A DNA stretch of 61,438 bases, the filler included, from Dugesia japonica (lineage: Eukaryota), in assembly GCA_001938525.1 (NCBI GenBank). It is 6 parts of 6 records of this genome, joined end to end, with 100 filler letters (N's around TTAATTAATTAA, not from the genome) between each part and the next. Parts side by side here need not be neighbours in the genome. Positions count along the whole stretch, not along the records: positions 50,376 to 61,438 come from MQRL01607343.1; 5 more parts are not named here. The stretch is one strand, 5' to 3'. How positions within the stretch are numbered: position 1 is the first letter of the stretch; the number at the start of each line of letters is the position of its first letter. The translations under genes and the position numbers were made by a program. Positions 1-61,438 of the stretch are shown one piece after another. The notes beneath the pieces are model-generated. The model made no database searches and was not told the DNA's origin. It worked only from the letters and a program-made list of their open reading frames with translations.

Positions 1-229
1 CTGATTCACTTGTTCTCTTAATAGATTGATCTCGTTCCTTTGATTGACAAGTTCCATTTCCTTCTTCCGAACGCGATCCATGTGTTATCAACTATGGATC
101 TTATTTACACCCAAAGCTTTCCATGGTGTCCTAAAGGTTTGGCATCTCAGACGCTGGCTGTGCATTGAAACTTCATCCATTTACTTGTAGTGATTTGAGG
201 GCCTCTTGATTAGATATTTTTCGTGACAT
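1..229 (-). pseudogene. Orphan cassette gene 'E', copy 1 (coiled-coil; runs off the window start)
   Basis: Manual translation from ATG 229: MSRKISNQEALKSLQVNG*SFNAQPASEMPNL*DTMESFGCK*DP*LITH, then by frameshift MDRVRKKEMELVNQRNEINLLREQ. Aligns with 8724-9197 (GWSF, MPxLWD, DPW motifs). Preceded by cttag|a ATG. Confidence 0.7.
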
Positions 230-1829
230 TCTAAGTGAGTTTTATGTAAATGTAATCATTATGTTTAAACGAGATTTGTACGATAATATAATCAGATTTA
301 AAACCCCGTGATAGTCCAGAATATGACTATTTTCTTAACCACATACTTCGTTTGAAATTTGCAAACAATGATTTAATCATTAATTTATTTTGAGTTGTTA
401 TTATTTTGGACGAATGAACAATAATTACTATTTATCATTAAGTCATAAAAATAATACTCTGAATGCAAAATGACTGAATACTCATATGTTTCAGTAAAAC
501 TTAAGAGCTACCGAAACTGGATACTTCAGAACTGATTTCAAAATATTTGACCTAGTTGCTAATTATGTCATTAAAGGAGTACTATCCATTCATCATTTTA
601 GATTAACATCACTTCGGTATGAATTATTCGAACATCATTTAATCCAATTTATCAAAGATCTCCTTATCCATTGTCAAAACTTTTATTTGCCAAATTAATT
701 GTGAAGCCGATAGTGTACATCAATTAAAAAAATATCAGTTTAATGTAATTTTACATCAATTGTTATTAACTAACTTATTAACCAATAACTGCAGATTAGA
801 ATTTGGATAAATCAGCATAACATTACAAATATTATTATCAATTAAGTCTAATAAATCATTAATACTCTTTATGCAGTCATTAGCCGAAATATTAAATATT
901 ACTAAACTAACTATAGATCAAATGATAATAATAAAATGAAATAAATAAAACTTAAAGATATTAGCTTATGACTTATATTAAAAAACTACTAGAGTATGTG
1001 ATAATGCTTATAAAAAATATCGTAAGGATGACTGTACAATTAGTCGTGATTATTATTCTCAATTCAAATTTCTAACTAAATAAATATCATAATTAAATAT
1101 CAACTAAGTTCTTAAGTAATTATCCTAAGTTATCATGAATAAAATGGAAATTATTAAGAATTAACTATTCAATAAATAAAATATAAAATCATGATAAAAA
1201 TAAAACCCTCATTGACTAAAACAAATTTGTTTCAAAAATATATTTTATTCATAATTAAAATTGACATTATTTAACTAATATAACAAATTATAATATAAAA
1301 TTATATTATTACTAAATTACTACGAATACCAAAATCAAAACAAAATTCTTTTGAACTAAAACATGAAACGGAGATAATTAAATAAATAGATCAATTATCA
1401 TCATTAATATGAGATCTTTAATGTTAACAGTTCAACTTCTAGCAATCGACATGTTCAACATTTCAGTATTAGGGTTTATAAATACACTTCTATAATGAAT
1501 TTGGTAATTATATTTCGATAATAGCTCTTTACTATATTTCGTGAATTCTTCCTAGATTTTCATGACTAATTACCTATCGTGGTGGGCGGTGGACGATCCT
1601 ACGGGGTCATTATATCATCATAAAAGCATAGTTAAGATTTTACATAATTAAAAATTACTGTATTTTTAGTGTATCGTTCTCCTTTGAAAATTAAACTATT
1701 GATGATCCTTCGAAAATAAGTTTTTCCAGAATTCATCAATGACCCGCAAAAATTTCAATAAAAATTTTATCTGATGATTATTTTAATGTTTTCGCTGGTG
1801 GGGCACATTTGTCCTCATTTTTTCCAATA

Positions 1830-2200
1830 ATAAAAAAACTAATTAATTTAAGAAAAATAATAATACTATTATTAATTACGAAATCTTACATTATTCAAAT
1901 AAACATTTTCGCTCGGTTGGGTTATGACGATTTCATTCTGTTTTAATAACTACAATACTAAAAAGTACTGAAATAATAATAATAATAATGACAAAAAATT
2001 GTTATTCAAGAAATCATTTTCACTCGTTTGCGATATGACATTTTGATTCTGTTTTAATAACCACAGTAATAAAAAAACTAATTAATATAATAATTATTAT
2101 AATAATACTGTTAATAATTACAAAATCTTGAATTATTCAAAGTAACATTTTCACTCGGATAGGTTATGACATTTTGATTCTGTTTTAATAACTACAATAA
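1830..2200. repeat. ~120-bp tandem repeat, three diverged copies
   Basis: Core cattttcrctcg...ttatgac..ttt.attctgttttaataac.aca.ta recurs near 1905, 2015 and 2146. Confidence 0.8.
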
Positions 2201-5200
2201 TAAAATTAATAAAAATATTAATAATAATATTAATATTGTTTGGACACAACCCAACTCATCTGCTTAGAAGTCTGAATCAAATGATGCTAAAAACAATAAA
2301 AGCTTAACAAAATGAATTTTTTAAAATAAAAGATTTAACTTCAAAAAACAAAATCAAGAATAAAAAAATCTCACCAATTTTTGAAAATGTTCAAAATTAT
2401 CTCATAAATCAAACGAGAAAGTAATAAATGGAGCATATTCTAAAAATAAAAAAGAAATTTATCNCAAAATATGGAGAAATAATTAATAAACAAATAAATT
2501 ATCTGAGAAAATTATCGATTTTCGAAATAAAATGAAAACATTCCTGGAGAAAAAAGTCCAAAAATGGAAGAAAAGTAACCAATGATAAACGAATCTGGAG
2601 ATGAAATTAGTATAAAAAGGCTCTTAAAATTAGAAAACTTACATTGAACAGTCATCTTATTTGACACCACAATTCACGTTTAGTGTAAAATATCAAACAG
2701 TTGATTTATTCAAAACCAATTTCAGTATTCGAAACCAATTATTTACAAATTTTCCAAATCCAAATGTAGCCAATCAGATCGATAATAATTAAATCGAATT
2801 TCTAAAAAATCCTATATTGGAATTTAAAATAAAAATTCTAACCACTAATCCTAGTATCCGGTTTGTGACAATCAGTTGACAGCCAAATTTCTACCGATGA
2901 AAGACGTCAACTCGTGTCATCATTATCTGATATAGATTAAGTCATTATTAACTGAAATTCTCCATACTTACTCGGAGAGAATCAGAAAATCAAACGGTCA
3001 TAATAGCCATTCGTTCAATGCTGTCTTTAACGGCTATGTTATAAATATTCGACTATTTCCACAGAAAATTTGGCATATTTATTAACCGTAAATTCCAGGA
3101 AATTCCAAACTGTGAACTCAACGAAAATTTCTTCAAAAAACAGGATCACAGTTTCCTTCAAGTTCAATCAATCGTCAATTCAATCCGAAAGTGTTTATTC
3201 CTAACCCGCCGTCATCAACCTAGTTACCCTTATTATGTATTTTTTGCATGATTTTTATTAAATGCATTACAAAATGATTCTTTAATTTAATTTATTTTTA
3301 ATAATGATTTTTAACTTCACATTCACGAACTTATAGGAAAAATAAAAGTAAAATAGTAGAATAATTATCCATAAAACATTTTTATTTATTTCAAGTTTAT
3401 TCAAAAGTTTAACAGATTTAAATAGATCTGTTATCCTCAGCTTTATGATTGCCCCATGCCTAACACTTAAGTTAACTATGATATATTAAAAATACGATTA
3501 TTATTATTCCATTTGCATTTATTTCTGTTCGGAAATTCTAGCGAAGTAGTTGTAAATTTTTTGAGTTTTCATTGCTCTTTGGTTATCAAGTTCATTTGAA
3601 AATCAGTTTAAGTTCTTGTTTTTAGTTTTAGATTTGTGAATTTTAAAGATGATATTTATACTAGGCTATAATTTCAATCATTTTGTGGTGACTGGTTTTA
3701 ACGCTCAATCTTTCAATGTAATAAAACTTTGCTTGACATTTTGTTTGTGTATTTATTTATGATGTCTGCTTCAATAATTATCGGGTTGTTACGTTTCTAT
3801 TACACTGCTGTAACAATTCTTGTTAGCTCTTATCAAATACATACAGATTGTTATTACAATTGTACTGAAATTCATGTCAATCTCATCATCTAAAATTTCA
3901 TTAATTTTATATTTTTATTTATATTCAATCCAATTGATTTGTTAGTTTGATGAGCAACAGTTTTATTTTTTCTGTATAACATCTCTGATTAGTCTGTTGC
4001 TCATTGAACATTGTGATTTATGTGGCGTGAATTGAAAATGAGTATTTTAGATAACTTTGAAATTCTACGTGCACTGAACTGGCACGAAAAGTTATCATTT
4101 TTAATTGAAAAACGTTATCAAGTTATAATTATTTATACCAAAAATAAAAATTTTTCTTATGAATTTTATACAAACGTGATAAATAATAAATAGTACAGAA
4201 TAAATATAAATAATAAATAATGTAATTATTATGATATTGTTATGGTAAACTGGTTCTAACTTTTGTACATGCTTATTTCTTACGATTCCCATTTTTAATA
4301 ATAATTATGGTTTTTTGTTATTATTTCACTTTATTTCTAACAATTTACTATACTAATGAAATAATATTTGTAACTCATAATATTTCTTCTTTAATATCTC
4401 GTCTAATAATTATTACGGCTGTGTTAATACACAATTATGCGCTTACTTCTAACTAATTTCTAGGTGATATATTATTTCTAAAAAGTTACTTTTATTAAAA
4501 ATCATAAATTTTATATTAACGACTATTTTGGTCTGGCCCAGTTTTATGTTTTTGTATTAATTCATTGAATTTATTCTAAATTCACATTTTCGTTCCATTG
4601 CTAATTCGAACAATTCTTTTAACATTATTTTGTCAATTCCTAGTTTTCAAATTATCAACGCTATATTGAATTTTATTAATTTCCATAATCTCAATATTTC
4701 ATATACGATAACCTGTCAAAATCACCAACTTTTTTCTAATTAATAAATAAGAATGTAACTTTCTTCTTTAATGCAATCAATTGTGATCAACATTAATGAA
4801 TCTAATCGTCATAAATCTACAACAGTAAAAAAAAATGTATTTTTTCTGCGTATTTAAAATGTTAACATTACGTAGATATCTTTAGTAAATTATGAAACAC
4901 TTGTTGACTATATATATTTATATATTAGATATTTTCTTGTTAAAATAAATTATAAACTTACCGCTTCCAATTTGATTTTATCTAACAGGTCTTAATTAAA
5001 TTTTTATTCAAATATATTCGTTTGTAGAGAGTACACCAAAATAAAATAAAAATATCTGAAACAATGGTTGTGTATGTATATCAAGAATCAGAATTCATAG
5101 TAACTATAGTCTGAACGTTGACGGGGTTGTAAATTTAGACTCTTTTGACATACGTTAGCTTCCTTTAAAATGCTGCTATCTTATTTAGATGTTTTTGAGA

Positions 5201-6195
5201 TTTTCGTGATTGGTTGAGAGTTTGGATTCCTCTTTATCTTTACTAAAATTGACAACAAGTAAAGCTAATAGAAACTTCAAGAAAAATTTGAACTCCTTGC
5301 TAACTTTGCTATTTCCAATTAAATTTCTAAAATATTATGTATAACCGGATTTATAATAATTTTATTAATTCACCTAAGATATTAATCATCTTTTTACACT
5401 TTTTTGATATCTATGCTTATGATAAGCCGCTCATCTTAATTGTATTGATTTCTTATATGCACTTCTTTTTTTGTATGAAATAATTTGAAGATTTTCCAAT
5501 AATTTTTATTAAATGATTAAAAATTCTTAAGTACAATAATATTTCAATGAAAAGTATTGATCAAGTTCATTTGTCTTCGACGGAATAAACTTTTTAACAT
5601 TAAGTTATAAATTCTCAAATAGAAAATCATTTTAAATTGATTTATTTAAAAGTAATTTGTTGGATTTTAAAATTTTACTTGTAAATTTATTAAAAAAAGA
5701 TTTCCATTTGAATTGTTCCTAATTCGTTTTATAATTGAAAATTATATTAAAACTAAAATTTACATTCAGATGTTAATTAGTCCCTTTTGGTTTTATTTAT
5801 TTAAATAAATTATGTATCTAAAACGATTAAATCTAATTTAAATTAAATTGATATAAACTGTGCAGTGAAGTAAAGTGCATTTTTTCATTTAGATTATTAT
5901 CACATGTTTAACTCGTGATTGATTTATAAGGTATATATGCTTTATACGAGCCACACTTGTGGTGGTTTTACAAAGCAAATTTAACTTTACTCGAGTCAGA
6001 CTCGTGATTATTGCAAAGAAGGCGAAAGATAGTTTTGATATAGGGTTTGTATATGTTGCTATCAAAAATTAGTACATTAATAAACAATAAATCTATGTGA
6101 ATGTTAACGTAATTACTTGCCAAATGGAGATTTTTATATTTGTTCATTTGGCGAAACTGTTAACTTTTAATTTGTGAATCTTTTAAGTCTGTAAG

Positions 6196-7394
6196 CAGTG
6201 GCGTAGCTAGGGTATGTGCCGCCTGAGGCGATCCTTAAAATTGCCGCCCAGTACATTTTTAAGACAAAATCTGACCTTACAATTAATTTAATATACAATT
6301 TAGAAAATACTTATTGTTATAAAAACGAAAAAGCGCTGTAATTTAAATAATAATAATATAAAATACATATAAATACAAATTATAATTTATTATAAATAAA
6401 TGGACTAAAATATACTTTATAAAAGAGACATGCAAAAGTTGTTTGTATACATTGGTATAAAAATAAAAAAGCCCAGTAATATAATATAACCATCAACATA
6501 ATATTAACCAAGACCGTAACATTTTTCCCCATTCGGGAAGGTTTTGAAAAACCAATCACGAGTGAGTTTTCTGTTCCGCTCTTTAGTTGATGAACCTTCA
6601 CGAATGGTTTCACCGATATCTGAATCTAGACGTTGGATGACAGGCGCATTTTGATATACCAGTAAGATTCTTGTGTGATCACTAATTTTGCTTGGCGTCT
6701 TTTAAGTTAGCGGTCGTAAATTCAGACACTTCATCGCTCGTAATTAAAGAACTTGAACTTGACACAGTAATTCTAATTTCTTCAGATCCAGAATTTACTT
6801 CAGGTGCAGCAATATTAGTTTCTTCACGTGTAGTATTACTTGTTTGTTCACGATTGAAATATTTAATCAGTGCTACTTTACTCTTTTCTATTTCTTGAAT
6901 GAAAATAAATAATAATTGCACAAATTTTGTAAAATATTAATACTAATGTTAATAATAATGACAAATATTTTACTTAGTGAGAAGTTTATTGTTTATTAGA
7001 AGATAATTTTTCATGTGAGTATTATTTAATCTTACACATCCGAGATATATTTCTTTGCTAAGTCTGTTTCTTTGTGGAGATTTAATACAATTCATAGAAG
7101 AAAATAATTGCTCACGTGCATATGATAATGCCAACATAGTTAATAGTGCAGTTGCTAATTTTTTTTATTGCACTAAATGTACTTGGTAAAGAATTCCATT
7201 CTTCTAGTATAATTTTTCATTTCAATCTTCTTCTGATTTATTCTCAGTGGAAATTTTACATATCTTTATTTCTAATTTAGTAATTAGTTCTTCAAAGTTT
7301 TTTTCTCCATAGAAAACTATTTGGAACTCTTTATCTAGCCAATTCATCATGATGAATATGCCGCCCGGGGTGGCCCTCCATAGCTACGCCACTG
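6196..7394 (-). mobile_element. Non-autonomous hAT (Tip100/ZMYM1-like) DNA transposon, internally deleted
   Basis: Perfect 14-bp TIRs CAGTGGCGTAGCTA / TAGCTACGCCACTG. Perfect 8-bp TSD TCTGTAAG (6188-6195 and 7395-7402). Minus-strand remnant RKLTRDWFFKTFPNGEK resembles the TTF zinc-finger region of these transposases. Confidence 0.9.
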
Positions 7395-7769
7395 TCTGTA
7401 AGTCTAGAATCAGATAAAGTATTGATTATTTCATTATAGAATTATTGTTAATTAATATTCTTATATTATATATGTTACAGATAAAGTGTTCATTCAGTGA
7501 ATGTATACAAATAAACTTCAAAATATTTTGAATTTCATAGCAATTTCTCTTTAATTATCCATATATATTTTCCACTGTGTATTTTATTCAGTGAAAGTAT
7601 GCACACATGAATTTATGATTTTATGTGCACACACTCGGGGCCATACAAAATTAATTTACCTTAAATTGTCACAAATAAGAGTTAAAAGTATAAATTTATT
7701 AATTGTGATTATTGAGTCACAAAAATTAAAATATAAAGAAATTGATCTAAACATTATTAATATTGTTGG

Positions 7770-8005
7770 GTTGCTAGGCTTTTTTATGTTGATTTATACT
7801 CGATCTCTTGAGTTTTATTACCATTCTCTCGATCACCAGTTTTCTTTCTCATAGATATCATTTCCGTCTGAGGGATGATACCTAGCAACCACAGAAATTT
7901 GCGTTACACCCTCTATTAACACAATTCTCATTTTCCCGGATTCAGCGGGACTATGCTGTATCCCGTCTTAGGTTTCAATTTCTATCCGGCTCTCATTTGG
8001 AAGTT
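7770..8005 (-). pseudogene. Decayed orphan ORF at the end of the contig-1 cassette
   Basis: GC-richer, mostly open frame LPNESRIEIET*DGIQHSPAESGKMRIVLIEGVTQISVVARYHPSDG, co-oriented with the other cassette genes. Only weak resemblance to a frame at 59676-59830. Confidence 0.35.
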
Positions 8006-8109
8006 AAACAATATTGATCATTATTAGTTTAAGTGTTAATCAGATATTCAACAAATACATTTGTACAACATTTTATTCATATCAAACAATATCTCTCGTC
8101 CAATGTTTA

Positions 8110-8426
8110 TCATCCATCTAATTCAATGACCTCCTTGACTGCTCCTTTTGAGATCTCTTTCTCCGGTTTGGAAACTTGCACTAGCGTCCTTACAGTGAAA
8201 ATCAGTACTCCCTCTCTGTCGGCATATGTCTTGATGATGTCGGCTATTGCCCGACAAGACTGTGAAAAAGCTAAATCTCTTTCCCTCAACTTAGCATTGG
8301 TATCCCGTAACGATGAATTCTTTTGTTGTAGTTCTACGATCATGGATTGCAGTTTCCTTTGCATAGCACACCATGTTTTACGAATGTCCGATAGCTATGT
8401 GTCTGTCAGCTTCTGTGGATTTGACA
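8110..8426 (-). pseudogene. Orphan cassette gene 'C'-like (coiled-coil)
   Basis: ORF 8110..8364 extends upstream in frame through one TAG to tatac|TG at 8426. DIRKTW...ADIIKTYADREGVL resembles DIQLTW...SEIIRFSHD*ENKL at 60548-60906. Confidence 0.55.
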
Positions 8427-8723
8427 GTATAATTATTAAGCAGTTAATATTCAATTTTTTATTTAATTCATAATTAACAATGTTATCTATTTAGGCCTGA
8501 AGCTTGTTAGTTTAATAATATCAAAATCAACCTTAAAATTTGCATATTATAAAAATCAGACTCATTGTTTCTCACAATTTAATCCGGTCATTACTCATAG
8601 ACCTTGATGTTATCGTTTGCATTTAATCACAAGAACGAAATCAGACAGAAAACTATATTATAGTTAAATCAAATTAGATCTCACCGCTGTTTCTTTTTCA
8701 TGTTCGTCGAGTGGCAACAGTAT

Positions 8724-9197
8724 TTATTGTAAGATGACTTCTACTTTAGTTGTTAATCTTTCGGATAACTTGGAATATTCCCCTGTTTCTATCTGTGTCT
8801 CTCGCATTTTCTGGATCAAATGTCTTTGTTTTCCGGCCAGTTCCGTAGTTCGTATTAGCAGAGTGACAATCTCTTTTTCCCGTTCTTGCTGCCATTGGTT
8901 TATCTCGTCCAATCTCTGCTGATAAACCTGCTCCTGGTTATCCACGCGAACCTTTATTTGTTGGAGAGGTTCCACATGCTGCTGACTTTGTCGTTTGTAT
9001 TTTGCTCGTAATTGTTGAATCTCACTTTGCTTTTCTCTCAATTGATCCTGAGTAATCCACCAGGGATCTATGCCAGTACCTTCGATTCCCAGTCAGTCCC
9101 ATAATACAGGCATGTTATTACACTTAGGCGTGCTGAAACTCCATCCATGCCCTGTCATCGATTGCTTGGCCCCTTTTAATGTGATATTCTGTGCCAT
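8724..9197 (-). pseudogene. Orphan cassette gene 'E', copy 2 (N-terminal Trp motifs plus long coiled coil; one internal stop)
   Basis: tctag|ATG at 9197: MAQNITLKGAKQSMTGHGWSFSTPKCNNMPVLWD*LGIEGTGIDPWWITQDQ, in frame with ORF 8724..9041. Homologous to 1-229. Confidence 0.7.
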
Positions 9198-9309
9198 CTA
9201 GATAAAATCATATTTCTTGTTTTAAGATGCATTAAATTCAATACATATATTTATCCAAAATAATAATCATATAATGTCAAAACAGATCATCGAGTTGTTA
9301 AATTAAATT

Positions 9310-9540
9310 ATCTAAATTACTAAATTCCGGCAGACCAACGATCATTCNNNNNNNNNNNNNNNNNNNNNNNNNNNNNNNNNNNNNNNNNNNNNNNNNNNNT
9401 TGGGTATCAACTAGATACATTCATAATCTGATATTCATTTTCATATAATCGATAATAATCGGGGTCATTAAAGACCATCTCTGGAACATCTATCCCCATC
9501 CTCATAACGAATGGTCCTCCTGCACTATCCTGATGAATTT
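9310..9540 (-). pseudogene. Orphan cassette gene, possibly 'A' family (interrupted by a gap)
   Basis: Follows ctttaattag. Frame IHQDSAGGPFVMRMGIDVPEMVFNDPDYYRII. Same first position in the cassette as gene A elsewhere, but similarity is weak. Confidence 0.35.
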
Positions 9541-10129
9541 CTAATTAAAGTAATATCAATTTTATTGTATGAAATAATAAACTAAAATTCATTTATGATA
9601 ATAATAATAATNNNNNNNNNNNNNNNNNNNNNNNNNNNNNNNNNNNNNNNNNNNNNNNNNNNNNNNNNNNNNNNNNNNNNNNNNNTCTGCAGTACAATAA
9701 GTAATTTAGTAAACAGTAATAGGAGAATTCAACTACCACCTATTGGTAGATAGAGACATATTTATTTCTATATCTCAACAACACAATTCGTATTCATCTC
9801 ATCTCAACTTTCAACCTCATCTCTCATTATCAACTTTTATTATCATCACTTTCACACTCTACTTCCATCTCATCTAACCATCATACACTTTAATAGTCGT
9901 CTCATATTTATCATTGTCATTTACAACTCATCTCACATAACCATAGCCATTTACTACTTCTCTCGCATAATCATTACTATTCATCTGGGATCATCATAAA
10001 CGTTTTCATAACATAATTTCTCTCATAATCATAATTGCTCTCGTAATCATAAACATTTTTTCTCATTATCATAAAAATTTTTTCTCATAATCATAAATAA
10101 TTTTTCTCATAAATTTGATTTTGTCAGAG

Positions 10130-10225
10130 TGGATGATTTCGTAGCCTCGGATCTCTGAGTTCCGATGATCATCATTGCTAGCTTTGCCAGACAATGACGA
10201 TCACCGTATCAGTCTTCCGTTTACA
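10130..10225. repeat. Segment 'W', homologous to 51533-51628
   Basis: ggatgat...ggat.tct..gt..gatgatc.t.a...gccag...atgac...c...tcagt.ttccgttt is shared. Both copies are preceded by a tcatc/tcat-rich low-complexity tract. Confidence 0.65.
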
Positions 10226-10436
10226 TCATAGATGATAATATTAAAATAAACAATCAAAAATTACTTTTCAATCTTTTCCTTTACAATGATATACCAGTTG
10301 TAAATTAACAATGTAATAGTGCTAACAATTTCAGTTGTGTTAATTTTTTATGGTTTAATGGTTATGTTAGATCCTAGTGGGCTCAGGTACCTAACAATAA
10401 ATAATCTGACTCCAATTGATTTAAAATTACTAGGCG

Positions 10437-10536
10437 NNNNNNNNNNNNNNNNNNNNNNNNNNNNNNNNNNNNNNNNNNNNTTAATTAATTAANNNNNNNN
10501 NNNNNNNNNNNNNNNNNNNNNNNNNNNNNNNNNNNN
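10437..10536. other. Artificial contig spacer
   Basis: 44 N + TTAATTAATTAA (stops in all six frames) + 44 N. Confidence 0.95.
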
Positions 10537-10589
10537 ATTTATATTATTAATGACAAGTAATTTATTTAATAAGTCGAATACACTAGGTT

Positions 10590-11635
10590 TTCCTATAACA
10601 TGTTCTCAAATGCTTTTCTTCAACAGATAGCATCAAATCAATTCATGAGAAGGACAATATTGTAGTTTGTAGCTCTTTGGAAGTAAAACGAGAGCATTCT
10701 TCTTTTATGCCGTTTTCCAGTTCCATAATATTTTTTGGTTTTTGGTAATGGAAAATACTTGCTTTAAGTGAACCCCAAAACAAATAATCAACTGGTTTCA
10801 GGTCTGGTGAACGAGAAGGCTAATTTTGGGCACATCCCCTAGATATGATCTTGTACGCACCAAATATTTCATTTAAGAAATTTCAGACATCATTCGCATA
10901 ATGCGGGGGTGCTCCATCCAGTATAAAGTACGTTGATTTCATTAATTTTCTTTTTATAAGTTCAGGCCGAACTACATTTTTCAACATGTCAAGATAATTA
11001 TTCTTATTTATTGTTTCATAGACGAAAAATGGTTACATAACAAATTTAGAATTGAATACTATCCAGACACAGATTTTTCCTGGATGAAGCGGTCTTGTCA
11101 TGAAAAATGTGGGCTTGCAAGAAGCCCAAATTCGGCAGTGATTTAGGCTAATTTCACCATCCAAGTGGAAGTACATTTCATCAGTCTAGAAAACTTTAGG
11201 CAGAATATCCTGATGCTGCAGAAACCACGGACCAAATTTAACTCTCTCCTTATAATCTGCTGGCCTTAACTCATGAAGCAGTTGTATTTTATAAGGTTTC
11301 AACTTATCATCTTTCAAAACTCTTTGAATCGAAGTTGCTGGAATATTAGTTTCCGTATATAATCTTCGAATATACATTTTACCATTAGTATCATTCAATG
11401 CATCTTTAATAACGGTTTTTCGTACACTGACCAAAGAAAGCCTCTCATGAGGTACATTGAGTACACTGCCAGTTGTCTTAAATTTCCGAAAAAGTTTGGT
11501 TACTGCCGAAAAGGTGTATGGGTTTTTAATTAAATATCTTTCCCTTTTGATTTGTCTGATTGCAGTTGAAGGAGAATTTGAATTTGCATAATAACATCGA
11601 ATGACGTCAATTTTCAAATCAAGATTCATATGCAT
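10590..11635 (-). mobile_element. Tc1/mariner transposase pseudogene, rosa/Visitor (DD41D-like) type
   Basis: ORF 11186..11635 continues through stops: F*TDEMYFHLDG...CRIWA...PLHPGKICVW...LDGAPPHY...*PSRSPDLKPVDYLFWGSLK. I count 42 residues between the second and third catalytic Asp. Confidence 0.85.
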
Positions 11636-11690
11636 AATTATAATATTTTTAATAAATATATTATTTAAACAAAATCTACTTTTAAAAATC

Positions 11691-11721
11691 CAACAATTAT
11701 TCTCGCAATAATTGCAATTGT

Positions 11722-11759
<38 letters not shown>
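11691..11759 (+). repeat. Penelope-like element terminal fragment abutting a (TA)n(GA)n microsatellite
   Basis: caacaattattctcgcaataattgcaattgtaa is the reverse complement of the motif at 18626-18660, which is contiguous with the hammerhead-bearing repeat. Confidence 0.65.
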
Positions 11760-12944
11760 TAAACATTTTAAATAAATATTATTAATTAAGCATTATTTCA
11801 TGCTTAAATATTTAGAAATCCGTATCATTACTTCAAATAACGTGAGCCGTGTCGACTGAGCCTGGCTGGTGTTTGGTTAGTGATATCCTTACGCATTTCC
11901 AGTGTAAAAAAAGAGTCCATCACTTTGTATTTTATGTCTTCATTGTTCAACTGTGTTTCGGTTAAGTCCTTTCAAATTCTCTTAGAATTCTCTCCCTTAT
12001 GAGGAGTTTCATCATTAGATCGACAATGGGATTCCGATTCCTGCTAGTTGATATCCCAGCGACATCCGATCTTCGGTGCCCATTCAATTGGGTCTTCAGT
12101 TGGCAAATGGCTATGTTTATCGCGGCTTATTAATACATGTAGTTCCCTTAGTGATAAAATAATGGTAAATTTTAAAATGTTTTATATGTTATCATCCCGG
12201 GATACAATATATAAACCATATATGGAAAATCTTGGGATTCTTTATTTGGAAGCTGTGTTCATACTCGTTTCCAAAAGTCCATAACGATTTAGACTAAAAT
12301 TATAACATTATTATCTTTAATTTAAGAAATAGCAATTAATTCTGCATTCAACTAGATTATTACGACTATCTACTGGTTTGTTTTCATTACTTTTTGTTGA
12401 GAAATGATTGGTAATTTCTCCATTTTAGATGACATTCCACTCAATAAATTTTGTGAATAAAGAAAATAGGTAGGAAGTGGTTAATAAGTGCTTTATTACA
12501 GAAATGTAAAGTAACAAAAATAAACCAACACAGCATACACGCATAAATACACATTTTTATTAAAAATTTATTAGGTTTATAGAATTTTAATAGTTACTAT
12601 ATTAAAAGTTTTGAAAATGCATTTTGCAAATATCTATTTCTTGTTTAACAATTTTATATTATTTCTTACGTCTATATGTATAAATGTGTAGTTGTCTGTA
12701 ACTCTTCAGTTATAAAGGTTATATAAATTATCACATAGTGCATACAAGTTATTGACCTATGAATTTAAAATGTAAAAGACCGTTAATTTCATGCAAATTT
12801 TAAATCATATATGAAATTAATGTGATTAAACTTTTTGAAGATATGATAGAGTAAAAATGTTTTAGTGACACAAAAATAAATTAAATTTAAATTGACTGTT
12901 GTAATTATAAACTTGCAGCTTATTAATTAATTTCATTGAAACTA

Positions 12945-13094
12945 CAATGAACTCTGCTTGAAGAGAATATAAGCGGGACCGGTTATTTTTGTTCTCTATA
13001 AGCAGAATATTTTATATATAAAATTTTTATTTTTCACAAAATACTGGGCCAAGAAAAATTCTCTGTCAGTGTAGCTTTTACACGGAGTTTACTG
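12945..13094. mobile_element. Tigger/pogo-like MITE
   Basis: TA-CAATGAACTCTG ... CGGAGTTTACTG-TA: imperfect TIRs with TA TSD, 150 bp. Confidence 0.55.
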
Positions 13095-13965
13095 TATATT
13101 AAATATCAACGTGCATTTCTTAAGTAATCTATTAAGAACACTAATTTTGTCAAAAACCATATAAGTTAAGAATAATTGAAAATTTTATTTAAGAAAATTT
13201 AAGAAAACAATCAATAATCTTGTATTTTAGAGATTTACAAAATGTTTTTATTAATGAATTATCGAATCAAAACTAAAATTGGTTCAGTTTAATTTTACTT
13301 TTTTAATCTTAAAGATTTGGTGTATTTTTTAAAATTCGATTACCAATAAATAATTCCCATAGATAAAACAATTAAATGAATGAAAGAAATGATTAATAAT
13401 GAAAAAATTGGACATGCAAGAATAATTAATAAAAATAGTATATTGCTCAAAAAGAGTAATGAGTTAATGAATTATAAATATCGATCAGAAAATAAAGTAA
13501 ACTAATATTCAAGGAGAAAACAGAATTAATTAAATAAATAAAGTATAAAGAGATAAACGTATAGAACTACAACAAAAGAACACGAAGTTGTGAGAGCGGA
13601 ACACAAAGCTGAAGGGATGTAACCTAGCTCTATCGCAAACCAACCGCATAATTTTTTTTACGTTTTCATACTACCATCCTAATATTTGTGTGGGTTTGTC
13701 GTTCCTTATTGTTATATAGCTTTTTCTTAATTCGGTTATGGAGGGGGCAAAATAATAAATATTTGAAACTTTTTATAACCAATAATAAAAATTCAAAATT
13801 ATTTAAAATTTGGTGTGTTATTGTTATAATATAGATTTTTAATTTCATCCAATTTCGTTAGATTTTTAAAAAGCTTTGAATTTTTATTATAGCCATCTTA
13901 ATTTCAGTAAAATTGCTTAAATCTTTATTTGAATAATTTAAACTAAATAATCTCATATTTTTCAT

Positions 13966-14008
13966 TTGTGTCTGATGATAACGGTTGATCCGTCGAAATA
14001 TATCACAA
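13966..14008 (+). ncRNA. Minimal type I hammerhead ribozyme-like motif (Penelope pLTR type)
   Basis: tgt-CTGATGA-ta-ACGG ttgat CCGT-c-GAAA-TATA-TC-aca: core boxes, stem II, palindromic stem III and short stem I. An aataaa overlaps its 3' end. Confidence 0.6.
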
Positions 14009-15384
14009 TAAATTTTATTTTAAATAGCTTTTTTAATTTTTTATAAAAATATTGACATTGTTTTTTTACATAACTATAAAAACAATTAAATAAATACTAT
14101 TCATCTAATTTTATATTGTACGATCTCTTTGAAATGTTTGAATAAATAAATACATATAGATTTTTGAATAAGTGTTTGAATTGTTGTTAGTTTTGTACAT
14201 TAATTAATTCACTTTTTATCACTAATGTATGCGTATGATAATGTTTAATGAAAGCATTACCTAACTTCATCCTACCCTGGCGAGTACAAATATACTTTAC
14301 TAATAGACCAAGGTAACTAATTAGATGCAAAAGAGTACGTCTTACAGTAGAAGCATGATGGAGAAAATTGATCAATATAACGAAATATGTGCGGCAATAT
14401 CGAAAATAAACACAATACAGGAACTAAGTTGTCCAAACAACTCACTAAGATAATTAAAAGCGAATGATTACATGAGTAAATATGCATCACACCTAGGAGA
14501 ATAGATTTAGGAGAAGATATGGCAAAGGATAGTTTCTACTAAAGCAACCAAGAACTGTATTAAACCTTTGAAAAACATCTGGTCAATATGTATAAATCAG
14601 TGAGCTAAATTATCAAATATTCATTACAAATAAGTTCATTTCATACACAAAAATTGCTCTGAAAATTTCAGATTTTCAAATGGTCGATAATAAATTAGCC
14701 AAGTTAGTGGTATAGTAGATTAAAATTAACATATAGAATTAAATAGATTCTAAATTGGTATAAAAAAAGATTCTTCAAAAATTCTCGTGAACGAACAGAA
14801 ATAACGGAATTTAATGACGGTGGATGAAATTTAAAATAGGGAAGTATAGATTTCGGTATCTTTCGGGAAAGATATGGTTTAAATAGAAATATATATTTTA
14901 ATAAGTGGAAAAATTATGTTGGAGTGCAAAAATATAAATAACGATGTATTTTCATGGATTTTCACCGCTGTGTCTTGGCTGATAAGCTGGTAGAAAGCTA
15001 GTTGCTCTAGTTGTACTATTTGCTGTAGTTAAGGGACCGCTAAGTGGAAACGCTAACAGGATGTGTATAGGCCCAACAGATGAGTGCAAAGGGGTGGTAG
15101 AGAGTGTAAATTTTTAACGTATAATGCTCCAAAAATACTTGTATATATTTTGTAATGAAATGCTATGATGAGATGTTGTTGTTTTACATAACGTAGTTAG
15201 TACTTTATTTAAACCTTAAGAAACTTTATAACCCTTATTGCGTTAATTTTATTTCTCTTGGATAATTATTGTTTATAGCTATTATTATTATGACTATTAT
15301 TATAATTATTATTATATTATTATTATCTATAAGAAGAAATTTCCAATAGTTAATTAAATAAGCTTTTTAAATTTATATTATATG

Positions 15385-15663
15385 TTATAATTACAATTAT
15401 TGTGAGAATAATTGTTGGACTTAACCATTGATCGCATTTGAGATTTCATTAAANNNNNNNNNNNNNNNNNNNNNNNNNNNNNNNNNNNNNNNNNNNNNNN
15501 NNNNNNNNNNNNNNNNNNNNNNNNNNNNNNNNNNNNNNNNNNNNNNNNNNNNNNNNNNNNNNNNNNNNNNNNNNNNNNNNTTCTTCAAATTTTATCGAAA
15601 TTTTATTGGTTAATTTTCTTTATAAAAAAAATTAACCAATAAAATTTCGATAAATTTGAAGAA
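15385..15663 (-). mobile_element. Penelope-like terminal repeat copy (gap inside) ending in a fold-back
   Basis: Same 5' and 3' gap flanks as 22417-22660. 15581-15663 is an inverted repeat (ttcttcaaattttatcgaaattttattggttaatttt ... aaaattaaccaataaaatttcgataaatttgaagaa). Confidence 0.6.
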
Positions 15664-16097
15664 TATATACTGATATTTACTGACATTTATTTAATGAAAC
15701 GGATCGGAAACTTTATTTATCTGCACAAAGTTCATTAAATTTACATGTAAACTTTGAATAAAGTTTACTATAAGATTCTTTTTGAATAGCTGTAGTAAAA
15801 ACTTGTTTAAAAAAACAATTTAACTTTCTTTACTATTAAAATTCAAGTCTTAATTTCCGAAATACAATTCTCAAAATTTTCAGATGTCATTTGATAGTGT
15901 TTTAACTTCAAATTCAAATAAATATTAAATATGTTTTTATACTTATTTCAAATTCCAATAAATCATCATTCAAATCATTGAATTTTGATTTTTCTAATTT
16001 TGGTGGCAAATAACCGTTTATATGAACTAATTTTGTTAGACTGTTAATTTATGATTATTTATATCTTATTATTATACAAAAATTATATATTTTATAG

Positions 16098-16340
16098 CAG
16101 GATTGGCCAACCCGCGATCCACCGTGTATAATTTTATGGTCCAAGAAATTCAAAACGATTTTAAAAAATGTTTAATTTTTTTTTATTATTTTTGCTTCTA
16201 TTGTTGTAATGAATATTCTAACACAGATAAATATCAATAATAATTANNAATAATTATTGTTATAAATATTTAATTTTATATATAAATGTAGCTCGTGGGA
16301 TTATGCTAATTTCATAGTGGTCCACAAGATCATTTAGGCT
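16098..16340 (+). mobile_element. hAT-like MITE, family shared with 23967-24198
   Basis: caggattggccaa start and gggattat..ttcatagtgg..gatcattt motifs match the reverse complement of 23967-24198. Confidence 0.6.
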
Positions 16341-18740
16341 TGTCTGGAACTAGCTTATAGTTTGGTGTCAACAAATTGGAACATAAACCAGTGGTTATTT
16401 TTTTAGTACTTTGTATTTACTACTTTTATAAGGTCTCTAATATTGGAATATTCCTACAGTGCTGTGGCTAACAGGTTCCGAGATTCATTGAGTTACATTG
16501 TAAGTAGTACAACTTTCTAAAAAATCAAATCATTCATAATTCTTTAGTGCGATTAGATAATTTAGACATATTAATTTATTCCCAATATTAGCAAAAATCA
16601 AATTTGTAATAAAAGAAATACAAAGATTTGCATCTATGTATAAAATTCAGAATATATTTTCATAACAGATCACAGTGAAATCATTGTACTCAATTTTTTC
16701 TANCCATAATCAGAAGAAAAATCCAGGTCTGCAGTTAGCAATTTATATAATTATATTATTTTCATGATACAAGTACAGCCAAAATTCACGTGACAAAAAA
16801 TCATTTTCAATAATGGCTGTTAAAGAAAATTAAGTCGATTTTACTAATATAAATGATGACATTGATTAAATTTCATTTTAAAAAAAAACGTTGGAAGAAA
16901 ATTTTTCAAAATCAATTGATTGGCATAATACTGAAATTGTCAGTATAAATTTTTCAGTTTGTTTAATATTTCATTTCAAATAGAAAAAAACCAAACCTTT
17001 AAGTAGGCTTAATTTAATCTAAATTTAATACAGAATAAAGTTAGAATTGATATATGGTAAATCCTTGTTTAGCTAGCAAAATATTTAACGACATTTTCTA
17101 TGTATTATTTTTGACGCGAAAGATTGGTATCAGGCACTTCCATCAAATCTGTCATCAAAATTTTCTAAATTTATCAGCTAAATAAAATTGCTTTATTTTG
17201 AAGTCATTGTTCTGGTATCATTATATCAAAACAATTCCTATTTGAGCACAATTAACTAATTAAATATTTCATAAAATTAAAAGCTTCGATCGAAATGTTT
17301 TTTTATAATTTCTTAGTTAGTGTTTGTAATAATAAATTGGCAAGAAAATATAAAGTTGGAAATTATTTAAAATCTTAAGAAAAAATTAGATCATTAAAAT
17401 TAATCAAATGAGCATATAGTTGAGTTTGTAAGAATATACAAATAGTAGTAATTAAAGTTAATAAGAGGATATATTATTGGAAATTTGAAATGGAACAAAT
17501 TAATAACATAAAAATAATTAAAGTATAAAATAATTTAAATATAAAATAATAAATTATTACCTCAAAAGTTGGCGAGCATGGCACCCGCCAAGAGGAAAAA
17601 TGAAAATAATGAAAGTATTTTTATTATTCTTGTTTTGAGAATGATGCGAAAGTCATTAAACAAATTGGAAATGGATATCAAAATTTTGACAACCCAGTGA
17701 TTGGTTTAGATGAACAGAACAAAAAAGACAAACCTCCAAACCTTAAAATCGAAATTAAATAATAAATGGAGAAGTAAGTTAGAAGTAAATTATTTTAACA
17801 TTCAAACTATCTCACATCGACTAAGAGTGCGTTTGTTGTAAATGATTTTATAAAAATATTTTTAAATTATGCATTAGTAAAAAAAAATTGAAAACAATAT
17901 CATACTAACGATTCTACAATTCTTAATTAATATTAGTTAATTAATGAATTGCTAACGTTATAGGTAATTTATTAAAATTATTACTTTTTGATTGGAAAAT
18001 TTTTTATACAAATTTTTATGAAGTCATTTATAATAAATTTTTACATTAAATAATTAATCAAAGTTAATTAAATTAAAAGTGCAGATATTTAAAAATTAAA
18101 GAAAAAATTAATTGAAAAATTATTAGATTTGTTGTCAATATTATCAACGATGTCGTCAGTGCTTATGTCATCATGCGATGCATCAATCAGATGATTGTTG
18201 TTAATTGATTAAATATGAATTATTCTAAAATAAATCAATATGAAAATCATCGATAAAATCTAAGTAAGTTCTCTTGAAATATTTATAAAAAATAAATCAA
18301 TAAATTATTTCATCCATTTTATTAGCAGATATAATAATCTTATAAAACCAATCTAGTTGTTTATGAAATATTATGAATAATTTATGCAAATATGAAATAA
18401 ATTTCAATTTAGTATGCATCAATGGAAAATGAAAAATCTAAACAAACTTGTAAGTTGGAAATTTATTTACTAACTTTAAAGCATTTTAATCTATTATCCA
18501 AATCATGATAATAATTGCTTTATTTTGCGGATGAATGCTTCATGTAAACCAATTAAAATGTAAACTTGTTGGTTGTAAAAATTGTTACAACAACAATAAT
18601 AATAATAATAATAACAATAATTGTTTTACAATTGCAATTATTGCGAGAATAATTGTTGAACATAATCATTGATCGTTTTTTAGAATTCATTTAAAATAAA
18701 AGCTTCGATCAAAAAAAAATTTATTATTTTTTTGAGATTG

Positions 18741-18773
18741 ATTCGATATTTCGACTTTGTCTTCGTCAGGAAT
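18741..18773 (-). ncRNA. Minimal type I hammerhead ribozyme (intact core)
   Basis: ATTC-CTGACGA-A-GAC AAA GTC-GAAA-TA-TC-GAAT: 4-bp stem I, 3-bp stem II, palindromic stem III (ATAT), cleavage after AUC. Confidence 0.75.
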
Positions 18774-18778
18774 TAACT

Positions 18779-18811
18779 TTTCCTGCCGAAGATAAAGTCG
18801 AAATATCGAAT
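18779..18811 (+). ncRNA. Hammerhead copy with mutated core
   Basis: TTTC-CTGCCGA-A-GAT AAA GTC-GAAA-TATC-GAAT; CUGA is changed to CUGC. Confidence 0.55.
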
Positions 18812-18875
18812 CAATCTCATAAAAATAATAAAAACATTTTTGATGGAAGCTTTTATTTTAAATGAAATAATATTG

Positions 18876-18975
18876 NNNNNNNNNNNNNNNNNNNNNNNNN
18901 NNNNNNNNNNNNNNNNNNNTTAATTAATTAANNNNNNNNNNNNNNNNNNNNNNNNNNNNNNNNNNNNNNNNNNNN
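18876..18975. other. Artificial contig spacer
   Basis: N44-TTAATTAATTAA-N44. Confidence 0.95.
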
Positions 18976-19505
18976 ATAATAAAACTGGGAATCAATTTAT
19001 TCGTGATAAAATTTAATTATCTTTTGGAAATTTGTAATGTTTGCAACAACATTTATTTTAACAACCAATTATCATTGCATTATAAATAATTTCAAAAATA
19101 ATTGAAAATAATATAGAATAATACGTGATCCTTCTTTCACAACAAATTATGACATAAGAATCAATTGGAAACAGATATGCATGATATACAAGGTTAATGG
19201 ACAAGCGCCAAGATATTGGTACTGGATAACGTGAAAATATCTCAACAGTATAACAGAAATGGAATCGTTGAAGATATGGTAGCAAGCAGGAATAACGATG
19301 CAGACTCCCGAATCAAAAGAGAGCATATCATTCAATCTATAGGGATGAGTCACCGACTCCCCTCCAGACTAGGCCTAGGACATATTGAAGGCCACTAAAA
19401 GGGATCCTTAGTTCAAGTGAGAGCCACAGAAATAGGATCGAGAAAGTTGAAGAATAAATTAATATAATATAATAATATAGCATATATAATTCTCAAATAA
19501 CTCAC

Positions 19506-20137
19506 ATCTAATCCATTGATTTCTACATGAAGGTATGCCAAACCATTAGTAATGGAACGGATCATTTTAACAGCTTGTTCAACGGAAAGCATGTGAACTC
19601 GTAAATACTCAAATAAAGAACCATTTTCATGATAATCTGTGACCAGCCACAATTCAGTAGCAAGCCCATTATCTCGTCTATCAGTAGTCACAAATCCTAA
19701 TACATTGCTGTGCCTCAAAAAATTCTGTTGATACATATCTTTTTCACGCGCCCATGAAACTTCGTCGCGACTACTAAAGATTTTTACGGCTATATTATCT
19801 CCGTTCCACTTTCCAAGCCAAACTGTTCCAAAACGACCTTCACCAACGGATTGAATAAGACTTATATCTGTTGCTGCAGTTCTTCTTGTCATAACAGGCA
19901 TTCCAAACCCAGACCCACTACAAGATAATTGAATACTGTCTACTTTTATCCCATTGTATGGTCTGAAGTACGGGCTAATTAAAGAATCTCTGTACTCTTT
20001 ATTTTCATCTCGATCTGAAGGCAGATTACCGCTAGATCGTCTTCTATAGCCTCGAATAATTGAAAACAGTTTATTAAAACATAAAAGTTTTTTATAAAAT
20101 GGTTGTCGAGATGGGTCCATGGATTGCGAATATTGTC
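19506..20137 (-). CDS. TGF-beta/activin type I receptor, exon 3 (juxtamembrane region, GS box, N-terminal half of the kinase); rest of the gene is off-contig
   Basis: Acceptor ttttag|GA is phase 1, matching exon 2. Motifs SCSGSGFGMP, GEGRFG, AVKIF, LRHSNVLGF, L45 loop DRRDNGLATELWL (ALK4/5/7-like) and LAYLHVEI. Donor GAT|gtgagt. Confidence 0.93.
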
Positions 20138-20947
20138 CTAAAATATGAATTACTATAATGTTTAAAGTATCATTAATTTGAAATACAATAGATATTTTTA
20201 GAAAAAAATGTCTTTGAATTCCTATAGGATTCATATTTGAACTTTATATAATAACACGATTCAATAAAATCAAAAAATATATTTAATTAAAATATCCATT
20301 AAAAATTTTATTTGTTAATTGAAACTTAAATCAGCAATGAACGAAAAGATAAAAGAAATAAAATGAAGTCAGAAATGACGGATCCTTAACTAAAACATGA
20401 ATAATTATTTTTAATGCAGGAATACGATATAAGAATTTGTATGAAAAATCATTTATTATATCTGAAATGGTAAATTCTGAATTCTCAAAATAATAATGAA
20501 CACAAAAATGTAAAATATAGTTCAATTGTATTTTTAAATCATTTCGCAAATACAATATGGGAAATATGAATTTTTCTTTAATAAAAAATATAAAAATATA
20601 ATTAATAAAAATACCATATATTATTTTTATATTACACTTTTAATAAATGTTTAAATTTCTTAAAATTATTTTAATATTTTAATATTTAATTAACTAAAAT
20701 ATTACATTTATAATAGTTACTAATATTTGGATTAATTATAATTCTTTTAAAATTTTAAAATTCAAAATATTTTATCAGATAAAATAAATTATCTATAATT
20801 TATCTTATCAAGATTATGTGGCGGCGAAGTTTATAGATAACAACGGCTATTATAATAATTATAGGCTGTGGGTGTAACGAGATGNNNNNNNNNNNNNNNN
20901 NNNNNNNNNNNNNNNNNNNNNNNNNNNNNNNNNNNNNNNNNNNNNNN

Positions 20948-21015
<68 letters not shown>

Positions 21016-21018
21016 AAT
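20948..21018. repeat. (AAT)n microsatellite
   Basis: Direct reading. Confidence 0.95.
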
Positions 21019-21262
21019 ATTTTTAAATACAAAGAAAATTTTAATTTATATAAATTAAATTAAATGTTAGATACTTGATAGACAAATAATTTTTTAATAT
21101 GTTGAATATAAAAATGTTGAAAAATTATATTGAAACAAATATGAAACGAAGGATTTGACAAAAACAATAAAGATTATCAAGCAAAACCAAAGGATATATA
21201 TTCACGGAAATTGTTTTCTTAATAAATCAAATCAATTTTTAGAATTTTTATGTTAAAGCAAC

Positions 21263-22125
21263 ATGGCTCCTCAACTTACAGATTTACAGAGAAAAGTCAT
21301 TATATTATTCTAATCAAATAAACGGGGATTAAAAAATGCCAAAGTATTCTATCGAGTTTTTCAATTGAATATCAGAAAATCAATTTTTATTTGGTATGCA
21401 TTCGTTTGAAGACAAATGTCTCAGCAGTTGCTAAAAGAACACGTGAACAGATCTAGCAAGAACAATTGATGTCGCACTTAGATAGAAAATCTGGGAAATG
21501 GCTATAAAGAAATTAGTCCTCGTCATCGTATACATAGCAGCCAAAGAAAGATTGTTGGAGAATGTAACATATCACAATCATCAGTTTGTAAACAATTGGT
21601 AATATGTTCATTCAAGTGTTACAAACGTATAAAATGTAACACATAGACAGAAACAAAAAAATAAGCTTGTATGTCGAAGACTAATTACCTGATTGAACAT
21701 TTTATACAAAACGACATGTGAAAATTCATATGATTCTCCGATGAGACCACAATTAATATTTCACTCATTTAATACGCAAAATAAACGCATAAACCGAGAA
21801 GTGGCAGTGTAAACAGGTTTTCCAATCAAAGAGTTACTGGTTGAAATTGATCACCAATAACCATAAGTAACGGTCTACAATGCGGTGTCTTAGAAAGGTG
21901 AAACACGACTGCAATTTATTAAAGAGTTGTTATAAGACAAGACAATTTTGCTCCTTCACGAACGAAAAAGACACCAGTTAATCAATATATTTATCGTACT
22001 GAATATGCCCCGCAATAATGGAAATCAATTCGAACATTTGTGATTACATGTCTCTTAACCTTTTGTCATTTTTGTAAATACAGACTTATCATTATAAATC
22101 TTTTGGTATTTTATGAATCACCCTA
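21263..22125 (+). mobile_element. Highly decayed Tc1/mariner element in receptor intron 2
   Basis: MAPQLTDLQRKVII start, FSDET motif near 21735, VTVYNAVS*KGETRLQFI motif, and a TIR-like end ...tgaatcacccta-TA. Confidence 0.55.
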
Positions 22126-22416
22126 TATAAACAAAACTACAGAACCAATAGTTGGAAATCAATGCTTTTGAAAATAAGGAGCGTCTAAAATTATTATCTG
22201 AAAGTAATGATTACGAGTGATCAAAGAATTATGTCAAATGCATAAAAGTAAAATCAATTTTTCCAGTTCATGTCATCATGCTGATAAGGATCAGATTTAA
22301 AGACAATTGAGAACAATTTAAGATTTTTTTCAAATATTCCTGAAAGATTAAATGCATAGATATTGGTTTGAATTATTTTTGGAAGTTGAATTCATACGGA
22401 ATTCTATAATACAATT

Positions 22417-22766
22417 TTATAATTACAATTATTGTGAGAATAATTGTTGGACTTAACCATTGATCGCATTTGAGATTTCATNNNNNNNNNNNNNNNNNNN
22501 NNNNNNNNNNNNNNNNNNNNNNNNNNNNNNNNNNNNNNNNNNNNNNNNNNNNNNNNNNNNNNNNNNNNNNNNNNNNNNNNNNNNNNNNNNNNNNNNNNNN
22601 NNNNNNNNNNNNNNNNNNNNNNNNNNTCAAATTTTATCGAAATTTTATTGGTTAATTTTTTTTATACTTTTAATTTTAAATTTTATTGATTTTAATTTTT
22701 TTTTTTATTTTATTTAAAAATAAAAATTAAAATCATTAAAATTTAGCATTAAAAGTATAAAAAAAA
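22417..22766 (-). mobile_element. Penelope-like terminal repeat copy (gap inside) followed by an AT-rich fold-back
   Basis: Flanks match those of 15385-15620. 22657-22766 is an imperfect inverted repeat. Confidence 0.6.
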
Positions 22767-23966
22767 TTATTTTTTAATAATTATTCTGTTTTATAATTGT
22801 AAAATTTATCCATTGTCCGATAATGTTGCTTAAAAGCAGCTAATTTCAAAATTCTTTGCTAATATTACATTGTTATAATATAAAACAGTAACTTTCTATA
22901 CAAAAAACATTTACAAAACATTACTGGAAATATTTTCAGAAGAATCTAGTATCGAAAATTTGAATTCTAGTAAACAAAAATCTAGATATTTGATATTTAA
23001 CTTTAATATTTATTTAAGAAAACAAATGGTACTGATTTAATTTACTTATATTTCTAAATAATAAAACCTAAACAATTTTTATTTCATCTTTATATGCTAA
23101 TGACAGTATTCATTTTTCAGCAATAACTTATAATGCCACAATTTCTAAAATTCATTAGTCGGCATTATATATATATATATATATATATATAAGCTTATCA
23201 GTGTTAAGAAACCAAGAAATTATAATGGAAAAATGTAACGTTGGATATTATGTAACATATTTTAATATTTTTTTATTATTCAGCTGATAAAATAACGGTA
23301 TTTCTTAGTAGCAATAGAAATTAATGTGTTTGCGTATCAATCCAACTGGTAAACATGTGGCTAAAATACAATTTCCTATCTGAATTATGATTTGTGAAAT
23401 AGAATTTTGAACACAAAATTATAATTAAATACTAATGTGATAATAGATAGGAAAAACTAATTAGCATTGAAAATTATTTTCGCTTTTTAATTATACAGAA
23501 AATACTAGAAATAAATGTTAACTTCACTCACCTAAATATATATTCTACATATAGAGAGAACTTAACATTTATGATTGTACAATAACAAAACAAGAAACTA
23601 TTAACTGAATGGAACAAAAATATTACATAATAATATTATTCTAACATAATCAATTCAAAATTCAAAATGTAACTTAAATTAAACAAAGTAGAAATTCTTT
23701 TTCCAAATCACAACTAATATTTTTAGACATCATTTATTTCATTACTAAAACAGCTACTTGATTAGATAATTATAAGTGATTAGAATTAATTATATATTAA
23801 TATTCAATTTAATCACTTTCTATTGGTTACCAAACCGTGCGGCACAAAAAGTTTCAATTATTTCTTTAAAAGTAGCATAATAATAGACCACAATAATAGA
23901 TTTTTGACCCCACGAACTAAATAAAGTTTGGGAACCATCGGTTTAATGTAAATAATAGGTATATAA

Positions 23967-24198
23967 CAGGCCCCGCAAACACAAATGATCCTACAAGCCA
24001 CTATGAAAATGCATTATAATCCCCCGATCACATGTATATATAAAAATTATGGATGAACACAATAAATCATTATTACATTTTATTATTGACATATATATGT
24101 ATCACGATATTCATTACAAGACAAAACAAAAATGATGCACCAATTACACATTTTTTAAATCGTCTTAAATCTCGCGAGCCCCGAATTGGCCAATCCTA
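23967..24198 (-). mobile_element. hAT-like MITE, family shared with 16098-16340
   Basis: Reverse-complement similarity to 16098-16340 at both ends. Confidence 0.6.
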
Positions 24199-25271
24199 GT
24201 AGAATATTTCAATTATTTTATACGGTTATCATTTTTACAATCAAATTACTTTCGAAAATTGAATTTATAAAAGATATTTTGGTTCATAAATTTTGAAAAT
24301 GTACACTTAAAATATTTGATTGTCTGGAATTAAAGTCGTTACTAAAAATAGATTTTATCATCGTAGTATTGGCTATTCATTCATCATGTACTATTGGAAT
24401 AAATTTATATGCCGGTTAATATTTTTTTCAAATTTAACAATCGAATAACAAAAATTTTTAACTTAATATTCATAATTTAATTCTTTCTAAAATCTCAAAT
24501 TACTTTTAATAATTGTAATTACATAATTCAATACATAACAAATTATTACACTGGAAATAAATAAAAGATCATTCAATTGTTATATTCTTACATTACATCA
24601 CATTATTATAGTTTAATATTACTCTGTATTCAATATTGATGGAACATAATTAAATTTACAAGCTTATTTACAAATCATCGTTATATGATAATTTACATGT
24701 TAATTTTTTTAAATCATTAAGTGATGCTTTAAAATAACCCAAGCGTAACTGTTATATTTGAACTCGTAGATAAATTAATCTTAATTAAACATAAAATTAA
24801 GAATTAAAAACAATTAATTTTTTTNNNNNNNNNNNNNNNNNNNNNNNNNNNNNNNNNNNNNNNNNNNNNNNNNNNNNNTATAAAATTTTCAATAAATAAA
24901 CCACCTAGAGACTCATAAATCGAACTCGTTACAAGATCACGGAACTTCGAGATTTGGACGAATTTTATATACTTATAAATGATAACATATGTGACTAAAT
25001 AATATTGGTCTAGAACGTGTGATATCAGAATAAGCGTGTAAAAATATACAAGCCAATGTGGGTTACATTAAAATTTAAATAAATACAAAGTTGTATAATG
25101 TTAATGTTAAATGTAAACAATAAAAATAATTTTGAACAAAAATAGATTTTTTAGAATATGCATATTTCCGGGAAATGTTATCAAAATTAAAAATCATTTT
25201 AATTTTCAAAAATACAAAATAAATAATTGTATTTTACATCAAAATATTNAAAAAAAATTTGATATAAACAA

Positions 25272-25320
25272 GATCAATGGTTAAGTTCAACAATTATTCT
25301 CGCAATAATTGTAATTGCAA
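25272..25320 (+). repeat. Penelope-like terminal fragment
   Basis: gatcaatggttaagttcaacaattattctcgcaataattgtaattg is the reverse complement of the 15390/18626/22420 motif. Confidence 0.65.
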
Positions 25321-25430
25321 AAATCTCAAATAAAACTAATAAAATTAATGAGTTGATGTAAAAGCATATTATATAACAAGAATATCCTTAGATATCACCT
25401 TCCGTTAAATAGCAACAGTTTGTCATTCAA

Positions 25431-26247
25431 TAGTAGCATTTTCCCATTCAATTGTAACATTTTTCGGACACAATATTTATTGATGTACCTAGAGCAATTC
25501 TGACACTCAATTGGTTATATTTCAGACAATAAATGTAAAATATCTTAAGTCATCTTCCGAAGTTATTATTCGGCCTCAGTAATCATTAAATGTACAGTAT
25601 TGTTTCTTCTTCATTTCTTAACCTAGAGTAGATGACATTTTTTAACTTTCAAAAAGCATTTTCTATCGGATTTAGCATTACGAATATGATGATAGAAATT
25701 TTAATTCGTAATTAAATTCAGATACAATTATTTCAATATTAGTTCACCTACGAATTATTGAATTATCCAAAATTAGGCATGCGTTTTTCATATGTTTTAC
25801 ATCTCTTAAAAATATAAACAGTTCTCGAAGGTATTCTAAAAGATATCGCCGTTTACCTTAAAATTGGATATTACAATATATATTGAACTTGTTGATATGC
25901 TGCCTATCATAGTTACCGAGCTTCCTCTTACTGTTGAGTTTCCTCTTTTTCTACTTGATCTCAAATGAGATCTTTTAAAATGTAGATTAGATGATGTTCC
26001 ATCAATAAATATTGCCAAAAAAATATTTTCCAAACCACAGAGCATACTCCTTTTTCAGTAAAACTTTATCTGGAGAATACACACGATCCAACGTTCTGTG
26101 AGGAAGCTTGAATGTAATTCCGAATCCCTCAAGGCTTCCATCAATAGTGGATATTGATATTCATATATATTATTTATAGCAATTTAATTGTTAACAGTTC
26201 AAAATTGTGTCCGAAAAATTTTATAATTGAATAAGAAAATGTTACTA
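25431..26247 (-). mobile_element. Internally deleted IS630/Tc1-type transposon
   Basis: ~44-bp imperfect TIRs (25431-25474 / 26204-26247). Relic motifs IFIDGTSSNLH, RGSSVTMIGSIS, ILDNS and LKFLSSYS*MLNPIENAF. Confidence 0.85.
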
Positions 26248-26364
26248 TAAAGAAATAATAATTTAATAATTTTTATATTAAATTTGTGAATTTTTTGTCC
26301 AAATAATGTTTATATTAAAACATCGATTATTTTTTTTACATAAATTTTTTAAAATAAAACTTAC

Positions 26365-26630
26365 TTGACATGTATTTTCTCTTGGCCATCTTAAAAGAGC
26401 AACATGCTATAAAAATAATTACAAGTAAACTTGTAACAAGAACTACTAAAATAATCAAAATTTTAGGAGGTTCCTTTGTAATTAATCCTGGGAAAATAAT
26501 ATATACTTGCTTCATCATATAATTCAAATCATTGTCATCGGGATAATTACAATGATTAGTATTACAACACCTACTTTCAGATTTATCATTTTTACAGGTA
26601 GGTTCATACCAAATTTCTTTTTTATTACAT
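26365..26630 (-). CDS. TGF-beta/activin type I receptor, exon 2 (cysteine box and transmembrane helix)
   Basis: Acceptor ttttag|A TGT joins GG from exon 1 to give ...MGC. CCNTNHCN Cys box, then hydrophobic ILIILVVLVTSLLVIIFIACCSF followed by basic KMAKRK. Donor A|gtaagt. Confidence 0.92.
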
Positions 26631-26675
26631 CTAAAATTAAAATGAAAACAGTTCAAATTTTAATATCTATTTTAC

Positions 26676-27025
26676 CCCATTCCAAAATGCGGAATTCCAT
26701 CTTTGCTGCCAGCAGAAAGGGAAACTGAACAAGATTCAAACTTCTTAGAAATTTTATCCAAGTTGCAGCAATACATATCCTGACTTATTTTACTAGCAAT
26801 TTGAGATTCCAATGCTAAATTCTTTAGCCTTTGATGAATAGAAAGCATATTTTCCAAATGTTTATGCCATTGCTTACGAGCAATAGATGAAACGTTATTA
26901 CATTTAAAGCAGTTGTCATTATTTTTTTGACCTCCATCAAAACATTGAAAATCAATACATTCTATAAACTTATATCCACTTATAAGATTACAACATACGA
27001 TGAAAAAAAGAAAACATTTATACAT
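26676..27025 (-). CDS. TGF-beta/activin type I receptor, exon 1 (signal peptide and Cys-rich ectodomain)
   Basis: MYKCFLFFIVCCNLISG signal-like start and Cys-rich sequence. Donor GG|gtaaaa. The 45-nt intron 26631-26675 restores the frame with exon 2. Confidence 0.88.
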
Positions 27026-27717
27026 TTATAAATTTGTATTAAAAAATGACCTTTATAAATATAAACAACTTAATATATTAAAATATTAAAATAAATTTGT
27101 ATTTTAAATTATGCATTTAATTTGGAACTATATTTCATAATGATTATTTCTTAAAAATATTTATTAAGCAATTTTTAAAATAATTTTATGAAATATTCTG
27201 TCAAGATTACGTAATATTAGTGTAAATTTCTAAGTGTATTATTTACAAAATTTATCAATTGAAGAGAATTTTAAAGATATATAATGCCAGTGTTGAAATA
27301 AATGTATTTAAATGTATTTATTTAAGTAGATATTTTTGTCTTACATTCGATACACTTCCACGATTTAAATTGGTTGTCTTTTATTAGAATGCGTTGATCC
27401 CACTGTTTTGTTTTTCTTTAAAAATTCAACGCTTAAGTGTGAATTAAATTTTGTTTGTTATATTTCTGAGTAATGTTAGAATTAAGATTTTTGATAAAAA
27501 ACAAATAAAAATTTATATTTCCAGTAAAGTGATAAAGCGAGCACATACAAATGTATAGACACAACAGATCATTTCATTGATCATCTTATTTTAGTTAGTA
27601 GCTATTCTCGTTAAACCTTTTAATATTTGCGGTTAAAAACACATCCAATTTATTTTCTTGCTACAGGGCAACCATAAGCTGCTTTAGACATTTCAATCAC
27701 AAAAAAAATTTAACGAA

Positions 27718-27770
27718 TATTACTTAGTATTATTACTTAGTATTACTTAGTATTACTTAGTATTACTTAG
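27718..27770. repeat. 10-bp tandem repeat (TATTACTTAG)n, about five copies
   Basis: Direct reading. Confidence 0.9.
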
Positions 27771-28370
27771 TACATAGTATTTATACTTAAAATTTGAGAT
27801 ATTAGAAGAGTAATGGGGTTTTTAATTCAAGACCATCTTACCCATTTTTCCAAATTAAAAATATGTTGATTTGAAATGAGTAAAAAAGATATTGTTCATG
27901 TAAGAGATGAGCTTGAAATGCGAGAACGTGCATTGTATCTTTATTAATAAAGAACAACGTTTTCAACTATAGTTGATCTGGAGATTCGTCGGAGAAGTTA
28001 AATGCCGTATAGGCTTTGCCTGATTGTCAAAAAATGATCTTCCTGAAAAGTTTATTGGTCGTATTGTTGTCAATGACCAACTGGTTTTTATATACGTCTT
28101 CTATTTTCTATATTAGCTGATTTTTTTTGCTGGACATGGCGTAATAAGACTCAATCGCACCTCTTGGCAATTTAGCGTTCTAATAATAAACCTCGAAACC
28201 AATTGTGACAACGACGTTAGAATCGGGTAGCTGGTTAGGAAGCACTTTATTCAAAAATAAATAATATGGAGAGAAAATGAGTTTACAAAAACTCATATTG
28301 ATTAAAGGAAACTCAAATTAACAATTTAAAGGATTTATTCACAAGCATATAGAAGGAAACACATGTGGAC

Positions 28371-28719
28371 TCAGTTTCGTGTTTGAGTTACATAGTATAA
28401 TAGAAGTGGATCTTAAGGTATCTGATGCTGCAGTTTTAGAATATTGTTAACTAATCGGTTTTACCTCTCTTGCGAGGATCAAATAATCTCAGCAAAGGAC
28501 TCGAGTTGAGCTTTCCATACTGGGAGTGTGAAAGCTCAGCTTCCTCTCTAAATTTCTTACAGCGCTTCTTATAAACTTTGCTCTTAGTCTTTTTAGTCGC
28601 CACATTTGCCTTCCAGTTGCGTTTTGCTTAACGATATAGGTCCTACGTCATCTTTTTGTCCTCGTTATTAGAGTGGGTTTTATTATGGGGTGTGACTGAT
28701 TTAGAGCGATAGCCATTCA
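28371..28719 (-). pseudogene. Orphan cassette gene 'C'
   Basis: tatatag|TG, then NGYRSKSVTPHNKTHSNNEDKKMT*DLYR*AKRNWKANVA...YKKRCKKFREEAELSHSQ/WKAQLESFAEII*SSQER*NRLVNNIL...TQT. Colinear with 60548-60906. Confidence 0.8.
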
Positions 28720-28857
28720 CTATATAGAGAAAGACAATGAATCCAAAAATCTTTCTGTCTAGTTTTTTCTTAATTAGTTGTGCCTTATGTTTAGTTGATT
28801 TAGAAAAACAAAGTTATAAGTTTTAAACTATATTAAAGAACAGCGAAGCAAATCTTG

Positions 28858-29094
28858 TTAGCAGTTTACGAAGTTCTCAGTGGATGATGGAGACGGAGAT
28901 GTAGGGAGACGGGTGTCTAACCACTCGCGTGCTCTTAGCAATTCAATGTTAGTATAAACAGCGCTCTGCTTCATCCGCCCTTCACTGATATTCGTGGTTG
29001 ATTGTAGGCGTATTTTGCAGATCTATGAGGATTCCGGCATCTTGTTGGTTGCGGCCATTTAAATCCTCGTAAATTCTCCATTCATAGTTAGACA
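28858..29094 (-). pseudogene. Orphan cassette gene 'B'
   Basis: ctttgtag|TG, then SNYEWRIYEDLNGRNQQDAGILIDLQNTPTI...DEAERCLY*H*. Matches NRDAGILADRSNLPPV...DFGERRSYQNW at 60018. Confidence 0.75.
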
Positions 29095-29249
29095 CTACAA
29101 AGAACATAAGAGTGATTTAAAATAGTTCATTGAAAATTATAATCTATTTTTCTAGGTTAACATAATAGAGACAATACTTTATAGCAACAAGTTGAACTAT
29201 CTATCATTTATTCTACTTAAATTAAATATCGAAACTTAATAACAATAAT

Positions 29250-29537
29250 TTATTTAAATAGTAAAGCTTTCGTTCCGCGGATAAGCTTCGATTTCCGCAG
29301 TGTATCATGGTTTTGGAGATGAAGGAGGGTCCATGAAAAGAACATATCCGGGGTTCCAAAAGCGAGAAAAATCTTTCTCAAATCTATCACTTGCTTTTTG
29401 GACTTTTTCTCTATCGGCAATAGGTTGGAGTAGTCCATCATAATACCTACACAAAAATTCATAGGGTTGGTTATGGATTTGTCATTCCCATGTCACTCGT
29501 TTAAGGAGTATAATCTCCAAGTTGTGTTGTTGAACAT
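29250..29537 (-). pseudogene. Orphan cassette gene 'A'
   Basis: catttttag acceptor at 29548. ATG 29537 MFNNTTWRLYSLNE*HG... is in frame with ORF 29250..29462. Pattern CVGI...P...VIDL...G...WTLLHL resembles CIGV...P...VLNI...G...FTLICL at 59490-59660. Confidence 0.55.
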
Positions 29538-29913
29538 GATGATTAAACTAAAAATGAAGTAAAAATGAATACTACGAATGTTGGTTAGTTTATGCAATAT
29601 TCAAAACAATATAGGGGTTTTACGAAATTTGTGATCGCAGTGAATATAATAAATGTAGTAAAAGTGCTGAAGACAGTGGTGCTGAATTAACGGAAATCAT
29701 GCTTATAATGATAATGACTTGGGTGACCACAATGATTTTATTAATTTGGAGATAATTAAAATTGATAGTATCAACTAACATGAGGGGTAGATAATCATAA
29801 AAACACTGAATTTCCTATTAGTGACCGCATTGCTAATCCTGTAGTATTAATGTCGCTAAGAATGAAAATTAGTAGCAACAGTAATAGTGGTAAAGATAAT
29901 AGTAATAATTACT

Positions 29914-30013
29914 NNNNNNNNNNNNNNNNNNNNNNNNNNNNNNNNNNNNNNNNNNNNTTAATTAATTAANNNNNNNNNNNNNNNNNNNNNNNNNNNNNNN
30001 NNNNNNNNNNNNN
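29914..30013. other. Artificial contig spacer
   Basis: N44-TTAATTAATTAA-N44. Confidence 0.95.
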
Positions 30014-30279
30014 TTCACCCCAACATATGTATCCTTACATAAGGTGCATGTTATTTTGTAAGTGATATTTTTTTTATTGCATATATTATTTATTTTTTTT
30101 TATTGCATAAAAAAAAATATCACACCAGGTACATGCATGTGTGTATTCATTACGCAATCACTATTATGTAAACAAGATGCTTATGTAATTTCGTCATTAT
30201 TTCAAAAACACTTGGTAATTTTTTAAATATTTTTTTTCAACAATTTTGAGCTAAGTCGCTAGCACACAACGGGTAAGAA

Positions 30280-31830
30280 CCATTGTCAATCTTTGGAATT
30301 CCAGGGATGAGCTGGGCATAAGCATTGATGACCATTAAGATCCCATTGAATTACTTACAGCCAATGATATGTTCATGTTTGTCTAGAGTGGATTCAGAGG
30401 TGGACTTAAATTAGTTAACAAACACTATGTGAAATCGGATGAAGACACTGAGCTTTTTTAAGTCCATATAAATAACTTTTACGGGTGGGAATTAAGACAG
30501 AAATTGTCGTATATGGATTTTCAATGGATTCATAACGGATAAGAGCCAATATTGGACGATTGTAGAAGACTAGATCTAGAGTTATTTTCATATGGGTATA
30601 CAGTAGAAGTTAAAATGAAAATCTCAGACGAGTTGCATGATTATTTAAGTGATTTGCCTGTTGGAGCTGAACTTTAGAGCCCACCAGGAAGTAAGGTAAA
30701 GAAACTGTTATTTACACACAATACCAAACTGAACTATGTAGTGCATTGGCGATTACTACAACTGAACTAGCAACTTGATGTTAGGATTGATAAAATACAT
30801 AGAGCTGTAAAGTTTATAAGAACACTAGATAGCATATTTATACCAATATTATTCTATTAATTATAAATATATTAAGAAATATAGGATCAAACCTTATAAC
30901 GAAAAATATACTTGGATGATAGTGTTATATAAATTTAGCTGCTAAACTCACGCATTGCTGATTTACTTTGGTAAATAATTCCCCAAAGTATATCAACATA
31001 CACAAGATTATATTTTCAAGAAGTATATAGACGTAAATACTGAGCTAAGATCAAAAAGTACATCTGATCTAGAAAAGAATTATTATAAGCATCTAAACAA
31101 TAGCCTCTACGGAAAAACAGTAGAAAATCTAAAGAAACGGATGAATCTCAGATTATGTAATTCAGCTAGGAAGCTCATTACATACGCTTTGAACCCAAGC
31201 TTTAGAAAAATAGTTAAAATAGACCAGGATTTAATTGCGATATTGGTGAATAAGTATACGGTTTGTGTCAATCGTCCTAGCTACATTGGTCAGACAGTGT
31301 TCGACTTGAGTAAGTTAAGAATGTATTAGCTACAATACATAGAGCTTGTAAAATATCGGAAAGAGGTAAAATGTACCATTAATATTGTGGCGGGAGATAC
31401 TGATAGCTTTTTCCTGGAAATGAAAGACATTAGATTGGAAAGATTACTAGAATTGATGATTCAGGAAGAGTTGTTGTGCACTTCAAATTATAGTGCAGAA
31501 CATCCACTTTATAACAACTTGAACTCAGTGTTAGGCTAAATTTAAAGACGAAAGAAAGGGTAAGAAATACAAGGAATAGGTTTTTATGATACCAAAATGT
31601 TACAGTCTCTTCAGCGAAAAGACTAGCATGACGGCTTAAGGGATAACAGTAAAAGATCCCGACTTAACATACCAGTTGTATCTAGATTGTTACAAAAACA
31701 ATCAACTGGTCTCAGTAAACCAATTTAGAATAAGTACAAGAAACCACCAATTGTACAGCATTGACCATCAATGACGATAATAGAGTATGGATACACGAAA
31801 ACACCGGTATTCCATACTGACATTGTAAAT
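30280..31830 (+). pseudogene. Polinton/Maverick protein-primed family B DNA polymerase (polymerase domain), decayed, with an insertion at ~30820-31015
   Basis: Motifs PGMSW, SGFRGG, INNFYGWELRQKL, GYTVEV...LHDYLSDLP, KIHRAVKF, YKHLNNSLYGKTVEN, PSYIGQTVFDLSKLRMY and GDTDS; many stops and frameshifts. Confidence 0.88.
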
Positions 31831-32329
31831 CGACCGCAATAAATAAGATTTCGGATCAACAACAGAATGTACAAGTAATTAATTCATCTTAACTTATTAT
31901 AAATCTATTTTATTATTCAGTAATCAGATGAAGAAGCCAATCAATCGCATGAAGAAACCTATCAAACTGATCGTAATCGAACTGTTTATATTGAACTGAC
32001 TTTGTTAAACTATTTGTAATTTTATGTAAAAAGTGTTTCACTGTGATTTGTATTTTTATGTATTGGTAATATTGTCTGGGAATATCTAATGTTAATCTTA
32101 ATATTCTTTGGGGGCAAATTGAACTTGAACATTAGTTATTTTAACTTAATTTTAACAAAAATAATTAATTTTGCACACACAAAAAATACGAGCAAAAGTT
32201 ATATAATTTCATTGTTCCCGCTAAATACATGTAAAATTAATACACCATTATTACATAATCATATGCACACATTTTATCTATTTTTATCGATCCACTAAAT
32301 ACACGTACAATTCATACACCTCTAAAAGG

Positions 32330-32382
32330 TTTCTATCTCGGGGGCGGGGCAAAGTGATGCCGTCCGCCACTATCTACCTACT
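32330..32382 (+). mobile_element. Candidate Polinton terminus
   Basis: GC-rich ggggcggggc...ccgtccgccac then TATCTACCTACT, i.e. 5'-AGTAGGTAG on the other strand. Lies ~550 bp after pPolB. Polinton termini are AG...CT with short repeats. Confidence 0.55.
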
Positions 32383-33954
32383 ATTATGCATACTTCCATT
32401 TTGATGAATAAACTGAGGAATTATCCAATATTTCAATCGCTGTGTTTTCTAGTCTGTGTAATTGACATTTAAGACTGTAAATGGAATCTTAAATTGCAAT
32501 GTTGACAAAATCAGAGATTCCTGAACTTTCAGAAATTTACCTTGGTCCTTAGTTTAATTATATTTGTCTGTCATTATGTTAGATTTTGAAAGGAGGAACA
32601 GTTGTACTGCTTTTATCATCCGAATGCGCATTTCTTTCAATTTGATTTTATACTTTGATTATTTGGCAGTTTTAAAGACAGTGCATTAGAATATTAGTCA
32701 AATTTAGTTTTTTATTCATAATATTTCTATAAATATAACATAATTCATTTTCAAATTTGTTTCCAACATGTTTATTTTTACTCAATTAGCTATTTTTGGC
32801 ATCGAAGAACCAGTTAATTTACTTGTTATGCGTGATAATTTAACGCCAAAGTGTAGATTTTAACTGCTGTTTTTCGTAACAGAAATATTGTAGAAAATAT
32901 TAAATATTATCTTAGCATAAATTCATCGACCGTCTTTGGGCAAAAAAGATTTTTTAGTCTGATCAGTCTTAAATTTGTTTTTAATTTAAATTCAGGAAAA
33001 GTATTCAAATTTTACAAGTAGACAAAAGGTCATATTTTTATCAGTCCTCTGCTAAAATCCAGAATTAATCCTCTTTTTACAAATTAACTTCTCAACTTTA
33101 TTGTATATATGATATCGTATAATATAATGACAGCCCCTCAGTTTTAATTCATCATCATTTTGTTTTATCCTAATGTATACTGGAAGCATAGCTAAAGATT
33201 TACAATTATAAACATTCATTCTGTAATTAAGTAAATTTCTAGTCTTAATATTTAAANATATTTTAAGAATATCTACTACTTTATTTTATAATTAAAAATT
33301 ATTACTAAACGTATTTACAATTTATTGTTTCACAAATTATAAAAGAAAATAACACTAATACAATTTCTTTACACAGAAAATTTTTGTTAGGCTTCATTTT
33401 ATCTTTTTAGTATTTATGAGTAGATAAAAATTAATAGAAAAATGTAAACTCTTATTGCAGTATAGAGAATTGAACTGAAATTTGTGAATTTGAGAAATTC
33501 GAAAATTCATATAGGAATTAATTGTACATTTTCATCCATTGAATTGTAATATAGACTTTAATATATGTTGAATTACTAAAAATAACAGTAAACAATTTTC
33601 AAAGTCACTTTTATTTGAAATATTTGTAATAATTATAAGTAACTTGTAACTCTAAATACAATCACTTAAAATTAACAAAATATCCCTGAAAATCTAATTT
33701 TGACAGAAAAATAATAAATAAATAAATAAGAATATTTTATACAAGCTCTAAAGCCGCAATCGTCGTTTTATAAATTACCAAATTTAATTAAAATTAAATT
33801 AAAATTAAATTTTATGTTTTAATATTAGGAATTGGCACAAAATTAGGAATTAGTAGCATTAAAAAATGCTATTAATTATTTAGTGTGATTTTTGTGTTCC
33901 AAATTATTTTGCATTTTAACAACACGATAATCAGCAAGATTTGAATTTCAAAAG

Positions 33955-36787
33955 TTTGTTTAATATTACAAATAGTTGATTCAAACAAATCATATTTGTG
34001 ACGCAACACTGCCCCCTGCCAGAATTATGGAGTAATTTCAATATGATCGATTGCTGGCTTCAGGCGTTCTACAGAAACATTTTTATCTTCACCATTGATC
34101 TTTATTTTGAAGATTTTCATATCTGCACTTGGGTTGATTACTTCCGATGGCCCATCATATGGGTAATGTAAACTTCTCGGATTTTCACTTCTTAACCACA
34201 CTTGTTTGCAGTCGTATTATTCAATAGGAAGGAAAGTCTTGCATCTCGGTCTCGGTCGATTTTGATTATCGTTAATTTCTATTTCTTTTTCAACTTCTTC
34301 TGGTGATAGTTCGTCAAAATGAATGTTGATTTTCAGGTCACTTGGAATCTAGATCGTTTAACCAAACACCATATGCGCTGGTAAAACTTCATTATCTAAA
34401 AAGGTTGAATGTCCTAATGCCAGCATTACTTTTGGAAGGTCTTTGCACCATGCAGTGCGCTCTGAGTGCATTTTCAGGGATCTGTGAAATCACTCATTTT
34501 TTCCATTACATTGTGGATGAAATGCCGCGTAGTCCTGTGATCAATACTATTTTTATTAAATATTTCTTGAAATGATGATGAGATAAATTCCTTATCTTGA
34601 TCTGTGATAAGTATGTCGGGACTACCGAATCTGCTGAGCCATTCTCTTTTTAAAGCCGCCATAACTTTTTTAGTTGTTATCTCAGCCAAAGACACTGCTT
34701 CCCTCCACGTAGTGTGCATGTCGATTATAGTCAATAAATATTTTTTACCCATTACATTTGGCAAAGGACCAACAATGTCAACGTGTAGGATTTTAAATCT
34801 TTCCAGATTTGGTAGTGATCCTAAAGTGTCTAGATATTTCGGCTTTTTGGCATTTAAGACATTCTCTTGTCCATCTTGGCCATACATATCATTGTTTGAT
34901 CATCTTTATAGAGTTATTAGCCCCACAGTGCGAGAAGTTGTGTATTCTTTTGAATTTTTCAAATCTGAAGCAACTTGGCAATATTATTCTTTCTAGACCA
35001 TTAGAAACATCAACGATAACATGATTAGCGAAAATTTCTGTTTTAAGTCTTGAATCGATCTGTCGTATTTTTGTACATCAATTAAACGTTCTTTGGAAAG
35101 TTGCAAAATTTTGTGTTCATTTTCATCTTCCGTTATTCTTGACAAAAAATCTGCGACTACATTATCGCTGTCTTTCAGGTTTCGTATTTCAAGTTAGAAT
35201 TGATTGATGTATTCGATCCACCGTTATTGTTTGTTTGATGGATCTTTCATTATTTTCATGTACGTTATTGGTTTTTGGTCTGTGCACAATTCGCACAGAT
35301 TGCCTTCTATTAAATGTTTGAATTGTTTGGTTGCTAGATATATTGCTAAAAGTTCACGATCAAATGTGACATACTTATGTTCTGTCTTGTTCAATTTGTT
35401 TTGAAAAGAATGAGATTGGCTGTAACTTACCGTTGCTGTACATGATTGAGACTGGCTCCAGTGTTGGATGCATCGGTACATAAAAATATTTTTTTGTGAG
35501 TATCGGGAGGTATCATCGTTTTTATCTGATGTAAGTTAGATTTAGCGCTTTGAAATGACATTTCTTGAATTTCTGTCCACTTGAACATTTTTTTATTTTT
35601 GCTGGCTCTAGCAACTAAATCATGTAAAGGAGCTAAAATATCCGATAAATTTTGGATCATTCATATATAGAATGTTAATGTCCCAATAAATCGTTTGAGA
35701 ATTTTTACATTCTGTGGTGTCCGCAAACTTATTATATTCGTTATATTCTCCGGAATTAGTTGAATATCTTTGCTTGAGATTTGAAAACCAAGGAATGTTA
35801 TCCATGATTGATAGTACACACATCTTTCATTGTTGATTCTTAGTTTGGCATTCGTGAGCGTTTCTAAAACCAGTTTTAAATGCTTCTCGTGTTCTTTATC
35901 TGATTTTGAAAAAATCCGGATTTCATCAATGTATGCTATTGCGTAATCTCCGTGATGATTCATCAATTGATACATGTATCTTTGAAAAGTTTTAGATGCA
36001 TTTTTTAAGACAAATGGCATATTTAGGTACTCGTTAAGCTCAAACGGTGTGATTGCTTGATGATGAGGAATTGCTTGATGTTCAGAGCATGCAAAGAACA
36101 ATTACGGGAGAAGATATTTTTAAATGTGTTGAAAAAAGTATACACCAGAACCGCTCTACTAATGGTGGTAAAAACAAGTGTTGACAAAATAAAGGGCTGG
36201 TTGGTTGATTAATAAAAAAAATTATGGCTGCTCAAAACCACTAGTTTTACGTTGCATTATTCATCAACATGGTTTATACGGAAATATTTGGATATGTCAA
36301 AATTATTGAATCCTGTCATATCCAGCGTTAACTTTATTTGATTGCACGTATTAATATTTTTTCTGTATTCAAAGTGTGATTTTTTTATGTTGCTGCATTG
36401 AGTAGTCGATGATCTTCACATGGACGACAATAGTTATCTTTCTTTTTGACTACTACTATTGGTGAAGCCCATTTACTCATACTTAGATTTATCACACCTT
36501 GGCATAGAAGCGTATCAAATTCCGTTTTTACTGCTTTGAGAAGATTTCCAGAAATCTGTCTAGCACGTTGAGCTGCAGGAAATCGAGAAATGACAATATG
36601 TAGTTGAGTTGGCGATGTAGATATTGTTTCGTCATTATTTTCTGTTAGATTTCTGAGTTCCATCATTGTGCGAGTTCCTTGTGCTATTTGTCCTCTTCTT
36701 TGAATTTGATTTTTGTTGCAATGAACAGTGATTTATTACAAGTAGTAATATTATATGATTCAAACAAATCATATTTGTGACACAACA
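33955..36787 (-). mobile_element. Ty3/Gypsy LTR retrotransposon relic (RT, RNase H, integrase; gag deleted)
   Basis: WASPIVVVKKKD, MPFVLKNA, AYIDEI, TDAS, DRELLAI, TDQKPI, HVDIVGPLP, RFGSPDILITDQ and a GPY/F-like tail. Polypurine tract 34009-34022 precedes LTR start TGTTGCGTCAC (34008). A matching 5' LTR start TGTTGTGTCAC is at 36787. The distal end of the 3' LTR was not resolved. Confidence 0.92.
36062..36350 (+). mobile_element. hAT (SPIN/GTF2IRD2-like) transposase fragment embedded in the Gypsy RT
   Basis: EELLDVQSMQRTITGEDIFKCVEK...TNGGKN...KGLVG...CIIHQ...VNFI; no TIRs seen. Confidence 0.75.
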
Positions 36788-39439
36788 ATGATATTTGGCA
36801 ATTATTTTCTTGAACCGTATCTACGAAATCTAACGTAAACTACAGGCTAACTGCATATTTTAATTCTGCTTACAAAATTTCATCACCAATATTATCACTA
36901 AAGTTATGTTATGAAAAAAACGCCTAATATGATTAAAATTTCGTTTGTTTTCCAATAAAACAATTTTATGTTTCAAAGATTTGGCATTTAAGAATAAAAT
37001 TCAAACGTCGGTTTATGCACATTTTGGTAGCAACGCTCCAATCACCACATTTGACGAGTGGCTACTGTGTTAGACACGGTGAGGTAACAAGTATAACTAT
37101 GGTTTGTGTTACATTATTTCTTAAGGCCCCACCCCCCGTAAAATATATAGTAATATGATTTAATATGAGATAATTCCTAAATTTTATCTGTCGAAGTCCC
37201 CTTGCGAAAAAAACTATTAATTCTTTTTTGGACACAAAAAATTTTGTTGATTTTGGGAGATCATTACTCTTAAAATTGAAAAATCATTTGATTTAAAACA
37301 ATTCTCATTTAAGAAAAATAACAATATTACTGTAAATATTTTATATATAACGGACACTACCTAAAGATGAAGGAAATGTCTATTCAAAAATCAGTTCTGA
37401 AAAAAAAGTTTTTGAATAGTAGAATTTCATTATTATATCTATAAAACTCATTTTTTTGTTTTATAAATCTTGATAAAAATCCAAAAACTAACAATGTGAC
37501 CTTTGTTTTTAAAGGTTTTAAAGATATTCTCATAATTTTCTCTCATATTTCCTATAAAAAAATAAAACAAAACAAACAAAAATTTGTTTTTAACCACATT
37601 AAAGGACTTAGAAACTGTTTTCAATTTATTCTCAATGTCCAACATTCAAATGTTTGTCCGGTTTCATCATTATTTATCAACTCTTTGTCGTTTAATAGTC
37701 CCAGAAGGTACAATCATATAAAAAATACATTTAAAACCATACGAGAGTTATGTTTATCTACATTTACCTGTAAGAACTTATGAATAATGTACGTGGATGG
37801 CATAAAAAACATAACTTAACAAAAATCAAAAAAAAGACAAAAATAAGTTGAATAAAATTCACAGCATATATTGAAAACTAAATTAAACTATTTATTAAAA
37901 CGGAAGGGAATTTTATATTTTAATTTATATTTTGCAACAAAGAGTTACCCCACACACAGAGATAATTCGATTGTTCAGGGGTGCAATTGAAAAATGAATT
38001 TTTAAAGAATGCAAATTTAACAATATGGTGACTTTAAGTCTTCTCTCAGGCTTAGTAAACATCCAGTATGGAGTGCAAATAACTTTTGGCCGCCATTTCA
38101 TTATTTCGCACCATTTTTACTGAGAATCATACAGCGAATGAATCCGCTTATAAGAGCAATGAAATGACATTATTAGCTGGCAGAGGTACATTAAGATAAC
38201 TTTAATTTGAATACTTGAATATATTATGTTTATTTAATAACTTTCTTGTTATTTCTACCTGAAATCCATCATTTAAGGTACTTATTGAAAAATTAAAACT
38301 TATGTTATGTGGGGGACATATTAAACTTTTTAAAGCTTACGTGGGGCATGGTACGAGAAAGGTTAGGAAACACTGAATTTACCCTTAGAACCGGATTTTC
38401 CAAATTAAATTTTAAAAATAGCACTGTATTTATTGCAGTAGCCAGGTAAAGGGAAATATTTTAAAAATATTTTTATTTTTTAACTTTTGTTTCAAATAAT
38501 TTGATGTAATAGTAACATACCCATTTGATGATTTTAAGTGACCCATTTGAGTTCTGCTAAAAGTATTTTGTTTTTTTTATATATTTGTACATACGCCTGA
38601 TTACTTGTTGCATTGCTATGACAAGACCACTTATATTGTTATAAGGAACATAAATTTAACCTCACATTGGTGTTTTGGCACTGTCCTGATCTGTCAACAG
38701 GTGGACATTCGCCAATGTCACTTGGACACATATCGTAAACTCTCGATCTTGATCGCCACACGAGAATAATTTTTGAGCTAATTAAAAATAAGCCAGAAAA
38801 AGAGCTTTTATAAAAATAGCAAAAAGAAGATTTTTTTTATTAATGTGTATTTGTAAATACCCAGTGACTCAAATAGTATTCGTAATAGTCATATTTTTTA
38901 CTTTGATAATCGATTGAATATTTTATCTTTTGAAAAATCAAAAAATTAAAATACTTCAACATGAATATTGCATTTGTTTTTCAAACAAAATAGAAATTAA
39001 ATTAAGCTAAAATTTCCACTGAAAATAATTTTCAATTGTCATTGACATGAATTATAAACAAATCAAAAAACTGTTTTGTCGACTATTAAAATAAAATTTC
39101 AATAGTTTTTTTTTCTCAATTAAGAAAAACAACAATGAGATTATTTTCTTTGTGAAGAAGAACTAATTAATTTAATTGATCTCAAATTTATGTTCCTTCT
39201 GATTTGTCTGCAAAGTCTCAATAGTTTCACATAATTATAACGAAAATAACTGAATTTAATTCTTAATTATTTTCAAGCTATATTATTTGCTTTATTACGG
39301 TAAATTGAAATTAAATTAAATTTCAATTTAGAACAATATTAAGAAATTGAATTTTAAGATTTCTTAACTTCTTTGAAAATTCTATTTTAATATTAAAATG
39401 GCTGAATAATTATTTATAATACAAGGCGTGGTTAAATTT

Positions 39440-40282
39440 GATTGGATGGTGTTGAAATATGTTCTCCATTGGCAACAACATTGAGACACAAATTATTAAT
39501 TTTTCTGGTAATCAACCCATAGAATACAAAAGATACGTAGATGATATCTTCCTCATTTAAAAGACTAAGATAATATACTACCTGAACATATGAACAATCT
39601 TCATCAAAAGATGAAATTCAGTATAAAAGTTGAAAAAGAGGTTAAACTACCATTCTTAAATGTTCTTGTTAGTAGACAGAGTCACAGCTTTAATACTGCA
39701 CTCTTTAAAACACCAACAGCCACAGAACCATATACCATACCTAAAACGTTTTTTAATATGATCGATATTAATAAAAGGTTTGCTTCATCGAGTATGGTGT
39801 ATATCATCAAGCTTTAGGATTGCTTAACAGATTAGATAGTAGTCTTTGAGCTAATGAATATAACCGCAAAAAAAATTTATAATAATATACCGAATACTCT
39901 AAACAAACTGTGCTCAACATCAAATAATGATACAGAAGAAAATAATCAAGAAAGAAATAACTTTAATACTACCATTCTCGGAAGAAGCTAAATCATTAAG
40001 ATGATCCCTCATGAAATATTTTGATGATAATAAATTTAGATTAATTTATTCATTTGTGTTAATTGATAAAAGAAAATATTGTATTTTTGATGGAATGTTT
40101 GAAGGATTTTTTAAACATTTTAGTAATTTCATAGCATTTGTATTCCATCTTTTATTTGTGAGTTTTTTGAAATTTTCATGCAAAAGTCAATTCCTGACGA
40201 AGAGAAAGTCGAAAAATAGAAATTTTATCAAAAACCAAATTAAAAACAAATTTTGATCGAAGCTTTTATTTTAATGAATTCT
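39440..40282 (+). mobile_element. Penelope-like retroelement relic (RT plus pLTR)
   Basis: DGVEICSPLA, KRYVDDIF and NNLHQKMKFSIKVEKEVKLPFLNVLV...KTPTAT are Penelope RT motifs. The 3' part matches the 18686-18866 repeat. Confidence 0.85.
40190..40222 (+). ncRNA. Degenerate hammerhead in the Penelope pLTR
   Basis: attc-CTGACGA-agagaaagtc-GAAA; stems II and III carry mutations relative to 18741-18773. Confidence 0.5.
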
Positions 40283-40354
40283 CATACAACTCTAATCTAA
40301 TGCGCTATTTAAACTCGATAGCTTATTGAGCATAAATTCAACTGTAGTTTCCGT

Positions 40355-41054
40355 TGTTAATAATGTTGAATTTTCACGACTTAATCATCAGTGAATAAAA
40401 TTCAGAAAAAGTTTCAAAATGACACCATTTTGTTTTATTAATGATGCATTTATAATAGCAATAGAATACTAGTAGTGCATTACATATAAATGAAGTTCAA
40501 TTTTGTAATATGTGTTTTAATAATAATTAATTAGTGAAGTTTTTAAATAAATCTTAGTTTCCCAAGTTACTTTATTGCTTATCAGTAACATGGCGTCACG
40601 ATCATTGCTGAGGAACTTCTAGGCTGGTTAAATGATAAAAAGATGTTTTCGAAGAAATTTGCAATTCTAGAAAATATTTTTAATCATATTACCGAATTCG
40701 AAAAATTTGCTGGGGATCCTACAGAACGCTCAGAGAAGTTATTGAAAAATTTAGAAGAAGTAGCATTTTTTGAACTCCAACCAATTCCAGAGTTTAAATC
40801 TAATAAATCAAATAATGAATTGCTGAAGAAAAAGTTAATTGAATTATATCAGATCATGGCAACCAAGGTTACTTCCATTATTAATATTTTCTCCTTAAAG
40901 CAGGAAGATATGGCTCTTAAACAGTATCTAACTGCCATCAGAGAGGTTGGGATTTGGGAAAGGCCAGAATATGATGCATTTTTTGGAGAAAAAACTCTCT
41001 TATAAATATTTTTGAAAGGAGTAAATAATCGTATGGCAGCCAGAGCCACGGAAA
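40355..41054 (+). mobile_element. 5' end of an LTR retrotransposon: LTR (40355-40590), PBS and gag-like ORF
   Basis: TGTTA...TAACA inverted termini, immediately followed by TGGCGTCACGA (complementary to a tRNA 3' end, likely tRNA-Ser). ORF 40643..41005 follows. Cut by the spacer. Confidence 0.65.
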
Positions 41055-41154
41055 NNNNNNNNNNNNNNNNNNNNNNNNNNNNNNNNNNNNNNNNNNNNTT
41101 AATTAATTAANNNNNNNNNNNNNNNNNNNNNNNNNNNNNNNNNNNNNNNNNNNN
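41055..41154. other. Artificial contig spacer
   Basis: N44-TTAATTAATTAA-N44. Confidence 0.95.
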
Positions 41155-41165
41155 TCATAAGTAGG

Positions 41166-42063
41166 TTTTTATGAATATTAAAAATCTTACAAAATATATT
41201 TATACTTTATATATAAAACAATTAAAATTTAATTGAGGTTGAGGAATTTATCATTGATTTTAAATTTATAATATTTCAGAAAAATTAATAGATTGAATCG
41301 ATCTTAATTTCTATTCGATGAATTTTTAAAACTCAATAAAATAAATAATATAAAGAAATTCTNNNNNNNNNNNNNNNNNNNNNNNNNNNNNNTTCATAGT
41401 AAACTTTCTCATTGTGAAAATCCATATAATTTCAGAAATCTTCAAATTTTAATTCTTTCTCATAATAAATTAAATACCAAGAAATTAATAACAAGTTTTT
41501 ACAACATCGATTAATCTATCTATTAACATGTCAACAACATATTACACATGCTTTTACAAGTTCCAACAAAAGTCATTACANNNNNNNNNNNNNNNNNNNN
41601 NNNNNNNNNNNNNNNNNNNNNNNNNNNNNNTTTTTATGAATATTAAAAATCTTACAAAATATATTTATACTTTATATATAAAACAATTAAAATCAAAATT
41701 ATGCAATATATTTAATTGAGGTTGAGGAATTTATCATTGATTTTAAATTTATAATATTTCAGTAAAATTAATAGATTGAATCGATCTTAATTTCTATTCG
41801 ATGAATTTTTAAAACTCAATAAAATAAATAATATAAAGAAATTCTATTTATGATTTCATGGAAATATAAATAATATTCATAGTAAACTTTTTCATTGTGA
41901 AAATCCATATAATTTCAGAGGTCTTCAAATTTTAATTCTTTCTCATAAAAAATTAAATACCAAGAAATTAATAACAAGTTTTTACAACTTCGATTAATCT
42001 ATCTATTAACATGTCAACAACATATTACACATGCTTTTACAAGTTCCAACAAAAGTCATTACA
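41166..42063. repeat. ~430-bp direct duplication across a gap (41166-41580 / 41631-42063)
   Basis: Near-identical copies differing by a short indel and a few SNPs; probably two haplotypes assembled in tandem. Confidence 0.85.
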
Positions 42064-44046
42064 TAATTATTACATGCAACCTATGAAATTATTTGTATGT
42101 TTATGTTGGTTAGAGTTCATTCAAATCTTTGGTATAAACATACTTGAAAATTGAAATTGATAAATAATCAAAATTTACCACATTATATAAATATCATTTT
42201 TCTTAGTTTAATTAAACTGTTTTAGTAAAGAGTAACATCCTATTAAATTTTTTTTAATTTTAGAAATTCGTAAATATGAGTATTTAGAAAATATTACAGA
42301 AAAATATAATTTTATTCAGAACAGTTGTCTTGGTCATATTTGGAATTTGCTAGATGAATTATTTCCTAGAGTTTATTATCGCTTAAACGTGATTATTAAA
42401 ATAAAAGCTTATTGAGATAAGAGTTGAAAATAGCAAATTTTCCACATCAAACTATTAATTTTCTTCTAATTGAAAATAATTTCAACAAAAATTCTTTTTC
42501 GTGAAAATACTTGTTTACAATGAATATTTGCTAAATTAGTCATATTCTAAGTCATTATATAGAACAAAGTAATGTATCATATTTAGTTTTCTTAATTTTT
42601 GTAGAGTATTTGATGGTCTATTGTCCAGAAAAGATTTTTGATTTAACAATATAGACTTATTATGTACTATTTTACTTAACGTTGTCAATATTTATATTTC
42701 CTTGAATTAGGCTAAAAATTAATAGAAAATATTTGCTTTTATATTCGCATATATATATATATATATTGTTGATTTTTATTATTATCAAATGTTTAATTTA
42801 ATTTAATTGTTTTTAATTTTTGTTTACCCTAATAGTAAAAAATTATAAAAATTAATGATGAATGTTAAAAATGTAAACTAAAAACATAATAATGAAGAAT
42901 CATCTAATAAAGCTGCAAAAAATGATGTAATGAAGTCAGCGGTATGGACCTTCGGTTTGGTAGAGTGAACTGAGCCCTCGGGGATTTGGTTATTTTTATT
43001 TATTTTCTTATACTTTATGGTCATTGTCAATAATGCGACATTCATAATGTAGAAAAGCTATAAATATAAAGTTTTTTTTATAATTTGTTCCTATAAAATT
43101 TATTTCGTATTAACTTTAAAAACACTCAACTTTGTAATATTTTTAAATTATTATTTTAAAACACTAAACTAGGTTTTCCAGTACCAAAGAACTCTTTTAA
43201 AACTGATTTTGGTACTGAAATAAAATATCGAAACCGGGAATACCGGTATTTTTAGTATTAAAAATCTTATATTTTAGTTAACAAATCTTAAGTCATAAAT
43301 TAAACCTGAAAAATATATATTTTAAACTAAACGTGTTTTAATTCATTTTTGAGGTGAATTAAACAAAACAAAAGAAATGAAAATGATTAGAAAGTTAAAA
43401 TGCATTTCAGTATTGTTTCAAGCAATTAGCTTACAAAAAGCGTAATGTATTTGTACTGTCATCTGAAAGCATCGACCGCATTTTTATTAGAAAAATCCCT
43501 GTTTCTGAAAATGCTCTTTCTGCTTCAACAGTGGTAGGTCGTACGGTTTTTTAATAACATTCAATTATACTTAGATATTTAGAGTCTTACAGCCTTCCTC
43601 TTTATAATATTTTAATTCTAATCGGATAAGTTTTNNNNNNNNNNNNNNNNNNNNNNNNNNNNNNNNNNNNNNNNNNNNCTTGGATACCAACATTTACTTT
43701 AATTTTTGCTCATTAAATTCTCTTAATTACATCTGCTTTTCCACTTCCGCGATCATGATTTCTGAATTAGTGGTCTCCAAATCGTTATCCACATTTGAAT
43801 CCTTAAGGTCTGGTGAATGAACGCAAAATTTTTCGAAAAGAAAAACAATTTGTGACATTAATTTTGTTTTCAAAGTTAAGTTAAATGTATCATGATTTTC
43901 TCGTTCATTGTTAATACTTTTAGAATTCCTAAAGAAATGAAAAATATCAACGGTGTTCTAAAATTCTACATGTTAATGGAATTTTAAGATCATTACAGAG
44001 AGAATTTTCTTATTTAGAGAGTTCATCAAATATAAACTCCGATGCA

Positions 44047-44090
<44 letters not shown>

Positions 44091-44095
44091 TATAA
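44047..44095. repeat. (ATT)n microsatellite
   Basis: Direct reading. Confidence 0.95.
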
Positions 44096-47000
44096 TTATT
44101 TATTATTATTTATATTATATATTTATTATAGATAAAAGCCTCTTAAATATCTATCTTCGTTAATGAGTTGAATATTTTCACAATATACCAGAATGTTTCA
44201 TAACGCCTTGTCTTTTATAATGTTATTTTGATATCAATTACGTATTTGTCTGTTTATGAAAACAATAATTATGAAATAAATTTCGAAAATTAAATAACAT
44301 TCAAAACAGAAAGTTTTTTATATGCAAAATAAATAACATGAAGACAATTAACTTATTTAAATAAACCACATGAACACTGATATTAATCCTCTATCAACCG
44401 AATTTAAGAAAACAAATGTCATTGAATAAAAGCATTGATCATATGTATGAAATTGGTTATTATTTTAGATGGCACATATAAATAATAATCTATTTTTTAA
44501 ATAAAATAAAAACAATTTACGGAATATACAATTCTAAAAATTTGATTATATGGAGTTTAAACATGATGCTAAAAGATTACGAATTCAATAACGTGAATTA
44601 TCATTTCTAAGCAAACTAATTCAAATGACTTAATGACAGCTCATTTACTATTAAGCATTCAGTAAATATTATCATGTGATATTTGTAAAAAAAAACATTA
44701 ATTCAGTGTTGTCGGCGCCATAAATTCTAATGGCATTTAACGACTAATAACTACTGATAATTTCTGTAAGCAACTACTACTATTGATTTATTTTGTATTT
44801 GATAAGATTACAAATTAATTATACAATGTTAAATTCGATTAAGTATCGATATTTGCATTGGTCAAGCATATTCGTTTTTATTTTGTAGTACCTATTTTCC
44901 AGATAATGGGAATTTAGGCTAATTTTAAAAAAATCGATTTAATTTTGATCTTTTACAGATTTTTTACTAGATATTTTCCTAACTCTATATTTACATCTAA
45001 ATCCTATTTTATTTACTTCTATGTAAATTTATATTGAAATCTATTCACTATTCATTCTCTATTCATTGAAATCTATTCTAGTAAATGAATTTCGTTTAGT
45101 TCAAATTCGAATGAATTATACAAAGAAAACACGCTAACTAATTTCGACAAATATTTCTGATATAATGTAAAATTTTTGGATTGCGAGGAAAAAGTATTGG
45201 TGAAATTAAAATTTTAGTTTCGCCTAGTCATGTTCACGTACTTATTTAAAAACATAATTCAATATCCTTTATTTTTTCTATTTGAATTAAGTTGTGAATA
45301 ACGATGGAAAATATTTTGATTGAATGTACTGTGCTATTTGTAATAATATTAATAAAAATTATNNNNNNNNNNNNNNNNNNNNNNNNNNNNNNNNNNNNNN
45401 NNNNNNNNNNNNNNNNNNNNNNNNNNNNNNNNNNNNNNNNNNNNNNNNNNNNNNNNNNNNNNNNNNNNNNNNNNNNNNNNNNNNNNNNNNNNNNNNNNNN
45501 NNNNNNNNNNNNNNNNNNNNNNNNNNNNNNNNNNNNNNNNNNNNNNNNNNNNNNNNNNNNNNNNNNNNNNNNNNNNNNNNNNNNNNNNNNNNNNNNNNNN
45601 NNNNNNNNNNNNNNNNNNNNNNNNNNNNNNNNNNNNNNNNNNNNNNNNNNNNNNNTTAATAAATGATTTCCTCACATTTTCTCCAGAGACTTTTGCTTGT
45701 CTTTTACAATTCATTAAATTAAATGATGACTTATATAAAAAATGAAGTTTTATGTAAATATCATCAAAATTATCAAGACAAGTATGTTGTGAATAATTCT
45801 TTTTGGTTAAAAGATCTTCTAGGCCTTACAACTATAGGGATTACGAAAAATATTAAATATTTTGAACATTTACTATTCGATGTGAGGATTGTTTTCGAAT
45901 ATTTAAAAATTAAATAATTTTTAATTATTAATATTTATTTAAACGATATTATCTGTACTTGGATTTATTAGAAATTACATCTGTAACAAAAAATCAGGAA
46001 AATCCGCCTCTAAACTGGTGTTTTGTCTTATTTTTTTACGTGTTTCATAAATCCATTGATTTTATTTTATGAAAAAATCTGAAGGCCTAAGTCCTTCATG
46101 TAAATATTCAATTTGACCTTACCAGCTAAAAGGAAATAATTATGAAAAATTCCAACCAATAGAAATTGGTTGAAATTCTTTTAATAAATTCTTTGTTTCT
46201 ATTGGTCAATGTTTTACTAAATATATTTATAGTTGTTAATTGCAAATAAAAATGTCTTAAAAGAATAGTTGTGATTTGGAAAATAAATTATATTTATAAG
46301 ATTTACCTAACGCTAGCCAATTTTTAATCATTACAAAAGCTTCCCATTTTTTATTCTAAATAAATTCAAAAAAATCATAAACATTTTGTTTGAAAAATCG
46401 TATGCGAAACCATTGTCACATAATAGTTAAAGTTGAAAATCAAATTACTACTAAATAAACTACTTCATTTTGAATATATGTTTTCAGATGGCTACTCAAA
46501 TAAATTATTTCAATAGAAATCTAAAATTATTATTATTCGAAACCTGACTTTAACAGTTTTTTTCATAAATTTATAACAATAACTTCTGTTGTTTGAAATT
46601 TGTGATGAATTTGGTTCCTTGATAAATACACTGATAAGCAATTCTTGGTAAAATATTGTAACGCTTTCATTGTATATATAAGGTTTTCGGTAGTAATTCC
46701 ACAATGTAAAGTTGTATTTTGATATATTACAAATTTATTATTAATAAAATTTAAATTTTCAAAAATTACTAAAATAACCAATAAATATCGGCAAGGATTA
46801 AATTAATTCAGAAATGACAATAAGGAACAGTGCAATTTTTAATAATGATCGTTAAAGAATTGTTAATCCATTTCTCGTTATCAATACAATTGCTGATATT
46901 TCTAGAATAATAAATATTCGTAGAATTACTGTTTATGTAGTTATTAAAATTTATTTACGAAATGGGACTTATGAAAACGATGGAAACCTCGAGAATCAAA

Positions 47001-47153
47001 ACTTTACACACACANNNNNNNNNNNNNNNNNNNNNNNNNNNNNNNNNNNNNNNNNNNNNNNNNNNNNNNNNNNNNNNNNNNNNNNNNNNNNNNNNNNNNN
47101 NNNNNNNNNNNNNNNNNNNNNNNNNNNNNNNNNNNNNNNNNNNNNNNNNNNNN

Positions 47154-47215
<62 letters not shown>
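47154..47215. repeat. (AAT)n microsatellite
   Basis: Direct reading. Confidence 0.95.
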
Positions 47216-47219
<4 letters not shown>

Positions 47220-48129
47220 TAAAAAGTTAACTGCTTTGCAAAATATTTATGTAATCACCGAAAGCTTGCTATTCGGGTCCTTGGAATTTCTTTACTGTTA
47301 AGAAACAGATTTTTAAAAATTTCATTTTCTACAACTGTTTATTTGAAAGTTAGTTTAAGGCTGGATATTTATATTAATTCAGGAATGTCGGAATGTTTTA
47401 TCCTAAAATTTATAGTCTTCAATTCCAATTTTTGTTTATTAGGATCGATTTTTTGTTGAACGAAATTCAAGATTTTTGTTTGTTATTTATAAGTAAAATT
47501 CATACCATGTGTTATTGAAAATTTAATAATTCCTTACTTAGTATTTTAGGTAACGAAATATAAATATTATTTATTAAATACATGCAGCAATATTATAATT
47601 TTATATGTGAAATAAATGAGTAAATGGTAATAAAATTTCANNNNNNNNNNNNNNNNNNNNNNNNNNNNNNNNNNNNNNNNNNNNNNNNNNNNNNNNNNNN
47701 NNNNNNNNNNNNNNNNNNNNNNNNAAATTTTAAAAACTCTTGATCTGAAACGTTAGTTTCTTGTATTGATTGAAATGATATTGGACGAAATTTTACAAAT
47801 TTTTTTAAGATCAAGCAAGTTATTTAAAGTCTATTGAAAATGAGTTGCTTATTACAAGCAAATTATATTTATTCTTTATCTCTCATCAATGTTGAAGATA
47901 ATTTTAAATAATCTTCAAAATAAATACGTAATTATTAAGATTCAAACTATCATCCCGTATCTCGCTTATCTTTGCTACTTGGATACCAGAAAAATTACTT
48001 AAATTTTTTGTGTATTCATTTTACATATTCAGTAAAAAACTATGGTATAATAATTGAGAAATTGAATTTATATCTATTAAAGCAAATTTTGAAGTGTTAA
48101 ATTGATATTATTTTAAATCTATTGTCTAA

Positions 48130-48416
48130 ATAAGTGTTTATCAACCACGGTCCCATTTATGTGTCGCACGATTTTCTTAAGTGTGTCTAGAACTATTATC
48201 ACGTACACCTGAAGAAAATACACCCAAATTAAATTTAAATTTAATTAAATATATAAAACCACTGGAATAAAGCATATTCATATTTATGTTTTTTATTTAA
48301 TAAAGTTTATTGCATTCTATCTAATGACATTATTAAGTATATTTTTAAAAAATTTTTCAATATTTTTATGTGCTCTGAGATGTTCCTCTGGTAAAAGAAG
48401 GTTAAGAAACACTGGT
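48130..48416. mobile_element. Probable hAT/Charlie-type MITE
   Basis: agtgttttatcaacc ... ggttaagaaacactg imperfect TIRs. A similar end, ggttaggaaacactg, is at ~38361-38375. Confidence 0.5.
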
Positions 48417-49075
48417 CTAAATAAAAACCATAAAATACTAATAAAAGTTAGCACATGTTGATATATTCAGTAGTATGGGTTGATTGACGCCATTTTTATG
48501 AAATAAAATTATTTTAATAAATTTTATGAAAATAATAATTTTATGAGCAAAATCGATATTTCACTATGCACTATATTAATTATAATATTTTTAATATCTC
48601 GGTTATTATCAACCAAATATTATTTAATTATTTTTATATAGTTATATATTGTTAAATAATTTGTATTAAATTTTAAGAAAAATTAATAAATAAAATAAAC
48701 TTTTCAATTAATATATTCAAATACTTTAATAATATATTAACTAAAGGTTTTTTAAATCTCATATTTGTAATATTTCCAAATAGAAAAAATTACTTTTATA
48801 TTTTTGGTGATGATGTTCCATGAATATTTTAGTACNAAAAATCGATTGGGACTTAAACCATAGTTCATGATTTCAGAAAGCCTTAAAAAGTTTCAGAAAT
48901 GTTACATTTTGTCTTATTCTATCGAAAGACAAACTGATACAAATTCAATAATATATTTCAATATTGCAGAAATTTTTTATCAATTATCAAAAATAAAATA
49001 TAAACTGGAATATCGATTTAATCTTTCTCATAATTTTGTTTTCAATCCAAATATTATGTATAATTATATTTTTAG

Positions 49076-49256
49076 GATCGGGTAAATCTTACACTATGAT
49101 GGGAACATCTAGCCAACCCGGAATAATTCCACGTTTGTGTAATTCTCTATTTGAAGAAATAGCTCAAAGAGAATCTTCCAATCTTTCCTATAAAACTGAA
49201 GTTTCTTACATGGAAATTTACAATGAAAAAGTTCATGATTTACTGGATGTTCAAGG
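49076..49256 (+). CDS. KIF13: Kinesin-3 (KIF13/Khc-73-like) motor-domain internal exon
   Basis: tttag|GA...GG|gtaa. [20 protein letters not shown]...[18 protein letters not shown]-loop-containing exon. No other exons recognised in this contig. Confidence 0.88.
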
Positions 49257-50275
49257 GTAATTATAAATATATTGATTTTTAACTTTAAAGTTCAATTGAT
49301 TTAACTTATAATAACAATACATAATACATTCAGTCTTTCATCAAGTATGTTGTCAAAGTAAGTTCTAATGTTTGGCTATTTAATCGCTATCCATATAACC
49401 GCTGAATATTTTATATGGTCTAGGTAGCTTTTTTGTTTTGAATTGTTTTATTGATTAAATGAAACTACAATGACGCATAGAGCAGTCATAATTTATATAT
49501 TCAATATACGAATAAACACAATCAATTATTCAGCAATCTATTGATGATAATAATAATAATTATAGATCAACAATATATAAAATTTTACACATACAAAATA
49601 AGAAATAAATTTTTGATTGGTACTCGGTAATGATCTTTACATGAAGTTTTTTGATGCCTTATTATAAAATCACATGAACAGAATTTGTTACATAATGGAT
49701 TTAATGTTCAAACATGCACACTCGATCCAGATTCGTATTGTTTTCGTAATTAGATTTTTTAAATTAAAATATATTACTTTGAAATTACTGTTTTATTTAA
49801 TCATGGTTTTCAATTTTGATTTTGATAACGAGTGATGTTATCATTTTTCACTTGAAATTTTCACAATGAAATAATTATTATTAATGTTATTCGGTTAGTT
49901 GATTTATAATAGATATCTGCATATTTAAGATTTCCTTTCTTTCACTAGTATTATATAGAACTCTTATTAGTGTTTTTTAATTAACAGTTACACTTGTTTG
50001 GAATTAGTCTCAAAACAACAAAACAAAATATTAAAGATTATTCTCAATCTTATTTACTTTTCTATACAACCTAGAACAAAGATAGTGATACATATTCACT
50101 AAATCTGGCATTGACTGGTCTTACTTATTTAAAATATTTTCGATTTGTTAGCTTTGGCTTCGCTTGAGCTTCGAATGCGCAATTTATAATTATGTCCTAT
50201 TTTAAACAATGTAAGAATTTAATTTCTTCTAATTTACATTTAAACAGCGTAGATTTTTTCTAATTAATTCAGTGT

Positions 50276-50375
50276 NNNNNNNNNNNNNNNNNNNNNNNNN
50301 NNNNNNNNNNNNNNNNNNNTTAATTAATTAANNNNNNNNNNNNNNNNNNNNNNNNNNNNNNNNNNNNNNNNNNNN
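50276..50375. other. Artificial contig spacer
   Basis: N44-TTAATTAATTAA-N44. Confidence 0.95.
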
Positions 50376-50453
50376 GACGACATCGCGGCTTTTAACTTCA
50401 TTGTCACTACCCCGGACCAATGGCTAGATCCGGAGGCGCTAGATTTGCTTTAA
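50376..50453 (+). CDS. 3' end of an orphan gene 'Z' paralog (cut by the contig start)
   Basis: DDIAAFNFIVTTPDQWLDPEALDLL* versus DDVATFNFTVTDPNQWLDPGALDLL* at the end of 61033-61415. AATAAA follows. Confidence 0.8.
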   Translation, partial: DDIAAFNFIVTTPDQWLDPEALDLL

Positions 50454-51532
50454 TTGTATTAATGTCAAATAAATATTTTCATTAGGATTGTAACGAATTT
50501 AATTTTCTTAAATAATATTAGGGAAGTATATAGAACCCGAACTAAAGGTTTACTGGTGTGTACCCCCATTAAGTGAGAGGTCAACCGCAGTAAACTGAAA
50601 ACCTACCACAGGGACGGTAGGGTAAATTCTTGGAAGGGTTCCCCTGGGGGCTGTTTTTTCCCCGGCCATTTTTCCAATTCAGGTGGGACCCCAACAAATA
50701 TATAATTCCTATAACTAAATTAAGTTGAAAATTCATAATTTGTTTTATACATTTATACTTAAAAATGAAAGCCACCGTGTTACCCCATTTAGTGTGCGCG
50801 CGCACATAAGTAGAAATCATAAAAATTGATAAAAAAAAAGCAAACATTTTGTATTTTTTCCTCTTATTTTGTTCATTCGTCTATAATGCGCTTCATTATA
50901 GAGTCCTCGGTAAGAGCTTCGTTTCTTATTGCTCTCAGGAACTGACACATCCCGACTTGCTACGTATTAATGATTTAAAGATTTTAAGACGCGTCAATAC
51001 TTTTAGACCATTTTGTGTTATTAATTATTACTTTAACGAAATCAATATAATAGTTTAAATTTTAAATTATATTTCACGAAATATTTAAGTACTTTAAACT
51101 AATTATTCTAGTTTAGTTCAATAAACAAAATTCCTTCTCATAAACAAAAACAATATCATGTGATCTATGAAATCAAAACGTAACAGCATAATTTTATAAA
51201 CGGAAATTAATATTTTCAAGTAAATTCATGTTAACCTCAAAGTTTCTGATACTCATTGAATACACCAAGCACAATATTATCACTTGTATTTCAGTAATAG
51301 AAAGTTCAATCACCAAACATTAATGCTTAAGGTATCATTAATCTTCATCTCTTTACCATATATTACTTTATTTCGTTCATTGTCTCATTACACAAAACTT
51401 GAACCCATATTCATCTCTTCATTATCTTAAACATCAGCATCTTTAACCGTAAACTTTTATCATCGTTATCATCAAATCTCTTTTATCATAATCATCTTAT
51501 CAATATTCTACTTATGCAGTGCATAAATTCAT

Positions 51533-51628
51533 AAGGGATGATCTGGTGCATTGGATATCTATGTTGTGATGATCGTTACCACCAACAAGGCCAGTGATGA
51601 CGACCATCACCTCAGTTTTCCGTTTTAA
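51533..51628. repeat. Segment 'W', homologous to 10130-10225
   Basis: See 10130-10225. Confidence 0.65.
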
Positions 51629-52593
51629 TAAAATTATTATTTATTTATTTTTTTTATGATAATTTTATAAATAAATGAAAATATTTAATAATAAATGCTG
51701 CTTAAAAGTTCATTTTAATCTTTCTTTTTCTCTCATCAATGTAATTTTATTTTTAATACATGGATACTTTCAACACATTTATACAAATTATAAATAATAA
51801 TAAATATTCCTTGTTTTATTGANNNNNNNNNNNNNNNNNNNNNNNNNNNNNNNNNNNNNNNNNNNNNNNNNNNNNNNNNNNNNNNNNNNNNNNNNNNNNN
51901 NNNNNNNNNNNNNNNNNNNNNNNNNNNNNNNNNNNNNNNNNNNNNNNNNNNNNNNNNNNNNNNNNNNNNNNNNNNNNNNNNNNNNNNNNNNNNNNNNNNN
52001 NNNNNNNNNNNNNNNNNNNNNNNNNNNNNNNNNNNNNNNNNNNNNNNNNNNNNNNNNNNNNNNNNNNNNNNNNNNNNNNTATTTATTTTTTTATTCATTT
52101 TCTTATTACTCTTTAATTTATTTCCTTCTATAATTTTCATATTTTACGAAAGGTTGTTTTAGCATTACAAATAAGTCCGTAGGATAAGTAAGAAAAAAAC
52201 AAAATTTTGACAAAATTTGATTTTATTATTCAACCTAGTTGCCTTTGAGGGTGATACAACGAGTATAGCAATTTTCCCACTTTTCGATACCACTTTTATA
52301 GTACGATTTCTCTTTTTCGTATGTATGTGTGTTGTATTTATTTATAAAAAAATTCATAGTCACGGGATTTTCGGTGTATGTGTGTTGCATCTGAGTTGCA
52401 TACCTATTGCATTTTTTGAAAAAATCAATAAAAATTCTCAGGCATGTGACTTTCAGTGTATGTATTTTGCAGGAGTTGCATCTGACTTCCATTTATTAAT
52501 AAAAATTTCCTAGGCATGTGATTTCTAGTGTGTTTTTTAACTTTCAATGATAAACAATATACTAAATTATTAGTAAATTAAAGAAAAAACAAG

Positions 52594-53213
52594 ATGGAGA
52601 TAAAAAAAATGATGCAGTCTATATAATTGTTGGACCTAGTGGTAGTGGGAAAACTGTGTTTTTAAGTCAATTATTGAAATCAAAGTTATTCAAGTCAAAA
52701 TTTAAAAACATATACTGGCATAGGGGCGCAGATGAGGAGCATGGATTGACTAAATCTGAATTTTGAAATATTAAAATGAAAATCATAAATGGTTTTGATT
52801 CCAATTGGAGCAAAAGATTAAGACCAGGTGATGTTATTGTTGTTCATGATCTGTATCAGGAGGCAAACAAAGAAAACGATTTCAATAATTTTCACAAAGA
52901 TATCGAGACATCGTAATGTGACTGTGATATTTATAACTCAAAATCTATTTCATAAAGGAGGAAGTCATAGAACCCGTAATTTAAACGTGCAATATTTGGT
53001 TCTATTCAAAAATCCTAGAGATCAAACTGTTTTTTGATTTTCTAGCAAGACAAGCATATCCAAAAAACATAAATTTTCTTATTGAATCATTTCAAGATGC
53101 AACAGAAAAACTACATGGATATCTATTTCTTGACTTTACACCAGATGATTGTAGGATATATAACTGATATTATCAACCCTAATGGTATCACAGTATATAA
53201 AAAAAATAGATAA
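52594..53213 (+). pseudogene. A32/FtsK-like packaging ATPase
   Basis: Walker A GPSGSGKT, Walker B-like VIVVHDL, SRHRNVTVIFITQNLF, NVQYLVLFKNPRD and HGYLFLDF; frameshifted. Confidence 0.9.
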
Positions 53214-53507
53214 TGTTTTATAATATTATATAAAATGGCAAAGTTTAAGAAAATTGAAGTTGATTCAGTTACTGATGGTAATATTGTTAAACACCGGAAA
53301 AGGCTGGTTTTGAAGAAAAAGACGAAACAATCTTATAAGAAAAAATTCCATAAGAAACAAGCTCATAAGAAAACGTATGCAAATAAGAAAAACAATTGAA
53401 TAAATTTAAAACACTTGCAAAAAGTATTGAAAAAACTGTAATTGATGAATGGAAAATGGATATCATTATAAACAATTAACTAGTATGTTTTTGTCTTTGA
53501 AATAAAA

Positions 53508-53825
53508 ATGAAATTAGAAAAAAGTATTCCGTTTTTTACTGCTTTGATTAAATCATCAAAATCAATGAGAATGAAAATTTTGGAATCATTTCTAACGCAT
53601 ATTATGGATGATTTACTTGAGATTATTGTAAATATTGTTCGTAGTGATATATATTTGAGCGAAGCTAAAAAGGAAACATTGAAAAAACATATAAAAACCT
53701 TACTATCGCTTGTAAATACAAAAAATAGGAAATTGATGAGGAAAATATTACGAGATAATCAAGGTGGTGGTTTTATAGCAGCATTACTTCCAATTGCGGC
53801 ATTAGGCTTAAGTAATTTCAAATAA
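53508..53825 (+). CDS. Polinton small basic protein with an adenovirus pX-like C-terminus
   Basis: Intact 105-aa ORF ending QGGGFIAALLPIAALG, resembling the GG|F-amphipathic tail of adenoviral pX. Confidence 0.65.
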   Translation: MKLEKSIPFFTALIKSSKSMRMKILESFLTHIMDDLLEIIVNIVRSDIYLSEAKKETLKKHIKTLLSLVNTKNRKLMRKILRDNQGGGFIAALLPIAALGLSNFK

Positions 53826-53910
53826 ACAATAGTCACTTTTTGCCAATATATAAATAAACAATGGGCGGATTGCAATCATTACCTAATTTTGACTTAAAAT
53901 TTACATTGTA

Positions 53911-54955
53911 ATGGGGAAACTAAAGACAATATGGACGGATCCTAAAAACCCAGTAGGTTTTCGAGGCGGAAAAATGTTGCTGAACGCATCTCAAAAAAAG
54001 AAAAAGACAAAAAAGTGGTTATCTGGACAACTAGCGTGCAGCCAAAACAAGCCGATGTTGAAAAGATTTCCAGCAATAGCATATGAAACATGGTATTGAT
54101 GATTTATTGCAAATAGAACTAATGGAGATGATTCCATATTCAAAAATTAATGAAAGATACAAGTATATTTTGACATATATTGATGTATTCTGTAGATTTG
54201 CAAGAGCTTCTTCTGTTAAATCAAAATCTGATAATGATATGGAACCAGCAATCAAGTCAATGTTTAGAAATGGACATCCAGATAATTTACAAAAGAATTT
54301 GGGTAAGGAATTTTACAATTTCAAGGTGAAGCAACTTATAAATCATCTATCCATAAACCATTACAGTGTATTCTCTCAGTATAAAGTTGTACATGTAGAG
54401 ATATTTATCGCACATTGAGAGATGCATTGAAAAAGTACTTTGTACATGTTGATAATAAGACTTGGATAAATGTTTTACCGAAACTTATTCATAGCTATAA
54501 TCATTCTAATCATAAGGGATTAAATGGAGTAAGACCGGTTGATGTAAGTACAAACAATCAATTAAAGTTATGGTTATCGCGAAAACATTCAAAAGCAAAT
54601 AAAAAACCAAAGTATAAAGTNNNNNNNNNNNNNNNNNNNNNNNNNNNNNNNNNNNNNNNNNNNNNNNNNNNNNNNNNNNNNNNNNNNNNNNNNNNNNNNN
54701 NNNAAATAACAAAAATCAACATGAAACAAAATCCGGTCATGTATGTTATTAAAGATTATGAAGATAATATCGTGCAAGAAAAATTCTATGAGCAAGAATT
54801 ACAAGTCATTCCACCACTAGATGAAAAATTCTATGAGCAAGAATTACAAGTCATTCCACCACTAGAGATATATAGAATAGAAACAATAATTAAATCAAAA
54901 GGATCAGGAAAGAATTAACAATACTATGTAAAGTGGCATGGAAACGAAAAATGAA
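53911..54955 (+). pseudogene. Polinton rve-type integrase with C-terminal chromodomain
   Basis: DPKNPVGFRG, YKYILTYIDVF, PDNLQKNLGKEFYN, WINVLPKLIHSYNHSNH, FYEQELQ and YRIETIIK...YYVKWHG; frameshifts and altered catalytic residues. Confidence 0.92.
54778..54867 (+). repeat. 45-bp in-frame tandem duplication in the integrase
   Basis: EKFYEQELQVIPPL(D/E) occurs twice. Confidence 0.95.
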
Positions 54956-55000
54956 GTTGAATATTAGCATCACAAATAGTCAATCAACAAGAAAATTCAG

Positions 55001-55983
55001 ATGAAATCGAGTAATTTCTGTCCAATTATTCATCCCGAGAGTAATGCTAGTAAATTCATTGTTGAGCTACAAAATTTTATTTATATGGATGGTAGTTGGG
55101 AAGTTGCCATGATGGCAACTTCCTATCTATATTCACCATTTCTGGTATATAGCAAGTCGAAAATTGAATACATGACTGCAAAAAATATATTGAATGAAAT
55201 AACTGTAGCAATAAATAACAAGGAAAAAACACAGTATTGATCAAAATAAAAATTCTGAAATATTTGAAAATTATCTCATAAGATTTTATTGTGATTTTCC
55301 ATATGTTGTCATATTTGATTATGCAAATATCGCACACTCATTTGGATTAGGATGTAAATCTAACAAATTAACAAAAAAGTTCGGTCATATCTATACAAAC
55401 TTTACAAATGATGACACTGTACAAAAATTAAAAATTAAAGTGGCTTATACAATGGGGAATTATTATACTTTTCAGTTTAAAGACGATATATACATATCAG
55501 AACTGGAACAATTAAATAAATATTTGACTGAAAATTGTAGTCAAATATTTAAGAAATGTCTTATAAGTGCAGATAAATATTTTGAATTCGAAGTAAAAGA
55601 TGATGTAAAAAAAGTTGTATTTGATAATGTTTTGACAAAAACATTGGGATTAGACAAACAACAATATTCTCCTGCGGATATGAAGGGAGGTGAGTTCAAA
55701 GCTATTACCAAATCGAAAATAATGAAATTACATCAGCAAATGTTCATCTATAGTAGTCTTGTTGAACCTATAACTGTAGGAGATGTTAGTGTATTGAAAG
55801 CAGTATGAATAGAAAAGCTTGAAACTGATGAAGTAGTACAAATAATAGTTGATAATCCAATGTATTTACCCATTGCAACATCATTTATAAACAATATAGA
55901 AATTAATATATGCGATGATAACGGAAAATTAATCAAGTTTCCAAAACATTCAAAAACTCATTTAAATTTTAGAAAACCAAATA
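55001..55983 (+). pseudogene. Polinton minor capsid (penton-like) protein
   Basis: NASKFIVELQNFIYMDGSWEVAM at the N-terminus. MFIYSSLVEPITVGD...PMYLPI...IEINICDDNGKLIKF at the C-terminus. Confidence 0.82.
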
Positions 55984-56430
55984 ATGAATCCTGATATTTT
56001 TTCATTGTATAGTACCAGTCAAGCAGGTGGAGAATTACCTTACTTTTTTGGAAAACAGTATGGATCTGGTTGATTGAGAACAATAGGTAGATTTGCTGTA
56101 CCGATTCTTAAACGTATTGGTTCTTTTGGTATGAAAACAGCTCAGGATGTACTACCTAATGACGGAAAAATATTGCCCACATTGAAATCAAATGCATTAA
56201 CTGAACTTGGAAATGTTATGTCATCATTACCTAGCGGAGTAACCAGTATGATTCGAAAAGTAGCAAACATATTACCGCAAAGTATAATTAATAAAATACC
56301 ATCTAAAATAACTAATATGCTATCAAATCAAGTCACAACACCACAAAATAGTAGAAAATGTAAGAAATCTCATGGATCATGTATAAACAAACGAATAAGA
56401 GGCCATGGAACCATATTTGAAAAACTGAAT
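55984..56430 (+). pseudogene. Polinton PW-like (core/membrane-active) protein
   Basis: MNPDIFSLYSTSQAGGELPYFFGKQYGSG*LRTIGRFAVPILKRIG: QxGG and QxGxG motifs, an amphipathic helix and a basic tail. Confidence 0.7.
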
Positions 56431-56710
56431 TATGTATTTTTCATCAACCATCTCCCAAAGCTGTAATTGAAAGTGGTACTTTCGAAGATGTCTTTCCTAT
56501 GAATTCAATTTTTGAATCACAAAGAGACGTAGAGTTTTTTATAAATGGATCTCAAACAGAATATTTGGATTTGAATGATACTTTATTGTATATTAACGTG
56601 AATGGGGCTGGTAAAGATTTGACTGACACTCATGATGCAGTTTCTAGTAATTATATGCTTTTTAAGGATGTAATTCTTTCGTTTAATAATTTCAAAAATG
56701 AAAGTGGAAA
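56431..56710 (+). pseudogene. Polinton major capsid protein, N-terminal fragment
   Basis: FEDVFP...VEFFINGSQTEYLDLNDTLLYINV...LFKDVILSFN. Similarity stops near 56710. Confidence 0.8.
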
Positions 56711-57410
56711 ACTCCTTCTTTTGCCTGTGTTCTTCATTTTCAGGGGTACCTAATCGCTGGTTTAATTTTAATCTCAAGTGTTTCACCCCAACACTCGTAT
56801 AGAATATATTGAAGGTTATGTAACCTTCATCATACAACGATAATATATCTTTGAAAATCTTCAGTAATCTCAAGCAATTGTTGATTTGTTTTTGTGAATA
56901 ATCTCAATAGCATCTCAACAAATTAATTTATACTGTTTTTTAACCAACAGCAATACATACTATATTCATAATAAAATATTAAATGAACCCTATTTTTATT
57001 ATTTTCCATAATATTTGAATTTTTTAATAAATCATTATTTTCTATACTTATTGGAAAATAATGTTTTTGCTTATCTTAAAATAATAATTGATTTAACTGG
57101 TTTCGATTTTTACTTAAATTTTTCTTTTTTTAAATTTTTAATCTTAATATCACCAAGCCAACAATCTCATAATAGACCAACGTTTTGTAAACTGTTTTGG
57201 TGTCTGAACTTTTAGGGAAAAAAAGTCTATTGAAACATTTTCACAAGCAAAGATCAAATATTATGTTCTTCTATTTTCATAGATTGTTCAATATTTTAGC
57301 TATTTCAGGAACTATTATTGAATTAATTCTGGTCACAAATTTCAAAAAAAAACACAATTCATCTGAAAAAATCTAATTTTCATTGGTTAACATAAGATTT
57401 ATTGAACATA

Positions 57411-57440
57411 CAGTACTCGTAAAAAGTCTGTTCACCCCCT
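57411..57440 (+). mobile_element. Solo Tc1-like TIR
   Basis: TA-CAGTACTCGTAAAAAGTCTGTTCACCCCCT resembles Tc1-family ends. No partner TIR found. Confidence 0.45.
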
Positions 57441-59489
57441 ATAAAAATGCAACTTTTAATAAACATTTCGATTTAGTTTAAACTAATTGTTTAAATATTT
57501 AGTTACTGATAAACTATTTAAATAATGTAAGTTATTATAATTTATTTTTAATTGATATGTGTATTTGGTGAAACACCCGGTCAAGGAGGAATATAGATCT
57601 TAAATAACAAGTTTCAAAAAAAAGGGGAAAAGAATAATACCATAGTAACATTAAGAACAAGTACCAAAATCGGACCGGGTGGTAAATCAATAATCAAAGA
57701 AACAACATAAGAAAAGTAGATAACTATGAACTTCGATAATCAAACCAACATCCAGCAATCAAAGAAAATTACTAAATTATTAATTAATGGAGCTGGAAAA
57801 TTAATAACCAGAACAATTAATTAAAGAAGATATTAATTAATTTGGAGTTTAAAAAATAATTAAAATTAAGCGAAAATTCATTTATCCCAAATTACTTTGC
57901 CCCAGAAAATCACAGCAGCTCGGACTAAGAAAATTTGAGAAGAATTTAGGGAAGGCCATCAAAATTTTAAAATAAAAAAATCTTACCATCATCCAAGAAG
58001 ATTCTACAGGATTCCGAAGAAAGAACCAATGAGCAACCTAAAAAAATAAATGAAACAAAGGCATTATTGTCATGTGCCATTCCATAAATAGGCACCAATA
58101 GAATGCAAAAAAATCTGAGAGAAACTTTGAAAATTGGCATCAACGCCAATAGAAACGGATTAATTCAAACTAAAAATAACCGGCCAACAAGAACACAGTT
58201 GGGGTGCAACTAAAATCCTATATAAGCCACGGAAATTTTAGTGGATTCATCACAAAAAAAATATCACAACAAAACCAACCTTCAAAGTTAAAAAAAATTT
58301 TATCAACTAATTCTTGTTACGGAGAAGTGAAATCAAAACAAACTATTAATTTTATCTATCGTCAGACGAAACGAAGAAATTTTTTAACCACTTTCAAGTA
58401 TTGAGGGATCTATTTGTTAATTACTGAGTCAATTTTGTAGTACGGAAAGATCGTGAAATTAATCGCAAATTAATTCAAAGGTGGAAGCTGTCAGAATCGG
58501 TAGCGAAATTCATCATCTTCAACCAGGAATTGTCTATATTCACCCAGTTGCAGAATTTATCTTAATTGACTAGTAAGTAAAGTGGTTGTAATTTTTGTTT
58601 TCTTGTATAAATTAGAAATGAAATAAATTTTACAATATTAAATTAATAAATATTTATGTTCAATCCTGTTTAGNAGATATTTAATATGATAATTATAATA
58701 ACTAACCAGAAAGAAAATATCGTTCCCTCAATTAAATATATCAAGTCTGAACCGCATTTTTTATTATTTTTCTTGCAGACGACACACCATAGAAATAATA
58801 ATTCACATAGTCCCCGTGAATAAATTAATACGGGAATTTAGCAGTTGTCAGAGAATCTGGCATAAAAAATTCCGATTTGTGGGAGAATGTCTAATTAATC
58901 ACATATACCGTTTGAACATAGATCACCATCAATTGCACGTTACACATTGAGTTGGTTGTTAGCAATAATCGCAAAGCCAAATTTAGGCAGACCACCATGG
59001 GTATAATCCACCTTGATTAGTGTCACTACATACTGTACTTGGTTTGCGTGTATTTAAGTCAGTGTTAACATGCATTACTCGCAGTGATCAGAGATGAAGA
59101 AATTTTTTTTGTAACCAAAAAACCAAGCTTGGCGGTAATTTAAGCCTGAAAACTTTGCGATAAATAAATCCGAATAAACTATTACGTAGCATTTCTCCTA
59201 CTAATTTTATACATCTGAATTTTATTTAATAAATGAAAGTCTTTATTATCAATGAGGTTAAGTGATCTACTAACAATAATAAGATTATCATAATTATGCA
59301 TTCACTATTTATAAATTTCATGTTTATTTGATAATGATTAATAACTTATTATTATTGATATTACTGGATTCTGATTTACGTCCGTGTAAAAAACATATTA
59401 TCGAGCAGTTATGCACCAACCTGGTAAGGAAAATGTTTCCATCAAAATTCTTGTAACAACGAATCTTGTAAAATTTTTGTAAATTTCCT

Positions 59490-59668
59490 TATGACCACTT
59501 TCCATCGTGGTTATCCGGAAAGACCTGGTTATGTATAGGGGTAATTACTAATGGTCGTTATTATCAACCGTAATCTGATACCAGTCCCGTCTTGAACATT
59601 GATCAATGGATGGCCATGTCTGGTCAATTAACATCGTATCAATTTACGTTAATTTGCCTAAAGTTTAA
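59490..59668 (+). pseudogene. Orphan cassette gene 'A'
   Basis: YDHFPSWLSGKTWLCIGVITNGRYYQP*SDTSPVLNIDQWMAMSGQLTSYQFTLICLKF. Patterned similarity to, and same cassette position as, 29250-29537. Confidence 0.5.
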
Positions 59669-59675
59669 TATTTAG

Positions 59676-59861
59676 ATTATGCCCACGGAACTAGGAAATA
59701 TGTTCAGATTAATCCGGAAACAACGCAAGACCGTCAGATTGAGACAGCTAGTGTCAAGGGGTAAAATAGAGAATCCAGACGACACGGATTTAGCTTGCTT
59801 CGTGGAGATGTTCCCCTCAGTGACTTCAGTGGATATTGATGCGGGAAGTATGCCTTGTTAA
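59676..59861 (+). CDS. Orphan cassette gene 'D' (frame uncertain)
   Basis: tttag|att ATG; 60-aa ORF, GC-richer than its flanks. Confidence 0.45.
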   Translation: MMPTELGNMFRLIRKQRKTVRLRQLVSRGKIENPDDTDLACFVEMFPSVTSVDIDAGSMPC

Positions 59862-60017
59862 GCAAGAGTGCAATCCGTCAATCGCTGTTAATTGTTTAAA
59901 ATAAACTTGCGAGTTAAATGATTATATTTGTTGCTTATTCTACTTCCATTAATTAATTTTAAAAAAAGAAAAATTATATATATCTTTATTTAAACCAAAT
60001 TTCGGTCTTTTTATAGA

Positions 60018-60365
60018 ATGGAATCTATATGGGAACGTATACTCNATCGGAGGACTCGTCGCGTGATTTTCCGGCGACATCATAACTCCTACAATCGTGA
60101 CGCGGGGATCTTGGCCGACAGGTCTAATCTGCCCCCGGTGGAGACCATCCTAGCTCGAATACAAGATTTCGGGGAGCGACGTAGCTATCAAAATTGGACA
60201 GGGCCTGATCGGACCCTTGTTAACACTTTCCAGTACCAACCATAAGCTCCGGCCCCCGCCGTGCAGGCATTCATCAATAATTTACTCTGGGGGGTAAGAG
60301 AACCCTTGGGCAGCAAGGATTCAGAGAATTCGACGCCCGCAACTGACTCCGCAACTACTCATTAG
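60018..60365 (+). pseudogene. Orphan cassette gene 'B'
   Basis: ttatag|a ATG. The DAGIL motif and downstream blocks are shared with 28858-29094. The frame continues past a TAA as APAPAVQAFINN. Confidence 0.75.
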
Positions 60366-60547
60366 AAGTTTAATAGTTTTTTCTTTAAGTCATAATAAAT
60401 AACTTGTTGTCTTCAGATTGTTCTCATCATATTTCTTTTGATTTCGAAATTAACTTTAGGGGCAAGTTGTAAATGTACTATGATAATATCGATCATAGAG
60501 ATGGCTGTTAGCTTTATAATGTTTGATTGATTTTAAAATTCGTTTAG

Positions 60548-60906
60548 TGCATTCATCGCTAAATCGTTCGACGGTCCCTACTAAATCGACGAGGGAATCC
60601 AGTGAGGACATACAGCTTACTTGGGACCTATATCAACTGGCAAAACGTCGATGGGAGGCCAAAATAGCCGCCGCCAACAGTATGGTGTCTCGCTATAGGA
60701 AGAAATGTGTCGCTTTCAAAAAGGAAGCCTAGGCCTCCCACTTACAGGAACGAACATGGAAGAAACAAATTGAATCTTTTTCAGAGATTATCCGGTTCAG
60801 CCATGACTGAGAAAATAAACTGGTTAACGATGTCTTACTTTTCCAGGAGAAAATACTGCTCAGTTCTTTGATGATAGAGAAGGATACCCAAACCCATCGG
60901 ACTTAG
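60548..60906 (+). pseudogene. Orphan cassette gene 'C' (coiled-coil)
   Basis: tttag|TG start. EDIQLTWDLYQLAKRRWEAKIA...ESFSEII...NKLVN...TQT. Two internal stops. Confidence 0.8.
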
Positions 60907-61032
60907 CTCGTTTAAATAATTTTTTTTTTTAAAAATGTATTGTACGATCTTGCTTACGAATTTAATTATTCCTCCTAATTTTACTTAAATCCTGTCGTCA
61001 TGTTACGTATGTACTAATTTAATTTCTTTTAG

Positions 61033-61415
61033 TGCCTCACATCAAGTTTCCCACTAGTCTCCGCAGATGTCACCGTATAATGCGTCGCCGGTTGATCGAG
61101 CGCCATTTAAAACGAAAAACAGATAGAGCTCTCATCAAGCATCTGAATCAACGAGATAGTCTCATAAAGAAACTTGATAACATAGTAAAGAAACAGAGTT
61201 ATTTAGCAGCCCAAACCAAGGCCTTGGAAACTGAAAATAAACAACTGTTGCAAAGGAAAATAGATTTCCTAAAGCAATGCATAGCTGACCTTTCCCGCCA
61301 GATTGGCGATCCAACTTGTGTCCAATGGGACGACAACGACGATGTCGCCACCTTTAATTTTACAGTAACGGATCCAAATCAGTGGTTAGATCCAGGAGCT
61401 TTGGATTTGCTGTAA
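61033..61415 (+). CDS. Orphan cassette gene 'Z' (basic N-terminus, coiled coil, acidic WLDP tail), intact frame
   Basis: tactaat branch-point-like motif plus tttcttttag|TG. 127-codon open frame with AATAAA after the stop. Paralog at 50376. Confidence 0.8.
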
Positions 61416-61438
61416 TTGTTTTATAAAATAAAATGTGC

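Follow-up and report, generated by a model that had tools for sequence, protein, structure and literature searches.

The stretch of DNA analysed here (hereafter the window) is 61,438 nt long and comes from a fragmented Dugesia japonica assembly, GCA_001938525.1, with a GC content of about 27%. A/T above 70% is given for one planarian in PMC11410931. The window comprises six contigs with an N44-12bp-N44 spacer at each join: contig 1 (1-10436), contig 2 (10537-18875), contig 3 (18976-29913), contig 4 (30014-41054), contig 5 (41155-50275) and contig 6 (50376-61438). Near the end of contig 6, which also holds a decayed Polinton-like core, four short open reading frames (ORFs) designated D, B, C and Z lie in tandem on the (+) strand. 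The ORFs of this cassette are GC-rich (37-52%) and are separated by AT-rich spacers of 126-182 nt. Gene D (59676-59861) is a 60-aa ORF whose ATG lies 3 nt past an acceptor-like AG and whose stop is followed 42 nt later by AATAAA; no homolog of D was found in the island-pair test within the window. Gene B (60017-60365; GC 52%) starts at AG|AATG and has one premature stop. Genes C (60548-60906), with two premature stops, and Z (61033-61415), whose frame is open to a stop with AATAAA beyond it, both start at an in-frame AG|TG. A further gene A, placed at 59490-59640 (+) by the first-pass annotation, is doubtful and falls in the lowest read-depth class.

A second copy lies on the (−) strand of contig 3, and consists of a GC-richer island with an acceptor-like start (A2, 29258-29547), a probable homolog of B with an AG|TG start (B2, 28858-29094), a homolog of C that begins at an in-frame AG|TG and carries stops and a frameshift (C2, 28371-28719), and a frameshifted homolog of Z that starts at AG|TG and has AATAAA past its end (Z2, 27963-28244). 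About 0.9 kb downstream of Z2 is the start of a TGF-beta type I receptor gene (19413-27025, −). This receptor is highly divergent, with 43-56% identity to the best 120 of the 446 matches listed, and judging from its sequence the host is an animal. Elsewhere in the window there is a decayed Gypsy-type reverse transcriptase, RNase H and integrase (34474-36732, −), a DUF4817 helix-turn-helix ORF (11186-11767, −) that we take to be a probable fragment of a Tc1/mariner-type transposase, and a tandem duplication of about 430 nt with 88% identity (41166-42063), which flanks a masked stretch and may be an assembly artefact.

C and Z form a conserved module

We compared 210 pairs of islands with 60 local shuffles for each. 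Five pairs stood out (Z/Z', z 25; C/C2, z 22; F/F2, z 12; Z/Z2, z 11; E/E2, z 7), and the next-best pairs, at z of 5.5 or less, joined unrelated islands and mark the noise level. Gene C (60544-60894, +) aligned with 28723-28380 (−) in two blocks of 37% and 46% amino acid identity (E 3e-12 and 9e-7), and none of 60 shuffles was as good for protein or for DNA (z 14). The N-terminus of Z was found downstream of C2, at 28216-28118 (E 4e-4), and its C-terminus recurs as Z', a third copy of 26 codons cut by the start of contig 6 (50376-50453, +; 77% amino acid identity over these codons, E 5e-10). The spacer between C and Z is 126 nt in both copies, and the gene order C-Z is conserved in these two diverged copies. 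By sequence comparison, the conserved module is C-Z on two contigs, with Z at three loci.

The first-pass annotation had claimed a larger module, with homologs of A, B and C in the same order on the minus strand. The alignment of C was borne out and its order with Z holds; B has statistically weak support, and A is not confirmed. B and B2 have in common their position and a DAGIL motif, and the statistics of their match lie within noise (z 3.1, with 1 of 60 shuffles as good; E 0.8; for DNA, 173 and 883 of 1000 shuffles as good). The reading frame assigned to B2 depends on this weak match. B2 is probably homologous to B, and the conserved module is probably B-C-Z rather than C-Z alone. A had no significant homology to A2 or to the A-like segment of contig 1 (A1), the best case being A1 against A and D together (2 of 200 shuffles as good for DNA, 27 of 200 for protein), and A2 matched neither A nor D significantly. 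An A-like gene to the left of the ATPase was not accepted either, as 29 of 300 shuffles did as well.

A third variant of the cassette had been proposed on contig 1, and this did not survive the same comparison: neither its A-like nor its C-like gene is significant, the latter lying within noise against C (z 2.9). These genes look like a separate set, E and F (7780-9545, −), each gene having a second copy, on contig 1 for E (1-229, −) and on contig 2 for F (13561-13653, +). That of E aligns at 229-62 and that of F at 13561-13653, and F has a clean four-heptad leucine repeat. The style of this set is like that of B-C-Z, with no sequence link between the two.

The divergence between copies is consistent with coding constraint followed by decay. 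Third codon positions diverge most: of 204 pooled codons, 110 agree at position 1, 144 at position 2 and 78 at position 3 (p 2e-8), a pattern favoured by the choice of the compared blocks for protein similarity. For C we estimated dN/dS at about 0.29 with dS near saturation. The earlier statement that the copies are far more similar as protein than as DNA is not literally correct (40-43% amino acid against 53% nucleotide identity), and the constraint that it was meant to convey does receive support from the codon positions. Every copy now carries stops, frameshifts or contig cuts, with the exception of the open frame of Z on contig 6.

ORF starts resemble splice acceptors

Five of the six starts of B, C and Z in the two copies are an in-frame AG|TG (C at 60548, Z at 61033, B2 at 29094, C2 at 28719 and Z2 at 28244); the exception is B, with AG|AATG. 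At these five starts the ORF frame opens two bases past the AG, and the tract upstream is 60-80% pyrimidine. At the level of motifs, an acceptor-like AG preceded by 60-85% pyrimidine stands at the start of D, B, C, Z, A2, B2, C2 and Z2. In D, B, E and E2 an ATG follows 0-3 nt past such an AG, and at the start of F the upstream tract is only 50-55% pyrimidine. An in-frame AGTG is found in 2.2% of AT-rich 40-mers, which gives a chance of about 5e-4 for C and Z alone, a figure for a pattern recognised post hoc. C2 and Z2 have not kept the Met that comes first in frame in C and in Z, and the homology reaches upstream of this residue. AATAAA follows 8 of 11 ORF ends against a background of 25% (p 0.001, with homologous ends not independent); AT-rich spacers often contain both this signal and acceptor-like AGs by chance. 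The acceptor-like starts are new in this analysis and had no place in the earlier reading.

A poly(A) signal followed by an acceptor, in spacers of 126-182 nt, is also what would be seen in an operon resolved by trans-splicing of the host's spliced-leader (SL) RNA to each acceptor. This spacing is within the 300-nt limit given for flatworm operons in PMC12582326. The same paper describes a flatworm SL that ends in AUG, and an AUG joined at AG|TG would not share the frame of C, Z, B2, C2 or Z2; an SL-resolved operon is improbable.

The segments all begin at acceptor-like sites and share one phase, as would the exons of a single host gene, or of a lineage-specific host family, that had been duplicated and pseudogenised. 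Against such an origin, the terminal stops of C and C2 and of Z and Z' are at matching positions, AATAAA lies behind them and no donor precedes them. Since the stops match and no donor comes before them, the C and Z segments appear to be separate terminal units, not internal exons. The GC content at third codon positions (GC3) of the cassette is also well above that of two host exons (0.25 and 0.27), the copies seen are all broken or cut, and RNA is near zero in two runs. We consider a host-gene origin very improbable.

Our preferred reading, to which we give a probability of roughly 0.55, is that the row D, B, C, Z is a decayed and repeated transcription unit of a mobile virus-like element, whose ORFs served as leader-spliced alternative ends. 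Splicing would join a common leader exon, lying upstream, to any one of the acceptors; each acceptor would open a single ORF, and the RNA would end at the poly(A) signal belonging to that ORF. The leader would supply the first base of the first codon, presumably an A that completes an ATG. An A-completed ATG best accounts for the TG itself having been kept across saturated synonymous divergence. In variants of the model, a very small coding exon with a phase-1 end would take the place of the leader A, or initiation would be at GTG. The last of these also counts against the model, as a conserved GTG start codon would leave identical letters. A candidate leader donor was found at 59411-59429 (+), with a strong GTAAG at 59424 and an ATG 13 nt upstream in a phase that fits the acceptors (5.6% by chance per 300 nt). 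A second candidate, A|GTAAGT (58572-58578, +), has its donor at 58573 and A as the last exon base. Both may be chance occurrences, and there is no strong donor in the 366 nt upstream of copy 2.

Predicted products

The model of Z is an 84-residue helix with a basic N-terminal half and an acidic C-terminal tail, which is conserved and modelled at low confidence; C was modelled, also at low confidence, as three helices. Both models were built from single sequences (pTM 0.44 for Z and 0.35 for C), and a homodimer prediction for Z scored an uninformative 0.01. The net charge of Z is +15 in the N-terminal half and −8 over the last 35 residues, and the acidic tail is its best-conserved part. Going by these models, Z would be coiled-coil regulator-like, with a long helix and an acidic aromatic activation-type tail, and the products are probably small, helical, basic, nuclear accessory proteins. 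For Z, C and F no bZIP family matched at E of 0.1 or below, generic coiled-coil matches below the cut-off being the only hits.

Pfam searches with B, C, D, E, F and Z gave nothing above the cut-off, and Rfam gave 0 matches. We searched the large collections with Z and C. Z had no relative in a word search of 5.8 billion proteins or in a protein atlas, metagenome contigs or viral contigs; its sole match among PDB sequences was one designed repeat protein, and a fold search of viral and PDB structures returned 0 matches at E of 0.001 or below. C had no relative by phmmer among 1.84 billion representatives, nor among PDB sequences. The first-pass remark that none of these proteins was recognised agrees with these searches, which are a weak test: core ORFs of 197 and 104 aa, taken as controls, were equally blank. 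Because these controls were blank too and the host kinase itself reaches at most 56% identity among the 120 of 446 matches listed, such searches cannot prove novelty. 'Orphan' accordingly denotes absence from collections lacking this lineage, a status that is weakly tested.

Relationship to the Polinton-like core

The decayed core on contig 6 (52221-56750, +) encodes an A32-type ATPase, an rve integrase with a chromo-like tail and further packed ORFs. The ATPase matched Pox_A32 at E 1.1e-4 (22.2 bits against a cut-off of 22.8), with Walker A at 52581-52934, and the integrase matched rve at E 7.6e-4, under the curated cut-off, with E 5e-3 for the tail. Some of the other ORFs are candidates for the jelly-roll major and minor capsid proteins, by motifs and gene order; these candidates had no Pfam, protein-collection or usable atlas match. 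A cysteine protease was not seen in the core. A decayed protein-primed DNA polymerase (pPolB; DNA_pol_B_2, E 1.5e-7) is present on contig 4 only (30270-31900, +; GC3 0.35), with none on contig 6 and no link to the contig-6 core. A further decayed pPolB, suspected behind F2 on contig 2, was not accepted (4 of 100 DNA shuffles as good; no protein or Pfam match).

Several repeats accompany the core. Just upstream of the ATPase are three 37-nt repeats, 82 and 72 nt apart (52348-52538), which lie in one of the highest-depth bins, occur in many unit variants in the reads and are possibly Polinton sub-terminal or promoter repeats. An exact 44-nt tandem duplication lies in the C-terminal region of the integrase (54778-54866). 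A decayed, basic ORF-like stretch (57500-58450, +) lies between the capsid-like fragment and the cassette, and had no Pfam match in six frames. Block R (51270-51640) is homologous to 9690-10250, with 0 of 200-300 shuffles as good; it is ATC-rich and about 400-550 nt long, and on contig 6 it lies upstream of the ATPase, on contig 1 upstream of the E and F genes.

To assess repetitiveness we mapped DNA run X1 on 50376-61438 at 80% likeness, with summed depth read as a class only and not as copy number. Depth was 194-306 in the three bins before D and 1,085, 2,291, 3,158, 35,382 and 9,261 in the five cassette bins from D to Z. The cassette is a repeated element that is present in DNA runs. At 52221 depth steps from 2,571 to 373,690, and 11 of the 12 core bins exceed 59,000, the other (55173-55541) being at 4,500. 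The first bin of contig 6 is also high (113,984), owing to W and not to Z', since depth is 1,481 at 50497, 16,399 at 50523 and 57,612 at 50647.

W (50520-50710) is a GC-rich segment of very high read depth with short imperfect complementary ends. Homologs of Z and W had been placed just upstream of the ATPase by the first-pass annotation; for Z this is correct (Z'), and for W no homolog was found within the window by alignment and shuffle tests. The ends of W pair in the centroid fold, and the fold is no better than those of shuffles (z 0.22). We rejected W as a gene or structured element; it is likely a short, non-coding, high-copy repeat separate from the cassette, possibly a MITE-like insertion.

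These results bear on the earlier proposal that makes the cassette an accessory module of the Polinton represented on contig 6 by its core. In favour of the proposal, the core has a cassette copy on either side, both in one orientation, and Z' precedes the ATPase by about 2.2 kb; block R recurs directly upstream of the contig-1 genes; and unassigned accessory ORFs are known in adintoviruses (PMC8502044, section 3.2). Other features separate the cassette from the core. Across 10 cassette-type segments GC3 spans 0.33-0.60, those on contig 6 falling at 0.43-0.60; the four in-frame core ORFs of that contig, with the ATPase left out, have values of 0.19-0.25. Cassette and core are also unlike in the layout of their genes. 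Depth is 1e3-3.5e4 in the cassette against more than 5.9e4 in nearly all core bins beyond the step, although low depth does not exclude membership, as one core bin is also low. A search for terminal inverted repeats (TIRs) inside contig 6, and between it and the pPolB flank, found none; a TIR between the ATPase and pPolB flanks was discarded, with 272 of 300 and 227 of 300 shuffles as good. W is no common gene, between the capsid-like fragment and D lie 2.9 kb of unrelated DNA, and copy 2 has no adjoining Polinton gene and has the host receptor gene less than 1 kb downstream. Proximity is also cheap, given that Polinton pieces occur on two of the six contigs. What stands of the proposal is a core on the same contig, and we regard membership in that core as doubtful.

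Depth that rises from D to Z would be expected from 5' truncation, a feature that would suit accessory ORFs of a giant LTR retroelement, of Burro or similar type, or of an element resembling complex retroviruses such as foamy-type ERVs, with splicing from the main donor of the element. Gypsy ORFs in the window have a GC3 of 0.31-0.34, closer to the cassette than the core is, and in planarians Burro-type elements carry accessory ORFs and number thousands of copies (PMC6431247). Set against this, no gag/pol, LTR or direct terminal repeat was found beside any copy, an absence of limited reach on contigs of 8-11 kb for elements of more than 30 kb, and the sole Gypsy pol lies elsewhere, on contig 4. 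A full-length RNA intermediate would also be hard to reconcile with poly(A) signals behind nearly all ORFs. An LTR parent of this kind is unlikely.

For the transcription unit that we favour, the likeliest single parent is some Polinton lineage distinct from the neighbouring AT-rich core, at appreciably less than even odds; a giant LTR element and an element not yet described share most of the remaining probability. In about a quarter of each of two RNA runs (X11 and X14), per-strand depth on the cassette did not exceed 1.1, compared with as much as 77 on the ATPase bin. None of 15 listed splice joints, of 481 in these runs, was in the cassette, where reads were too few, and RNA runs were absent among the holders listed by a sequencing-run search.

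Implications and comparison with known systems

A fuller and more tentative reading, which we think has well under an even chance, is that of an undescribed virus-like element or Polinton arm in which orphan regulators of coiled-coil type would be expressed from alternative terminal exons, gain their start codon only through splicing and be switched on together by one leader. If so, the ORFs would be start-less in DNA and missed by standard ORF finders, and a class of accessory genes would be overlooked where giant elements, Polintons among them, are annotated from their ATGs. Should the splicing model hold, this would be a high-copy invertebrate mobile element with an adenovirus-like transcription unit; should it fail, the cassette would be an unannotated decayed repeat with real ORFs. 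The model makes exact predictions, of junction positions and poly(A) sites, that are testable in RNA from piRNA-pathway knockdowns. Polintons and LTR elements are de-repressed in such planarian knockdowns, according to PMC8532177.

We found no description of the cassette or of spliced Polinton accessory units in the literature, with Repbase and paper supplements outside the comparison, and the accessible portions of PMC10748475 and PMC11410931 held nothing on the cassette. It resembles adintovirus/Polinton Oncoid and Adintoc in being small uncharacterised ORFs near a pPolB/rve/FtsK-type element in an animal genome (PMC8502044), and unlike Oncoid it does not lie upstream of a pPolB here. There is no LxCxE in the three sense frames of the contig-6 cassette; the copy-2 frames have two, one spanning a stop and one out of Z's frame, and CxxC occurs outside ORF frames only. 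The main text of PMC8502044 has no word starting with 'splic'. The cassette could belong to an Adintoc-type class. With Burro and the rotifer Terminons it shares the character of a high-copy invertebrate element with accessory ORFs, coiled-coil ones in Terminons (PMC6431247), and it differs from them in having no RT, LTR or Rfam ribozyme match beside it. Flatworm SL operons are alike in spacing, but their SL would bring its AUG into the wrong frame at each of the five AG|TG starts.

The closest parallels in organisation are viral. Adenovirus pTP and Pol take their start from a small upstream exon. According to PMC11304566, pTP and Pol have 5' exons in common and a different terminal exon, and the adenovirus late unit is described in PMC7070027 as having more than 20 splice sites and five poly(A) sites. 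The cassette is like the major late unit and E2B pTP/Pol in the predicted joining of common 5' exons to alternative terminal exons and in its several poly(A) sites; unlike adenovirus, with which it has no sequence homology, it has a poly(A) signal at nearly every ORF and AT-rich spacers, and it is endogenous and decayed. Adomavirus late ORFs have an acceptor immediately upstream and a three-exon leader (10.1101/341131), and LO4-LO7 of the marbled eel adomavirus are likewise tandem ORFs with an acceptor directly upstream of each and a common leader. There, each ORF has its own ATG, the products are virion proteins and splicing is shown by RNA-seq, whereas C and Z have no conserved ATG, their proteins had no match in the collections searched and their splicing is predicted. 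By this analogy, the cassette is predicted to work like the leader-spliced units of adomaviruses and adenoviruses while being a member of neither.

Follow-up and report, generated by a model that had tools for sequence, protein, structure and literature searches.

Start codons probably completed by splicing in genes of a dispersed small-gene cassette from Dugesia japonica

Start codons split by a splice and leaders that serve several genes have both been described, in separate systems. In the springer subclade of Drosophila errantiviruses, the start codon of env is split AU/G by a splice (bioRxiv 10.1101/2023.08.03.551782; here and below a slash marks a splice junction, real or putative). The adenovirus major late unit has a non-coding leader, over 20 splice sites and five poly(A) sites (PMC7070027), and the sag gene of MMTV is an LTR gene that is reached via a shared donor (PMC3026287). 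Flatworm operons have been called at a spacing of 300 bases (PMC12582326). Planarians also carry the giant Gypsy-like elements Burro and GYPSM1, for which the excerpts used here describe a giant polyprotein and no gene row of the kind reported below (PMC6431247, PMC11410931). The multi-gene combination of the two features would be new: in the open-access literature no case was found of several unrelated genes of one element that have a shared leader and a split A/TG.

The window, by which we mean the whole stretch of DNA analysed (61,438 nucleotides, filler included, from Dugesia japonica assembly GCA_001938525.1), consists of six unrelated scaffolds with five spacers of 100 bases each between them (N run, TTAATTAATTAA, N run; at 10437, 18876, 29914, 41055 and 50276), so that features on either side of a spacer are not neighbours. 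It is AT-rich, with 16-42% GC per kb, and Pfam matches mark it as animal, with exons that code for a TGF-beta type I receptor-like kinase and for a kinesin. Also present are decayed pieces of Gypsy, Polinton-type and Tc1-like elements (Pfam). On four of the six scaffolds there are decayed pieces of dispersed small-gene cassettes, and their genes are collected with the other features of the window in Table 1. Genes E and F form a similar row (9199-8110, minus strand), with E found again at 232-1 and a fragment of F at 13561-13653 (31 codons, without a 5' end). Every cassette is truncated by the end of a scaffold or of the window, and stops or frameshifts occur in every copy except D1 and A. Cassette 2 lies directly upstream of the TGF-beta type I receptor-like exons, on the same strand.

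Table 1. Cassette genes and other features of the window. Positions count along the whole stretch; a slash marks the putative junction.
Feature	Position	Strand	Description
Cassette 1	59674 to window end	plus	genes A, B, C, D
Gene A	59674..59861	plus	AG at 59674-5, own ATG at 59679, 60 codons, AATAAA 38 bases past stop
Gene B copy 1 (B1)	60015..60365	plus	AG at 60015-6, own ATG at 60018, one internal stop, AATAAA 28 bases past end
Gene C copy 1 (C1)	60546..60906	plus	AG/TG, T at 60548; 118 codons in phase 1; premature stops at codons 61 and 87
Gene D copy 1 (D1)	61012..61415	plus	branch-point-like TACTAAT, T tract, AG/TG, T at 61033; open for 126 codons; AATAAA at 61427
Cassette 2	29549-27960	minus	B paralogue with own ATG, then B, C, D
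Gene B paralogue	29285..29549	minus	own ATG at 29537, 10 bases past AG; decayed; AATAAA 30 bases past end
Gene B copy 2 (B2)	28858..29096	minus	AG/TG, T at 29094; decayed
Gene C copy 2 (C2)	28371..28721	minus	AG/TG, T at 28719; stops and one frameshift
Gene D, second copy with 5' end (D3)	27960..28246	minus	AAG/TG, T at 28244; frameshifts and internal deletion
Gene D, third copy	50376..50453	plus	C-terminal 25 codons, at scaffold start; 76% identical; AATAAA 14 bases past stop
Gene E	8724..9199	minus	AG directly followed by own ATG at 9197; one internal stop; second half coiled-coil-like
Gene F (F3)	8110..8428	minus	AC/TG, T at 8426, no AG; one early stop; AATAAA 32 bases past end
Gene E second copy	1..232	minus	AG, 1 base, own ATG at 229; decayed; cut by window start
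TGF-beta type I receptor-like gene exons	19416-27025	minus	GS motif and kinase by Pfam; cysteine-rich ectodomain by eye
Kinesin motor exon	48997-49257	plus	Pfam
Decayed Polinton-type genes	52566-56750; 30979-31536	plus; plus	integrase and PolB by Pfam; presumably also ATPase and capsid, by motifs only
Decayed Gypsy element	33960-36790	minus	RT/RNase H/integrase, short terminal repeats
Decayed purine-rich ORF	57560-58570	plus	no Pfam match; by eye resembles what we take to be the end of a Penelope-type element
Tc1/mariner-like transposase fragment	11189-11767	minus	DUF4817 helix-turn-helix
Inverted repeat	18686-18866		87 bases, 7-base loop, at scaffold end; possibly an assembly artefact
GC-richer islands	11820-12290; 14940-15110		no match to cassette proteins

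The cassettes share a common layout. At 10 of the 11 gene starts an acceptor-like AG stands 0-10 bases before the start with T-rich sequence upstream, a resemblance at the level of motifs only, and the 18 bases before the AG have a mean of 53% T against 36%. From each stop to the next acceptor the spacers measure 126-297 bases in seven of seven cases, within the spacing of at most 300 bases used for flatworm operons. AATAAA occurs within -5 to +70 of the stop in eight of ten genes as against 25% in comparable sequence (p 4e-4), which is again a motif-level result, with the stop positions of the decayed copies set by eye.

Further acceptor-like AGs and GC-richer stretches are found beside the cassettes (50521-50700 plus, 29855 minus, 58779 plus and 59358-59640 plus). 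These flanking sites read AG/GG, AG/CG and AG/AC, together with a decayed ORF-like stretch before gene A, and a homologue was found for none of them; they are possibly more cassette genes, two of which would have G in the second position. A similar short motif, AGTGTG..GCACATAA, follows gene F (at 7635 on the minus strand) and gene D (at 50791 on the plus strand) at a distance of 340-475 bases, where it comes after a GC-richer stretch and a TATA-like site; its score is not above shuffles. A common downstream promoter region after D2, D3 and F3 was rejected, the similarity being not above shuffles either.

Two classes of start follow the acceptor-like AGs. Five genes (A, B1, the B paralogue and both copies of E) have an ATG of their own, and the initial annotation, which placed it 0-10 bases after the acceptor, proved right in all five, with offsets of 3, 1, 10, 0 and 1, each counted from a T-rich YAG. 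In the other class the reading frame opens on TG, as if the first letter of the start codon were supplied from elsewhere. All five TG starts reported earlier are present (C1, D1, C2 and B2 as AG/TG, F3 as AC/TG), but two of these examples, B2 and F3, are weak. The accompanying statement that such genes have no ATG at their 5' end is correct for C1, C2 and D1 and fails for B2, which is ambiguous because an in-frame ATG lies four codons upstream. F3 has the TG at the site but no AG and no full-length second copy. Upstream in-frame ATGs, which had been named as a sign against splicing, are thus present for B2 and also for D3; none precedes C1 or C2 before the next stop in either copy, and D1 has a stop four codons upstream of the junction.

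AG/TG is not rare alone. The window holds 148 YAGTG sites, TG follows 33 of 565 acceptor-like YAGs, and the frequency of AGTG is 0.0024 per base. TG is found at six of six such starts against 7% xTG among 706 cassette codons (non-Met xTG making up 5%), five of the six having been picked for their TG. At all six TG sites the GC content steps up across the junction, from 12-27% to 40-50%. Judged from sequence comparison, what exceeds chance is the same register in diverged copies and not AG/TG itself: from the AGTG frequency, the joint chance of the C1/C2 and D1/D3 registers is ~2e-5, and by our own arithmetic plain inheritance would keep the four letters in about 1-9% of cases at a flank identity of 24-54%. 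The register comparison covers two copies per gene.

Gene C gives the clearest alignment. C1 and C2 are similar at E 7e-17, and their junction lies, as first described, 19 codons before a conserved ED in both copies (counting the split codon) in a gapless alignment, with AG/TG 14 and 14 bases before residue 5. Identity is 59% over codons 19-66, 28% over codons 1-18 and 32% over the 60 upstream bases. The flanks are thus at background identity, and no homology can be detected over codons 1-18, where 3 identities in register compare with 4 at two other offsets. The first Met in frame comes only at codon 24 in C2 and codon 46 in C1, which puts it inside the conserved block or, as in C1, behind it. 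With these Mets too late and none upstream, translation of gene C has to begin at the junction or ahead of it. At both premature stops of C1, related copies in the public run X1 read differently.

The register of gene D received an out-of-sample confirmation from D3, whose site was absent from the list in the initial annotation. D3 was found by tblastn (E 2e-4) and has an RRCH block before the position of D1's Met. Its AAG/TG falls within one base of the D1 register (28 vs 29 bases to residue 10, with one single-base gap), at an identity between the copies of 24% upstream and 54% downstream. D1 has an in-frame Met at codon 17; D3 is without that Met, yet the RRCH block is kept ahead of it. Within the AT-rich spacer, 17 codons upstream of its junction, D3 does have an ATG in frame, which D1 does not share. 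The predicted fold of D1, modelled without an alignment, is one helix over residues 7-90 (84 residues). Two candidate features near these copies were rejected: 28392-28203, considered as an LTR with a primer site, comprises the last part of C2 and the first part of D3, and the CAG/TG at 50273, considered as the start of the D copy at 50376, is separated from it by a scaffold spacer. Conservation of AG/TG across copies stands in part, with the same register in C1/C2 and one within a single base in D1/D3, but with no AG at F3 and an AAG that is not YAG at D3.

The remaining genes bear mainly on the own-ATG class. P0003, from a public assembly, is a homologue of gene A (52% identical), and P0002, likewise, of B1 (44% identical); each starts at the same Met as its counterpart. 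Both relatives are intact, and each is a single-member cluster on a short contig. They were the only two proteins returned by a HMMER search with one frame covering A, B and D, and shared-word homologue searches returned nothing for D, C or the E alignment. In tblastn within the window, the B paralogue resembles B1 and P0002 only weakly (E 0.13 and 0.39). For B2, a start at the junction fits the length before the conserved Trp of B1 and P0002 better than the upstream ATG does, and family B is found both with its own ATG (B1, P0002) and as AG/TG at about the same position (B2). The E and F genes (229, 9197, 8426) have no homology to A-D, so they may not belong to the A-D element; F as a homologue of D was rejected at E 6.3.

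Public reads add little on splicing and more on the family. Four of 24 listed runs (X1 and the RNA runs X2, X3 and X6) were compared with 58700-61438, that is, with cassette 1. The RNA-read mapping proposed in the initial annotation gave 0 splice joints in the four runs, with RNA reads too few to say either way: 5, 21 and 6 partly fitting reads in X2, X3 and X6, none 99% alike, from 6-25% of each run. The RNA runs probably come from a related species. Among 9 of the 144 loose ends, those listed, no loose end or joint falls at 60548 or 61033. X1 placed 241 contigs on 58700-61438, covering 59620 onward, of which 2 are 99% alike and 157 under 90%. It thus behaves like DNA of a related organism, in which the family would be abundant, the window copies having decayed individually. 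None of the 7 listed X1 indels lies at either junction, and none of the 40 substitutions listed out of 275 changes a junction letter. Two X1 pieces span the junctions, one at 60432-60612 with no gap and one at 61014-61168 with three gaps at 61129-61134.

The same TG position in such far-diverged copies makes a spliced leader the likely source of the missing first letter. That the start codon of C and D is completed by splicing, by any route, we regard as probable; that this is done by one upstream non-coding leader exon ending in A, shared and joined in cis, is the reading we favour on balance. The leader first proposed for these genes is upheld insofar as coding in C and D appears to begin at the junction in phase 1 and to need one upstream base, for which an A-ending non-coding exon would fit better than a coding mini-exon. 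Such an exon explains both the TG-start and the own-ATG classes. A common leader was not found in the regions upstream of the three cassettes, where 0 of 15 region pairs scored above shuffles. One strong A/GTAAGT lies at 58572/3, ~1.1 kb upstream, at the end of a decayed ORF that by eye looks unrelated; it was set aside as the leader donor, being probably the end of another element and a candidate only.

In the favoured model, a single promoter and 5' splice donor would serve all cassette genes, and the choice of acceptor and of poly(A) site would yield one mRNA per gene, in the manner of the adenovirus major late unit. Any offset would be tolerated where a gene has an ATG of its own, while C and D would have lost their 5' UTR and would take the last base of the leader as the A of their ATG. 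C and D would then be translatable only from leader-spliced RNA, and not from read-through RNA or RNA joined to an AUG-ending host spliced leader. The cassette itself would be an accessory-gene block, likely of a mobile element.

Could the leader be joined in trans instead? An operon resolved by trans-splicing, in which an A-ending leader RNA (element-encoded or a host variant not described so far) gives the first base, is the alternative that survives best, and it is nonetheless doubtful. Stop, AATAAA and acceptor within 126-297 bases fit the 300-base criterion for flatworm operons (PMC12582326), a spacing that makes an A-ending trans leader possible, and no cis donor was found. However, the flatworm leader ends in AUG (PMC9851317), with which C1, C2, D1 and B2 are out of frame: such joining would lead to a stop after 4, 0, 15 and 11 codons, respectively, and the conserved frame would be missed. 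Nor is there any Rfam family in the window, where the count of matches is 0.

Improbable, too, is a phase-1 coding mini-exon with its own ATG joined to C and D, in which case the TG would simply complete a codon for Leu, Val or Met. Errantivirus env is spliced to a short peptide or a Gag peptide in three subclades (bioRxiv 10.1101/2023.08.03.551782), and a mini-exon fits the phase of all six TG sites. The own-ATG genes speak against it. A shared mini-exon would need own-ATG offsets of 2, 5 or 8, and those seen are 0, 1, 1, 3 and 10, so that none of the five is in phase 1 (chance 0.13); joined to such an exon, these genes would give ORFs in the wrong frame, 0-28 codons long; the offset even differs between homologues, as in the two E copies (0 vs 1). 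Because these offsets are never in the AG/TG frame, the non-coding leader ending in A is favoured over a coding mini-exon. In addition, a Leu or Val codon does not need a third-position G that is kept in diverged AT-rich copies.

There is a slim chance that trans-splicing takes a more specific form, in which the element makes its own small A-ending leader RNA, trans-spliced onto an accessory-gene operon, and the half-written start codons act as a lock. The element's leader alone would make C and D translatable, and the host AUG-ending leader or read-through would lead into dead-end frames.

Slimmer still is the case for a private promoter and a short A-ending first exon for each gene, placed inside the spacer. 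A/GTA donors do occur 83-168 bases upstream of the B2 and F3 junctions, in the spacers, but the spacers before C1, C2 and D1 contain none (three of the five examined), and spacers of 126-182 bases would have to fit a poly(A) site, a promoter, an exon and an intron. Private exons are unlikely for C1, C2 and D1 and possible for B2 and F3.

It is highly improbable that the RNA is unspliced and translated from an in-frame GTG (CTG at 8426). The junction codon is GTG at five sites and CTG at the sixth, and near-cognate starts have been described (PMC9851317). However, the same T-rich AG stands ahead of five genes with a normal ATG (T fraction 0.53 vs 0.36), for which reason the AG is better read as an acceptor, and the context before the GTG is T-rich.

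Decay or chance, with copies that once read AG-ATG and lost the A or with a motif that is coincidental, is barely credible: all copies but D1 are decayed, with single-base gaps, and AG/TG is common in the window, but two genes would each have had to lose the base alike in both copies, none of the listed X1 indels is at a junction, and the joint chance given above is low. A non-canonical TG acceptor, which would give the same frame with an AUG-ending leader, is very unlikely.

What kind of element would carry such a block? No LTR, target duplication, inverted repeat or enzyme gene is tied to the cassettes, which are cut by scaffold and window ends, and the frames flanking them match no Pfam family. 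The Gypsy RT/integrase at 33960-36790 is on another scaffold and has its own short repeats. The initial annotation had pointed to adenoviruses by way of their kinship with Polintons, a link that finds no support here, since Polinton-type remnants are near one cassette only and the cassette proteins have no viral relative. Cassette 1 lies ~2.8 kb past a Polinton-type remnant, but the PolB fragment sits on a different scaffold, and no remnant shares a scaffold with cassette 2 or 3. The cassette proteins match no Pfam family above the cut-off and give only weak coiled-coil matches below it; C, D and B (94-127 residues) match no envelope family above cut-off, and neither an F-type nor a gB-type envelope protein. 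There was no usable protein-atlas match for D or P0002, no match to the cassette among metagenome contigs, and no viral relative of any cassette protein among viral contigs, where the lone locus, L001, is a phage gene that was judged a chance match.

If the favoured model of a shared leader ending in A is true, the genes of a mobile element in an invertebrate are expressed much as in a virus, with a single leader combined with many acceptors and poly(A) sites over a row of uncharacterised small proteins, and the split start codon ties translation of some of these strictly to splicing. According to the model, A must be the last base of any exon spliced to these AGs. Genes that lack the A would escape ATG-based annotation, and similar cassettes may therefore be widely missed.

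Among known systems, Burro/GYPSM1 resembles the cassette as an abundant AT-rich invertebrate repeat with accessory ORFs (PMC6431247). Its known extras, however, either belong as domains to a polyprotein of 4,900 residues or consist of one upstream ORF (PMC6431247), and these domains do not match the cassette proteins. Unlike the cassette, which is not tied to an LTR, MMTV sag stands alone and has a start of its own, and poly(A) signals behind almost all cassette genes are hard to square with a sense-strand U3. What the cassette shares with the major late unit of adenovirus is ORFs on one strand, acceptors of their own and several poly(A) sites; a leader just before the starts, as in that unit, is what we infer here. 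Its AUG, however, lies within each ORF, after the leader, whereas two of the cassette genes lack the A and the cassette has no viral protein family. With springer env the cassette would share a mobile-element gene whose start codon is in part supplied by an exon upstream. There the arrangement concerns one gene, split AU/G, after gag-pol, whereas here it would concern at least two unrelated small genes, split A/TG, with no env, gag or pol linked to them. The cassette is also like the spliced-leader operons of flatworms in its short spacers, in a poly(A) signal followed by an acceptor, and in what would be a leader able to supply the start (PMC12582326, PMC9851317). The difference lies in what is supplied: the flatworm leader brings a whole AUG, in phase 0 (PMC9851317), whereas C and D need a single A, in phase 1.
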